A stretch of DNA of 58,677 nucleotides, the filler included, from Jimgerdemannia flammicorona (taxonomy: Eukaryota), in the NCBI GenBank assembly GCA_003990765.1. It is 3 parts of 3 records of this genome, joined end to end, with 100 filler letters (N's around TTAATTAATTAA, not from the genome) between each part and the next. Parts side by side here need not be neighbours in the genome. Positions count along the whole stretch, not along the records: positions 1 to 19,498 come from RBNJ01001927.1; 2 more parts are not named here. One strand, 5' to 3'. A program made the position numbers and the translations under genes. Within the stretch, counting starts at the first letter, position 1. The number at the start of each line of letters is the position of its first letter. Positions 1 to 58,677 of this stretch are shown here, in pieces. Below the pieces are notes generated by a model. That model made no database searches. It saw only the letters and a program-made list of their open reading frames with translations, and was not told where the DNA came from.

Positions 1-501
1 TCGCAAGCTCAAGAACAACAATTACAGTATGTTAACCAACACCACCGAGAAGAAACCTTTGATATTGGAGAAAAGGTTCTACTGGATATCAGAGGATACT
101 GAGTTGACAACCTCAAGCATAGACCATCTACAAAGCTGAACAGCAAGTTCATTGGACTATTTGAAGTCATTGCACAAGTCTCTCCAACCTCCTACAAATT
201 GGTACTACTGGATACCATTAAGATTCACCCAGTCTTTAATGTTCAACATCTCAAGTGATACAATGAGAATAATGACAAGCTATTTCCAAACTGGACCACC
301 AAACCATCTGCACCTGTCATTATTAATGATCAAGAAGAGTATGAAGTTGAACAAATCCTTAACAAATGTAGCAACAAGAGCCACCCTGAGTATCTTGTCA
401 AATGGAAAGGTTATCTGATCCATGATACAATCTGGGAACCCAAGACCAATCTCCAGAATACTACTGACCTAGTTCAGGAATATGATTCCTTGAACAACTA
501 G
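1..501 (+). pseudogene. pol: Gypsy family A copy A1: integrase C-terminus and chromodomain (degenerate; element runs off the window start)
   Basis: Reads FIGLFEV..KIHPVFNVQHLK, then EEYEVEQILNK..EYLVKWKGY..HDTIWEP (chromodomain); closely matches ~32640-33140. Confidence 0.9.
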
Positions 502-699
502 AATCAAATACTCCACACCTATCTATACATACTATATATTATCCTCCCAAACATTATAATTATTGCAAACCAAACCAAGAACTCAGCAAAACCAGACAAG
601 AATACTAACTCTCTGGAAAAATGGCAAAACTGAAAGCAAGCCTATTCTCTCTGTACCACTGAACAAAATTAGAAGGCCCCGACAAGGACGTCAAAAGCT

Positions 700-712
700 A
701 AGAAGGGGAGAG
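700..712 (+). other. Polypurine tract of copy A1
   Basis: AAGAAGGGGAGAG one base before the LTR start TGTAAG; same arrangement before the LTRs at 33353 and 35884. Confidence 0.9.
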
Positions 713-713
713 T

Positions 714-2775
714 TGTAAGCACACAACCTCCAAGCCACCATAATTATACATCACCCTCTGAACAAGCCACTGAAATCACATGCGACATCTGAACAAATCT
801 GGAAATCACCTGCTTGATCACAAAGCTGAGTCAAACTGAAGTCACAGCACACAAAGCTGAGTCAATATGAAGTCACAGAATACAAGATTTATACAAATGG
901 AATCTTACCAATCAGGATCAAATGCATATATACCAAGCACTGAGATACATCAAATCAGAGAACCAAAACAAATAACAACTACAACTTCCAAACACACAAA
1001 CATGACCACTGAGATCTACACCCGTATCCACACTGACATTTGGAATACCATTGTCAACCAAGCCACACCCCCTCTGCCCCTCATGAATATCCATAGCCTA
1101 GCATCCCTCTACTTCATGAAAGCCCAATGGAATGCTCTGAACATGCTTAGCAAGGCCCACTGAATCAGACAAATCTCAAGCTACTACCAGATCGGCTACC
1201 TCCTGGAAGACATAATCGAACACCACTATGATACAGACATTACCCAGATGTCTCAACACCAGAAGCTCATTGCCCACAAACATCAAGAACTCTTCTATGA
1301 GTATAGCACCATTATTCCCCGCCTCTGAGTTACCACAGCCAAAATGGTTGCTACTCTGTCCTATGGTCAAATCAATGATATGATACAAGAACTCAACCAC
1401 AAGTACCTTGAGTATGTCAAAACCACAGACAGAACCTTCCACACCCCAATGACCATATCCTGCAAATGCCCCAAGTTGGATATGCCATGAAGGACATCTA
1501 TAATATAATCTACTTCGATGAAGATGAAGCAGAAGACAATGATCCCTCTGATGCCGACATGATCTCTAGCCAAGGATCTCTGCCAACCCTGATCATACCG
1601 CCAACCTTGCCGATGAACTTACAATAATTCATAACAGCATATGAGACTTATTGGGACAATGACCACTGGCACGAATACCAACCCACATTCACTCCCAATT
1701 ACTTCAACTACAATGAAGAGACCGGAGAACACAACCTGTACCTTCAGACAACCCTCGAGATTGAACCAACCACTCTACCACCCGAGTATGAGTGACATGA
1801 ACCACAGCCACTAGCTTACTACAACCCTGCAACTCATAGTGCTATAACCTATAGAAGGTATACAGATAGCGAATCTGATGAAAGTGAAGATGATGTACCC
1901 CTCCTTCACCCACTAACACCTTATCCAGTATATGAGACTGACGATACCATCTTGTGAGATAGAGACGAAGTTCCAATGTATTATTACCTCAGTGAATAAG
2001 GAGAAGTAATCCACGAATCACTCTTCCTAGATGACTACTTCATCAGAGATAATGCAATTGATGGTGATGTCATCGAGGACTACCCAGATAGTGCCTAAAC
2101 CTGTAAATAGCCTAAGCAGTCATAGTATAGTTAGATTAGCCTTGTATGATGTGACTGTGAACTGACTCAGCAGTCAGACGATCTCTTGACATGTCAGATC
2201 ACACTTGTACTACGTAACTGCATTCTGACTCAGCAAAGCACTTAGTGCTACATCCATATCTAGCATAGTCCAGATAGCCCCTCACTAGTATAAATACCCC
2301 CTCCCCTAGACCTCAGAATCTCAGACTCAAATACATAAGAACATTCCTGAACACTTTCCCACAATATCCCTCCACACAACTACTCCTAGTATAGTAATAT
2401 CATGAATAGCGAATAAACCTATTTAATAACCCACAAACCACTCTTAAGTAAATCTACTCTCTGTTAGATCTCACTCCTAACCCTATCACGAAATTTCCTA
2501 ATTGGGTATTGTCTGCAGCAATATGCCAATTCAACTAAGCTGGTCTTAGTTTCTTGAACTTCCTGAAATACAGAAAATCCTGAACATCCAGAACTAGTCC
2601 AAAAAAGAACTTTGGTTGAGACATCAACCCGATCTTGAAATCAATAAGCATAGAGAATATACTCCATATGAAATTGATCTTGACCATAAGAAAACAGTCT
2701 TCCAGAATATCCAGAACTTCTAGAAAACCCTTCTAGAACTACATAATGGCTACCCTAAAAAGTAACTCTCTTACA
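714..2775 (+). repeat. 3' LTR of copy A1 (~2.06 kb)
   Basis: TGTAAG...CTTACA inverted termini; three more copies at 24923, 33353, 35884; TATAAATA 2289-2296 and AATAAA 2412-2417. Confidence 0.93.
1002..2098 (+). pseudogene. LTR-embedded accessory ORF of family A (~365 aa), degenerate
   Basis: ATG ACC ACT GAG to CCA GAT AGT GCC TAA; same ORF in all four LTRs; 1098 nt in one frame in two copies, 1097 nt here. Confidence 0.8.
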
Positions 2776-3639
2776 TTCAGATAGCAGTTAAGAGTAAGAC
2801 TTATAACTATTGCTAAGAATCAAGAGTACAAAATTGTAGAAGCTCACAATATATAAGAAGATAATCAAGAAGACTTAGATAAAAAATCTGAAGACTAGCA
2901 TCAAACATCAGCCTATACTCTATGTTAGATTGAAGATTGTATCTTTGATACCATTATTGATACTGATACTGGAGGATGCCTCATGAGCAAGAAGGCAATT
3001 AACTGCCTAGGCTGAGATATTGAAGAGTCTATCAAGATAGTCTATATCACAGCAGATGATATATGAGCTACCCCTCTTGGCAAAATCTGAGAAGTTCCCA
3101 TCAAGATAGGAGGAGCTATCATCCTGGTAGATGTGATTATTACAAGTGCCACTAACTATGACATCCTCATTGATAACTAATAGCTTCACAAGGCTAAGGC
3201 CATCATTGATCTCAATGCCCAGAAGATACAGATCAACTATAGAGAAAGAAAGGTATGAGTCTCTATCAATGTCCACAAAGGAGTTCTACCAGATATGGAG
3301 AAAGGAGATAAAGAGGACACAGAAGTCTTTATACACTCAGTAAATAAGAACAAGAATAAGAACAAGAATAAGAACAAGACACCCAAGCTCACAGATGAGC
3401 AATGGTACAATAAGATCATTGATGGCTATACCCCTCAAGAAAGATGTCCTCATGGTACTAGGATGTACTGCTCTGAACACCTGAATGACTGCTGGTCCTG
3501 TATCAGTGAAGTCAGAAAAATCTATTAATAGAAGTATGAGCAAGAAGCTGCTGAAGCAAAAAAGAAAGCCAAAGAAGATAACCAGCCCCCAGAGCTACAA
3601 GCTGACAGTAATGATGAGGAGAAACAAGAACCAGACATC

Positions 3640-4055
3640 ACTCTCAAGTTTAAGAAGTTTTACTCCAAAGCTAAAATTCCAGAATATAAGACTAAAGGAG
3701 CCATAGAAATAGATCTTGCTAGCATCCAAGATACTACTCTTGAACCACAGACCATTACTCTACTTAGCACTGGAATTGGAGTCAAGTTGCCAGAGAACTA
3801 TACTGGAATTATCAAGACCAGGAGCAGTCTGGCCAAAAGTGAAATCTCAGTTGAGAGAGGAGTAATTGACCTTGATTACATTGGTGAGATCTTTCTCATA
3901 GTCAGGAATCACAACCCCACCACTCCATTTGAAGTCAAGAAGCATGACAGGATTGGCCAGATACTGATTCATGAAATCAAAAAGCCCAAGATTACTAAAG
4001 CCATTGAACTCATCAAGACTAAGAGAGGAGAATAAGACTTTGGATCTACTGAAAG
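3640..4055 (+). pseudogene. dut: dUTPase domain of family B (between protease and RT)
   Basis: GA.E.DLAS, STGIGVKLPENYTGIIKTRSSLA, GVIDLDYIGEI, DRIGQIL, RGE*DFGST = trimeric dUTPase motifs 1-5. Confidence 0.9.
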
Positions 4056-7000
4056 AGGAGCCTATGCTGCCACCAAGATTATTGAACTTGAGTACAAGAA
4101 TGACAAGGATCAGAATAAGTACACATATACCATTAGAGAAAACCTTCTACTGGAAGAATAACTTCTCAAGATCCTGCACTAGAATGAAGAAGTACTTACT
4201 ACAGACTTCAGAAATATCCACAATCAAAAACTCAAGTACTATTATAAAGTTGACACTGGTAATACCAAGCCTATCTATCAGAAAGTCAGACCTATACTAC
4301 CTGCCTACAGAGAATGGCTGTGAGCAGAACTCAAGGAAATAAAAGAAGCTGAAATTATCAAGTAAGCTATTAGTTCCTAGGCTTCACCTATTGTCCTTCT
4401 CCCAAAGAAAGAAAGCAAGCCTGGAGAGTTTGCTCCAAAACTCTGCATTAACTACAAGAAGCTCAATGTAATTACTAAGAAGGATAGGCAGCCCTTATCA
4501 AATATTCAAGAAATCCTTACCAATCTTAGAAGTGAAGCCAAATACTACACCACCTTGGATCTATTCTCAGACTTCTATCAGATTGGTCTCACTCAAGATA
4601 CCAGTGAGAAATCAGCCTTCATTATACCTGATGCCACCTATATCTACCTATAAATGTCATTTGAAATGTACAATGCACCAGCAAGTTTTCAGCAAATAAT
4701 GAATATAGTCTTCAGCAATGAGATCAGAAAATGGCTCTTTGTCTATATTGATAATGTAATCATCTTCAGCAATACTGTATGGGAACATATCAACCATATA
4801 CAGCTAGCTCTCAAGAAGCTCAAGGAGTATGGCCTCTACATCAAGCCCAAGAAGTATAAGTTTGCAGCTCAGAAAATCACCTACCTAGGACACCTTATCA
4901 ATCAGACTGGAATCCACACAGACTCTATGAAGATTGAGACTGTTGCAACCTACCCAAGACTCAGAACAACTACAGAAGTCCATGCTTTCCTTGGACTAGT
5001 CTCTTACTACAGAAGATTTATCAAAGGATACTCCAACATTGCAGCATCTATCTATGAGCTACTGAAGAAGGAGACCAAATTCAAATAGACTAAGGAATAC
5101 TAAGAAATCTTCAATGAACTCAAGATTAGGTTGACCCAAGCACCCATCCTCAGAAGACCAGATTGGAACCTAGAGTTCATCCTGCAGACAGATATAAGCA
5201 CTATAGAACTTAGAGCAATCCTAGCTTAGAAGAAAGATAGACATAAATATGTCATCTCCTATGCAAACTAAGGTACCTGCAGAGCAGAACAGAACTATAA
5301 GTCATATAAGCTCAAATACTTAGCAGTAGTTTGGGCAGTAGACAAGTTCCACTACTATCTAGCCAGAAAATACTTCACTATTCAAACAGACCATTTCACT
5401 TTTGCCTGGCTATTCCACACTCTGAACTCCAAAAGAATATATGTCAGATGGATCTACAGACTACAAGAGTATGACTGTACTATTAAGCATTACTCAGAAA
5501 GAACCAATACCAATGCTGATACACTCTCAAGGACACTCTGAAATATCTCTATCAAGACTATTCAATATGAATAAGGAGTTATACTATAGATTAATCAACT
5601 ATCTTGGGAAGTGGAAGATGCTCAACCACCTTGAACCCTGGACAATCACCATCATCAACCAGACTTGGAAACAGTTTGAACTAGACAACACTATACTCAG
5701 AAAAGGAAAAAAGCTTGTAATACTCAAACACAATGAAGGAAGTATATAAATAAGGATACTTAGGAGGAACCAACACATATGACAAAGTAAGAAAAACTAT
5801 GTGGTGGCCCAAGATAAAAGAAGACCTGTACCAATTTATCAAAGGGTGTGACAAGTGCCAAAAACAGAAACAAGATCAGCAAGACCAGGTACTGGGTTAT
5901 CAAGTATTGAGCCTATTACCTTCTGCTACATTACAATGGATATCATTGGGCCACTACCAGTAACACTATCAGGAAACTGCTACATTATAGTTATTATAGA
6001 CCTCTTTACCAAATGGATAGAAGCAGGAGCATTACAGGAAGCCAATGCCCTCTCTATAGCCAACTTCCTGTACTGAGAAATTATCTACTACTACAAGACA
6101 CCAAAGCAAATCACCACAGACCATGGTACAGAATTTATCAATGGATTCTATGAGATAATATATCAGAAATACAAGATTCAGCACATCAAGACCACTGCAT
6201 ATCACTCTCAAGGAAATAGACAGACAGAGAGAATTAACAAGACTCTCAAGAACATTGTGAAGATCTCAGATACATATGAAAATTGAGATAATTACCTCCC
6301 AACTGCTCTCTCTGTCTTATGAGATATACAGTCACAGAGTACACACTTTATCTCAAGAAAACTGCTCTTTAGAGAAGAAGATTCTAATGAAACCTCAGCT
6401 ACAAATCTAGATCTAACTTGGAGACAGGTTGACTCAGAAATCCAGAGACTATACCAAATCAAAAAGAAGGCTAAAAATTACATCATCAAGTTACAAGTAC
6501 TGATAAGAAAGAATGCAGAAAAGAATCACAAGACTCTAGAACCCATCCAAATCAGAGAAAAGATCCTACTGTATCAAAATATGATAGAAGCCTCATGGTT
6601 GTAAAAACTAGAGCCCAAATAGAAAGGATTCTTCTATGTGCAAGATATCAAGAGAACTACCTTCTGGCTTAGAAAACTTACAGGGACTATACTGCCTACC
6701 ACAGTATACAGGAATAGACTCAAGAAGTACCATGAACCTATACAAGAGAAGCAAAACATAATGACTACCTGTGAGGTTCTAGTCTACAAATCATAACAGC
6801 ATGTCCTGTGACCAGCAGGCAATCTGTCTGGACTATTCTCTAAGAGATATGGCACTAGCAACTACTCATTTGTAAGACCTTCAAAGCTAGAGGAGTTTGA
6901 ACTGTCAACTGATTAGTTAAGATCAGAATCCAGCCCTTGCTCTATATGAAGAGAGCAACTCTTCACTATCATACCAAAATACATAGAGAAGATGCCAGCC

Positions 7001-7366
7001 TATAAATACTACTTTTCAATCTCCTGTCAGAGGTTATGGGATCAGCAAATTTTTCAGAACTGGATCAATGAATAAGAATGTTTAAGAAGATCCTTATTCA
7101 GGAGAAAGATGTAATAGTGATCTCAGAATGATGACATCAGTATAGAAGACAGCCTTTCCTTACAAGCCACTAGACTAGAGCATAAAAAGATCATACAGCA
7201 TGACTCACCCAGGCTATAAGATGAGCAATAATGACCAACTATGAGTCATTAGGACTACAAGACAGACATCTTGAGAAATATAAAAGAAGGATCAAGGAAC
7301 TACAGTAGCAGCAACTCAACAAGACCCACTAATCCTGAAATAGCTCAAAGATCTATTATAAACAAA

Positions 7367-8173
7367 ATGTCTGCTACCTGCCAAACCTCAAGATCAAAGA
7401 ATCACCAAGACCTCTCAGTCTAGAAAAGGATATTCTAAGACATCCAAAGAGCTATAGAGATCTGTACCACAAGGACTCCTAGTGTCAACTTGGGTACTGG
7501 TGACTCTTATTATTATATTCTCTACTGCCACAAGATGGAAACAAGAATTACCATTGCTATCAAATACCTTCAGATATGGTAAGAATATAAAATAGGAAAC
7601 CTCTTCTACCAGGAATTCCCTCAAGCCAGTCGTCAAGAGCTACAAGATACTACTTCTATAGATATATGTGAAATAAGGATAGCTAAGAAGATTCATCAGA
7701 TCTTCAGGTATATACTATGGTTGATCTCCAACTTGGAGTATACCAGAGTCTCAGACTTCAGAGATCTGTTAGCCTACTATATTAACATACTAGAAGCCAT
7801 AGTAGCTACAGAAGTCTAGTCCACTATCACTCTTAATAGTGATGAGATAAAAGAGTTCTGGTATCCCATTCTCCAGGACAACCCAGATCAGTTCCTGCAA
7901 GGATTAATCTCAGTATTCCAAAGCCTCAGAATCCAGGTTAGACCTCCCTAAGACCCCACATTTGTTTCTTATTTTGTAGAAGAGAACCTCATAGATTGGA
8001 GAGCCCCTGATTTCCCTATCACCAAATATAATGATGTCATTGGCAATGATATCATCCTATATGATATATGTGAAATGTACAACCTACACAATGAGACTGA
8101 AACATTTGTAGATCTCATCTCCTTTAGTAATGATGAGGATGAAATCTCTATGGTCTTGAATATTTTACTCTAA
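7367..8173 (+). pseudogene. Family B accessory ORF downstream of integrase (268 codons)
   Basis: One frame from ATG TCT GCT ACC TGC to TAA 8171-8173 with scattered transition-type stops; aligns with the family C ORF at 13088-13915. Confidence 0.8.
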
Positions 8174-8639
8174 GTCCCTTAGTTATACTGAATTATGCCA
8201 GTATTCTTTTCCTATATAATAGCTATTCCTCTACTGATATTCTGACCTTATGTAACTCAGAATTATTTCAATATCCTGAACCTATGCAACCATCTATGCT
8301 GATACTGAAACTTGGCAGTTTTCTATATTCTAGCATTTTATTTGATTATTGGAATTTATATTTAGCTTTATATCTTAGCAACTATTGAATTATATATCTC
8401 TCTTATTTCTCTCAAAATAAAGTTAGTTCCAGTTCACTTATACTCAATTCCACATAAGTAATCTAAGAGATAACAAGACAGTTTAAAAATAAGAAGTTTG
8501 AGAACTATAAGATCTTGGGAAGATATTCCAATAAGAACTTGCTTATAACAAACTTAAGTTAGTCTAAGAGATATATTTTGAAGAGAATCTGATATATTTG
8601 AAGGACTCAGCAACTACTATAATAATATATATTGCATTT

Positions 8640-9860
8640 GTCAAAATTAATAACTTAACTATATATTGATTGATTTTATTAAGCTATTGAGATCTCATTT
8701 TAGTGAAAATCTTACTGATACCTTTGGGAGATGTATTTAAGATTTTGATATATAGATAATAATATATAAAGAGTAAGTGAGCCTTTTAAAAGAAGTTTTT
8801 AAAAAAATCAGATTTTTAAAAAAGATTAGGTTTTTGAAAAGATCAGATTTTCAAAAAAAGTTCAAAAGATCAGTTTTTTGAAAAAGATTGGGTTTTTGAA
8901 AAATAGTTATCTTACATTTTGAATTATTGATTTTTTACTTAACAACAATAATAATTGAAATAGAGTTCAATCATAGTCTCAACTATCAGTCAATACAACA
9001 TATATACTATATAGCTTATATTATCAATCTGGCCATTCAAGCCTTTTTAATCTGTCTGAAGGCTGATAATAATGAAAAAATAAATTTAAGTCTCTGAATA
9101 AGTATTATTAAGATTGGGTCATCATTATAGTATTTTGAGAGATTTACTATACAATATAAAGTCTATAGAATCAACAATCTAAAGAAACTTATTTTGGACA
9201 TTAAAACTTAGTGAAACTCAATATATTTGATAATTAAATAAGCTATTAAATTATTGAAGATAATTATATTTAATTATATTTAATTTATTAATTAAGTATA
9301 TAGATAATATAGGTCTATAATTATATCTAAATCTAATCTAATAAATTAATTTTTATTAATAGCTCTTAAATTCAATAGTTATAGCTAATAAAAATTTGTG
9401 ACAATATACTATTAGAGATTATACTTGATAGTTACTAAAAGATATCATTTTAGTATTAAAGAGTTTTTAATATATAATAGATCTTGCAACTTGGTAAAAA
9501 TATTCAACAATTTATTCTGCTATTCTAATTTATAACCTTTTACTAGATATATTAGAGAATAATGACAAAGTATTTCAAAATCATATAGCAGAACCAGAAG
9601 AAACTAGAGAGCTGAATACTCTCATTTAATAGATACTAATAGTAGCTATTGATAAGTTGAAGAAATACTATTCAATGACTGATTTATTATATTGGTACTG
9701 GTAAGTAAATATTTCAAAATTTATTTTATTTTTTAAATGAAAACCAGTTCTTAATTTCAGACTTAAACTATAATATTATTCAAACTATTGGAAAACTATT
9801 TAGATTGAAGTAGCTGAAACAACTATTTGTATAGTCTATAAGTAAATATAGATATATAAT
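8640..9860 (+). pseudogene. hAT transposase remnant, very AT-rich
   Basis: IAYIINLAIQAFL (CxxH region), LILDIKT**NSIYLII (LDVxTRWNST), SAILIYNLLLDILE, AIDKLKKYYS; parallels the transposase at 49.3-51.8 kb. Confidence 0.7.
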
Positions 9861-10758
9861 AAGATATAGAGTTAGATATAGATACTGAATTATTGACAAA
9901 ATGAATACAGAGCTCTATATTAGTATTCTTTATAAAGAATTATAAGAAACTATTGAATTTTATAATATATATAAAATATATATATATATTAGCAAAATAA
10001 TAACTCTAAGCATATATCTAAAATGGCAAAAAGTTAACTTAAAGATAATTAATTTCAACTACTGAATTGGCCAACACAATCATCTGATTATAACTCTATT
10101 GAATATTTTGAAGAATAAGCTGAATATTTATTAGAAAATACCCAAAAAAAAATTAAAGAGCTTTAAAAGAGAGTGAGAGAAGAATGAAATAAAATTTCAA
10201 AGGATATTTGTATTAAATTAATAAAAAGTACACCTAGGAGAGTTGTAGCTATATTTAAAGTAAAGAGTAATTATATAAAATATTAAATAATAAAATAAAT
10301 TAGCTAAATTAATAATAAGAGATAAAAATAGACCAATGATTAATTTGACTTTAAATAGTAATAACTATTATTACATAATAAGTACTGAGTTCTTCAAATA
10401 TATCAGATTCTCTTTAAGATATATCTCTTAGACTAACTATAAGTTTATTATAAGTAAGTTTTTATTGAAGTATCTTCCCAAGATCTTATAGTCCTCAAAC
10501 TTCTTATCTTTAAACTGTCTTGTTATCTCTTAGATTGCTTGTATAGAATTGAGTGTAAGTAAACTTAACTGACTTTATTTCAAAAGAAATAAGAGAGGTA
10601 TTTATATAAAATATAATTCAATAGTTACTAAGATATAAAGCTGAATATAAATTCCAATAACTAAATAAAATACTGAAATATAGAAAACTTCAGTTGTAAG
10701 TACAAATTCGAGTATCTGTATAAATAGTTGTATAAGTTCAAAATGCTAGTAGATTTCA

Positions 10759-12228
10759 TTTTTTTTTTTTTTTTTTTTTTTTTTTTCTTTTTTTTTTTTT
10801 TTCTATAGACTATTGCCTTATTTATTAACTATCTATAATATGTCACATATCCTCATACAATATCAGTAGCCCCATTCCACCCCAATCTCAACCCACCTTC
10901 ACTCTCACCCAGCCTTGTATTTTTAGGGTGTAAGTTGTGACCTCACTGCCCAAATAACTAGATCCTCCTACCTGGTCTGCCCCATCCAGTAGATATGGGT
11001 TGTGAGCCCCAACCACCTCAAGTACTTGGCATCTAGTGTACCTGACCTACCCCTATTAGTGCCTCCTGTCTTGCCCATCTAGCCCATCTTGTCCATCTTG
11101 CCCACTCATGTTGCCCATATTACCTGTGCTGCTATCTTGCCATCTTGCCCATCTTGCCCATCTTGCCCATCTTGCCCATCTTGCCTGTCTTGCCTGCCCA
11201 TATTGCCTATGTCCCATGTTGCCCATGTTGCCCATGTTGCCTGTATTGCCCATTTTGCCCATTTTGCCCATCTTGCCCATATCGCCTGTCTTGCCTGTCT
11301 TACCCACCTGTGTTGCTCGTATTGCCCATGTTGCCATCTTGCTGTCTTGCCCATCTTGCCCATCTTGCCCATCTTGCCTGTCTTGCCCACCCGTATTGCC
11401 CATGTTGCCCATATTGCCTATGTTGCCCATATTGCCCATATTGTCCGTATTACCTGTGTTGTCCATTTTGCCCGTTTTGCCCATCTTGCCTATGTCGCCT
11501 GTCTTGCCGTCTGCCCATCTTGCCCATATTGCCCATCTTACCCATCTTGCCCATCTTGTCCATCTTGCCCATCTTGCCCACCCATGTTACCCATATTGCC
11601 TGTGTTGCCCATATTGCCTATATTGCTCATGTTGCCTGTCCATATTGCCTGTATTGCCTGTGTTGCCTGCCCATGTTGCCTGTATTGCCTGTGTTGCCTG
11701 TTTTGTCTGTTTTGCCTATTTTGCCCATCTTGCCCATGTCGCCTATCTTGTCATCTGCCCATCTTACCCATGTCACCCATCTTGCCATCTTACCATCTTG
11801 CCATCTTACTGTCTTGCCCATCTTGCCTGTCTTGCCTGTCTTGCCCATCTTGCCCATCTTGCCCATCTTGCCCATCTTACCCATCTTACCCATCTTGCCC
11901 ATCTTGTCTATCTTGCTCATGTCACCTGTCTTGTTGTCTTGCCATCTTGCCCAACTTGCCTGTCTTGCCCATCTTGCCCATCTTACCCATCTTGCCCACC
12001 CGTGTTGCCCATGTTGCCCATATTGCCCATGTTGCCCACCTGTATTGCCCATGTTACCCATGTTGCCCACCCATATTGCCTGTGTTGCCCATGTTGCCCG
12101 TTTTGTCCATTTTGCCCATGTCACCTGTCTTGCCATCTGCCCATCTTGTCCATTTCACCCATCTTGCCATCTTGCCATCTTGCCCATCTTGCCTGCCTGT
12201 GTTGTCTGTGTTGCCTATGTTGCCCCTG
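10759..12228 (-). mobile_element. Non-LTR retroposed insertion: poly(A) tail, ~250 bp LINE-like 3' end and a minisatellite
   Basis: Poly-T 10759-10802; exact 14-bp duplication GCTAGTAGATTTCA at 10745-10758 and 12229-12242. Confidence 0.8.
11065..12228. repeat. Degenerate 9-bp minisatellite (TTGCCCATC/TTGCCCATG/TTGCCTGTC)n
   Basis: Directly visible tandem array of ~1.16 kb. Confidence 0.95.
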
Positions 12229-12305
12229 GCTAGTAGATTTCAGAAAAAGAATACTAATAGAATTTAGTTATACAGAAAAAGGATACCAGAAGATTTCAGT
12301 ATTAC

Positions 12306-13076
12306 TGTAATAACTCTCACTTTTACCCCTCTCTTATCCTTTGGATAATCAGGGAAGTGGACTATTACTTAGGGACTTAGTATACAATGTATACCAAGAA
12401 GCCTTCAGTTTGAGGAAGTACTTGCTTATAAGTAAGTGTAGCAGCAGTGCCTTCTGTTTCAAAGGTCTTTCTCTTATGCCCTATTTTGAGGGTCTTGTTC
12501 TTTGCTGTGCACAGACTGAATTCACCTTGGAATTCAGGTTTAATGGGTTTACTTAAGTCTTTGGGGATTTATATACCAGTCTCAGTTCTGGCAGAAGTTA
12601 GCTAGGCTTCTAGAGTTTAGTCAGAAATACTAGAGTTACTTAGATGTCATTACTAAGACTCAGGGGAATGTGTGTGTGCGAGGAGGGGACTTGATTCTTA
12701 TATTAAGGACTGAACTAAAACTACTTTATTTCAGATGGAAAACTAGAGGGTATTTATACAAGTTGGTCCATGATTTCTGACTAAGTATGAGTGACTAATT
12801 TGGTAACTATAATGAGGTTTATGATCATGACCTTTTGTCAGGTGGTTTTTGGTAAAAACAACTTTGTGATCAGGATCTCAATTACTAGACAATGATCAGT
12901 TGCTATGGCAACTGTTGCTGCAGCACCAATTGTTGGGGATAAGCTGGATATCATTTTTTATATCATTTTGCATTGTTCATAATTCATATGTTGTACTTTG
13001 CTTATATGGTGATGTTATTGCCACCAGGTCACGTGATCACTCATCTCGTCACATCTTATCTGTTTATTCTATTACA
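12306..13076 (-). repeat. 3' LTR of family C (771 bp)
   Basis: TGTAATA...TATTACA inverted termini; minus-strand PPT AAGAAGGGAAGGA at 13077-13089; minus-strand TATAAATA (~12755) and AATAAA (~12727); only one copy in the window. Confidence 0.8.
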
Positions 13077-13087
13077 TCCTTCCCTTC

Positions 13088-13915
13088 TTAGAAATCAACA
13101 TCCTCATTGATTCAGAAATTGAGAACCAGGAGAGAGAAAAATGGGGAATCCACCTCTGGGTTATTGCTATCTTCTTCAGTGATAGGGGGGATGGTTGCTG
13201 ATGGCTCACTATCCAGGGTAGAGAAGTCAATGAGGTCTGCAAATGGTTCTTATATGGGGGTGGGTACTGGTGTAGGGGTTCTCCATCTGATGTGGTTGGG
13301 GCCATCCAGGTAGGGTTCTTGGTCCTTATGCTGGGGGATATCTATTCAGATGGGCAGTCCTTTAAAGAGATCAGAGAGGCCTTGGAGCCATTGGTCTGAG
13401 TTGTCATTTAGGAGGGGGCTCCAGTGAGGCTCGATGTCAGTAGACTTGAGGGCAATCCAGGAATTGGCTTCTTGGGCAACCTTGATTTCTAGAGCATCAA
13501 CCTTAGGGAAAGAGAGATTCTGAAAATCCTTCAGTTGTATATAGTTGAGATTGAGGATTGCAAAGGAGACATGGCATATGATTTGATAAACTTTCTTAGC
13601 AAGTTTCTGCTCATGTCTATCCAAGTGGGTCCAGTCAGAGACTTAGTCAGTAGGGAGGCCATTTTTATGTTGGAGGAGCTGGTGGCCAATTTCATATTCA
13701 TGTCAGATCTCTAGGTGGCTGGTGGTAAGGTAGGTCCTTTCAATGAGTTCATAGCAGTCAAGGACATACTGTCCTAGGTCTGGGCTGGAGAGGTTAAGGG
13801 CCTCTGAGCAGTGGTTTCTTCCTTAGATAGTGACCTGGATGTGTCCAAAGAGGTGGTCAACTTGGCTTGGGAGGGGCTGGCTACAGCAGACAGATTGGCG
13901 GCAGGTAGCAGGCAT
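13088..13915 (-). pseudogene. Family C accessory ORF between pol and PPT (275 codons)
   Basis: One frame from MPATCRQ to a TAA overlapping the PPT; includes ORF-track 13346..13624; TATAAATA ~65 bp upstream. Confidence 0.8.
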
Positions 13916-14582
13916 TCCTGGTTTGTCTTTTCTTTATAGAGAGAGGGGGATAAGAGTTGCAGGGTATTCTTGCCTTGGATATTTATACTTATTCACCTAT
14001 CTCGTGTGATCTTCCTTTGGATACACTTTCTGGTAAAATGTATGACCTGTTGCTATAAGTGGAACATGTGCTAGTTATATGGGAAAATCCTGATTTCAAA
14101 GATATCATCACTTGTAGTTATGGTTACACAAGGTTAGCAGGTCTTGGTCCTCTTTTTTTTTATCTGGTTGGCACATTTGCGAGGACTGGCCATCCTTGTC
14201 TAGGGCAAGGGCTCCCATTGTCATGACTGGGGGTTTGAACCTCTCGGAAATAGACTTTCTTATAATCTGAGGCAATTCCTAGTAACAATATCTGTCATAT
14301 GGATGGACTTAGACTGGTTTTGACATTGTTGGCTTTCCTAAGTTCCACATGAAGCATCTGTCATCATCCAGTAGAGATGACACAGATGACATGAAATGGA
14401 GTTATTCAAATGTGTTTTGCTATACTATGCTAGATGGTTCTTTTACTCGAGTATCTTCTGGTTGGCTATTCATAGTGTTCCTTTTTCTTGCCACAATGTT
14501 TGGTATTATATGTTTGAGATAAGATATATAGTATCCTTCTTCTCACTGTATGCTCCAATATTTAGAGCTGTAGTTCCTTCCT

Positions 14583-17500
14583 TTAGTAGGGAGTGAGTAT
14601 TTCTACATAGTTCTGGAGGGCTTCACATGTATTCTTCAGAGCTTCTTCTTTTTCCCAGATGGTGTCATGGGTGGGGTAACCCTTCCACTTGATCAGAAAA
14701 AACTGCTTGACTGTTTTGGGGTATTTGCAGACCTTGTGGTCCAGTACTTCCTCAATTTCGAATTTCTCATGATCATTGATCCAAATTGGGGATGGTGGTG
14801 GAACTGTACACTCGGAGAATAGATTCTCATGGTAGTCCACTAATTGGCTGATATGGAATACTGGGTGTACTCAGATATTGTTGGGGAGTTGCAACTTATA
14901 GTTGACTTTGCATGATCTTGTATGGTCCAATTCTTCTAGCATGGAGTTTCTTGGCTGATTGTTATACTAGAGTGTCTGGGTGGAGGTGGTCTGTTCTAAG
15001 CATAACCATGTCACCAATATTGTAGGAGGCTTCTCTTCACTTCAAGTTTGCATACTTGGTCTGATAGTCTTGTACTTCTATGAGAGCATCTCTTGTCATT
15101 CACATAAGATCAGAAATGGTCTCCATCAGATCTTAGGCTGCTGGAACTACTGATTTCACAGTAGTACTTGGGGTCCTTGGGTGTTGACCATGGTTCAGAA
15201 AGAATGGAGTCTTCTTTGTAGAGGTTTGCTAACTGTTGTTATAGGCAAACTTGGTATAGGCTAGGTACTTGTCTCAATCATTTTGCTTGTAACAGTAAAA
15301 GATGCTAAGCATCTGTTTAAGAGTTCTGTTAGTTTACTTGGTTTGGCCATCAGTCTGAGGGTGGTAGGCAGTAGAGAACTTCAGCTTGGAGAGAAAAATG
15401 CCTTCCAGAAGTTGCTTGTGAACTTGGCATCTCAGTCAGATACAATAGAACTAGGTATACCATATAGCCTAAATACTTGATTGAGGAAAATCTCAGCAAT
15501 CTCTGGTGCTGTAGCAGTGATCTTGGTTGGTGCAAAATAGGCTTACTTACTTAGGCAGTCCATGAATACCACAATGGCATTCCATCCTACCTTGGTTTTG
15601 GGGAGTTGGACAATGAAGTCCATTGCAATCTAATCCCAGTTATGGCTCAGGATAGGTAAGAGTTGCAGGAGTCCTGCTGGTAGCTTGTTACCACTTTTAA
15701 ATCTTTAGCACATCTTGCATGAGACCACAAAGTCTTTGATGTCCTTGGTCATCTTTGGCCAGTAAAACTCTCTTGAGAGGAGGTTGTAGGTCTTTTCGAA
15801 ACCAAAATGTCCTGCCACAGGAGTGTCATGGAGTTCCTGCATGATCTTGAGTCACAGAGTATCATTGTTGAATACAACTACTCTATTATGGTCTCTGTAG
15901 ATAAGTCCATTATGGTAAGTGAATCTCTTGACCATTTGCCTCATGGGTTCTAGGACCTCAGCTTCTGGGTCTTGGCAGAATTGAAGGAATTTTGCCAGGG
16001 GGCTATCTTGCTGGTAGTCATCCTTGATCATTTGGGTAAGATCTCCAATTATCTTGATCATGAAGATAAGTTCATCTTCCATATACCTGGAGAAACCATC
16101 AGCCACATGGTTGGTTTTGCCTGGGATATACTTGATTTCCATATCGAAGTTAGCAATGATTTCCATCCAGCAGACTTGTCTGTGGGTCAGCATAGACTGT
16201 GTGTAAATATACCGTAGTACATGGTGATCAGTATAGGCCACAAATGGCTGTCCTAGGAGAAAATGGTGCCATTCCTGAAGTGAAGTAACAATGGCCAGGA
16301 GTTCTTTCTCATGGGTAGTGTACTGGGTCTCAGCTGGCTTGAGCTTCTGGGAAAAGTAGGCTACTGAGCAGTCTTCTTGGCTGAGTACTGCTCTAATAGC
16401 AATGTCAGAGGCATCTGTGGTCAGGGTGAATGGTCTGGTAGAGTCAGGTGCAATTAGCACTGGAGCCTCAGTAAGGAGTCTCTTGAGATGGTCTATAGCC
16501 AGAGTGCATTCAGGGGTCTATTCAGTTTTGATGTTCACTCCTTTGCAGGCCAGGCTGGTCAGTGGGGCTGCAATAGCAGAGTATCCTTGAATAAACCTTC
16601 AGTAATACCTGGCAATACCCAGAAAGTACTGGAGTAGCTTGAGGGTTGTGGGGATAGAGATATCCTTAAGAGCTGATATCTTTCAGAGGTCTACATTGAT
16701 ACCTTCAGCAGAGATGATGTGTCCTAGATATTCAATCTGGTCCTGATAGAACTTGCACTTGCTCATCTTGGTATAGAGCTGGTGTTCTTACAGAAGGGTC
16801 AGTACCTGTCTGAGGTGGGTGTAGTGTAGCTCCACTGTCTCACTGTAGATTAGTATATCATCAATATATATAAGAACACAGATGTTGAGGAGTGGTCCAA
16901 AGATGTCATTCATCAGATACTGGAATGTTGCTGGTGTATTAGTCAATTCAAAAGACATGACTCAGAACTGATAGTATCTAAACTATGTTCAGAAAGCTGT
17001 CTTCTCAATGTCCTTTTCATCAATGAGAATCTAGTGATAGCTATTTCACAAGTCTAGTAGGGAAAAGGTCTTGGCCTTGAAGATTTGGTATAGCAACTTG
17101 TCAATTCTAGGTAAGGCATACTGGTTCTTGATGGTGATCTTGTTGAGGGCCCTGTATTTAATACATATTTGCAGAGAGCCATTCTTCTTCTTGACAAATA
17201 GAATAGGGGCTCCAAATGGAGAGCAGCTGAGTTCAATGTATTCTTGGGCCAGTAGTTTGGTCAACTCATCCTTGAGGGTCTTGAGTTCAGGTTAGGCCAG
17301 TTGGTAGATACTTTTGTATGTGGGTTCAGATCCTGGAATAAGATCAATTCCATGTTGGATTTGGTACTTGGGTGGGAGTCCTTGGGGGTCTTGGAATACA
17401 TCTTGGAATTCTTTGAACAGTTCTTGAGCTTCTGTTGGGATTGGGCTACTTGTAGCTTCAGTGACTTCTTGTACTATATAGATGAAATAGGTGTTTCCCT

Positions 17501-18000
17501 TTTTTCAAAAGAGTCTCTTCATTTGAATGGTAGAGATGATTTTGATTTCTTGATGGTTGGTATCTTCCTGGGGTGTCAGGGTGATCTTTCTGCCTTCATG
17601 GGTCAGATTAACCTCATTGGTTCTCTAGTTGATGTCTGGGTTATGCTGGGTCAACTAGGTTTTTTCTAAGATAATGTCTTATCCTGGGAGGTCTATAATG
17701 CTGAAGTCCAACTTCTCTTGATATTTGCCAATCTTGAGCAGGAGATCCTCACAGATCTTGGTCAATGGTGTAGTTTTTCCATCACCAAAGATAACACTTC
17801 TTTTCTCAGTGGCTGGTCTGCTTCGGGCTCCAATTCTCTTAGTGGTCTTTATGCTGATATAGTTTCCAGTAGCACTGCTATCAAGCAAGATATTGACATT
17901 CTGTCTGTGGACTTGGCCTGTGAACTTGATGCAACTGTCCTCCTTCTTGATGGTGTTGAGCTCTTCATCTTCATTGTTATTGTCCCAATTGCTGTCAGTC
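14583..18000 (-). pseudogene. pol: Family C pol (PR-RT-RNaseH-IN-chromodomain)
   Basis: ORF-track fragments 17679..17888, 17046..17264, 15852..16460, 14583..14840 carry the canonical motifs. Confidence 0.92.
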
Positions 18001-18259
18001 TCCTCTAAGTCAGTTTCTCCCCATCCTTCATAAGGAGAGTTGTCTTGTTTGGGTTCTTCAGTCTATTGAGCTTGGCATTTCTTGGATTGAATTTTGAAAA
18101 CTTTGGAGAGGCATATATAGCATTCACCAACATGTTCCATGCAGTATATTCGAATAGAATGAGGGCATCATCTATATGGTGCATAACCATCTGCAATTCT
18201 CTTATACCAGTTTTCATCATCTTCCTTCATAGTAGTGACCTTTTGACTGGGAGATTTGT

Positions 18260-18680
18260 TGGTTGATCCAAACTCTTTCTTGCCATAGTCTGTCTGGAAG
18301 AGTTCAGAGACTTCTTCAATGGTGAGATCTTGATGGATTTCTTCAATGATTGCTTGGACAATTCTTTGGCCTATTTTGACTTCAAATGATGTGTCTCCAA
18401 AATTTTGCAGGATAATATGGATTTCGCCAGTAAATTCTTGATCAACTACTCCTCCTTTTAGCCCAATATTGAACTCTTTGACTAGGCTGCTTTGCTCAGC
18501 AAGGTGGATGTATATACCTTTGGGAGCTTGCATTGCAATCTCTGTTCACACTGTAGTATTGGTACTTGGTGGAATTGTGAGGTCTTGGCTGCTGTAGAGG
18601 TCATATCCAGCATTGGTTGGGTGGGCCTTAGTGGGGATGGTAGCCTTGTACCATATCTTCTGTACTTTGATGACATTCTT
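18260..18680 (-). pseudogene. dut: dUTPase domain of family C (between gag knuckle and protease)
   Basis: NAGYDLYS, QSSLV, GGVVDQEFTGEI, GQRIVQAI, YGKKEFGST. Confidence 0.9.
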
Positions 18681-19350
18681 GGGGTTCTTTTTTCCTGGAC
18701 CTTCTCCAATAACCGTAATGTTCTGATTACTAGGTTCACCTGCTCTGTTCTTCTTCTCAGGGCATCTGAATGAGATGTATCCTGCCTTTTTGCAGATGAA
18801 GCACAATCCTTTTTCATGGAGCTGCTTCTTTTCATCCTCAGTGGGAGGTCTGGGTCCTCTGGGGTTTCGCTGGTTCCTTTGATCATTCCTTTGATTATAT
18901 CTTTGGTCATTCCTTTGATCATATCTTTTGGTAGGATTCTTCCTATCTTAGTTATCCTTCTTGTATTCTTTATTTTGTAGGGCTTATGCAGCAAGGATTT
19001 TACAGGCTCTTCTTTGTACTTGAGCAAAACACCATGAGTAGTGGGGGCATCCTTGGGGAAGATCTTATTCCTTGATCTTCTGGGTGAGCCAGTCTGGTAG
19101 GGCTGCAAACAGATAGTTGGCTCTGGTACCATTGATGGCCAAGTTGTTCTCCTGGTATATAAGTCCAACAGTTTTGAGGTAAGCATCCATTCTGGTGGCA
19201 AAGGTCTCTAGATCCTCTTCACCATTCTTGTGGAACTTCATCTGGGAGAGCTTGTTCCAAGTTTCTTATATATAGGCTGTATTTTGGAATTTAGTCAGTA
19301 GCAAGGCCTTGAGTCCTGGGCCTGCTTTATAGTCATCCCAATCTGATCTA

Positions 19351-19498
19351 TTTTTTTTTTTTTTTTTATAGTCACTTGGACTCCGCCTTTATTACCAGTC
19401 TATGAATAAATATATATCATTCCAACCCACTATCCAATCCCCACTGGGGGGCCCCTCCCTACTTTCTCACGAATGAAAATCACCCTTTCTCCAACTAC
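19351..19498 (-). mobile_element. LINE 3' end with poly(A), interrupting family C gag
   Basis: Poly-T 19351-19367 then ATAGTCACTTGG; minus-strand AATAAA just upstream of the tail; same terminus at 26351-26395. Confidence 0.7.
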
Positions 19499-19598
19499 NN
19501 NNNNNNNNNNNNNNNNNNNNNNNNNNNNNNNNNNNNNNNNNNTTAATTAATTAANNNNNNNNNNNNNNNNNNNNNNNNNNNNNNNNNNNNNNNNNNNN
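19499..19598. other. Scaffold gap with artificial TTAATTAATTAA spacer
   Basis: N44-TTAATTAATTAA-N44; identical structure at 39091-39190. Confidence 0.97.
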
Positions 19599-19980
19599 CC
19601 CCCTCCCTAGGCTCGCCTTGCCCTTCCCCTCAGCAGCACCAGCCCTTCCCCCAGCTGGCCACCCACTCCCCTTGACCTTGTCTGCAAAGCTCGGGAGCCC
19701 AGACTTTCCCCCATTGTCGCCAGCCGACCCTTGCCCACCAGCCCTGTCTCCTCCTCCACCACGTCCTCCTGCCAGCAGGCCCCTCATGCTTCCCCCCAAG
19801 CCAGGACCCCTCCCCACATTCTGCCATTCGAACGCTCCAGGGCCTCCCTGCCCAGTACGCACCTCCGGATGCTCGTTGGTTACCATGAAACTAGTAGCTT
19901 TTCTCCAGAAACTGTGTCGAAAGTGTTGCCAAAGGGTTGTGTAACCTGAATGTTACCGGAGAAAGATGGAGGGTTGTCTG
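19599..19980 (-). mobile_element. LINE 5' end and ORF1 start (young, CpG-retaining)
   Basis: SFADKVKGSGWPAG..AEGKGKASLGRG matches SFVDKVKVSEWPAR..AEGKDKASIERG at 41054-41320. Confidence 0.65.
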
Positions 19981-21114
19981 TCTGTATCAGTACCTCAAGT
20001 AGTACCAGTAATACCACTACCAGCAGTCCAACTGCCTCCAGTAAACAATATGGCAAACCAACAGATTCTAGACCTCATAGCCCAGGTAGCCATAATGGCA
20101 GCAACCATTACTGTCTTAGCTGAACAGACCTGACCTACCAAAAATCTGAGCCTACCTACCTTCAATAGTACTGCACAAGAAGTCCAAAGCTTCATTAGTG
20201 TAGTTGACACCAACTTCGAAGCCAATCAATAGACTAATGAGCAAGTTGCTGACCACATTCTGACAAACAATCAAGACCACACTCTGGAACAACTCTTTGC
20301 TACCACTACAGCCTATGTCTACTGAGTTGTTACATTCTTCTGAGGACCTGCCGAAGAATGGTGGTGAACCTTTCCTGAAAAACCCCTTATATGGGATACC
20401 TGACCTACAGTAGTTGCTCAGAATGCAGCAAACAATGCCCCAGAATATGGAGCCCATCCTGCAGCCCCTGGACTCAAACAACTCATAATTGCCCAATACC
20501 ACAGTGAAACCATGATTGCTGAATCCCGAGTAAAACTCTGCAACCTCAAATTCGATATATATAGCAAAGAAGAATTTGAAACCTTCTATACAAAACTCGA
20601 GTCACTCCTGAACACTGTTGGCCTAGGATACATTGCCAATGATGAAGCATGAAATGATACAAGAGCAGATCACTTATTCGATGCCCTGCCCAAATGGCTT
20701 ACTAGAAAAATCTGAGAACAAGGCCGCCCAGTTGGTTGTGACTACCAACAATGGTGCCTGGCAAGAATCAAGACTATGGTCAAGCGAATCCTAACAGCTG
20801 GACCAATTCTGCCTCGAAGACAATGCAACAACAAGGAAAAGACTTGGACCAAGAAAGAAGAACCCAAGTATGAAGCATCCTGAGTTCCCTTTACATCCAC
20901 CTCTTGAATACCTAGAAATCATGAACCCACCCAGCCAAGTACCTTTAAGAAACTTACTGAAGGCAAAAGGAATGAACTTTGAAGAAGTGGAGCATGCTTC
21001 TATTGCCGAAAGACAGGACACATGGCCAGTGCCTGCCCTAACCAAAAACCCTGAACAGCAACAAGAGCAACTGTTACCACTCTGCACCACCTCAACAACC
21101 TGACCACCAGAATA

Positions 21115-21525
21115 CTAGACTTTGTGAAGTTAAGACAAACTGCTAAGGCCCCAATCAAAGAAAGCCCAAAAGCAGCTGGATATGATCTGTATGCAGCCGA
21201 AGAAGCTACAGTCTCCAACTGAGAAGTCAAACAAGTCTATATAGGAATCAGCATCCAGATCCCTGAAGGACATGTTGAAAGAATATGCTGTTGCAGCAGC
21301 CTAATATTGAAAGGACTGTCAGTAGAAGGAGGAGTTATCGATGAAGATTATACAGGTGAAATTATTGTCCTCATCCGAAACCATAGTTGGACACTCTTCA
21401 AGATCCCTATTGAGTTCTGCATTACCCAGATCCTATTTGAAAAAATCAAGTCAACCCTGACAATCAAGGAAGTCCCTGAACTACTGCCTACCATCTGAGG
21501 ATCCAAAGGATTTGGCTCATCAAAC
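21115..21525 (+). pseudogene. dut: dUTPase domain of copy A2
   Basis: AAGYDLYAAE, GGVIDEDYTGEI, ITQIL, *GSKGFGSS; directly after the gag CCHC knuckle. Confidence 0.9.
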
Positions 21526-21739
21526 AAGGCCCCAACTCAACCTACCATGAGCAAAGAAGAACAATTCTACAAAAAGATCGAAGATAGATATGTACCAAGT
21601 GGCTGATGCCCCCATGGCATTGGAATATACTCTTCCCGAATGATTGATGATTGCTTCTCTTGTATCAATGAACTGGCTCAAAGAAGAACCAATAGAAGGA
21701 AAGCTCCTACAACTAAAATCACCACCATTGGATCAGACA

Positions 21740-24700
21740 AACTGCTCACACTTAAGGCTTTTGTCAACTGAGCACCTGTCAAGATTATGATAGACAGTGG
21801 TGCCTCAGACAACTTCATCAATGAAGAGACAGCCAACAGACTCAAGGTCTTCACCTCTCCAGTACAGCAAACTCAAGCAGTTGCTACAGCTGATGGAACC
21901 TCACATATTATTAGCAAGGAAGTCTGCAACCTACTCTTCTGAATTGGTGACTACTGAGTACATATTACTCTCCAAATCATACCACTTCCTAACAATAAAA
22001 TCATCCTTGAGACTCCATGGTTAAAATAAGATAACCCCATGATTGATTGGGTAAACCATTCTCTGACCATCAAGAAAGGATGCCACAATTTCAAACTGTA
22101 AGGCAAAAAGGACCCACTTAATTCTAGTGACCCTGGGCCAAAGATCACCCACATCAACAAGCTACAACTTAAGAAATTGGCCAAGAAATGTCCTCTCTTT
22201 GCCATCTCCATCTGCCTATCCAAAGGAGAACCTGAGAACTCTAAAGAATATTTTTCCAAAGTTGACAGCTATGTCAGACCATTACTCTAGAAATTTTGAG
22301 ACATATTCCCAAAGAAACTCCCGAAAGGCCTACCTCCTAAACGAGTAGTAGACCATACCATTAAGACTATCCCAGATGCCAAACCAGCCTTCAAGTCAAT
22401 CTACCACATGTCTCCGAGAGAAATCAATGCACTCAAGAAAGAAATTAACGAACTCCTAGAACAAGGATTCATCAGACCTAGCATATTACCTTATGGTGTA
22501 TCAATCCTATTTGTTGTCAAGAAAGGAAGAGACCTGCAAATGTGTATTGACTACTGTGATCTCAATGAACAGACCATCAAGAACTGTTGCCTACTACTGA
22601 GGATCGATGAAATATTCGATAGACTTACCAACCCACAATTTATGAGCTCTTTTGACCTGTGAAATGGCTATTGGCAAATTGCTATGAAAGAAGAAGATAT
22701 CTACAAGACAGCTTTTCAAACTCGCTATGGACACTTCAAGTTCCTGGTTATGCCCTTTGGCTTAACTAATGCTCCAGCAACCTTCCAGATACTGATGAAT
22801 ACCATTCTGCATCCATACCTGGACAAATTCATTGTTGTCTACATTGATGACATCCTAGTCTTCAGCAAAATCCTGGAGGAACATCTTGAACACCTTGAAC
22901 TAGTACTACTGAAACTCTGAGAAAACCGACTCTTTGCAAAACTCAGCAAGTGCAAATTTCTCCTGAAAGAAATTCAATTCCTTGGACATATTGTCACTTC
23001 AAATAGAATCAAAGTGGACCCCAGCAAAATCTCTGCAATCAAGGATTGGCCCAGACCCAAGAAGCTGAAAGACCTCTAGTCATTCCTGAGATTAGCAAAC
23101 TATTACAGGTGATTTGTTGCCAACTTTGCTAAAATCACTACCACCCTCACCCAAATGATCAAGCATAGCAAGAAACAAGAACAACCCTGGACCATAAAAC
23201 AAGAGAAAGACTTCAACAATCTTATAACTTAGGGATCTGAGCAAGATACCACCTTTCAAGCACTAAAGGATGCCCTGATAACCACTCCAGTACTTCAAGC
23301 AGCAAACCCTGTACTACTATATGAAGTTACCACTGATGCCTCTGACCTAGCCCTTGGAGCAGTACTCATGCAAGAAGGACACCCTGTGGCCTATCACTCC
23401 TGCAAGTTCAATGATGCTGAAATTAACTATGCAACCTATGAGAAGGAAATGCTAGCCATTGTAGATACTCTGATCAAATGGCGACCCTACCTAGAAGGAG
23501 CACACTTCACCATATTGACTGACCACAAATCATTAGTCAATATCAAGACACAGGCTATTCTTTCTCAAAAGCAAGTCAGATGGATGAAAGTCCTCACCAA
23601 CTTTGACTACAAAATCCAGTACCGCCCTGGCAAGGAAAATATTGTTGCTGATACAATCTCCAGACCACCAATTGAAGAGGTTATCCAAACTCTCACCTTA
23701 GTTACAAACTCCATCATGGAACAAATTATCACAGTATGTGCTGATGATAAGGAAGCTCAAGTACTGCGAGAAATCCTGAATAGTGATGATGCCAACAAGC
23801 ATATACAGTATCATCAATACCAACTAAAGGACAATGCTATCTACTACAAAGACAGACTATATGTCCCAAACAACTGAGACCTCCAAAGGACTATCCTATT
23901 CGAATGTCATGATGCTCCTATAGCTGGACATTTAGGATTTGATAAATGTTATGAAGTTATCTCCCGAAACTTCTATTGGCTCCACATGGCAGATTAGCTC
24001 AAAACCTATATCACTTTCTGTGATGCCTGCCAAAGAAACAAGTCCTCAACACTTAGCAAAACCTGGCTTACTTCACCCTATCCCAGTACTATCTGTGAAT
24101 TGGGAACAAATCTCTATGGACTTCATTGTACAACTACCCCAAACCAGGAACAGGAAAGATGCAATTGTTGTCTTTGTGGACTATCTCAGCAAACAAGCCC
24201 ACTTTGTGCCTACTACCACTACTGCAACAGCACCAGACATAGCCACACTCTTGTTTGACAACATCTTCCGCTATCATGGTCTTCCTAAGATCATTGTTAG
24301 TGACCGAGACCTGAAATTTACCAGCTATTTTTGGAAAGCCCTCCATACACACCTTGGAACAAAACTTGCACTATCCACAGCCTTTTACCCAGAAACTGAT
24401 GGCCAAACTGAAAGAATGAACTGAACTCTGGAACAAATGCTAAGGAGCTATATTTTCTACAGACAAGATGACTGACATAAACACCTCACCACAGTTGAGT
24501 TTGCCTATAACAATAGCAAGCAAGCCTCTCTCGGAATGACTCCATTCTTTGCCAACACTGGACAAAACCCAAACACCCCTTTGATACTTATCCGAACAAC
24601 TGAAGAACCCTCCACAGTCAAAGCTGTTGAAGAATTCTTACTTCAAATATGCAATCTAAGCCAGATTGCCATTGAGAATTTATCATGAGCTCAAGAACAA

Positions 24701-24922
24701 CAGTTACAGTATGTTAACCAATACTGCTGAGAAGAAATCTTTGATATTGGGGAAAAAGTTCTACTAGACATCAGAGGATACCGAGTTGACAACCTCAAGC
24801 ACAGACCATCTATAAAACTGAACAGTAAGTTTATTGGACCATTTGAAGTTATTGCATAAGTCTCTCTAACCTCCTACAAATTGGTACTACCAGATACCAT
24901 TAAGATTCACCTAGTCTTTAAT
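21740..24922 (+). pseudogene. pol: pol of copy A2 (PR-RT-RNaseH-IN)
   Basis: [59 protein letters not shown]. Confidence 0.95.
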
Positions 24923-25210
24923 TGTAAGTGCACAACCTCTAAGCCACCGAAATTACATGTCACCCTCTGAACAAGCCACTGAAATCTCACATGACCTCTG
25001 AACAAATCCGGAAATCACCTGCTTGATCATGAAGCTGAGTCAAACCGAAGTCACAGCGCACAAAGCTGAGTCAATACGAAGTCACAGAACACAAGATTTA
25101 CACAAACAGAATCTTACCAATCAGGACCAAATGCATATATACTGAACACTGAGACATGTTGAATCAGAGAACCAAAACAAATAATAACCACAACTTTCAA
25201 ACACACAAAC

Positions 25211-26308
25211 ATGACCACTGAGATCTACAACTGTATCCATGCTGACATTTGGAATATCATTGTCAACCGAGCCACACCCCCTCTGCCCCTCATGAATATC
25301 TATAGCCTGACACCCCTCTACTTCATGGAAGCCCGATGGAATGCTCTGAACATGCTTAGCGAGGCCCACCGAATCAGACAAATCTCAAGCTACTACCAGA
25401 TCGGCCACCTCCTGGAAGACATGGTCGAACACCACCACGATACAGACATTACCCAGATGTCTCAACACTAGAAGCTCATTGCCTGCAAACATTGAGAACT
25501 CTTCTATGAGTATAGTACCATTATTCCCTACCTCTGAGTTACTACCAGCAAAATGGTTGCTACCCTGTCCTATGGCCAAATCGATGGCATGATACAAGAA
25601 CTCAACCAGAAGTACCTCGAGTACATCAAAACCACAGACAGAACCTTTCCATACCCCAATGATCATATCCTGCAAATGCCCCAAGTTGGATATGCCATGA
25701 AGGACATCTACAATATAATCCACTTCGATAAAGATAAAGCAGAAGACAATGATCTCTCTGACGCCGACATGATCTCTAGCCAAGGATCTCTGCCAACCCT
25801 GATCACTCTACCAACCTTACCAATGAACTTACAACAGTTCATAACTGTATATGAGACTTATTGGGACAATGACCACTGGCATGAATACCAACCCGCATTC
25901 ACCCCTGATTACTTCAACTACAATGAAGAGACTGGAGAATACAACCTATACCTCCAGACAACCCTTGAGATCGAACCAACTACTCCACCACCTGAGTATG
26001 AGCGACATGAACTACAGCCACCAGCTTACTACAACCCTGCAACTTATAGTGCTGTAATCTATAGAAGGTACATAGACAGTGAATCCAATGAAAGTGAAGA
26101 CAATACACCCATCCTTCGTCTACTGACACCTTATTCAGCCTATGAGATAGACAATGCTATCCTGTAGGATGGAGACAAAGTCCCAATGTATTACTACCTC
26201 AGTGAATAAGGAGAAGTAATCCATAAACCACTCTTCCTAGATAACTACTTTATCAGAGATGATGTCATCGATGGTGATATCATCAAGGACTACCCAGATA
26301 GCATCTAA
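25211..26308 (+). pseudogene. LTR-embedded accessory ORF (best-preserved copy, 365 codons plus stop)
   Basis: ORF-track 25211..25471 and 25553..26167 share a frame; 1098 nt ATG to TAA with a few transition-type stops. Confidence 0.85.
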
Positions 26309-26347
26309 ACCCATAAATAGCCTAGCAGTCATAGTATAGTTAGATTA

Positions 26348-26350
<3 letters not shown>

Positions 26351-26388
<38 letters not shown>

Positions 26389-26395
26389 GTCACTT
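26351..26395 (-). mobile_element. Extremely 5'-truncated LINE insertion
   Basis: T35-ATAGTCACTT flanked by 14-bp duplication TAGTTAGATTAGCC (26337-26350, 26396-26409); absent from the other three LTRs. Confidence 0.85.
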
Positions 26396-27047
26396 TAGTT
26401 AGATTAGCCTTATACGACATAACTGTGAACTGACTCAGCAGTCAGACGATGTCTGGACATGTCAGATTACACTTGTACTATGTGACTGTATTTTGACTCA
26501 GCAAAGTACTTAGTGTTACATCCATATCTAGTATAGTCTAGATAGCCCCTCATTAGTATAAATATCCCCTCCCCCAGACCTCAGAATCTCAGACTCATAT
26601 ACACAAGAACATTCCTGAATACTTTCCCACAATATCCCTTCACACCAACTACTCCTAGTATAGCAATATCATGAATAGCAAATAAACTTATTCAATAACT
26701 CACAAACTACTCTTAAGTAAATCCGCTCCCTGTTAGGTCCCACTCCTAACCCCATCACGAAATTTCCTAATTGGGTATTGTCTGTAGCAATACACCAATC
26801 CAACTAAGCTGGTCTTAGTTTCTTGAACTTCCTGAAATATGGAAAATCCTGAACATTCAGAACTAGTCTGAAAAAGGACTTTGGTTGAAACGTCAACCTG
26901 AACTTGAAATCAATAAGCATAGAGGATGTACTCTATATGAAATTGATCTTGACCATAATAAAACAGTCTTTCAGAATATCCAAAACTTCCAGAAAACCCT
27001 TTCAGAACTATATAATGGTTACCCTAAAAAGCAACCCTCTTACAACT

Positions 27048-27056
27048 TGGTAGCAG
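27048..27056 (+). other. Primer binding site, probably initiator tRNA-Met
   Basis: TGGTAGCAG three bases after the LTR end; complementary to the CUGCUACCA 3' end found in many eukaryotic tRNAi-Met. Confidence 0.7.
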
Positions 27057-27744
27057 TAGTTTACAATCCAATTCTACTTCAAGATGCTTCCTCACCCTGC
27101 TACAAACCCCTCTGTGAATTCCTACAAGTTGGTATAAAGACCAACCTCTGAACTGGAATTTATCCTGAACTATCTGACAATCTGGAGAGAATTGAACCTG
27201 ACATACAAGGACAATTTGACCTCCACACCTACAACAAGTGGGATAAAACTTCATTCAAAGAAAGAAGTACTCAGGTTAAACCAGCAAATAGGTGAAACCC
27301 TATTCACTGAACTCCTTGCACTACACCCAGCAAGTCAAGATGAAGAAGGTCTTATTGAAGTCTTCTTTACTCTTCTCAATAAGAGTTTTGTCAGCTCCAC
27401 AAATCTGAGCGACCTAGGACAACCAGCAGCAGTCTTTCTAGCCTTAGTTCCTCATGAAGCCCAAGCCTCTGTAGCTAAGTGGCTCAACTCTACTGATTTT
27501 CACCATACTAGGACCAAGACCACATTATACTACCGATTTCAGAACAGCAAGGCCTGCCATATTCTTAAAGAAGAAGCAAGAGAAACCCTTCATCAACTAC
27601 CTGACCCCAAATATGAAGCAGGCCCTGCTACAGCCCTACCTGAATCTGAAACCAATACCAAACCTGAACTTGACTTTGAATTAAGTCTATCTGAAATCAG
27701 ATATACAACTGATTCTATCTACTTTAACACTGAGTAAACCCAAT

Positions 27745-29000
27745 TACATGGGGACCAAACCGAAGAAGAGGAGGAGTATCTCAGTGAATTCAATCCCAGA
27801 TATACCACTGAAAGAGAAGTACCTCCATCAGGACAGAATACACCTACACAGCAACAAACAGTTATCTATCAAGCCCTCACTCCAGACCCACAACTACTAC
27901 TCCAGCAACTTATACAGACCCAAAGAACCCTATCACACTCTACACCAGTACCTCAAGTAGTACTAGTAACACCACTACCAGTGGTCCAAGCACCTCCAGT
28001 AAACAATATGGCAAACCAACAGATTCTTGACCTCACAGCCCAGGTAGCCATAATGACAGCAACCATTACTGCCTTAGCTAAATAGACCCGACCTATCAAA
28101 AATCTGAGCCTACCTACCTTCAATGATACTGCACAAGAAGTCCAAAGCTTCATTAGTATAGTTGACACCAACTTCGAAGCCAATCAATAGACCAATGAGT
28201 GAGTTGCTAACTACATTCTGACAAACAATCAAGACCACACTCTGGAACAACTCTTTGCTACTACTACAGCCTATGTCCACCGAGTTGTTATATTCTTTCG
28301 AGGACCTGCCAAAGAATGGTGGTGAACCCTTCCTGAAAAACCCCTCACATGGGATACCCGACCTGCAGTAGTTGCTCAGAATGCAGCAAACAATGCCCCA
28401 GGATATGGAGCCCACCCTGTAGCCCCTGGACTCAAACAACCCATGATTGCTCAATACTACAGCAAAACCATGATTGCTGAATCTCGAGTAAAACTCTGCA
28501 ATCTCAAATTTGATATATATGGTAAAGAAGAATTCGAAACCTTCTATACAAAACTCGAGTCACTCCTGAACACTATTGGCCTAGGATACATTGCCAATGA
28601 TGAAGTAAGAAATAGTACAAGAGCAGACCATTTATTTGATGCCTTGCCTGAATGGCTTACTAGAAAAATCTAAGAACAAGGCTGCCCAGTTGGTTGTAAT
28701 CACCAACAATGATATCTGGCAAGAATCAAGACCATGGTCAAGTGAATCCTAATAGCTGGACCAATTCTGCCCCGAAGGCAATTCAACAACAAGAAAAAGA
28801 CTTGGACCAAAAAAGAAGAACCCAAGCATGAAGCATTCCGAGCTCCCTCCACATCCACCTCATAGACACTCAGAAATCATGAACCCACCCAGCCAAGTAC
28901 CTTCAAGAAACTTACTGAAGGCAAAAGGAATGAACTTCGAAGAAGCGGAGCATACTTCTATTGCTGAAAGATAGGACACATGGCCAGTGCCTGCCCTAAC
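27745..29000 (+). pseudogene. gag: gag region of A3 ending in a CCHC zinc knuckle (start uncertain)
   Basis: Pro/Thr-rich linker, FETFYTKLESL..LFDALPEWL, YFYC*KIGHMASACP. Confidence 0.7.
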
Positions 29001-29069
29001 CGAAAACCACGAACAGCAACATGAGCAACTGTTATCACTCTGCACCACCTCAACAATCTGACCACCAGA

Positions 29070-29480
29070 ACACTGGACTTTGTCAAGTTAAGACAAACTG
29101 CTAAGGCCCCAACCAAAGGAAGTCAAAAAGCAGCTAGATATGACCTGTATGTAGCCGAAGAAGCTATAGTTTCCAACTGAGAAGTCAAACAAGTCTATAC
29201 AGGAATCAGTATCCAAATCCCTGAAGGACATGTTGGAAGAATATGCTGTCACAGCAGCCTAGCACTGAAAGGACTCTCAGTAGAAGAAGGAGTTATTGAT
29301 GAAGATTACACAGGCGAAATCATTGTTCTTATCCGAAACCACAGTTGGACACCCTTCAAGATCTCTATTGGTTTCTGTATCGCCCAGATCCTATTTGAAA
29401 AAATCGAGTCAACCCTGATAGTCAAGGAAGTCCCTGAATTACTGCCCACCATCCAAGGATCCAAAGGATTTGGCTCATCA
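29070..29480 (+). pseudogene. dut: dUTPase domain of copy A3
   Basis: Matches 21115-21525; VIDEDYTGEI, IAQIL, GSKGFGSS. Confidence 0.9.
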
Positions 29481-29699
29481 AACAAGGCCCCAGTCCAACC
29501 TACTATGAGCAAAGAAGAATAATTCTACAAGAAGATTGAAGATGGATATGTACCAAGTGGCTGATGCCCTCATAGTATTGGAATGTACTCTTTCCAAATG
29601 ATTGATGATTGCTTCTCTTGTATCAATGAACTGGCTCAAAGAAGAACTAACAGAAGAAAAGCTCAAACAACTGAAATCACCACCATTGGAACAGACAAA

Positions 29700-32600
29700 C
29701 TACTTACACTTAAGGCTTTTGTCAATTGAACATCTGTCAAGATCATGATAGACAGTGGTGCCTCAGGCAACTTCATTAGTAAAGAGACAGCCAACAGACT
29801 TAAGGTCTTCACCTCTCCAGTACAGCAAACTCAAGCAGTTGCTATAGCTGATGGAACCTCACATGTTATTAGCAAAGAAGTTTGTAATCTATTCTTCTGA
29901 ATTAGTGACTACCGAGTACATGTTATCCTCTAAATCATACCACTTCCTGATAATGAAATCATCCTTAGGACTCCATGGTTAAAACAAGAGAACCCTATGA
30001 TCGATTGGGTAAACCATTCTCTGACCATCAAGAAAGGATGCCACAACTTCAAACTATAAGGTGAGAAGGACCCACTCAACTCTAGTGACCCTGGACCAAA
30101 GATCACCCACATCAACAAGCTACAACTCAAGAAATTAGCCAAGAAATGCTCTCTCTTCACCATCTCCATCCGTCCATCCAAAGGAGAACCCGAGAACTCT
30201 GAAGAAGATTTTTTCAAAGTTGATAGCCATGTCAGACCACTACTCCAGAAATTCCGAGACATATTTCCAAAGAAGCTCCCAAAAGGCCTACCTCCCAAAC
30301 GAGCAGTAGACTATGCTATCAAGACTATCCCAGATGCCAAACCAGCCTTCAAGTCAATCTACCACATGTCTCTGAGAGAAATTGATGCACTCAAGAAGAA
30401 AATCAATGAACTCCTAGAACAAGGATTCATCAGACCCAGTATATCACCCTATAGTACACCAGTCCTCTTCATTGTCAAGAAAGGAGGAGACCTGTGAATA
30501 TGTATTAATTACTGTGACCTCAATGAACAGACCATCAAGAACTGTTACCCACTTCCGAGGATCGATGAAATATTCGATAGACTTACCAACCCACAATTCA
30601 TGAGCTCCTTTGACCTATGAAATGGCTATTGGCAAATTGCTATGAAAGAAGAAGATATCTACAAGACAGCCTTCTGAACTTATTATGGACACTTCGAGTT
30701 CCTGGTTATGCCCTTTGGCTTAACTAATGCTCCTGCAACCTTTCAGACACTGATGAATATCATTCTGCATCTATACCTAGATAAATTTGTTGTTGTCTAC
30801 ATTGATGACATCCTAGTCTTCAGCAAAACCCTGGAGGAACATCTTGAACACCTTGAACTAGTACTACTGAAACTCCGAGAAAACCAACTCTTTGCAAAAC
30901 TCAGCAAGTGCGAATTTCTCCTGAAAGAAATTCAATTCCTTGGACACATTGTTACTCCAAATGGAATCAAAGTGGACCCCAGCAAAATCTCTGCAATCAA
31001 AGATTGGCCCAGACCCAAGAAGCTGAAAGACCTCCAGTCATTCCTGGGATTAGCAAACTATTACAGGTGATTTGTTGCCAACTTTGCTAAAATTGCTACT
31101 GCCCTCACCCAAATGACCAAGTACAGCAAGAAACAAGAACAACCCTGGACCATGAAACAAGAGAAAGACTTCAACAATCTTGTAACTTGGGGACCCAAAC
31201 AAGATACCGCCTTTCAAGCACTGAAAGATGTCCTGATAACCACTCCAGTACTTTAAGCAGCAAATTCTGCCCTACCATATGAAGTCACCACTGATGCCTC
31301 TGACCTAGCTCTTAGAGCAGTGCTCATGCAAGAAGGACACCCTGTGGCCTACCACTCCCGCAAGTTCAATAATGCCAAAATCAACTATGCAACTCATGAG
31401 AAGGAAATGCTAGCCATCATAGACACTCTGATCAAGTGGCGACCATACCTAGAAGGAGCACACACTGTATTGACTGACCACAAGTCATTAGTCAACATCA
31501 AGACACAGACTACTCTTTTTTGAAAACAAGCCAGATGGATGAAAGTCCTTACCAACTTTGACTACGAAATCCAGTACTGCTCTGGTAAGGAAAATATTGT
31601 TGCCGATGCAATCTCCAGACCACCAATCAAAGAGGTTATCCAAACTCTGACCTTGGTTACCAACACTATCATGGAACAAATCATCACAGCATGTATTGAT
31701 GATAAAGAAGCTCAAGTACTCCAAGAAATCCTGAATAGTGATAATGCTAACAAGCATACATAGTATTATCAATACCAACTGAAGGACAATGCTATCTACT
31801 ACAAAGATAGACTGTATGTTCCAAACAACCAAGACCTCTGAAGAACTATCCTATTCAAATGTCATGATGCCCCTACAGCTGGACATTTAGGATTTGATAA
31901 ATGTTATAAAGTTATCTTCTGAAACTTCTATTGGCCCCACATGGCAGATCAGCTCAAAACCTATATCACTTCCTGTGATGCCTGTCAATGAAACAAGTCC
32001 TCAACACTAGCAAAACCTAGCTTACTTCACCCTATCCCAGTACCATCTGCAAATTGGAAACAAATCTCTATGGACTTCATTATACAACTACTCCGAACCA
32101 AGAATGGGAAAGATGCAATTGTTGTCTTTGTGGACTATCTCAGCAAACAAGCCTACTTTATGCCTACTACCACTACTGCAACAGCACCAGACATAGCCAC
32201 ACTCTTGTTTGACAATATCTTCTACTATCATGGTCTTCCCAAGATCATTATTAGTGACCGAGACCTGAAATTCACCAGCCATTTTTGGAAAGCCCTCCAT
32301 ACATATGTATCTTGGAACAAAACTTGCACTATCCACAGCCTTTCACCCAGAAACTGATGGCCAAACTGAAAGAATGAACCAAACTCTGGAACAAATGCTA
32401 AGGAACTATGTTTCTTATAGACAAGATGATTGATATGAACACCTCACTGTAGTCGAGTTTGCTTATAACAACAGCAAGCAAGCCTCTCTTGGAATGATCC
32501 CATTCTTCACCAATACTGGACAAAACCCAAACACCCCTTTGATACTCATCCAAACTACTGAAGAACCCTCCACAGTTGAAGCTGTTGAAGAATTCTTACT

Positions 32601-33140
32601 CTGAATATATAATGTAAGCCAGATTGTAATCGAGAATTTATCACAAGCTCAAGAACAACAATCACAGTATATTAATTAACACTACTGAGAAGAAATCTTT
32701 AATATTGGAGAAAAAGTTCTACTGGACATCAGAGGATACTGAGTTGACAACCTCAAGCACAGACTATCTACAAAGCTGAATAGCAAGTTCATTGGACCAT
32801 TTGAAGTCATTGCACAAGTCTCTCCAACCTCCTACAAATTGGCACTATCAGATACCATTAAGATTCACCCAGTCTTTAATATTCAACATCTCAAGCGATA
32901 CAATGAGATGATGATGAGCTATTTCCAAACTGGACCACCAAACCACCTGTACCTGTCATTATTAATGATCAAGAAGAGTACAAAGTTGAACAAATTCTCA
33001 ACAAATATGGCAACAAGAACTACCCTGAGTACCTTATTAAATGGAAAGGTTACCCGATCTATGATATAACCTGAGAACCCAAGACCAATCTCCAGAATAC
33101 TACTGACCTAGTTCAAGAATATGATTCCTTGAATAACTAG
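29700..33140 (+). pseudogene. pol: pol of A3 (PR-RT-RNaseH-IN-chromodomain)
   Basis: [48 protein letters not shown]. Confidence 0.95.
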
Positions 33141-33352
33141 AACCGAATACTTCACACCTATCCATACATACTATATATTATCCTCCTGAACATTATAATT
33201 ATCACAAACCAAACCAAAAACTCAGCAAAACAAGACAAGAATACTGAGCCTCTGGAGAAATGGCAAAACTGAAAGTAAGCCTATTCTCCCTATACCACTG
33301 AACAAAATTAGAAGACCCTGACGAGAATATCGAAAGCTAAGAAGGGGAGAGT

Positions 33353-35414
33353 TGTAAGTACACAACCTCTAAGCCACTGAAATTATATGTCACCCTCTGA
33401 ACAAGCCACTGAAATCTCACATGACCTCTGAACAAATCTGAAAATCACCTGCTTGATCACAAAGCTGAGTCAAACTGAAGTTACAGTACACAAAGCTGAG
33501 TCAATATGAAGTCACAGAACACAAGATTTATACAAATGGAATCTTACCAATTAGGACCAAATGCATATATACTGAACACCAAGACACATCAAATTGGAGA
33601 ACCAAAACAAATAACAACCACAACTTCCAAACACACAAACATGATCACTGAGATCTACAACTATATCCATGCTGACATTTGGAATGCCATTGTCAACTGA
33701 GCCACACCCCCTCTGCCCCTCATGAATATCTATAGCCTGGCACCCCTCTACTTCATGGAAGCCTGATGGAATGCTCTGAATATGCTTAGCGAGGCCTACC
33801 GAATCAGACAAATCTCAAGCTACTACCAGATCAGCCATCTCTAGAAGACATGGTCGAACACTACCATGATACAGACATTACCCAGATATCTCAACACCAG
33901 AAGCTCATTGTCTGCAAACATTGAGAACTCTTCTATGAGTACAGTACCATTATTCTCCGCCTCCGAGTTACTACTAGTGAAATGGTTGCTACTCTGTTCT
34001 ACGGCCAAATCGACAACATGATACAAGAACTCAACCAGAAGTACCTTGAGTACATTGAAACCACAGACAGAACCTTCCCACACCTCAATGATCATATCCT
34101 ACAAATGCCCCAAGTTGGATATACCATGAAGGACATCTATGATATAATCCACTTCAATGAAGATGAAGCAGAAGACAATGATCCCTCTGATGCCAACATA
34201 ACCTCTAGCCAAGGATCTCTGCCAACCCTGATCACTCCACCAACCTTGCTGATGAACTTACAACAGTTCATAACTATATATAAGACTTATTGGGACAATG
34301 AGCACTGGTACGAATATCAATCTGCATTCACCTCCAATTACTTCAACTACAATGAAGAGACTGGAGAACACAACCTATACCTCCAGACAACTCTCGAGAT
34401 TGAACCAACCACTCCACTACCTAAGTACGAGCAACATGAACCACAGCTGCCAGCTTACTACAACCCTACAACTCATAGTACTGTAACTTATAGAAGGTAC
34501 GCAGACAGCGAATCCAATGAAAGCGAAGACAATACATCCATCCTTCATCCACCAACACCTTATTCAGCCTATGAGACAGATGATACTATCCTGTGGGATA
34601 GAGACGAAGTCCCAATATATTACTACCTTAGCGAATAAGGAGAAGTAATCTGCGAACTACTCTTCCTAGATGACTACTTCATCAGAGATGATGTTATTGA
34701 TAGTGATGTCATCAAGAACTACCCAGATAGCACCTAAACCCATAAATAGCCTAGCAGTCATAGTATAGTTAGATTAGCCTTGTATGACATGACTGTGAAC
34801 TAACTCAGCAATCAGACAATCTCTGGACATGTCAGATCACACTTGTACTATGTGACTGCATTCCGACTCAGCAAAGCACTTAGTGCTACATCTATATCTA
34901 GCATAGTCCAGATAGCCCCTCACTAGTATAAATATCCCCTCCCCCAGATCTCAGAATCTCAGACTCGTACATACAAGAACATTCCTGAATACTTCCCTAT
35001 AATATTCCTTCACACCAACTACTCCTAGTATAGCAATATCATGAATAGCAAATAAACCTATTCAATAACCCACAAACTACTCTTAAATAAATCTGCTCCC
35101 TGTTAGGTCCCACTCCTAACCCCATTACGAAATTTCCTAATTGGATATTGTCTGCAGCAATACACCAATCCAACTAAGCTGGTCTTAGTTTCTTGAACTT
35201 TCTGAAATACGGAAAATCCTGAATATCCAGAACTAGTCCGAAAAAGGACTTTGATTGAGATGTCAACTCAAACTTGAAATCAATAAGCATAGAGGATATA
35301 CTCCATACAAAATTGATCTTGACCATAAGAAAACAGTCTTCCAGAATATTCAGAACTTCCAGAAAACTCTTCTAGAACTATGTAACGGTTACTCTAAAAA
35401 GCAACCCTCTTACA
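33353..35414 (+). repeat. 3' LTR of A3 (accessory ORF 33641-34737)
   Basis: PPT before it; TGTAAG...CTTACA; TSD after it. Confidence 0.93.
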
Positions 35415-35883
35415 TTAATGTTCAATGCCTCAAGCAATATAATGAGAATGATGACAAACTATTTCCAAACCAGATCACCAAACCACTTGCACCTGTCATT
35501 ATTAATGATCAAGAAGAGTACAAAGTTGAACAAATCCTCAACAAATGTGGTAACAAGAGCCACCCTAAGTACCTTGTTAAATAGAAAGGTTACCCAATCC
35601 ACAATGCAACCTAGGAACCCAAGACCAATCTCCAGAATGCTATCAACCTAGTTCAGGAATATGATTTCTTGAACAACTAGAACCAAATACTCTGTACCTA
35701 TCTATACATACTATATATTATCCTCCCGAACATTATAATTATTGCAAAACCAAACCAAGAACTCAGCAAAATAAGACAAGAATAGTAACTCTCTGGAAAA
35801 ATGGTAAAACTGAAAACAAGCCTATTTCTCTCTGAAAATTAGAAGGCCCCAATGAGGATGTCAAAAGCTAAGAAGGGGAGAGT

Positions 35884-37935
35884 TGTAAGCACACAACCTC
35901 TAAGCCACCGAAATTATATGTCACCCTCTGAACAAGCCACATAACCTCTGAACAAATCTGGAAATCACCTGCTTGATTATGAAGCTGAGTCAAACCGAAG
36001 TTACAGTGCACAAAGCTGAGTCAATATGAAGTCACAGAACACAAGATTTACACAAACAGAATCTTACCAATCAGGATTAAATGCATATATACCAAGCACT
36101 GAGATGCATCAAATCAGAGAACCAAAACAAACAATAACTATAACTTCCAAATATACAAACATGACCACCGAGATCTATACCCATATCCATGCTGACATTT
36201 GAAATGCCATTGTCAACTGAGCCACACCCCCTCTGCTCCTCATGAATATCCATAGTCTAGCACTCCTCTACTTCGTGGAAGCCTGATGGAATGCTCTGAA
36301 CATACTTAGTAAGGCCCACCAAATCGGACAAATCTCAAGCTACTACCAGATCAGCCACCTCCTAGAAGACATGGTTGAATACCACCACAATACAGACATC
36401 ACCCAGATGTCCCAACACTAGAAGCTCATCACCTGCAAACATTGAGAACTCTTTTATAAGTACAGTACCATTATTCCCTGCCTCTGAGTTACCACCAGCG
36501 AAATGATTGCTACCCTGTCCTATGGCCAAATTGACAACATGATACAAGAACTCAACCACAAGTACCTCAAGTATATCGAAACCACAGACAGAACCTTCCC
36601 ACACTCCAATGATCATATCCTGCAAATGTCTCAAGTTGGATATGCTATGAAGGACATCTATAATATAATCTACTTTGATGAAGATGAAGCAGAAGACAAT
36701 GATCCCTCTGATGCCAATATGACCTCTAGTCAAGGATCTCTGCCAACCCTGATCACACCACCAATCTTACCAATAAACTTACAATAATTCATAACAGCAT
36801 ACGAGACTTATTGGGACAATGACCACTGGTATGAATACTAACCCACATTCACTCCTGATTACTTCAACTACAATGAAGAGACCAGAGAACACAACCTATA
36901 CCTCCAGACAACCCTCGAGATTGAACCAACCACTCCACCACCCAAGTACGAGCAATATGAACCACAGCCACCAGCTTACTACAACCTCATGACTCATAGT
37001 ATCGTAACTTATAGAAGGTATGCAGATAGTAAAACCAATGAAAGCAAAGATGATGCACCCCTCCTTTGCTCACCAACACCTTACCCAGCATACGAGACTG
37101 ATGATGCCATCTTGTGGGATGGAGATGAAGTTCCAATGTATTATTACCTCAGCAAACAAGGAAAAGTAATTTGTAAACCACTTTTCCTGGACAACTACTT
37201 TATTAGAGATGATGCAATTGATGGTGATATCATTGAGGACTACCCAGACAGTGCCTAAACTATAAATAGCCTAGCAGTCATGGTATAGTTAGATTAGTCT
37301 TATACAACGTGACTGTAAACTGACTCAGTAGTCAGATGATCTCTTGATATATCAGATCACACTTGTACTATGTAACTACATTCCGACTCAGCAAAGTACT
37401 TAGTACTACATCCATATCTAGCATAGTCCAGATAGCTCCTCACTAGTATAAATACCCCCTTCCCCAGACCTCAGAATCTCAGACTTGAACACACAAGAAC
37501 ATTTCTGAACACTTCCTTATAAATATCCCTTCACACAACAACTTCTAGTATAGCAATATCATGAATAGCAAATAAACCTATTTAATAATCCACAAACCAC
37601 TCTTAAGTAAATCCGCCCCCCATTAGGTCCCACTCCTAACTCCATTATGAAATTTCCTAATTGGGTATTGTCTGCAGCAATATGTCAATTCAACTAAGCT
37701 GGTCTTAGTTTCTTGAACTTCTTGAAATATGGAAAATCCTGAACATCTAGAACTAGTCTGAAAAAGGACTTTGGTTGAGATGTCAATCTGATCTTGAAAT
37801 CAATAAGCATAGAGGATGTACTCCATATGAAAATTGATCTTAACCATAAGAAAACAGTCTTCCAGAATATCCAGAACCTCCAGAAAACCCTTCTAGAACT
37901 ATGTAACAGTTATCCTAAAAAGTAACCCTCTTATA
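35884..37935 (+). repeat. 3' LTR of A2 (accessory ORF 36161-37258)
   Basis: PPT before it; TGTAAG...CTTATA (terminal CA mutated to TA). Confidence 0.9.
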
Positions 37936-38540
37936 TCAATACTTACAAACTTTGGTAACTATAAAAAAATTTATAGTACCTACAGCAGAAGACCTTATAG
38001 TAACTATTGGAAATATTATATAGTTAGTATAAAAAGAATTACAGAAGGCTCAGAAGCAATAAGCCAAATATGACAATTAATATAAAAGAGAGGTTTTCTT
38101 TGAAGTAGGAGACTTAGTTCTCTTCGAAGTCTCTAATATAACTATATTAAATCAGACTGGACATTCTAAACAAAGTCTATATTCAAAATATCTTAGACTC
38201 TATCTAGTTAAAGAAATAATATCTGATATATTATACCAAATTAGAACTCTCTCAAGATATGAAAATATATAATATATTTCATATCTCACTACTCAAGCAG
38301 TATACTCCAAATCAAATTCCTAATCAAAAAATACTTTTATTATCACTAATATTAATTGAAGGATAATAAGAATATATTGTGAAACAAATTTTGGACTACT
38401 GAATTATAAAAAGAGTATGAGGAATCTCTTTAGAATATTTAGTAAAATAGAAAGACTATTCTTTATATAACTCTACCTGAGAATTAGAAAGAAATCTCAC
38501 TAATGCTAAAAAAAAGATCTTAGAATATTTGGTATAATAA
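37936..38540 (+). pseudogene. pol: Older, heavily decayed chromoviral integrase C-terminus and chromodomain
   Basis: FEVGDLVL, IFHISLLKQY, EYIVKQILDY, EYLVK*KDY. Confidence 0.75.
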
Positions 38541-39090
38541 GAAAGAAAACTGTAATTTTGCTGATATATCACTCATATTTCCTAGTCTAAGAAAAATAAA
38601 TGAATACAATAGGTCTAGGTAATGTGGGCTAAAGAATATATATAATATATATATTAAATTTGAAAAAGTTAAACCTCTAACTCATAGTTCTAAGGTTAAC
38701 CTACTATCTACTATACTACAAAGTACTAATTGCAAAGATAAAATAAGTAAATATAGAAAAAGTCACAAGAAAATTTTTTATAAATCAAGACTAATAACCT
38801 AAAAAGATTGACTATAAGAATAGTAATAAATATTGGAACAAAAGAAGTATAACTTTCTATACTATCAATGACTCCTATATCTAGGAGTCTAGACAGAGTA
38901 TCTATATTCTGATATAGCCTACCAAGTAACTGATCTGATATAGATTAGTACTTATCAATATAGTCTAAAGTAATAGCTAGCTTTAACTTCAACTTATATT
39001 TAGTCTATATCTAGTAGTATAGTAAGATAAAGCTAAAAACTTCTAGAGTATCAAAATATACCTAATATACAGTATAGCAAATCTTTACCA

Positions 39091-39190
39091 NNNNNNNNNN
39101 NNNNNNNNNNNNNNNNNNNNNNNNNNNNNNNNNNTTAATTAATTAANNNNNNNNNNNNNNNNNNNNNNNNNNNNNNNNNNNNNNNNNNNN
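39091..39190. other. Scaffold gap with artificial spacer
   Basis: N44-TTAATTAATTAA-N44. Confidence 0.97.
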
Positions 39191-39354
39191 CCTCCGCAGC
39201 ATTTGCCACCACACCACCCAGTACTTGGGAGGAAGCCATCTCTGCACCTCAGCACTCCAAGACCAGATACCCACCCAGTCCCACTCCTCGCCGATCCCTG
39301 CCCCCTGCCAGCCACTCGGCCTAAGATCCTGGCCAAGACCCTGCTGACACTCCA
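39191..39354 (-). mobile_element. Young LINE ORF2 C-terminal fragment (5'-truncated insertion)
   Basis: WDWVGIWSW..LPPKYWVVWWQMLR resembles the Trp-rich region after LINE RT domains; retains CpG. Confidence 0.5.
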
Positions 39355-41485
39355 AGAAATAATATTGATTATCAATCTTATTCTCTACAAATCCACATTC
39401 AGCTCTTCCTGTATCAAGTCTAAGTTATGCTCTGCAGTCAGTTTCTTCTCCTCTGCTATCTGTGCTTCCAATCTAACCAGGAGTTCAGCTATTGCCCCAT
39501 TCTCTTTTTCCTTAAAGTCCTCACAATACTCCAGGCATACCTTCTACTAGAGTTGCAAACCATGATGCTCTGCCCAACAGTAGGCCATATGCTCACTGGT
39601 AATGACTGCCAGCTTAGCCTCCCTCTCCTTATCAACCTCATATCCCTCTTTCTCCAGAAGAATCACAAGTATCTCTGCCCTCAGTACTCTCACCACCCCA
39701 TCTCCATGTAGAATCTGGGCCCAATACTCCTCAGGCATCATATGTAAGTCCACTTCCTCCAACTCCTTAGCTGCAAAGTTATCTATCATCTTGCTTATCT
39801 ACAGCAGGTTCTCCACCTCCTTCCCTCTCAGCATTCCTGGTCTTTCCATATCTAGCATTATAGTATCTGCCCCTATACTGGCTGTCTCATCTCATCTCTT
39901 CTCTGGGACATCCACTAGCTCATCCTCACCAACTGTCACTACCTATCTGCCCTTCATCAAGTCAGGAACTCCAAAGTGTACCTGCTGAGTACCTCTCACT
40001 GGCTCATCCTCTGCTGTCTGATCCCTTGCAGTAGGACCCCACTGAACTAGAGGGAGAGTGTCATCCAAGACTTATTCCCAGACTTTGAATATACTATCTG
40101 CAAATAGGTCCTTGTGTGGTATCTTCCCATCTCCCTCCAGGCCCTCCTCCACATCTCCTCCTCTCTTACTAGCCCAGACACTCACCTTCACCCCTGCAGA
40201 CTTCTCTATACCCCCAGTCTTCAACTTTGCCCCACCCTCTATGCTTGCCAGCAGCTCTCTCTATCTTCTATATCCTTGAGCCCTCTCTCACTATCTCTTG
40301 TTAGTATGAATATATTTCCCATCAACAATCTCCAGATATATCAACTCTATATACAACTTCTATATCTTTGTCTACTGCTTGACAGCTCTGCTCATCTCCT
40401 TCAGAGCCTCTAACAGATCCTCCTCCTTCTCCTCCTCCTCACTCCCTTTCACTCTTGATACTCAATAACTAAAAGCCCCCCAAAGCATTACCACCAGCCA
40501 GTCACTCATCTTTTCAGTGGCCTCCTTCCCTATCAGTCAAATCCTGATATCAATATCTCTCATCCTGATAGTGGTCCCCTCCTATATCTGGAAATCAATA
40601 TCAACTACATTGCTATACTCAGCCATCACCTCCTCAACCCTCCTCCTCATCTTGCCTGCTGTTACCATAGGCACTCTCTTCACTAGTAACTGAATCATCC
40701 TGAGGTCCCACCTCAGACAATGTACCATAGGGACCACTACTTCTCTGACTACTATACTAGTTTTCAGTATCTCATCCAGTGGGCCTGCCTCTTCAAAGCC
40801 CACCTCAACCCCCTCCAGACCCTTCAGGAACTTCACTGAGACGACTCTAGCCACCTGCTCTGAGATAATCCCCAAGACCATTCTTACTATCACCACTAAG
40901 CCCTGGAAGTACAAAGTAGTCATAAACTCTAAAATCAACTTCTTGAGTAATGGTACTACTGCCAGTCCTATCACACTATCTGCCAGATTCTTCTTTTACA
41001 TTGAGAACCCCTATCTCACCCTACTATCAGCTATTACATCTCTTTTTTTTTTCCTAATTCCCTATCATACTCTCATCAGCAGTTCCACTTCTAGCTACAA
41101 TATCTCTAGCCCCTATACTCACATCTCTCTCTGGAGTATCACTCCCCCTCTCAATGCTAGCCTTGTCCTTTCCCTCAGCACTAGCTCTAGTTCTAGCTGG
41201 CCACTCACTCACCTTCACCTTATCTACAAAGCTGATGGGTCCAGGCCTTCCCCCAGTTCCATCTGTTACTAGATCTTCTCTAGAGTCTTCTCCACCCTTC
41301 AACTCTTTAAAATTCCCCATCTCCAGTCCATAACCTCTCTCTACATACTGTCAGCTAAATGCCCCAGGTCTACCTGATCCAGCATACTCATCAGAACTCT
41401 TGCTCAATGATATTTTTATAGTACCTTTTCTCTGAGTTGTATTGAAAAACTGTTACTTGAAGTTAGTGTAATGTGAATTGTGACT
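39355..41485 (-). mobile_element. LINE 5' region and ORF1, decayed
   Basis: 5' part homologous to 19599-19980; coding-like fragments 40582..40974 and 39547..39789. Confidence 0.6.
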
Positions 41486-41489
41486 CACA

Positions 41490-42600
41490 GCCTCCTCCTC
41501 TACAGACCTCTGCAACATGGCTTACAAATACTCTCAATTTTCCTTCTACTATACCTTCTCTTCCCATCAGCCTAAATTCAGACCCAGTTCTTAATAAACT
41601 CCTCTTACTTCTTCTTCTATAAGATCTTTGCTACTTTTTACTCCTCTAGAGTAATTAGCAACTTCTTCTCTTTCTATTCAGAGCCTTTTCTCCTTTAGAC
41701 TTAGAACTCCTACTTCTTAATATAAATAATCTCAAGCCAGTCTCACTCCAACCCTGTTGTCACTTTTTCTTCTAACCTCACCATTACTTTGCAATTACTA
41801 TTTCTCAGCTTTATATTCTTTTAAAATATAAAGCCAAAATCTATCATCTCATCAAAGCCCTCTAGAGCCTTGGCCACTATCATCTTTATCTCCTGTCTAC
41901 TCAGTATTAATAATCTTTCAACCATCAGATATATTATACATAGGTTTTACTACAGAAATTACACTATCTCTACTCTGATATTCTTGACCATCAGTCTCTT
42001 CTCCAGGGCCTTTATCATTATATCTTCTATAATGAACCTGACCTCTATAGCCTCTACTGATAGAATAAATCTCAATAACTCTACTCTAGTAACTTTCTCA
42101 CCTATTAGTCACAAAACTTCTCTGGCTAATAGCTCTAGTTCTAAGAAGTTAGCAGAGATTGCTCATATTAATACTGATTTATAAAAGAATAGATATATAT
42201 ACAACTAGCTCACCAGTCTTAGCTATCAAAATTACTCTACTCTTACTTTCAGAAATATTAGCTATTACCTTACTAGATACCACTACTCTATTACTAGCTA
42301 TACTCTTAGCTACTAATTTAGCCCTAGAAAAATCGGTCCTAATTATCTCACTATCTAACTCCTGATCTCTGATAGGTATCTAACCAATCAGCTAACCTGT
42401 CACCTGACTTCTCCCCCTATTAATACTATGTCTTCTCTTCCTTTCAACTATAGGTTTATAAGTAGCCCTCCTACTCTCTATTATAGTATACTAGCTATCT
42501 ATACTAATAGTATACCTCTGATCACTAGTTCTCTACTATATTACTAGCTCTAGCAGTTATAGCAAAACTTTTGAAGAGACTCAGACTAGGTCTTCTACTC
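41490..42600 (-). mobile_element. Older LINE ORF1 remnant
   Basis: EVRFIIEDIMIKALEKRLMVKNIRVEIV..NLCIIYLMVERL aligns with EVGFEEAGPLDEILKTSIVVREVVVPMV..DLRMIQLLVKRV at 40582-40974. Confidence 0.55.
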
Positions 42601-42799
42601 TCTAAGCACTTAGAGCTTGATGAATTTTAACTTGCCATAGTACTAAAACTTGATAAATTTTAATAAACCTTATTATGAATTATAACTAAACTTCTATCAT
42701 ATCTAGTATACTAGTGTAGATAAAGTAAAAACTTGAAAATATGTTGCTTTTTATGAAAAGATACCTGTGTAACTTAGCTTGCTCTAAATGGTTTGAATA

Positions 42800-43178
42800 A
42801 AAGAAGTTTTATAAATTATTGAAGTTTAGTCTGTTGATATATATATATTGAAGATTGGTCTATTAATATGAGTACTTAAATATATTATATATATATATTT
42901 AGTATATGAGTTATATGATAGATTGAAGAATTCAGATTAAGTAATTTAGATTAAAGAATTTGGATTGAAGAATTTAGATTGAAGAATTTAGTTTGAAGAA
43001 TTTAGATTAAAGAATTTGAATTAAATAACTCAAATTGAGTAATTTAGATTAAGAATTCAGATCAAATAATTTAAATTAATCTAAGTTAGCTTAGTTGTTT
43101 CAGATTTAAAATTTGGATCTATCTATTATATTGTAAATTAAATCTAGATTTAATTTGAATTAGCTCATTTGAGTAATA
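42800..43178 (-). mobile_element. Decayed left end of a hAT element related to the one at 48735
   Basis: Reverse complement resembles 48735-49200 including the 14-bp subterminal repeats (GATTGAAGAATTTA)n. Confidence 0.65.
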
Positions 43179-43199
43179 AGTAGGTTAAGATAATTAATG

Positions 43200-43370
43200 A
43201 TCTGATAGTTTTTAAGAGAGAGATAGTTAGAGAGAGAGAGTATATTGGGATAAAGTAGGGTGGAGTCAGGTTGGGGCTACTAGTGTATTATAAGGACTAT
43301 ATATTTGTTATAGATTAGATTATAAAAAGATCAAGTACTTATAGAAAAAATATATAAAAATAAATAAAAT
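43200..43370 (+). mobile_element. Possible decayed LINE 3' end with eroded poly(A)
   Basis: Purine-rich stretch, TGGGGCTACT and CAAGTACTTATAGAAAAAA resemble the LINE ends at 10803-10900 and 19351-19420. Confidence 0.4.
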
Positions 43371-43904
43371 TGAAGTATTGTGGTCTATACTAGTCATAGC
43401 CATCTTTAACCTCAAAACTTGTCATAGATCAGCTGAGCATTCTGCTATTTAAATCATTGTTCAAACATTTTATAGCTCTTGAGGTATTTGTTCATACAAA
43501 TATTCTATTATATGAGCTAATATGAAGATTCACACCACCATTGATCAATAATTCCATCGATAATTATTGTTGATGGATAAACAAATCAAACCATTGACAG
43601 CTGGCTTGACTCGCTGACTGCCGAAAACATTGACCACGCACATGAACAGATTTCTTTTTTTTTTGTCTGGCGTGAGATCACGTGGTTTCCCCTTCCCAAT
43701 CCACAATTATGCGTGATATCCCGAATTCTCATTTTAAGCCACCCAATACTCTCGGCGTCGCCTTTCCGTTGTCGCTCTCACAAACGTAGCGTCCGTTATA
43801 TTTGTTACTTAAACCTAGGAAACCATTGTTATTCAAACGTAACGAACCACATGCTTATTCTTTCGTGCTCACCTCGTTTCTACGTCACATCCAGCTTGCC
43901 AATC

Positions 43905-44104
43905 ATGTCTAAAAAAGAAATCGATCCATACTTTCGTCAAAGTCCTCCCAAACAATGGAACCTCCGGAGATTTCTGGACAAATGTGATCTTGAACCATTT
44001 GATACAAAGCTGAGGCGGTACGTTTACTCTCTGACGGCGATTGCTGATGAAAATAGCAACAGAAGCAAAAGAGCACAGGAGCTGCTCAACAAATATCACA
44101 AGGC

Positions 44105-44140
<36 letters not shown>

Positions 44141-46648
44141 TTGGAAGTAAGTTGAAGGCATGCTTTGGATCTACGTCATCCTCTGTCATTCAAGGCTACG
44201 ACCCGAGCCAAGCCAGTGTGGACCATGCGACCTTGGTTGCTTTGGATAAAGGCTACGTCCCGACCGACACCGGCCACGTTGGGGCTCAGTTGAACTACGT
44301 CTTCGACTGGAGCTCAAGTCTACGACGCGACCTGACGTGATGGGAAATCAAATATGAAATTGGAGGTTTTCTGAGAACACTACTAATTTCCTGTTCCCTG
44401 TGACAGGGCAAACGACCGCATCACCGTCTGGCAAGAGAATGGCAGAAGAAGAGGAGATCCTATATTCACTTTCATAAGCCAAAGTTCAGTGGTGTCTCTG
44501 TAGGAAAGGTTGAATCCATTAGAACCATTAACGGCACTACATTTGGTACTTCAAGAATGCCCAATCCTGGTAAGTTCTTTAAGAGCAACTCAGATATACT
44601 AGAAAAGGTTCCATTGATATCAAAGACCTGACGGTAAAGATCTCAGTCATGAATGTGGCAATTTTAAATTTTAATTTACCAAACAGGGCCGTCCAAAAAA
44701 CGGAAAGTTGACAGTCTCTTCGAGGACGAGACCGATGACAACGAGACTGGTGACGACGAGACCGAGACCACTGACTACGAGACCGATAGCTATGAGACCG
44801 ATAGCTACGAGACCGACAATGACAACCATCGATCAGAAGACCAGGTTCCTCATATTTGTCAATCTTTATTTCTGGCTCGGTTGTCATAAAAGTATTGACA
44901 ATGCTCACAGAATTTTGATGAACTCGATTTAGGACAACTTCGAAGGTGAAGAATTCGAGGTGGGATCTGTCCCAGTGTAAGTTTTTTTTTTTTTTTTTTT
45001 TTTCCTAGATATCTATGTTTTTAAATCTCATAAATTAATATGCTTACTATGTGAACAATCTGAACAGTGAACATGAATATGAAAAATGTGGTGTTGCCGA
45101 ATCTTTTTTAAAAAACTATCAGGAGCTGGACCCTGTCTGCAAATGGGTGCTAGCTAGTGGGATGGTAGTAGAGGATGTGCTTTTTAAAAAATATAAAGAT
45201 GTTGGTATGGAATTGTTAGCTCATTCGTGGATTATTGATCTTGGTGATCACGAAACGGCGTCGTTGTTTTCTCCGGCGGATTGGAAGGAGATTAGTAGCT
45301 TGTCATTGTCCTTACCACAGCTTGATGAATTGACGGCGAAGGTGATGTTGAGATTTGCTGGGGTGAGTTTTTGGCATTGTATTTTATCTTCTTTCTTGAT
45401 GAAATTTTTACTCATGACAAAACATAGGCGTCGACGACCGCCAAGCTCCGAGAGATTCTCGAAACAACCTCTTACAGACCAAAGGATGAGCCATACGTTC
45501 GTGAGAAGCATTACGATCCCGAGTGGGTTCATCTAGTTATGCACAAGATGTAGGTCATCACATTTAGCGGTTTAATTGTAATTTTCATCCATACAATAAC
45601 TATTTTGCCTCTTAAATTATATAGGCTTACGTTATTCGAGAATCCTGACAAACCTCTCCTCAAACCTCACTTGGAAGGCTGGTATGATGCCAACATCTGG
45701 TCCCTGATAGTTGACCACTGTCTTCATGATCTCAAACGTATGGAGACAGTACGGTATGTATTTTCTGCTCATTTTGTTGTTTATGCCTGTGTATCTTTTT
45801 CTAAGTTTCAACATTTTTACAGCAAGGAATCAACTTCCTTGGCAACGAAAATGAGGAAGAACCGGAAGAGGTTGACAACGGTAAAAGGAAATCGGGCCAA
45901 ACTTGGCCGACGCTTCGATGCAATCATCAAAACCGATGGCAACGACTACTATGAATATGGTGCCATTGAAGTCGCCAAGAGCTTTGAAGGCGTGATGTCA
46001 ACGAAATGGCTTAATGACAACCTTAAGCTAGCAAAAGCTCTCCGCGATATGTTCTTTCGACTCAACCAACTTGTGGATAACCACGTAAAAAAGGAACTCC
46101 AAGTCGTCGGATTGGTGAACTCAGGTAAGTTATGTGAAGAGTCTTGTATCTGCCAATCCATCGGAAGGTATAGAATATTAAGCGATTCTTAAAATGCAGG
46201 GTTGAAGTGCCAGGTTGTACGAATGAACAACCCGCGTGGCTATGTGTGCCTCCTGAAACGAGAGGAACTACATGAGGTCCCTGTCGATATCGAACAGCTA
46301 TCGAATCTGTTCAGGTTGTTGAAAAGTGTTTGGCAAATGAAAGTAAGCTATCCTTTATTGCATTCTTGTCTGCTAAGAGAAGGAAGAAGAATTTATATGA
46401 CCTTGCATACATAAATTTAGACGATGATTAAAAATTGTGCATCTACTGTCAAGCACCATCTTCTCTCCAAGATGGAGGCAAAGTTGCTCGAAGAGTTGAC
46501 GGGGAGTGAGGTGACCCTGAGTGTATCACCACCTCGTACTGGAGTGATGCCTTGGACTTTTGATACTCCAGATAAGCCTATGCAAGCAAAACCATCTTGC
46601 ACCAAATCACCTACACTAAAGTCGTCAAGAGTCTCTCGTCGTAGGTAG
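43905..46648 (+). CDS. Apparently intact 10-exon gene, ~593 aa, with NLS, acidic tract and C-terminal PD-(D/E)xK-like nuclease-fold domain
   Basis: Exons 43905-44102, 44407-44569, 44687-44844, 44933-44976, 45068-45362, 45428-45549, 45625-45753, 45823-46124, 46200-46342, 46421-46648 splice in frame (1782 nt, no internal stop seen); PSKKRKV; EGWY..IW, RKES, GRRFDAII, EYGAIEVAK, KLAKALRDM. Confidence 0.8.
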
Positions 46649-47300
46649 AACACACTTAAATCTTTCCAGCCTTTTCATATTGTACGGATTCAAAGCCCCT
46701 AAACAGATGTGTAGTTATTGGTTGGGCGAAGGGGGATGGTCATGAAATTATCCTTGTAACAAATAGTTTGGACCAGGGTGGGTTGCACGATCAGAATTCT
46801 ATTGATTATAGTTTATTCATTAAAATCTGCCTTGGAACCTGTTTTTTTTTTTTTTTTGTGGGGTTACGCGATTGCGTGATGATGGGTGAAGCGAGACGGT
46901 TAGTGAAAACCTCCTCCTATATCCTTAACGGTCTCGCCATTCTCTCCATTTCATTGCTGTGCATATACTAATTGGAACGCTTGCGGAGCACTAACGTTCT
47001 AACGGTCTCCGCATGATCCAACCAATCTTATTCCAACCACAAGGTAACTCTTTACTTCGCATATTCTTCGACATAACGCTCAGCAACAGAAGTGGTTGTC
47101 ATTGAGGTGTTTGAGCAGTTCAAACAATGGTATTTAATTACAAGCTAAACGATAGCCGATCTACCGCCAGAACCACAAATGCGAGCACAATTCAAAATTC
47201 CCTCTTCCAAACTGTCGACCTTGAACAACAGGGCACAAATAATCAGAAGTCATGCGATACATCAACAAAATGTCCAGTTCGAACAAGCGCAATACAACAG

Positions 47301-47522
47301 GTGTGTGCCTGACCTCAAACCTGTCAGACGCAGTCGCAGGGATACTACCCTGATATGTACAAAACTTCTCATCCTAAGTCAGTTGCTTAGAGAAAGGGGT
47401 TGTTATCGGGATGTGTGTGCCTGACCTCAAACCTGCCAGACGCAGTCGCAGAGATACTATCCTGATATACAAAATTTCTCATCCTAAGTCAGTTGCTTAG
47501 AGAAAGGGATTGTTATCGAGAT
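47301..47522. repeat. Tandem duplication, period 112 bp
   Basis: GTGTGTGCCTGACCTCAAACC...TTGTTATCG starting at 47301 and 47413. Confidence 0.9.
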
Positions 47523-48354
47523 ATATAGAAATGCCAAGTTTGATATAGTGTTCTTTGGCTAATATTAGAAAAATATGTAGAAGGAAATCAAGAGCGCTTT
47601 CAGTATATTATAGATATACATAAAATAAAACTTACCTTTTTAGGAGTGGTTTTTTTTATTTGGTGAGCAAAACTCTAGAGGAGTATTAATTACCAAACTC
47701 TTTCTCATTCAAATTTCTCTCTCTCTGCTCTATCTTTCATAGCCTTAAACTAGAAAATTGGTATGTGCATGATTTCCTATTCATTATGAAACTATAATAA
47801 AGAATATATATATTTATCTATGGTAATATACTATATTGTCAATAATATATTAGAGCTAATCATAGGTAGTTGGGATATTAAATTAGTATAACAGTTGGCT
47901 ATAACAAGTTATATAAATAAAGAAATATGAGAAAATAAAATCTAGTATCAAAAGTTTAAAAATATCACTAGTAATACTAATGTTCTTGATTAAGACCTAA
48001 TATATATTCTTTAGAGTCTTTTGAACTCTCAGTATATCTGATAAAATCTTTATCTTATTATTAGATCTTGAATCAATAAAGAGAATTCTTATCCTCAGAG
48101 TTAGAGTTAAGTATTAAAAGATATAGATATATTAAGTTAAAGATAATAAGAAAAAGAATAAATTGATACAAAAATTAAAAATATTTTTTTTTAAAAAGAA
48201 TAAAAATAATATTATATAATAGAATATATTTTAATATATAAAAGAACTTTAATAATATAATAGAAATTTAAAGATCTTTATATATTATTTAAGTTTATAA
48301 GTTAAATTATAAGTCAATATTAGATTGTATCAAATAATAAAGAATAAAAATATT

Positions 48355-48412
48355 GAGTTAGAGTTAGGGTTAGAGTTAGGCTTTAAGTTCTAGATTAGGG
48401 TTAGGGTTAGGT
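48355..48412 (+). repeat. Interstitial telomere-like (TTAGGG/TTAGAG)n
   Basis: GTTAGAGTTAGGGTTAGAGTTAGGG..TTAGGGTTAGGGTTAGG. Confidence 0.6.
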
Positions 48413-49259
48413 TTCAAGTTATAATTTATTTATTGTAGAGAAAATAAAGTACATCAGTATAGTAAAAGATATAATAAGAAAAGAAATATAGTTCTAAATA
48501 TTTGAGACACATTTGACTACTAAATGAAATAGTCATAGTATTAAAATAAAAAAGATATAAAAAGTAAAAAGTGATCTATAAAATAAATAACTACCTAAAA
48601 AGAAACTAAATAAAGACAAGTGAGACAACTACTATAAAGGGGGGCTGAATAAATCATTTTATTATAATTATAAAAAAAATAAAAATATAGAAGTAAAGTA
48701 AAGAAAATTTTAAGATAAAATATAAATATATCTATAGTATTCCAAATGAGTCAATTCAAATCAAATCCAGATTTGATTTATCACATGATGGTTTGATCTG
48801 AATCTCAAATCCAAAGCCATCTGAATCAACTCAGATTAATCTGAATTGCCCCATCTGAATCACCCTATCTGAATCACCCATCCAAACCACCCCAATCTGA
48901 ATCACTCAATCTGAATCACTCAATCTGAATCACTCAATCTGAATCCTCTAATTTGAATCCTCTAATTTGAATCCTCTAATTTGAATCCTCTAATTTGAAT
49001 CCTCTAATTTGAATCCTTCAATCTGAATCCTTATCTGAATCCTTCAACTGAATCCTCCAATCCAAATTCTCTACATAACTCATATGCCAGATGCATCCAC
49101 AACACAATACATACACATGCATATACAATACATATATATATATATACATGTACATGCAAATACACAAACACATATGTTGACAGATCAGTCTTTAACAGTT
49201 CACAGTACTGATGATGCTTCAAGTCAAATATCCCTGATAGTTCCACACCTTCTATACAA

Positions 49260-51760
49260 TTCTTGCTCTGAAATCTGACAATATTGTACTAAGATAAGAG
49301 ATGATGTTGTTTGTAATTATTGCAGGTAAAAAATTAAGACACACCTATTGATACTTTTTGTTTGTTTTGATACACACATGATATTATTTCATCTATCCCT
49401 ATAAACTACACCAGCCAGAAGTTCAAAATGCTTGGGGGTATAACTTCGAACATGAATCAACACATAAAAGACAAGTACTCTGACAAAATCAAAAAGAATA
49501 TAGAGACAAATAAAATTGACATCCAAGCTATGGTGGGTATGTTTATTCAATTGCCCAACCATTTCTGTACCAATAATGCTATTTAATCAAAAATATTTAG
49601 CCATACTCTTCAGCAGAATTTTGAAATTGGCTCATTTGCTGGATTGTGTGCACAGACCAGCCATTTACAACTATTGAGAGTGATCAATTGCATAGTATCT
49701 TTGGCCTTCTCAAGCATGATTTATATTTGCCAAGTACCAATACTATTTGCAAAGATGTCCTGGAGGCCTATAGGAAGGAGTATGACAATCTCTGCCAGAT
49801 ACTTCAGGTAAAATAAAGGCAGTACTATGACCTTTGTAAGCTAAATTATATAAAAGAGCTCACCAATTTAACCTCACATTCAATAAGCAGAATTTGGCAG
49901 GCAAAATTTCATTTATGATCAATACATAGACATTTCCCAATGCAATTTCGTTTCTGGGCATTACCAGTTATTAGATTGATCTCAATTGACAGCTTAAATC
50001 TCTCACCCTTGACTTCGTCAAACTTGCTGACCCTCATTCTGAAGACAATATCACAGATGCTTTTATTAGTTATATCCAGGAGCTTGAGATCACAACTAAG
50101 GTAAAAAAGGGGGGCTTGCTATCAGATTGGCATTTTGAGGGAGGTCCTAAAATAAACCAGATTTTATTGGTTATTTATTTTCACATAAATTCACTGACCA
50201 AATATTTCAAGTATAGATTTTGGCCACTATAATGGACAATGCCACAAATAACTCAACATTTTTCAAAGTTTTAGTGGCTAGCCTCAAACAGGAAAACATG
50301 GCCTTTAGTATAGAAAGCTGCCATGTGCAATATCAGACCCACGTACTGAACCTCACTATTCAGAACTATCTTATATACATAGACAAAATATACAAGAGAG
50401 GAGGGGCTCTGAGTATAATTTCCAAGCTGCACAATCTGGTTGTATCAGTCTGATCATCCCCACAACAACGAGATAAATTTGCTGCATAGTGTAGAGCAAT
50501 TAGTTTAGCCCCAAAAGAGCTTATATTGGATGTCTGTATACATTGGAACTCGACATTTGCAATGATCCAGCACATGCTGGAGTTTGCTGTAGTATACATC
50601 CTTTTTTTCTTTGGTTGGCTGAAGCAACTTGTTTCAGATAATTGAAGATTTATTTTAAAAACAAAAAACAAAAAAAGCCAATAGATTCAACAGTAATTAC
50701 TGATAAGGAAATACATACTGAGGCTCTAGGTGAAAGTGAGTGGGACATACTTAGGAATATTGTTAGAGTTTTGGAAGTAAGTGGTGATTGCTCTGGCTCT
50801 ACACTTGTTTTGTCAGCCTCCACACTCATTTTGTCTACCTCCACACAATGCAATATCTCACCACATATAACTGCCAGTGTTTCAATGATTATATGAAAGA
50901 TATAGTCAAACAAATGACCCCAATAATAAGCTCAGCAATACCAGTATACAACCTTCTGATTGACCAGCTAGAGGATAAGCTTGAGGACAGGCTGGAGGGT
51001 TGTGGTGATTTACAGTTGAGTCTGGATCAGAGAGATACTATGGAGGTTGCTCTTAGTAAGCTCAGAAAGTACTACTCCCAAACAGATACTGCCATATACT
51101 CAATCAGTACAGGTATGTTGATGTTGGCATATAGCCATTGCCCCTTCCAAAACAGAGAAACCCCCACAAAAACTCACTCTCTTCTCTTCTTCGAACAGTG
51201 CTGGACCTATGCTTAAAGCTACAATACCATAAAGATCAGGGCTGGGAGCAGCACTTCATTGAGAGAACCAAGCAGGCCATAATCAAAGTATACTGGAAAA
51301 ACTATGCACTGCTGCAAGGTTCCAGCTGAAGTCCAGATGAATATGCCAAGGGATCTCTCTTGTCCCACATTTACTTCAGTAGAAAGAGAAAGAGGGAGCT
51401 GTCAGTGAAAGAGCTGCCATCAATAGACGAACTTACCATTTACCTCGCCAGTGACCGCGTGATCCTACTGGAGGGCATAGAGGTGCTCAACTGATAGAAG
51501 GTGGGTTGTTAGGTGAGTGTTGGGCCAATTTAACCCACTAATCTAACCACCACTCTATCTACTGGGGCATATAGTTACATCAAATAGACTTCCTCAGCCT
51601 GTATGGTATAGCTTGAGACTACCTGGTGATTCTTGCCTCCAGTGCTCCCATCGAGTGAGTGTTCTCAGATGGGGTAGACCTCATTGCCCCAAAGAGGTAT
51701 ATACTGAACACTGAGACAATCTAGGCATGTATGTGTCTGAAGTCTTAGTGGGGCTCAGGC
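49260..51760 (+). pseudogene. Intron-containing hAT transposase pseudogene
   Basis: BED-like VVCNYC..TSNMNQH; DQPFTTIE; FLGIT; MDNATNN; HVLNL; LDVCIHWNST; KLRKYY; A*DYLVILASSAPIE*VFS (dimerisation region). Confidence 0.9.
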
Positions 51761-51899
51761 CACTAAAATTTGGCAGATTCTGGAAGTTTGTGGATAAGTT
51801 GGTTGGCCTTGTGGAATATTTAATACCTTTCAAAAATAATAAAAAGATAAAAAACCCTGAGGACTCAGCCTGGAGTTTGTGGCCCAAGTGGGCAGTGGT

Positions 51900-52670
51900 C
51901 AGTGAGATTGGCAGTGGTGGTGGAGGGAGCATACAATGTTTGTGGCCCTTTACCAGCAGCAAGGGGCAGCCCCAAGCTGTCAGTGCCCAGGTCAGTGGGT
52001 GGGTTGGTGGAGAGAGTGCACAAAATTTGTGACCCTCTGCCAGCAGCAAGGGGCAGCCCCAAGCTGCAAGTGTCCCAGTCAGGGGGGTTGGTGGAGAGTG
52101 CATGCAAAACTTGTGGTCCTCTGCCAGCAGCAAGAGGCAGTCCCAAGCTATCAGTGCCCAGGTCAGTGGGTGGAGTTGGTCAGCAGGATTGGTGGGTGTG
52201 GGGTCGGCAGAGGGAGCATGCAAAATTTACAGCCCTCTGCTGGCAGCAAGGCGCAGCCCCAAGCCACAAGTGTCCAGGATGGGCAGAGCAGGTGGAGGGA
52301 GTGCACAAAATTTGTGGCCCTCTGCCAGCAGCAAGGGGCAGCCCCAAGCTATCAGCACCCAGGTTAGTGGGTAGGGTCAGTTGGCAGGATTGGTGGGCAC
52401 AGGGTCAGTGAGGGAGTGTACAAAATTTGCAGCCCTCTGCTGGCAGCAAGGGGCAGCCCCAAGCTGCAAGTGTCCAGGATGGGTGGGGCAGGTGGAGGGA
52501 GCATGCAAAATTTGCAGCCCTCCACCAGCGGTATAGGGGCAGCCCCAAGCTACCAAGAAGTCTGAGGTGGAGGGTGCTTCTAGTGGTCGGAGGGTGCTTC
52601 TGGTGATCAGAGGGTACTTCTGGCGGTCGAAGGGTGTTTCCAGCAGTCAGAGGATACTTCTGGCAGTTGA
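51900..52670. repeat. GC-rich tandem array inside the hAT element
   Basis: Seven copies of CCCTCTGCCAGCAGCAAGGGGCAGCCCCAAGC spaced ~85 or ~115 bp, then ~20-bp units GAGGGTGCTTCTGG. Confidence 0.85.
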
Positions 52671-52899
52671 AGTCCACCACAGATTCGGGCCCCATCACCA
52701 GTTCAGATCTCATGAGCACTCTGGCCCTGTGCTGTAGCACTGCACCAGTGGCACTATAGAGTAGGGCCAAGGGGCTGGTAGGGCCCTGCATAATGACTAA
52801 GCTAGTGCTACAGAAGAGGTACCTGGTCTAACCCCCCACATAAGACTGCCCAACCTATACAAAATAACTGCCTAACCCTCACAAAAGACTACCTATCCC

Positions 52900-55020
52900 T
52901 TGTAAAAGATTGCCTAACCCTCTCAAAAACTGCTCCACTTGCTGGTATCAGACCTTGATGAGCCTATCATCTGTTGTGAGTGTGATGACTATTACATCTA
53001 AGCTCTCCTTGAAGGTGACAGTGCCATGGTGATCATGTAGTTAAAAGAGGATAGCTGTGTTGACTGCAAATGGGACCCTGAAACTATAGGTGAGGTTGTA
53101 CCAGACTCCTCCGCTATTCTCCCAGATTGGACCCTTCCTTTCCGGGATATAAAACATTACCAGAGTGATATTGTTATCTGTGTGTGTAGGCAGAGAAACA
53201 TTGTGCCTGATGTATCCTGATGTGATATGAGCATACAGTTGGGTGAATCCTTGGCCCAGGACCTCACACTACTAGGCTGTACTGGTGGATACCTGCTCTT
53301 TGTCAAGCCCTGGGAGCCCCAGCTTGGAAATCTGCCAAAACAGATGGCAACTGGTCAGTTCTTTTTGCATGTGGGGGGGCAGAAACCCCCCAGGCTGCAG
53401 AAATCCCCTGGACCACAGAATCCCCCCAGGCTGCAGCACTCCAAAAAAGCAGAGCTTCTCATCTCATATGGCACACTAAATTGCACCAAGAATATACATA
53501 CAGCTGCACCGAGATCACCACCAAGCTGGTCTGCCATACACTCCACCAATCTACTCAAAGAACCCCAGATCATAGCTACTATTGCCACACAGGCCATGTT
53601 GTGCTTACATGCAGTTTGCTCTTCAACAGTACTTCTAAAGTTCTGGTAAGGGTACAGAATCTTGTGCATCTCTGGAATTGTATCAAAAAGAGTATATCAG
53701 TGAAGAGTGTGATTTATCTGGGGAGGAGAAAAAAAAAAAAGGGAGATGAGTGCAGGGGATTTCAGAACTCTGGAACCCACCCTTCACCAGTGTTGAAGTA
53801 TATCCAATTCCCATCCAAACCCCCCCTTCTTGCTTTTTTCACCCCCTCTTTCCTGCTACCCGGTATTTAATACAATTCTTGCAAATCTCATTAATATGAT
53901 AGTGAAGCTTGTCACCATAGAGGTTCCTTACCACCATTGTAACCACCTCTCTACATTTATTTATAAAAATATAGTTCTCTCCATTGTTGGTTACTCCTGC
54001 TGGCCAATGGACCCCTTGGTTGAGAATGATTGGCTCTGATTTGAATATAGACCCCCAAGTCTTGATGATAATACTGGTACTGCTCATGCTGAACATCTTG
54101 CTCTCGAATTTCTCTATCTGATCAGATGCTGGACGTGGTTGAACTCAGGTAACTTTGAACTCTCCTTTCCAATGGAACTGAGTCCTGATCTGAGGAACTG
54201 AGATAAGTGTGCAGATGGGTTGCATGCAGACAGGTTGCGTACAGATGAGTTGCATGTGGACAGATTGCATGCGGGCGAGTTGCATGTGGGTGGGTTGTAT
54301 GTAGGTGTGGGTGTTTTTTAGGGAGAGACCATGTAAAAAATGAAATTAAATAAAATATGGAGATGGGTATTTCAGAAAAAGAGCATGAGTGAGTGAGTGA
54401 GTGAGCTGTATACCAATAAGTTACATGCTAATGAGTTGCACAAGTTGCACAAGATTGCTCATGAAGACTTACTTCTGTTTCTTTTGAGACCTCTGCCATG
54501 CGATACATTGACTCAACAGCTTAGCCACCAAAGGCATGCTCTACAACATCCTCCAACCTTTCTTCATCTTGACCAGATGTTGTGAATAAAGTTGGCAGAT
54601 CTCACCATAGAGCTGTAGACCCTAAGAAGAGTACAAGGTGAATCAGGTCATGCCGGGGGAATTTAAATAAGTAAAAAGTAGCAGCAGAAAAGAGTAACCT
54701 ACATCTACTACTGGCTGCTCCAAAAAGGCTGCCATATACATAATTGTGAGATCTGTGAATTCTGAGGTCTGAAAGGCTACCATGAGTTGTTGCCAGAATT
54801 CACCCTTATCCCCACCATTGCCATCACTATTGCCATCACCATCACCACTGCCATCGCCCCTTTGGCTCTCAATGAGCAGCTTATATACTGCCCATATGAG
54901 AAAGAATCTAACATTGTCAGCAGAGAGTGCATTTCCACCTCAAATACTCTCTCTTTTGATGATCATTATAGGGTAAAAAATGAGTTGACTGGACCAATGT
55001 ATGAATTAAGGTGCTGTTTT
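52900..55020 (-). pseudogene. Putative intron-containing cargo gene within the hAT element, antisense to the transposase
   Basis: Coding-like minus-strand blocks (GDGSGDGDGNSDGNGGDKGEFWQQL; DEERLEDVVEHAFGG; ORF 53355..53669) separated by T-rich intron-like spacers; boundaries approximate. Confidence 0.4.
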
Positions 55021-56559
55021 GTTTGCTCATAATGTGGCAGGAAAGAACAAAGAAAAAGAACAAAGAAAAGAGAGGGAACAAAGAAAAGGATGATGTCACC
55101 AAAGATTTCAATCCAGATGGATCAATCCAGATGGATCAATCCAGATAGATCAATCTGGATAGATCAATCTGGATGGATCAATCTGAATCAATCCAGATCA
55201 ATCTGGATCAATCTGGATCAGATCACAAGACCAATTCGAGTTAATTTGAATTTATCACATGATGAACCTGAATCGAATCTCATCCGGATCAACTCCATTC
55301 ATTCAGAGCACTATATATCTAGTACTAACTATAGAGAACAGTATTATTAACTAAAATATCAAATAACTAATATAAAATAAATAATTTAATATACTCTCAA
55401 CTATAAAGAAATAAATATATAAGAGGAAAGAAAATTTTATAGAAAATATACTATTGCTTAATTACTTAAGTATTTATATAATTTTGGTCTAATAAAATCC
55501 ATTATAAGATAGTTACCAGAATTGTATATAGTATCAATAGTATAGTAGATTATCTCATAAAGAGTATGAAGAGAAAAGATATATAGTTCTTTCTATTACT
55601 CATTACTGATGAATTAGTTGAGTAGTTTTTAATTAGAATTATCTTAAAAAGTAGAATATGAACTATTAAGAAGACTATATATATATAAATAGTCTCAGTA
55701 AAACCAATCTCTATAAAGGTAGAGGTGGGGTTAGCCAAAGTAACTATAGTACTAGATGAGTGTAGATAGATAAGCTAAAAAGAGAAGATGGGAATATAAT
55801 TAGTTTTCTATAACTATAAGTAGTTATAGAGTATAATATACTAAATAAGAATCTGAAATAAGAAAGCTTATTTCTATAATAGCTAATCCTAAAGAAAGGA
55901 CTAAAGAATAGAGTGAAGTAAATATATCTTATATATATATCTAGAGACAAAAATCTCAGTATTAGTTAAGAAAGTCAAATTAATAGATTTAATACTAGAA
56001 CTTATTAATAATAAACCCAGGAGATATATGATGAAATATTTGCTAAAAGGATAAATAGAATTGTTGCCAGACTTATTACACTAGTCCAGATAGACTTAGT
56101 ATTATGAAGAGAGATTAATTATATTAAAGTTACATAAGTTATATATTTCACATATTATTGATGAATGATATAAAACTGATAGAATGATATATGGTATAAT
56201 ATTACATACTTATATATTGAGTTGCTATCTCAATACTCCTGCTTAATGAGATATATAATCAAAAAAGAAATACAAACTAGAGTAAAAAGTAATGCAATAT
56301 ATGCAAAAACTAAAACTATATAACTCAAATTATAACTATCTAGAGATATTTATAGATTGAAAAGTATTTCAAAATGTCTGAAATATTCAAAAAAAAAAAA
56401 AAAAAAAATTAAAAAAGTCTAAAAAATTAAAAAAAAAAAAAAAAAAAAACAATATATGTAATCTATATAATCCACTTATATATGAGATATATAACTAATA
56501 CAGATATGAATATAGTATAGTAAGCAAGGTTTTTTATAGTTTAAAAAGTATCCTGTGAT

Positions 56560-57725
56560 CAACTAAATACTAGTATACTATTTATAAGATCTATTTCTTT
56601 AATGTATTGCTTAAACTTTAACTTTAGAAGAGCTTTTGTAAATGAATCAGTAATTACATACTTTATGAGGATACATTCTAAGTATATAGTATTATTTTTT
56701 ATATATTCTTATATAAAATAATACTATATATTAATATATTTCATTTTACTATAATATACTAGATTCTAAGCAAGTGCAATTATAGACTAGTTATTCTGGT
56801 ATAGTATAATACTCTATTTTTGAATAAATCTAAATTCTTTTAATAGCTTATAAAGCCAAATAGCTTCTTTTATCATACTTGACAATACTTGATACTCTGT
56901 CTATATTGATGATATTGCTATAGATAATTGCTTATATGTTTACTATAAATGACAAACTCTTTTTTATCAATATAAAAGTGATATAGTTATAGATCAGTAA
57001 TTATTTAAATTATCTACTTAATTGACATCATATGTACTGGATAACTATATGATATTATTGTTATTGTTACTCTTACTCAATCTACTGAGAGTGAGTATAT
57101 AGTATACTATAGCCTTAAGATATCTAAAAATTCTTTTAATGATACTCTAATATAAATTATCATAGTAGAAAAAATACTATATCATCATATTTATAGTATA
57201 TAATATATCAGATTTTATTCCTAGTATGAGATATATAAAAGAACCAACCACTTGTCAATAGAGAATTTTTTATTATTATCTTTGATACTGTTTTTAGTAG
57301 GTATATTATTATTATCCTTAGATATAATGTCTAGCTTCCTTAACTTTATAGAAATATCCATAGGAGTATCAATAGCTTTATATTTACTTATATTGAAATT
57401 TTTGAGAATTGTTTGAGTATATATTATATATAGTACATATATTCCTATTATATATAATAGATATATTCAAAAGAAAGAATATATCATCTATGTCAGTTAT
57501 CTTAAATTCTCAATATAGAACTTCTTTAACTCTATTAAGCCTATTCTTACTAATAATAATAATGATGTCATTTACCCATATGTTAATAAATACTATACTA
57601 CTATTATTATAATATTAGACATATATAATTATCTACTTTATAATATATAATCTCTTATTTAGGAGATATTTATTGATCCTTTTATTCTATAGCTGTACTA
57701 CTTATTTGATACTATATAGTATAAT
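56560..57725 (-). pseudogene. pol: Heavily decayed Ty1/Copia RT-RNase H remnant
   Basis: Minus strand: YSIK*VVQL*N, WVND (YVDD position), IKSDII (TRPDI), KRIFRYLKA, KQLSIAISSI*TEY..KEAIWL, N*SIIALA*N, TDSFTKAL. Confidence 0.75.
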
Positions 57726-57739
57726 AATATCTTGGAAAC

Positions 57740-58354
57740 TGATGACATCAGAAGTCAAGAGACTGCTCAGACTCCATAAGTCTCTAGTTATAAATTATGA
57801 CTCAACTATGACTCATCTTGACTAGAAGATGATCTGTATCTGAACTCATTGTGACTTATAGTAATCTCAGTAGTATACTATTCTAAATCAGATGATCCTA
57901 CTCTCTGGACCAAAGAAGAAGACCCTTAGGATATAAAATAAGTATCAAAAGGAGCATAAGACATTATCTACAAATAAGAAACTTACCATAAAACAAAATA
58001 CCTTACTCATCAAACAGTAAGGTTAAGGAATTACTAAGGTCTATTAGTCTAATATCAGATATTCTCTAATATCAAAAGAGCTATAAGAATATATATAAGA
58101 AGGACTCCAAACTTGAATCTCTTTATAAGAGACCCATACCACTATACTCTCAACTACTGTGAAATAGAAATAAGAATCTCTACTGCTACTGAATATCTCT
58201 AGATATGGCAAGAATATGAGTTGAGATATTATCTCTATTAAGACTTCTTATAGACCAGCTTTTAAGAAATTACAGACACTATATGCCTGAATAGATATGA
58301 ATAGAAGTTAGCTAAGAGAGTCTATCAGATCTTCAGATACATACTCTGGGCCAT
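57740..58354 (+). pseudogene. Fragment of a family B relative: 3' region with accessory ORF
   Basis: IFSNIKRAI..RTP..IWQEYEL..KLAKRVYQIFRYILWAI aligns ungapped with ~7430-7726. Confidence 0.8.
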
Positions 58355-58677
58355 TAGTGCTCCGAACGAGTCAATCCGGATGGGATTCGAATCGGATTCG
58401 AATCGGATTCGAATCAACCATTGTTTTGATTTCCAAATTAGACAATTAAATGTTTACATCAATAACTTGATGAATAATCATCCAAATTTGATGATCTTGG
58501 TGTTATTTGAAAGCCCCTAATAAGGCCTTTCTAATGATACCAAGAACATTAAATCGGATTACATGTTGCCGAGATATTAAGGAAAACGTTCCATTTGACG
58601 AAATTTCCAAAATCGGCAAATCAAAGAATTTCCAAAATCGGCGATTCAGACGTTTTCCTTCATAACTCAGCAACGCA
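58355..58677 (+). mobile_element. Left end of a young hAT-family element (runs off the window end)
   Basis: TAGTGCTCCGAACGAGTCAATCCGG matches both termini of the 48735-55313 element with CpGs intact; (GGATTCGAATC)3 subterminal repeats. Confidence 0.8.

Follow-up and report, generated by a model that had tools for sequence, protein, structure and literature searches.

A decayed 365-codon reading frame, probably a former gene, in the putative U3 region of the long terminal repeats of a dUTPase-bearing chromovirus from Jimgerdemannia flammicorona

Introduction

Long terminal repeats (LTRs) are usually regarded as pure control DNA, and a protein gene in U3 is known from only a few retroviruses, examples being sag of mouse mammary tumour virus (MMTV) and the overlap of HIV nef. 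Both of these genes are expressed chiefly from spliced subgenomic RNA initiated at the main 5' LTR promoter, through which the copy in the 3' LTR is read; the product of the former, Sag, is a membrane glycoprotein. The LTRs of Cassandra carry a 5S RNA gene.

The open reading frame of the MMTV 3' LTR has been described (PMC2118998), and foamy-virus LTRs carry microRNAs (PMC7104284). Accessory ORFs captured downstream of pol are treated for LTR retrotransposons in the review by Arkhipova (PMC6431247), and the rice gypsy elements Retrosat2, RIRE3 and RIRE8 combine LTRs of over 3 kb with a fast-evolving orphan ORF0 (PMC3485330). Among chromodomain gypsy elements, represented by PosPlaTy3 of Postia placenta, those of Phanerochaete and Tmt1 of Tuber, the position of the dUTPase in pol varies, and a figure legend of the same paper refers to an "additional ORF of unknown function" in dUTPase chromoviruses (PMC2864245). 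Full-text literature searches for LTR retrotransposons with a protein gene in their LTR returned only retroviral cases. The phrases "LTR ORF" (Talaromyces) and "LTRs encode" (Blumeria) proved to concern ordinary polyprotein ORFs and not LTR genes, and the truffle genome paper, in the passages that name chromovirus clades, reports no LTR gene.

Here we analyse a stretch of 58,677 nucleotides from the Jimgerdemannia flammicorona assembly GCA_003990765.1 (the window), in which a preliminary description had placed a complete gene of about 365 codons inside a 2-kb LTR.

Results

The long repeat and its element

A 2.06-kb repeat occurs in four copies in the window, 88-90% alike, and this 2,062-bp unit is a real LTR of a Ty3/gypsy chromovirus (Metaviridae) with a dUTPase, which we call family A. 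Its parts, all on the plus strand, are as follows.

700..712, plus strand: polypurine tract AAGAAGGGGAGAG, 1 base upstream of the start of LTR A1, by direct reading
714..2775, plus strand: LTR copy A1, with ends TGTAAG...CTTACA; a 3' LTR whose element runs past the left edge of the window
2289..2296, plus strand: main TATAAATA box of A1, identical in all four LTR copies; the U3/R border is put at about 2320 from it
2412..2417, plus strand: AATAAA poly(A) signal of A1, identical in all four LTR copies; the R/U5 border is put at about 2435 from it
24923..27044, plus strand: LTR copy A2, with a T-rich insertion of about 59 bp 3' of the frame
27045..33352, plus strand: family A internal region, flanked by LTRs A2 and A3, with stops and frameshifts (three-frame reading)
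27048..27059, plus strand: primer-binding-like site TGGTAGCAGTAG, 3 bp past the end of LTR A2 and ahead of the full internal region
33353..35414, plus strand: LTR copy A3
35884..37933, plus strand: LTR copy A4, with just the final 469 bp of the internal region upstream

Bases 1-713, upstream of A1, match 32641-33352, which is the end of family A pol, and A3 is preceded by the same pol-end sequence; none of the four window copies is a solo LTR of the family. The copies are arranged as an array with LTRs in common. By Pfam, the internal region is ordered gag, dUTPase, protease, reverse transcriptase, RNase H, integrase, SH3 and chromodomain, the named domains running RVT_1, RT_RNaseH, Integrase_H2C2, rve, SH3_Tf2-1 and Chromo. 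The matches to RVT_1 (1.4e-30), dUTPase (1.8e-28), Integrase_H2C2 (1.7e-17) and Chromo (8.8e-11) are accompanied by an rve match of 25.3 bits, under the curated cut-off of 32.6. Just 200 bp or so separate the chromodomain from the polypurine tract, and U3, taken from that tract to the main TATA box at 2289, measures about 1.6 kb.

Contigs of four runs were placed on positions 1-8000. Sequence of the stretch is present in soil samples, and one loose contig end (X17 at 763) reads TGTAAG after unrelated sequence, which fits the left border of the LTR.

A broken frame at the same place in every copy

The preliminary description had assigned the frame to all four family A LTRs, and the same frame was indeed found in each of them.

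1002..2098, plus strand: broken 365-codon frame of A1, with 6 point stops and one 1-bp deletion (codon alignment)
25211..26308, plus strand: 365-codon frame of A2, with 5 point stops and no indel
33641..34737, plus strand: 365-codon frame of A3, with 4 point stops and one 1-bp deletion
36161..37258, plus strand: 365-codon frame of A4, with 8 point stops and no indel

Two further statements about its place also held: the frame, which ends at 2098 in A1, stands upstream of the main TATA box and of AATAAA, and its position within the LTR, with the polypurine tract on one side and the main TATA box on the other, would be that of U3, a placement that depends on the U3/R border drawn from that box. 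The word "complete" had to be given up, as none of the four copies is open, each holding four to eight stops and two of them (A1 and A3) a 1-bp deletion besides. Read straight through in the standard code, the frame has 13, 5, 14 and 8 internal stops in A1, A2, A3 and A4, respectively. Alternative genetic codes (TGA as tryptophan; table 6) were tried and neither opens the frame, so the stops reflect damage and not recoding.

Transition decay and the ancestral frame

Each pair of copies differs by 193-242 transitions versus 3-18 transversions, an excess of 10- to 60-fold. At sites with one divergent copy, C>T accounts for 144 changes, G>A for 74 and all transversions together for 8; the single-copy C>T changes fall before A (66), C (54), G (13) and T (11), and CpG stands at about 0.2-0.3 of expectation. 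Such a pattern fits decay that is RIP-like or that proceeds through deamination of methylated cytosine, either one.

The stops of the frame fall at 12 positions over the four copies, and at each of them a single transition separates the stop from a sense codon that at least one other copy retains. Fixed stops, which the preliminary description had raised as the contrary case, were not found, no stop being common to all four copies in the codon alignment, and the two 1-bp indels are the only ones in 4 x 1,098 bp of frame. Between them, two open relatives of the encoded protein (P0002 and P0003, below) have a sense residue at every one of the 12 stop positions.

Scored against the in-frame codon usage of pol, the two indel-free copies gave +0.27 and +0.15 bits per codon, and the shifted sense frames gave -0.57 to -0.73 bits per codon; in base composition by codon position, too, the frame matches pol. 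Opposite the ORF, the antisense frame is likewise poor in stops (7-9), and its codon score is slightly positive. A codon-position test for past selection over the four copies was swamped by hypermutation: single-copy changes track G+C content codon position by codon position, and patterns that split the copies 2:2 are not tree-like (36, 27 and 19). Because its stops are transition-only, its relatives are open and its codon usage is pol-like, we conclude that the frame must once have been a real open gene in U3, now dead in the window copies.

Open relatives and the predicted protein

Among 1.84 billion representative proteins the U3 protein has only two relatives. P0002, a metagenome protein of 247 aa, is identical at 162 of 251 aligned positions (65%) and 82% similar, contains no stop and has the same C-terminus; P0003, a metagenome protein of 128 aa, is 86% identical over residues 1-128 of the U3 protein. 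Each is the sole member of its own cluster, and both come from metagenome contigs of about 1 kb, too short to show an LTR context. No shorter relatives turned up among proteins of 30-69 aa, two metagenome contig scans for the DNA loci of relatives gave 38 and 25 pattern matches of which tblastn confirmed none, and the four copies were the only matches to the U3 protein in a tblastn search of the window.

Pfam gave no family at E up to 1 for the U3 protein or for its two relatives, and sequence searches of the PDB returned only matches with E > 0.5. In AlphaFold models the U3 protein reached a pLDDT of 31.7 and the accessory family described below one of 39.8, so that neither folds confidently, and the Atlas model of P0002 (pLDDT 0.39) had no usable neighbour. 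By these comparisons the U3 protein falls in no described family. The ancestral product would have been an acidic, largely disordered protein of 365 residues with a helical N-terminal third, and our guess is that it was an accessory factor serving the element.

An accessory ORF in two sister families

Three families in the window, family A included, are gypsy elements with a dUTPase. The other two carry an accessory ORF that bears on the origin of the U3 frame.

12306..13089, minus strand: second family, polypurine tract AAGAAGGGAAGGA (13089-13077) followed by a 771-bp LTR, TGTAAT...ATTACA
13112..13915, minus strand: accessory ORF of the second dUTPase-gypsy family, after the chromodomain; broken; distantly like the N-terminal part of the U3 protein
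7367..8173, plus strand: accessory ORF of the third dUTPase-gypsy family, broken; the element occupies 2776-8173, protease then dUTPase

In these sister families the layout is pol, accessory ORF and then polypurine tract. The accessory ORF of the minus-strand element ends 22 bp upstream of a near-identical polypurine tract and the TGTAAT start of the LTR, and the 771-bp LTR itself holds no long frame.

Against the accessory family (P0004-P0009), hhalign aligned residues 7-126 of the U3 protein over 117 colinear columns with a score of 29.6 (E 0.0027, probability 11%). Column shuffles of the accessory alignment had a mean score of 14.6 (sd 2.7, maximum 23.3), with 0 of 150 reaching 29.6, and the reversed alignment scored 14.7. 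The match is weak and confined to the N-terminal third of the U3 protein (about 120 residues); with a two-sequence profile the probability was 1.7% and E 0.03, and pairwise blastp between the U3 protein and the accessory family gave E 0.005 over 95 residues.

Two promoter-like modules in one LTR

The sequence TGA(C/G)TCA is the AP-1/Gcn4 bZIP site, and AP-1-like cores in the LTR are candidate bZIP sites. The motifs that had been pointed out around the frame were all located in A1: TGAGTCA at 827-833 and 858-864, each within a GCTGAGTCA; a TATATA near 926, as part of a longer run; and a further bZIP-like site at 2163, before the main TATA box. A second TGACTCAGC, at 2226-2234, had been missed.

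819..885, plus strand: 31-bp tandem repeat, 2.2 copies, each unit with GCTGAGTCA (825-833, 856-864) and TGAAGTCA in it
926..932, plus strand: TATA-like ATATATA, about 70 bp 5' of the ATG with no ATG between; GCATATATAC is identical in all four copies
2163-2171 and 2226-2234, plus strand: two TGACTCAGC sites, 63 bp apart, in the orientation opposite to the upstream pair

The upstream and main modules share one layout, two sites followed after about 60 bp by a TATA box, and the ATG of the frame has an A at -3. Both upstream 9-mers are intact in all four LTR copies, and that of the downstream pair is exact in A1 and A2 alone, at 4 of the 8 site-copies; the TGA(C/G)TCA core is retained at all 8 site-copies upstream and at 5 of the 8 downstream. 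In the window the 9-mer has 12 matches, all in family A LTRs, versus 0.62 expected, and 0 of 100 shuffles reach 12, but since the copies share ancestry these 12 matches amount to three or four ancestral sites and not to 12 independent ones. Given that site 2226 reads CGACTCAGC in A3 and A4, its form in A1 and A2 may be a by-product of C-to-T decay. No run catalogued as RNA contained the stretch. Summed contig depth in two runs, guessed to be RNA, was high from about 2137 to 2937 and low across the frame, a measure that cannot rank the parts of the LTR or show transcription starts and so speaks neither way on a second promoter.

Discussion

Taken as a whole, we think it probable that family A, a dUTPase chromovirus, carried a gene in U3, that the gene came to lie there by a shift of the priming site, and that the copies later died by hypermutation. 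The plus-strand priming site would have shifted upstream of an accessory gene downstream of pol, by which the gene became U3 sequence and the LTR was lengthened by about 1.3 kb; with the polypurine tract upstream of the gene, reverse transcription would therefore copy it into both LTRs. This would be the simplest history, because the sister families keep a related gene between pol and the polypurine tract, and one untraceable in DNA, because the LTRs of the families align only at the TATA box, LTR-to-LTR alignment having found nothing beyond it. That the LTR grew by absorbing the accessory gene had been proposed in the preliminary description, and the proposal is supported by the sister ORFs that precede a polypurine tract and by an hhalign match that exceeds every shuffle; we incline somewhat towards homology with the sister accessory gene together with the priming-site shift. 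The four copies of the window would have been killed later by transition hypermutation, RIP-like or by deamination of methylated cytosine.

Given the promoter-like module ahead of the frame, it is quite possible, though we would put it a little short of even, that the gene was transcribed from that module (the two GCTGAGTCA, the TATA at 926 and a start near 955) to AATAAA, which would yield an mRNA of about 1.5 kb from any LTR. Rather unlikely, in our judgement, is expression exclusively by way of a spliced subgenomic RNA, with the main promoter of the 5' LTR in use, the 3' LTR copy being read and the GCTGAGTCA repeat acting as an enhancer. The sister ORFs, which follow pol and have no LTR promoter of their own, would need either an internal promoter or such a route, which family A could have retained; tandem factor sites far upstream in U3 are, as a matter of general knowledge, typical LTR enhancers, and TATAAATA at 2289 matches a TATA box better than ATATATA at 926 does. 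Yet a conserved TATA-like box 70 bp before an ATG that has A at -3, with no other ATG between, and the spacing of the whole upstream module, the same as in the main promoter, speak against this reading. The same box could instead be the genomic promoter, in which case R would span about 1.5 kb (from about 955 to 2435) and the frame, lying in R and not in U3, would come first among the cistrons of the genomic RNA. An R of about 2 kb has been proposed in rice Retrosat2 (PMC3485330), and the upstream module is present in four of four copies; but the stronger TATAAATA stands about 120 bp before AATAAA, the usual spacing of a short R, the poly(A) signal of the 5' LTR would lie far from the cap and need to be bypassed for genomic RNA, and strand transfer across an R of 1.5 kb would be unusual, and we hold a long R to be improbable.

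That the frame was no gene of the element at all, but a captured piece of a host gene or a frame open by chance in A/C-rich, stop-poor sequence, we consider most improbable. LTR retrotransposons are known to capture extra DNA (PMC6431247), and the protein has neither a known domain nor a confident fold and just two relatives; against this stand the 65%-identical relative, open over 247 codons and 82% similar with the same C-terminus, the codon usage shared with the element's own pol, stops that are single transitions in every case and the above-chance match to the sister accessory gene. Returning to a U3 gene of the element itself, the most far-reaching form of that account is that each LTR was a free-standing cassette of bZIP-driven promoter, 365-codon gene and poly(A) signal, from which 5', 3' and solo LTRs alike expressed a protein serving the element; we regard this strong form as unlikely. 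Such a cassette would have arisen by a jump of the priming site to a place upstream of the accessory gene downstream of pol, and its protein might, for instance, blunt host silencing of repeats.

If the cassette were real, it would be, as far as the literature searched shows, the first protein-coding LTR gene found outside retroviruses in an LTR retrotransposon. The window has both layouts in related families, with the gene before the polypurine tract in one and after it in the other, and these layouts suggest a route by which LTRs may grow, an accessory gene may double in dosage and, in solo LTRs, survive its element. Such genes would be missed by gene callers and repeat maskers, or else hundreds of LTR copies would enter the annotation as orphan host genes. 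Since the copies in the window are dead, their value lies in the anatomy that they preserve and in showing where to look for live copies.

Among described systems, MMTV sag resembles family A in having a frame of about 320-365 codons that sits entirely in the interval from the polypurine tract to the main TATA box and is duplicated in both LTRs. The U3 protein, in contrast, has no sequence likeness to Sag (0 Pfam families at E up to 1) and is not of the Sag family; its element is a chromovirus without env from a non-vertebrate host, probably a fungus, and its product is predicted to be acidic and mostly disordered, unlike the membrane glycoprotein Sag. Accessory ORFs downstream of pol likewise represent an extra gene carried by the element, and both sister families have exactly that layout, whereas in family A the polypurine tract is upstream of the gene, which gives two copies per element as well as one in any solo LTR. 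Retrosat2, RIRE3 and RIRE8 are, like family A, gypsy elements with unusually long LTRs and an extra ORF, but their ORF0 is placed outside the LTR, after the 5' LTR and ahead of gag-pol, their hosts are plants and there is no sequence relation. The dUTPase-bearing fungal chromoviruses share the dUTPase with all three families of the window, and the passages of PMC2864245 that describe them mention no gene inside the LTR. Finally, the LTRs of foamy viruses and of Cassandra, like those of family A, contain a second self-contained unit besides the promoter of the element; theirs are small RNA genes of polymerase III, whereas that of family A is a 1.1-kb protein frame with signals of polymerase II type.

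Structure of the Family A LTR

Comparison of the window with itself revealed a 2.06-kb repeat in four copies (A1-A4), 88-90% identical, which has TGTAAG at its start and CTTACA at its end. The copies and their flanking sites are as follows.

714-2775, LTR copy A1
24923-27044, LTR copy A2
33353-35414, LTR copy A3
35884-37933, LTR copy A4
700-712, AAGAAGGGGAGAG run, one base ahead of the A1 start
27048-27059, primer-binding-like site TGGTAGCAGTAG, 3 bases past the A2 end

The 6.3-kb internal region between A2 and A3, which is interrupted by stops and frameshifts, carries in order gag, dUTPase, protease, reverse transcriptase, RNase H, integrase, SH3 and chromodomain, with Pfam matches to RVT_1 (1.4e-30), dUTPase (1.8e-28), Integrase_H2C2 (1.7e-17) and Chromo (8.8e-11). 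Given the ends of the repeat, the flanking sites and this gag-pol-type region, the repeat is a true LTR, belonging to a chromovirus that carries a dUTPase. A1 is a 3' LTR, since bases 1-713 correspond to the end of family A pol; 3' of it, at 2776-8173, lies another dUTPase-gypsy family. The window contains no solo LTR among its four family A copies.

Directly after A1 (2776-2800) stands CAGATAGCAGT, one transition from the primer-binding-like site downstream of A2, and the protease of the other family starts ~150 bp beyond it, with no gag; 2776-8173 may have arisen by recombination, or be an element that has lost gag and uses a family A LTR. Positions 19988-37933 form a family A array with shared LTRs, in the order 5'-cut internal region, A2, full internal region, A3, the last 469 bp of an internal region, and A4. 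The copy preceding A2 lacks exactly 472 bp (equivalent to 241-713), and those bases stand alone ahead of A4. Just 3' of the frame described below, A2 alone has a ~59-bp insertion that contains more than 30 T in a row (26353-26395).

Three gypsy families occupy the window, at 2776-8173 (+), 12306-19400 (-) and 19988-33352 (+). All have a dUTPase, which precedes the protease in family A and in the minus-strand element and follows it in 2776-8173. The filler at 19499-19598 and 39091-39190 consists of two pairs of 44-base N runs, with 12 bases between the members of each, and since one pair lies at the junction of the minus-strand element and family A, that border is unreadable. Long open frames on both strands at 11065-12225 are artefacts of ~1.2 kb of imperfect short-period repeats, and they are rich in Leu, Pro, Ala, His and Cys. 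The very AT-rich stretches at 8000-10700 and 56000-58000 (G+C 0.22-0.23) may be heavily decayed repeats; an inverted repeat pairs 8317-8651 with 10339-10689. A stop-free stretch at 50788-51216 (+) bears what we take to be a motif of hAT-type transposases.

Decay of the U3 Frame

Inside each family A LTR, upstream of the main TATA (2289 in A1), lies a 365-codon frame (1002-2098 in A1). The preliminary description located it correctly in all four copies, but its reading of the frame as a complete gene fails, none of the four being open under the standard code. Read straight, the frames contain 13 (A1), 5 (A2), 14 (A3) and 8 (A4) internal stops. Recoding was also tried, and neither TGA as Trp nor the ciliate code rescued an open frame.

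When the codons were aligned, A2 and A4 had no indel and A1 and A3 one 1-bp deletion each, and 6, 5, 4 and 8 stops were counted in A1 to A4, respectively, at 12 codon positions altogether. Each stop is a single transition from a sense codon kept in at least one other copy, the changes being CGA to TGA, CAA to TAA, CAG to TAG, and TGG to TGA or TAG. In this codon-by-codon comparison no stop is common to all four copies. A plain majority vote would give stops at codons 95, 109 and 333, but one copy retains CAA or CGA at each of the three, and decay is overwhelmingly C to T.

Differences between any two copies affect 9.5-12.5% of sites and comprise 193-242 transitions versus 3-18 transversions. 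Departures of a single copy from the other three comprise 144 C>T, 74 G>A and only 8 transversions of all kinds, and CpG occurs at about one quarter of expectation. The cause of the decay is either repeat-directed hypermutation or deamination of methylated cytosine. Changes within the frame track how G+C-rich each codon position is, the pattern that neutral decay following insertion would produce.

Evidence for a Former Gene

We conclude that the frame was once a real U3 gene, and that the earlier claim of such a gene stands to this extent, on four lines of evidence: open relatives, sense residues at the stop positions, codon usage and stop counts. Among the 1.84 billion representative proteins searched there were exactly two relatives, both open and from metagenomes. 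P0002 (247 aa, 998-bp contig) matches residues 115-365, with 162 of 251 residues identical and 82% similar, contains no stop and has the same C-terminus as the U3 protein; P0003 (128 aa, 1,180-bp contig) is 86% identical to residues 1-128. Together they have sense residues at all 12 stop positions. Scored against the element's own in-frame pol usage, A2 and A4 gave +0.27 and +0.15 bits per codon, versus -0.57 to -0.73 for the shifted sense frames, and base composition by codon position likewise matches pol. The stops in A2 and A4 number 5-8 in this frame versus 16-36 in the two alternative sense frames. Against the reading as a gene, the family of relatives is tiny, and the antisense frame opposite the ORF is likewise stop-poor.

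No Pfam family matched the U3 protein at E up to 1, and no PDB sequence matched it better than E 0.5. Fold prediction gave no confident fold (pLDDT 31.7), and for P0002 the Atlas model has a pLDDT of 0.39. The low-confidence model suggests helices across the first ~140 residues; the remainder, which is acidic and rich in Tyr, Pro and Thr, is apparently disordered.

Promoter-like Motifs

The motifs previously proposed as a second promoter are present. The window has 12 occurrences of GCTGAGTCA or its complement versus 0.62 expected; all lie within family A LTRs, and none of 100 shuffles reached 12. The upstream pair lies inside a 31-bp tandem repeat and is intact in all four copies, and is accompanied by a TATA-type element:

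924-933, GCATATATAC, identical in all four copies

This element stands ~70 bp ahead of the frame's ATG, with no intervening ATG, and the ATG has an A at -3. The downstream pair (2163 and 2226) is 63 bp apart and opposite in orientation, with the exact 9-mer kept at four of the eight site-copies. Given the C-to-T bias, and that A3 and A4 have CGACTCAGC at 2226, decay may have created the site that A1 and A2 have there. The two modules share a layout of two sites, ~60 bp and a TATA box.

These motifs would make up a candidate second promoter, for which stress control and expression from solo LTRs have also been proposed; a transcript from ~955 to the AATAAA (2412) would be a 1.5-kb mRNA within any single LTR. 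The frame may instead have been expressed via a spliced subgenomic RNA, as are sag and nef, or the upstream TATA may begin a long R region.

No run recorded as RNA contained the stretch. In the contigs of four runs, summed depth peaked across the final third of the LTR (2137-2937), strikingly so in the two small runs tentatively taken as RNA; contig depth is no measure of expression, and such contigs show neither starts nor levels.

Origin of the U3 Gene

Two sister families carry an accessory ORF after pol.

13915-13112, minus strand, accessory ORF of the minus-strand element, ~268 codons, after the chromodomain
7367-8173, plus strand, accessory ORF of element 2776-8173, ~268 codons, after the chromodomain

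The two ORFs share 33% identity and have six open relatives in metagenome data (P0004-P0009), four of which end LN(F/I)LL; none of the three scanned against Pfam (P0004-P0006) matched. The pol-downstream ORF itself represents a family of retrotransposon accessory proteins that has not been described before.

In the minus-strand element the accessory stop is followed by 22 bp, then AAGAAGGGAAGGA, then TGTAAT; this polypurine tract and LTR start are almost the same as those of family A. Its LTR is 771 bp with no long frame; in family A the gap from chromodomain to polypurine tract is ~200 bp and has no ORF. By blastp the U3 protein matched the minus-strand accessory ORF at 25% identity over 95 residues (E 0.005). 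Profile comparison scored 22.2 (E 0.03) with the two window sequences and 29.6 (E 0.0027) with eight, over 117 colinear columns (residues 7-126), with an hhalign probability of only 11%. None of 150 column shuffles of the accessory alignment reached 29.6 (mean 14.6, sd 2.7, maximum 23.3), and the reversed alignment scored 14.7. These scores, controls and the blastp match make a common origin of the N-terminal domain of the U3 protein and the accessory ORF probable, if unproven.

The simplest history would be that the plus-strand priming site shifted upstream of the accessory gene, which would then have become U3 and hence been copied into both LTRs. The earlier suggestion that the LTR absorbed the accessory gene is strengthened by the profile match above shuffles and the sister gene's place before the polypurine tract, but tblastn alone did not detect the link, and LTR DNA of family A and the minus-strand element gave no alignment.

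Comparison with Known Systems

The family A element belongs with the dUTPase-bearing fungal chromoviruses, which have been reported in Postia, Phanerochaete and Tuber (PMC2864245). Elements with an additional ORF downstream of pol are already known (PMC6431247), and PMC3485330 describes long LTRs in rice with an orphan ORF0 that lies outside the LTR. In the main text of open-access papers, the genes found inside LTRs were only retroviral cases and LTR microRNAs. The value of the U3 gene finding is limited, all four copies being dead. While not a member of the Sag family, the family A gene resembles MMTV sag by position, as a frame lying wholly inside U3.

Follow-up and report, generated by a model that had tools for sequence, protein, structure and literature searches.

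Two decayed Gypsy-type families, and probably a third, carry the same previously unnamed gene downstream of pol in Jimgerdemannia flammicorona

Extra genes beyond gag and pol make simple retrotransposons virus-like and self-regulating, and few are known outside env. Additional open reading frames (ORFs) of LTR retrotransposons are nevertheless a known kind: an ORF of unknown function has been described in chromodomain-bearing Gypsy elements of fungi (Novikova et al. 2010, PMC2864245), and ORF3 types common to unrelated lineages have been described in LTR retrotransposons of bdelloid rotifers (Rodriguez, Kenefick and Arkhipova 2017, PMC5408684). The window considered here, meaning the whole stretch of 58,677 nucleotides from J. 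flammicorona, contains remains of three Gypsy families (A, B and C) and raises the question of whether an ORF found 3' of pol in B and C, and another found in the LTR of A, are forms of one gene, and what such a gene might do for its element. We find that two of the decayed families in the window, and probably the third, have the same previously unnamed post-pol gene, and that it belongs among the additional ORFs just mentioned.

A gene downstream of pol in elements B and C

Element B (2789..8276, + strand) is made up of protease (recognised by eye), dUTPase, reverse transcriptase (RT), RNase H and integrase, followed by a decayed ORF of a B-like subfamily (7367..8173, +) that ends in VLNILL and a stop. 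Its dUTPase follows a protease-like DTG motif seen by eye only, and the element is interrupted at 8277 by an inverted-repeat element. B is heavily decayed; no Pfam chromodomain was detected in it at E <= 0.01, and no gag, definable LTR, polypurine tract, primer-binding site or target-site duplication was seen. Element C (12306..19498, - strand) reads gag, dUTPase, protease, RT, RNase H, integrase and chromodomain, then a spacer of about 620 nt, a decayed ORF of a C-like subfamily (13088..13915, -), the polypurine tract AAGAAGGGAAGGA (13077..13089, -) and a 771-nt 3' LTR (12306..13076, -; TGTAATA...TATTACA) with TATAAATA at 12751-12758; towards its 5' end it is cut off by the N gap at 19499-19598. 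The true stop codon of this ORF (13088-13090) adjoins and is overlapped by the polypurine tract, and because the gene ends exactly at that tract, the ORF of the C lineage lies outside the LTR. The 3' LTR and polypurine tract are thus seen in the window, and the primer-binding site is known from X1 contigs only: those whose match ends at 12306 continue into a site of the tRNA-iMet type. X1 contig depth is 360-1180 over 12280-12927 versus 20-210 over the ORF.

The Pfam domains RVT_1, RT_RNaseH, Integrase_H2C2 and rve are present in A, B and C in Gypsy order, and Chromo is matched in C (E 1.5e-8) and A (4.8e-9). The original prediction had the host elements differ in domain order and chromodomain content. 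A and C share the chromodomain and the order dUTPase-protease-RT; in B the dUTPase would come after the protease, and no chromodomain was detected in this heavily decayed element.

The ORFs of B and C had been described as matching along their length through a series of paired motifs, all of which are present in the translations of the two intervals. The alignment is gap-free over 212 codons, with 70/212 identities (33%), 108/212 positives and a pairwise BLASTP E of 2e-34. Nucleotide identity over these 636 aligned positions is 43, 60 and 33% at codon positions 1, 2 and 3, a pattern typical of coding sequence, and amino-acid identity is 33% in the proposed frame against 16-25% in the other five. 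A third, B-like copy, truncated to its N-terminal 121 codons, lies in AT-rich decayed DNA (57996..58358, +) and is 45% identical to B over 118 aa; no pol was detected upstream of it. Neither frame is open in B or C, which contain five and six internal stops. With the terminal stop included, stops make up 2.2% (B) and 2.5% (C) of codons in the ORFs and 2.4% and 1.9% in the corresponding pol frames, and since these densities match, the ORFs were open at the time of insertion. Two of the six internal stops of C are a sense codon in 12/12 and 3/3 covering X1 contigs. The window copies of B and C are dead relics, with intact copies elsewhere.

Among 1,835,955,588 representative proteins, five match the family at E <= 0.001 (9e-94 to 8e-11), all of them unnamed, stop-free metagenome proteins of 138-342 aa. 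Stop-free relatives show 40-64% identity; all intact relatives come from short metagenome contigs, possibly of one or a few related organisms. This rarity in public data means that the family was probably missed by annotation so far. Metagenome contig L001 holds an intact ORF of 291 codons with in-frame stops 5' of its ATG, and the accessory gene is a cistron separate from pol. Over 269 codons, L001 and C differ with pN 0.26 and pS 0.63; the resulting dN/dS, a check suggested at the outset, is 0.24 for this one pair, with synonymous sites near saturation, which indicates purifying rather than diversifying selection overall. It is thus very probable that dUTPase-bearing Ty3/Gypsy elements of the chromovirus type have a real, selected accessory gene at their 3' end, in sense orientation, and the central claim, of a protein family encoded 3' of pol in two or more dUTPase-bearing Gypsy lineages of different architecture, is borne out.

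Two other accounts would deny the elements such a gene. The likeness could be due to chance or to a conserved non-coding 3' region, and the copies in the window are indeed stop-ridden, with the frame after next in C having equally few stops (six); codon periodicity, the dN/dS of 0.24 and relatives that run without stops for as much as 342 aa contradict this reading, which we consider hardly credible. The ORF could also be a fragment of a host gene that was captured and does nothing for the element, since LTR retrotransposons do pick up host sequences and no viral or transposon domain can be recognised in the family. This too is very improbable: the search of 1.84 billion representatives brought up five small metagenome proteins and no larger cellular family, the gene has been kept under purifying selection in at least two diverged element lineages, and L001, the one relative with DNA, has the same junction as C, in which the stop is followed by the polypurine tract and TGTAAT.

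The LTR-embedded ORF of family A

In family A, an ORF of about 365 codons lies wholly within the U3 of a 2.1-kb LTR, so that every A LTR carries a copy. The limits of this LTR are fixed by a nested insertion with an LTR pair, polypurine tract, primer-binding site and 5-bp TTAAT duplication (left copy 24918..24922, right copy 35415-35419), and the pol of the interrupted A element reads across both TTAAT copies. The 5' LTR of the nested element (24923..27044, +; TGTAAG...CTTACA) is followed by ACT and TGGTAGCAG, an iMet-type primer-binding site; its 3' LTR (33353..35414, +) is preceded by the polypurine tract AAGAAGGGGAGAG and includes TATAAATA at 34927. The two LTRs are 90.5% identical. The window has four copies of the ORF, all on the + strand: one in each LTR of the nested element (25211..26308, running from MTTEIY to DYPDSI and a stop and a probable remote homologue of the B and C genes; and 33641..34737, with one frameshift near 33840), one in the LTR at 714-2775 (1002..2098, with a frameshift after TDRTF) and one in the 3' LTR of the interrupted element (36161..37258). 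Intact relatives include P0008 (247 aa, 64% identical) and P0009 (128 aa, 79% identical, with the same MTTEIY start).

The original prediction had included this ORF in the family on a weaker match. With a three-sequence profile the comparison of A with B/C is not significant (hmmsearch i-E 2.5-4.9; hhalign E 0.25). With a ten-sequence profile, hhalign gives E 0.002 and 7e-4 (P about 1e-3) over 124-125 collinear columns that begin near both N-termini, at a probability of 14-26%; none of 154 column shuffles (mean 14.7, sd 2.5, max 22.8) reaches the 31.6 scored by the actual alignment, and the reversed alignment scores 11.2. A six-frame scan of the window finds, beyond B, C and the third copy, only three of the four A-LTR copies (i-E 0.004, 0.014 and 0.1). 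At about 20% identity to the B and C ORFs (18-23% in the alignment), the A gene is plausibly a remote relative, a suggestive rather than conclusive match.

Its position bears on how the gene came to be spread over these lineages. In pol, A is most similar to C (RT identity 48% for C-A, 41% for B-C and 34% for B-A), with which it also shares the dUTPase-protease order, whereas by the ORF B and C are closest and A is barely recognisable, an incongruence that would follow if a 3' module had been swapped between Gypsy lineages by recombination and not inherited with pol. We regard such exchange as doubtful. For B and C common descent suffices, because their ORF identity (35%) is within the range of their pol domains (28% in RNase H, 41% in RT, 44% in dUTPase). 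Faster evolution of the A gene explains the incongruence equally well, and its present location in the LTR and its extra length of about 100 codons could account for faster change. The comparison is of three elements, one of them badly decayed, and the metagenome ORFs have no pol sequences linked to them.

Candidate promoter, protein properties and possible function

A TATAWA box lies 72-88 nt 5' of the ATG in B, C, L001 and all four A copies. The candidate internal promoters are TATAAAAG in B (7279..7286, +; 88 nt upstream of the start), TATAAATA in C (13980..13987, -; 72 nt), TATAAAAG at -80 in L001 and TATATA in A (33566..33571, +; 75 nt, with equal spacing in 4/4 copies); family A also has two GCTGAGTCAA repeats 146 and 177 nt 5' of the ORF start. 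In a window of 70-95 nt, which was picked after the data had been seen, such a box occurs by chance in 2.4-5.2% of mononucleotide shuffles per lineage, C and L001 being kin by descent. The presence of a TATA-like box upstream in every lineage suggests a separate transcript, and we give even odds that the gene has a TATA promoter of its own.

As had been proposed, no signal peptide or membrane segment is apparent: the highest Kyte-Doolittle mean over 19 residues is at most 1.05, and the N-termini are hydrophilic, in all eight intact relatives. The family, which the original prediction did not recognise, is equally without a match in the databases searched: four intact members and the ORF of family A had no Pfam match at E <= 1, PDB sequences gave nothing at E <= 1 and NCBIfam no family, and neither a DNA-binding domain nor any other known one came to light. 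From its sequence, the protein is soluble; its N-terminal part, some 190 residues long, is mostly helical (pI 5.6-6.4; helices predicted at roughly residues 20-190) and is followed by a tail with a pI of about 4.05, a net charge of -15 to -36 and 18-34% bulky hydrophobic residues. The tails have repeated motifs of the DLIxF type (DLISFS, DLIDFS, DLINFS, DLITFS, DLIIFE) and end in a conserved VLNF(L) motif. Two AlphaFold models were of poor quality, at a mean pLDDT of 43 and 45.

The explanation that we favour, with a probability of roughly 55%, is a selected accessory gene with its own promoter, whose product acts in trans for the element. The gene would be transcribed from the TATA box 72-88 nt 5' of its ATG, giving a subgenomic mRNA with its 3' end at the poly(A) site of the LTR, and the product would work in trans as a regulatory or adaptor protein. 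The likeliest single mechanism would be a factor of the acidic-activator type that boosts the element's own transcription, as the Tas protein of foamy viruses does. This role, less likely than not, is suggested by composition alone, through the acidic, hydrophobic tail; tail and upstream TATA box together would fit an activator with its own promoter.

By analogy with VANC anti-silencing proteins, which are characterised by demethylation of their own copies, the protein could instead counter host silencing or defence, either in a VANC-like way or as an antagonist of RNAi or chromatin repression. The surrounding DNA looks heavily methylated (CpG observed/expected 0.2), 193 of the 197 differences between the LTRs of the nested A element are transitions, an element under methylation pressure would profit from an antagonist, and fast divergence (33% identity between B and C, about 20% to A) fits an arms race. 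The dN/dS of 0.24 is, however, purifying overall, and neither motifs nor domains typical of known silencing suppressors turned up, nor any GW/WG repeats in the alignment, so that this reading seems unlikely. A role as cofactor of particle assembly, nuclear entry or integration, to which we would give no better odds, would have the helical domain bind Gag or integrase and the acidic DLIxF-type motifs bind a host factor. The short repeated acidic-hydrophobic motifs and the C-terminal VLNF(L) do look like linear docking motifs, with a resemblance to clathrin-box, SUMO-interaction and LC3-interaction motifs; but acidic-hydrophobic motifs are just as typical of activation domains, and Gag and integrase in the window are too decayed to use.

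The favoured reading of a trans-acting product can be carried further, to a picture that is improbable as a whole. These would be 'complex' retrotransposons in the sense of complex retroviruses, with a self-promoted regulator that activates or de-represses the element in trans, and in family A the site of plus-strand priming would have shifted to the other side of the gene, so that the unit of promoter, ORF and poly(A) site would now sit inside the LTR. If so, any A LTR, even a solo one, would by itself amount to a copy of a regulator gene, and the few live elements could be supplied with the factor by a genome full of dead ones.

Relation to known systems

The elements described here resemble those of Novikova et al. 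(2010, PMC2864245) in that both are Gypsy elements of fungi that bear a chromodomain, with a dUTPase placed differently from family to family; for the additional ORF the likeness is one of description, the passages concerned giving no sequence, family or position. They resemble the rotifer elements (PMC5408684) as dUTPase-bearing LTR elements with varied third ORFs, and those elements show modular sharing of the kind that the original prediction proposed. The rotifer ORF3s, as described there, are env-like, GDSL esterases or DEDDy exonucleases, unlike the present protein, which has no Pfam family. An enzymatic ORF3 type was set aside, as no enzymatic domain was found in Pfam or NCBIfam, and likewise an env or env-like type, there being no membrane segment and no match to an env Pfam family.

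Among retroviruses, the tas/bet genes of foamy viruses are accessory genes at the 3' end that have an internal promoter and reach into a long U3, and they encode an acidic transcriptional activator. The present gene is similarly a 3' accessory gene, with promoter and activation here only predicted, and differs in lacking sequence similarity to Tas (by Pfam) and a recognised DNA-binding region; by sequence it does not belong to the Tas type, with no Pfam family or PDB sequence at E <= 1. Like the betaretrovirus MMTV with its sag gene, family A combines a polyprotein dUTPase with a whole extra ORF in the U3 of a long LTR. This layout is that of family A only, the ORF of the C lineage ending at the polypurine tract outside the LTR, and the Sag type, a type II membrane glycoprotein, was discarded for a protein without a membrane segment or Pfam match. 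The plant Retand elements are Gypsy elements in which a conserved, possibly regulatory extra ORF separates pol from the 3' LTR, but these ORFs are antisense and in non-chromovirus plant elements, whereas the present one is sense and in elements with dUTPase and chromodomain; the Retand TRP28 type does not apply to an ORF that is on the pol strand in A, B and C.

The case thus adds a conserved, selected, non-env gene, with a candidate promoter of its own, to elements of the chromovirus type, and its function, if found, would reveal how such elements control their own expression or evade host silencing. In one lineage the gene lies within the LTR, an arrangement for which MMTV and foamy viruses are the other known cases. 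Because it lies on different sides of the polypurine tract in different lineages, the gene would also offer a natural example of how an LTR boundary shifts.

An accessory gene 3' of pol in families B and C

The window is repeat-rich eukaryotic DNA in which three Ty3/Gypsy families, A, B and C, are present. The original prediction that B and C carry related open reading frames (ORFs) 3' of pol is confirmed: both regions, at 7367-8173 (+) in B and 13915-13088 (-) in C, translate with the motifs it had quoted. Their protein alignment covers 212 residues with no gaps and 70 identities (E 2e-34). Along this ungapped alignment, nucleotide identity at codon positions 1, 2 and 3 is 43%, 60% and 33%, and amino-acid identity reaches 33% in the proposed frame versus 16-25% in the five other frames, a pattern that indicates protein-coding sequence. 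Neither ORF is open, with five internal stops in B and six in C; stop density, counted with each ORF's terminal stop, is 2.2% against 2.4% in pol for B, and 2.5% against 1.9% for C. Because this density equals that of pol, it is probable that both ORFs were still intact at insertion and decayed afterwards together with the rest of the element. A third, truncated copy, B-like in sequence, lies at 57996-58358 (+).

Intact relatives exist outside the window. A profile built from the three window copies and scored against 1,835,955,588 representative proteins matched five at E <= 0.001 (E 9e-94 to 8e-11), all of them stop-free, 138-342 aa long, derived from metagenome collections and annotated at most as 'hypothetical protein'; one of them is divergent, and the others are either B-like or C-like. 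A word-based protein search with the C ORF left none of 255 candidates at E <= 0.01. Pattern searches for related loci yielded one among 338 matches in metagenome contigs and none among 80 in viral contigs. The single metagenome locus, L001 (1535 nt), contains an intact C-like ORF of 291 codons with in-frame stops upstream of its ATG, so the accessory gene is a separate cistron and not an extension of pol. Between L001 and C, pN is 0.26 and pS 0.63, giving a dN/dS of 0.24 (269 codons, a single pair), which is not near 1; the true constraint is stronger still, as neutral decay of C adds to the divergence. A search of sequencing runs listed a single DNA run that contains the stretch, the soil metagenome X1 (share 0.08), and no RNA run. 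When contigs of X1 were placed on the C 3' region (695 pieces, at least 80% likeness), every contig covering two of the six internal stops of C had a sense codon there (12/12 and 3/3). The observation, and the gene itself, are real.

The accessory family has no name, and few public sequences belong to it. Searches of Pfam, NCBIfam and PDB sequences (the last at E <= 1) were all empty, in keeping with the original note, which did not recognise the family, and an ESM Atlas search with the metagenome protein P0003 gave a best score of 0.88 to an unnamed cluster, with no useful neighbour. Literature searches returned no description of the family; the supplementary tables of PMC2864245, which lay outside those searches, might list it. 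Additional ORFs in Gypsy elements are an already known kind: a figure legend on fungal chromoviruses lists an 'add. ORF' with unknown function (PMC2864245), and passages in other papers describe varied ORF3s common to different retroelement types in rotifers (PMC5408684), the TRP28 ORFs of plant Retand elements, which are antisense and sit between pol and the 3' LTR (PMC11963269), and betaretroviruses with one additional gene and a dUTPase resembling that of fungal chromoviruses (PMC2774666).

Gene position relative to the LTR

In the C lineage, the ORF is internal and is the last feature ahead of the polypurine tract (PPT), with the LTR at 13076-12306. These limits rest on several junctions. 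The stop codon of the C ORF overlaps the PPT AAGAAGGGAAGGA, directly followed by TGTAATA, and the same stop-PPT-TGTAAT junction is found in L001 even though the two ORFs are only about 56% identical. At its opposite end, 12306, the LTR has TATTACA, which makes a terminal inverted repeat of 7 bp; X1 contigs matching as far as this position continue into a tRNA-iMet-type primer-binding site (PBS), as expected of 5' LTR copies, and contig depth is 360-1180 over 12280-12927 versus 20-210 over the ORF. A candidate arrangement in which the LTRs of B and C start at the TG of the ORF's ATG was dropped, because the C LTR is placed past the ORF by its TGTAAT start and terminal inverted repeat as well as by the PPT and the PBS junction. 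The 15-mer at that ATG, 14/15 identical between B and C and including the complement of the PBS core, is unconserved in L001. Within the spacer between pol and the C ORF, the stretch 14143-14385 has an X1 depth of 340-550 versus about 80-115 in the adjoining bins, and L001 shares a 40-nt piece of it; this stretch may be non-coding but conserved, or else a piece that is repeated on its own.

Family A has its gene in a different place, and this layout is well anchored. The copies at 19988-37935 are nested and do not form a simple tandem array: the integrase-coding end of one A element (19988-24922 and 35420-37935) is interrupted by a second, complete one (24923-35414), which is flanked by a 5-bp TTAAT duplication, and the interrupted pol reads across both copies of the duplication. 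In the nested element, the LTRs at 24923-27044 and 33353-35414 run from TGTAAG, preceded by the PPT AAGAAGGGGAGAG, to CTTACA, with the PBS TGGTAGCAG next; they are 90.5% identical, and 193 of their 197 differences are transitions. Each of four A LTRs contains an ORF of about 365 codons, running from MTTEIY to DYPDSI. It begins about 290 nt from the LTR start, and the TATAAATA of the same LTR follows about 190 nt after it, so the ORF falls in U3. This ORF is a real gene, since two metagenome proteins match its two halves: P0008 (247 aa, stop-free) at 64% identity and P0009 (128 aa), which shares its starting methionine, at 79%. That the gene can lie on either side of the PPT, and in one case within the LTR, is the most unusual feature of the family.

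Degraded PBS-like sequence (2776-2800 and 37936-37965) follows each of the other two A LTRs, whose ends are at 2775 and about 37935. After it comes unrelated internal DNA, namely the B protease region in the first case and an integrase C-terminal fragment (38238-38531) in the second, which suggests chimeric or internally deleted elements using A-type LTRs.

Relationship of the three genes and their host elements

Does the A gene belong to the same family? The original prediction had placed one protein family in all three elements; for B and C this stands, and for A remote homology is likely, short of proof. Profile-profile comparison of A with B/C by hhalign gave E 0.25 with a shallow profile, and E 0.002 and 7e-4 with a 10-sequence profile, over 124-125 collinear columns beginning near both N-termini. 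The real score, 31.6, was higher than that of any of 154 column shuffles (mean 14.7, maximum 22.8), a lenient control in that shuffling destroys local composition; with the alignment reversed, the score was 11.2. When the window was scanned in all six frames, matches beyond B, C and the third copy were confined to three of the four A copies (i-E 0.004-0.1), and MAFFT aligns a similar C-terminal hydrophobic-acidic motif in the A ORF with that of B/C. From these sequence comparisons, we put the probability that the A gene is a remote homologue of the B/C gene at roughly two in three.

The host elements were said to differ in domain order and chromodomain content. Family A and element C (19498 to 12306, minus strand) share the domain order gag-dUTPase-PR-RT-RNaseH-IN-chromodomain. 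Element B (2789-8276, plus strand) is heavily decayed; it lacks gag and yields no Pfam match to a chromodomain at E <= 0.01, and its dUTPase lies downstream of a protease-like motif identified by eye. The order of PR, a Cys/His-rich segment and dUTPase is inverted in B (2900-4100) relative to A (28900-30100) and C (17400-18700), in agreement with the variable dUTPase position among fungal Gypsy families reported in PMC2864245. An open RNase H/integrase stretch of C matches generic Gypsy clusters of mixed taxa in the ESM Atlas, and the 3' regions of A, B and C have no nucleotide similarity among them.

These relationships bear on whether the gene has been swapped between lineages, as originally proposed. 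Identity between B and C is 35% for the ORF, 41% for RT, 44% for dUTPase and 28% for RNase H, so that the ORF has diverged about as far as pol and common descent explains it. The closest pair nevertheless differs, being A-C by pol (RT 48%, same domain order) and B-C by the ORF. Such incongruence could reflect exchange of a 3' module, or it could equally have arisen if the A gene changed faster once it was in the LTR and enlarged; the comparison covers three elements, too few to choose between the two.

Putative expression and function, and genomic surroundings

A TATAWA box lies upstream of the start codon in every lineage, at 88 nt in B, 72 nt in C, 80 nt in L001 and 75 nt in A (4/4 copies). 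In window coordinates the boxes are at 7279 for B, 13987 for C and, in one A copy, 33566. Shuffled upstream regions have such a box at 70-95 nt in 2.4-5.2% of trials per lineage, figures to be read with the window having been picked post hoc and with C and L001 being related by descent. In addition, every A LTR carries a pair of exact GCTGAGTCAA repeats, spaced by 31 nt and located 5' of both the ORF and its TATA box (33464-33504, 825-865, 25034-25074 and 35984-36024), and the motif occurs nine times in the window versus 0.15 expected. The repeats contain TGAGTCA, an AP-1/Gcn4-type site, and may for that reason be upstream activating sequences. Boxes and repeats point to a candidate internal promoter and a putative subgenomic mRNA that would terminate at the poly(A) signal of the LTR; a single family A LTR would then contain the complete promoter-ORF-poly(A) unit. 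Retroviral parallels are the sag gene of MMTV, located in U3, and tas/bet of foamy viruses, driven from an internal promoter.

The protein is not env, in line with the original note, because neither a membrane segment nor a hydrophobic N-terminus is present. Its first approximately 190 residues (pI 5.6-6.4) are predicted to be mostly helical. The tail is acidic (pI about 4.05, net charge -15 to -36) and has many bulky hydrophobic residues; DLIxF-type motifs recur in it, and VLNF(L) is conserved at its C-terminus. AlphaFold, run on 10- and 14-row alignments, gave poor models (mean pLDDT 43 and 45). Judged by sequence features, the product would be a soluble protein that acts in trans and is produced separately from Gag-Pol, combining a conserved helical domain with a tail that is both acidic and hydrophobic. 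Our tentative and rather doubtful preference is for an activator-type regulator of the element's own expression; the protein might instead antagonize host silencing, or serve as an assembly or targeting cofactor that docks through its tail motifs.

Several neighbouring features touch on these elements. About 100 nt past the B ORF stop sits an AT-rich element (23% GC; 8277-10740) that conceals the 3' end of B and whose terminal inverted repeats, about 400 nt long, are 81% identical; a PBS-like TGG 3' of the B ORF falls within this insertion and was rejected as a PBS. The 3' ends of B and C face each other across a 1.1-kb satellite (11069-12193) of about 127 copies of the 9-nt unit TCTTGCCCA, whose spurious long ORFs arise because it is open in several frames. 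The joins at 19499-19598, where the 5' end of element C is lost, and 39091-39190 each consist of two 44-N runs around a 12-nt linker, and their flanks need not be genomic neighbours. Between 39 and 54 kb, ORFs of 110 aa or longer matched no Pfam family, nor did the stretch at 49.8-51.7 kb that appeared hAT-like by eye. A GC-rich (50%) tandem-repeat array at 51883-52555, with units of about 85-116 nt, is likewise open in several frames. Over the window as a whole, the CpG observed/expected ratio is 0.2, and nearly all decay is through transitions, which are rare before T; this fits heavy cytosine methylation of the host's repeats.
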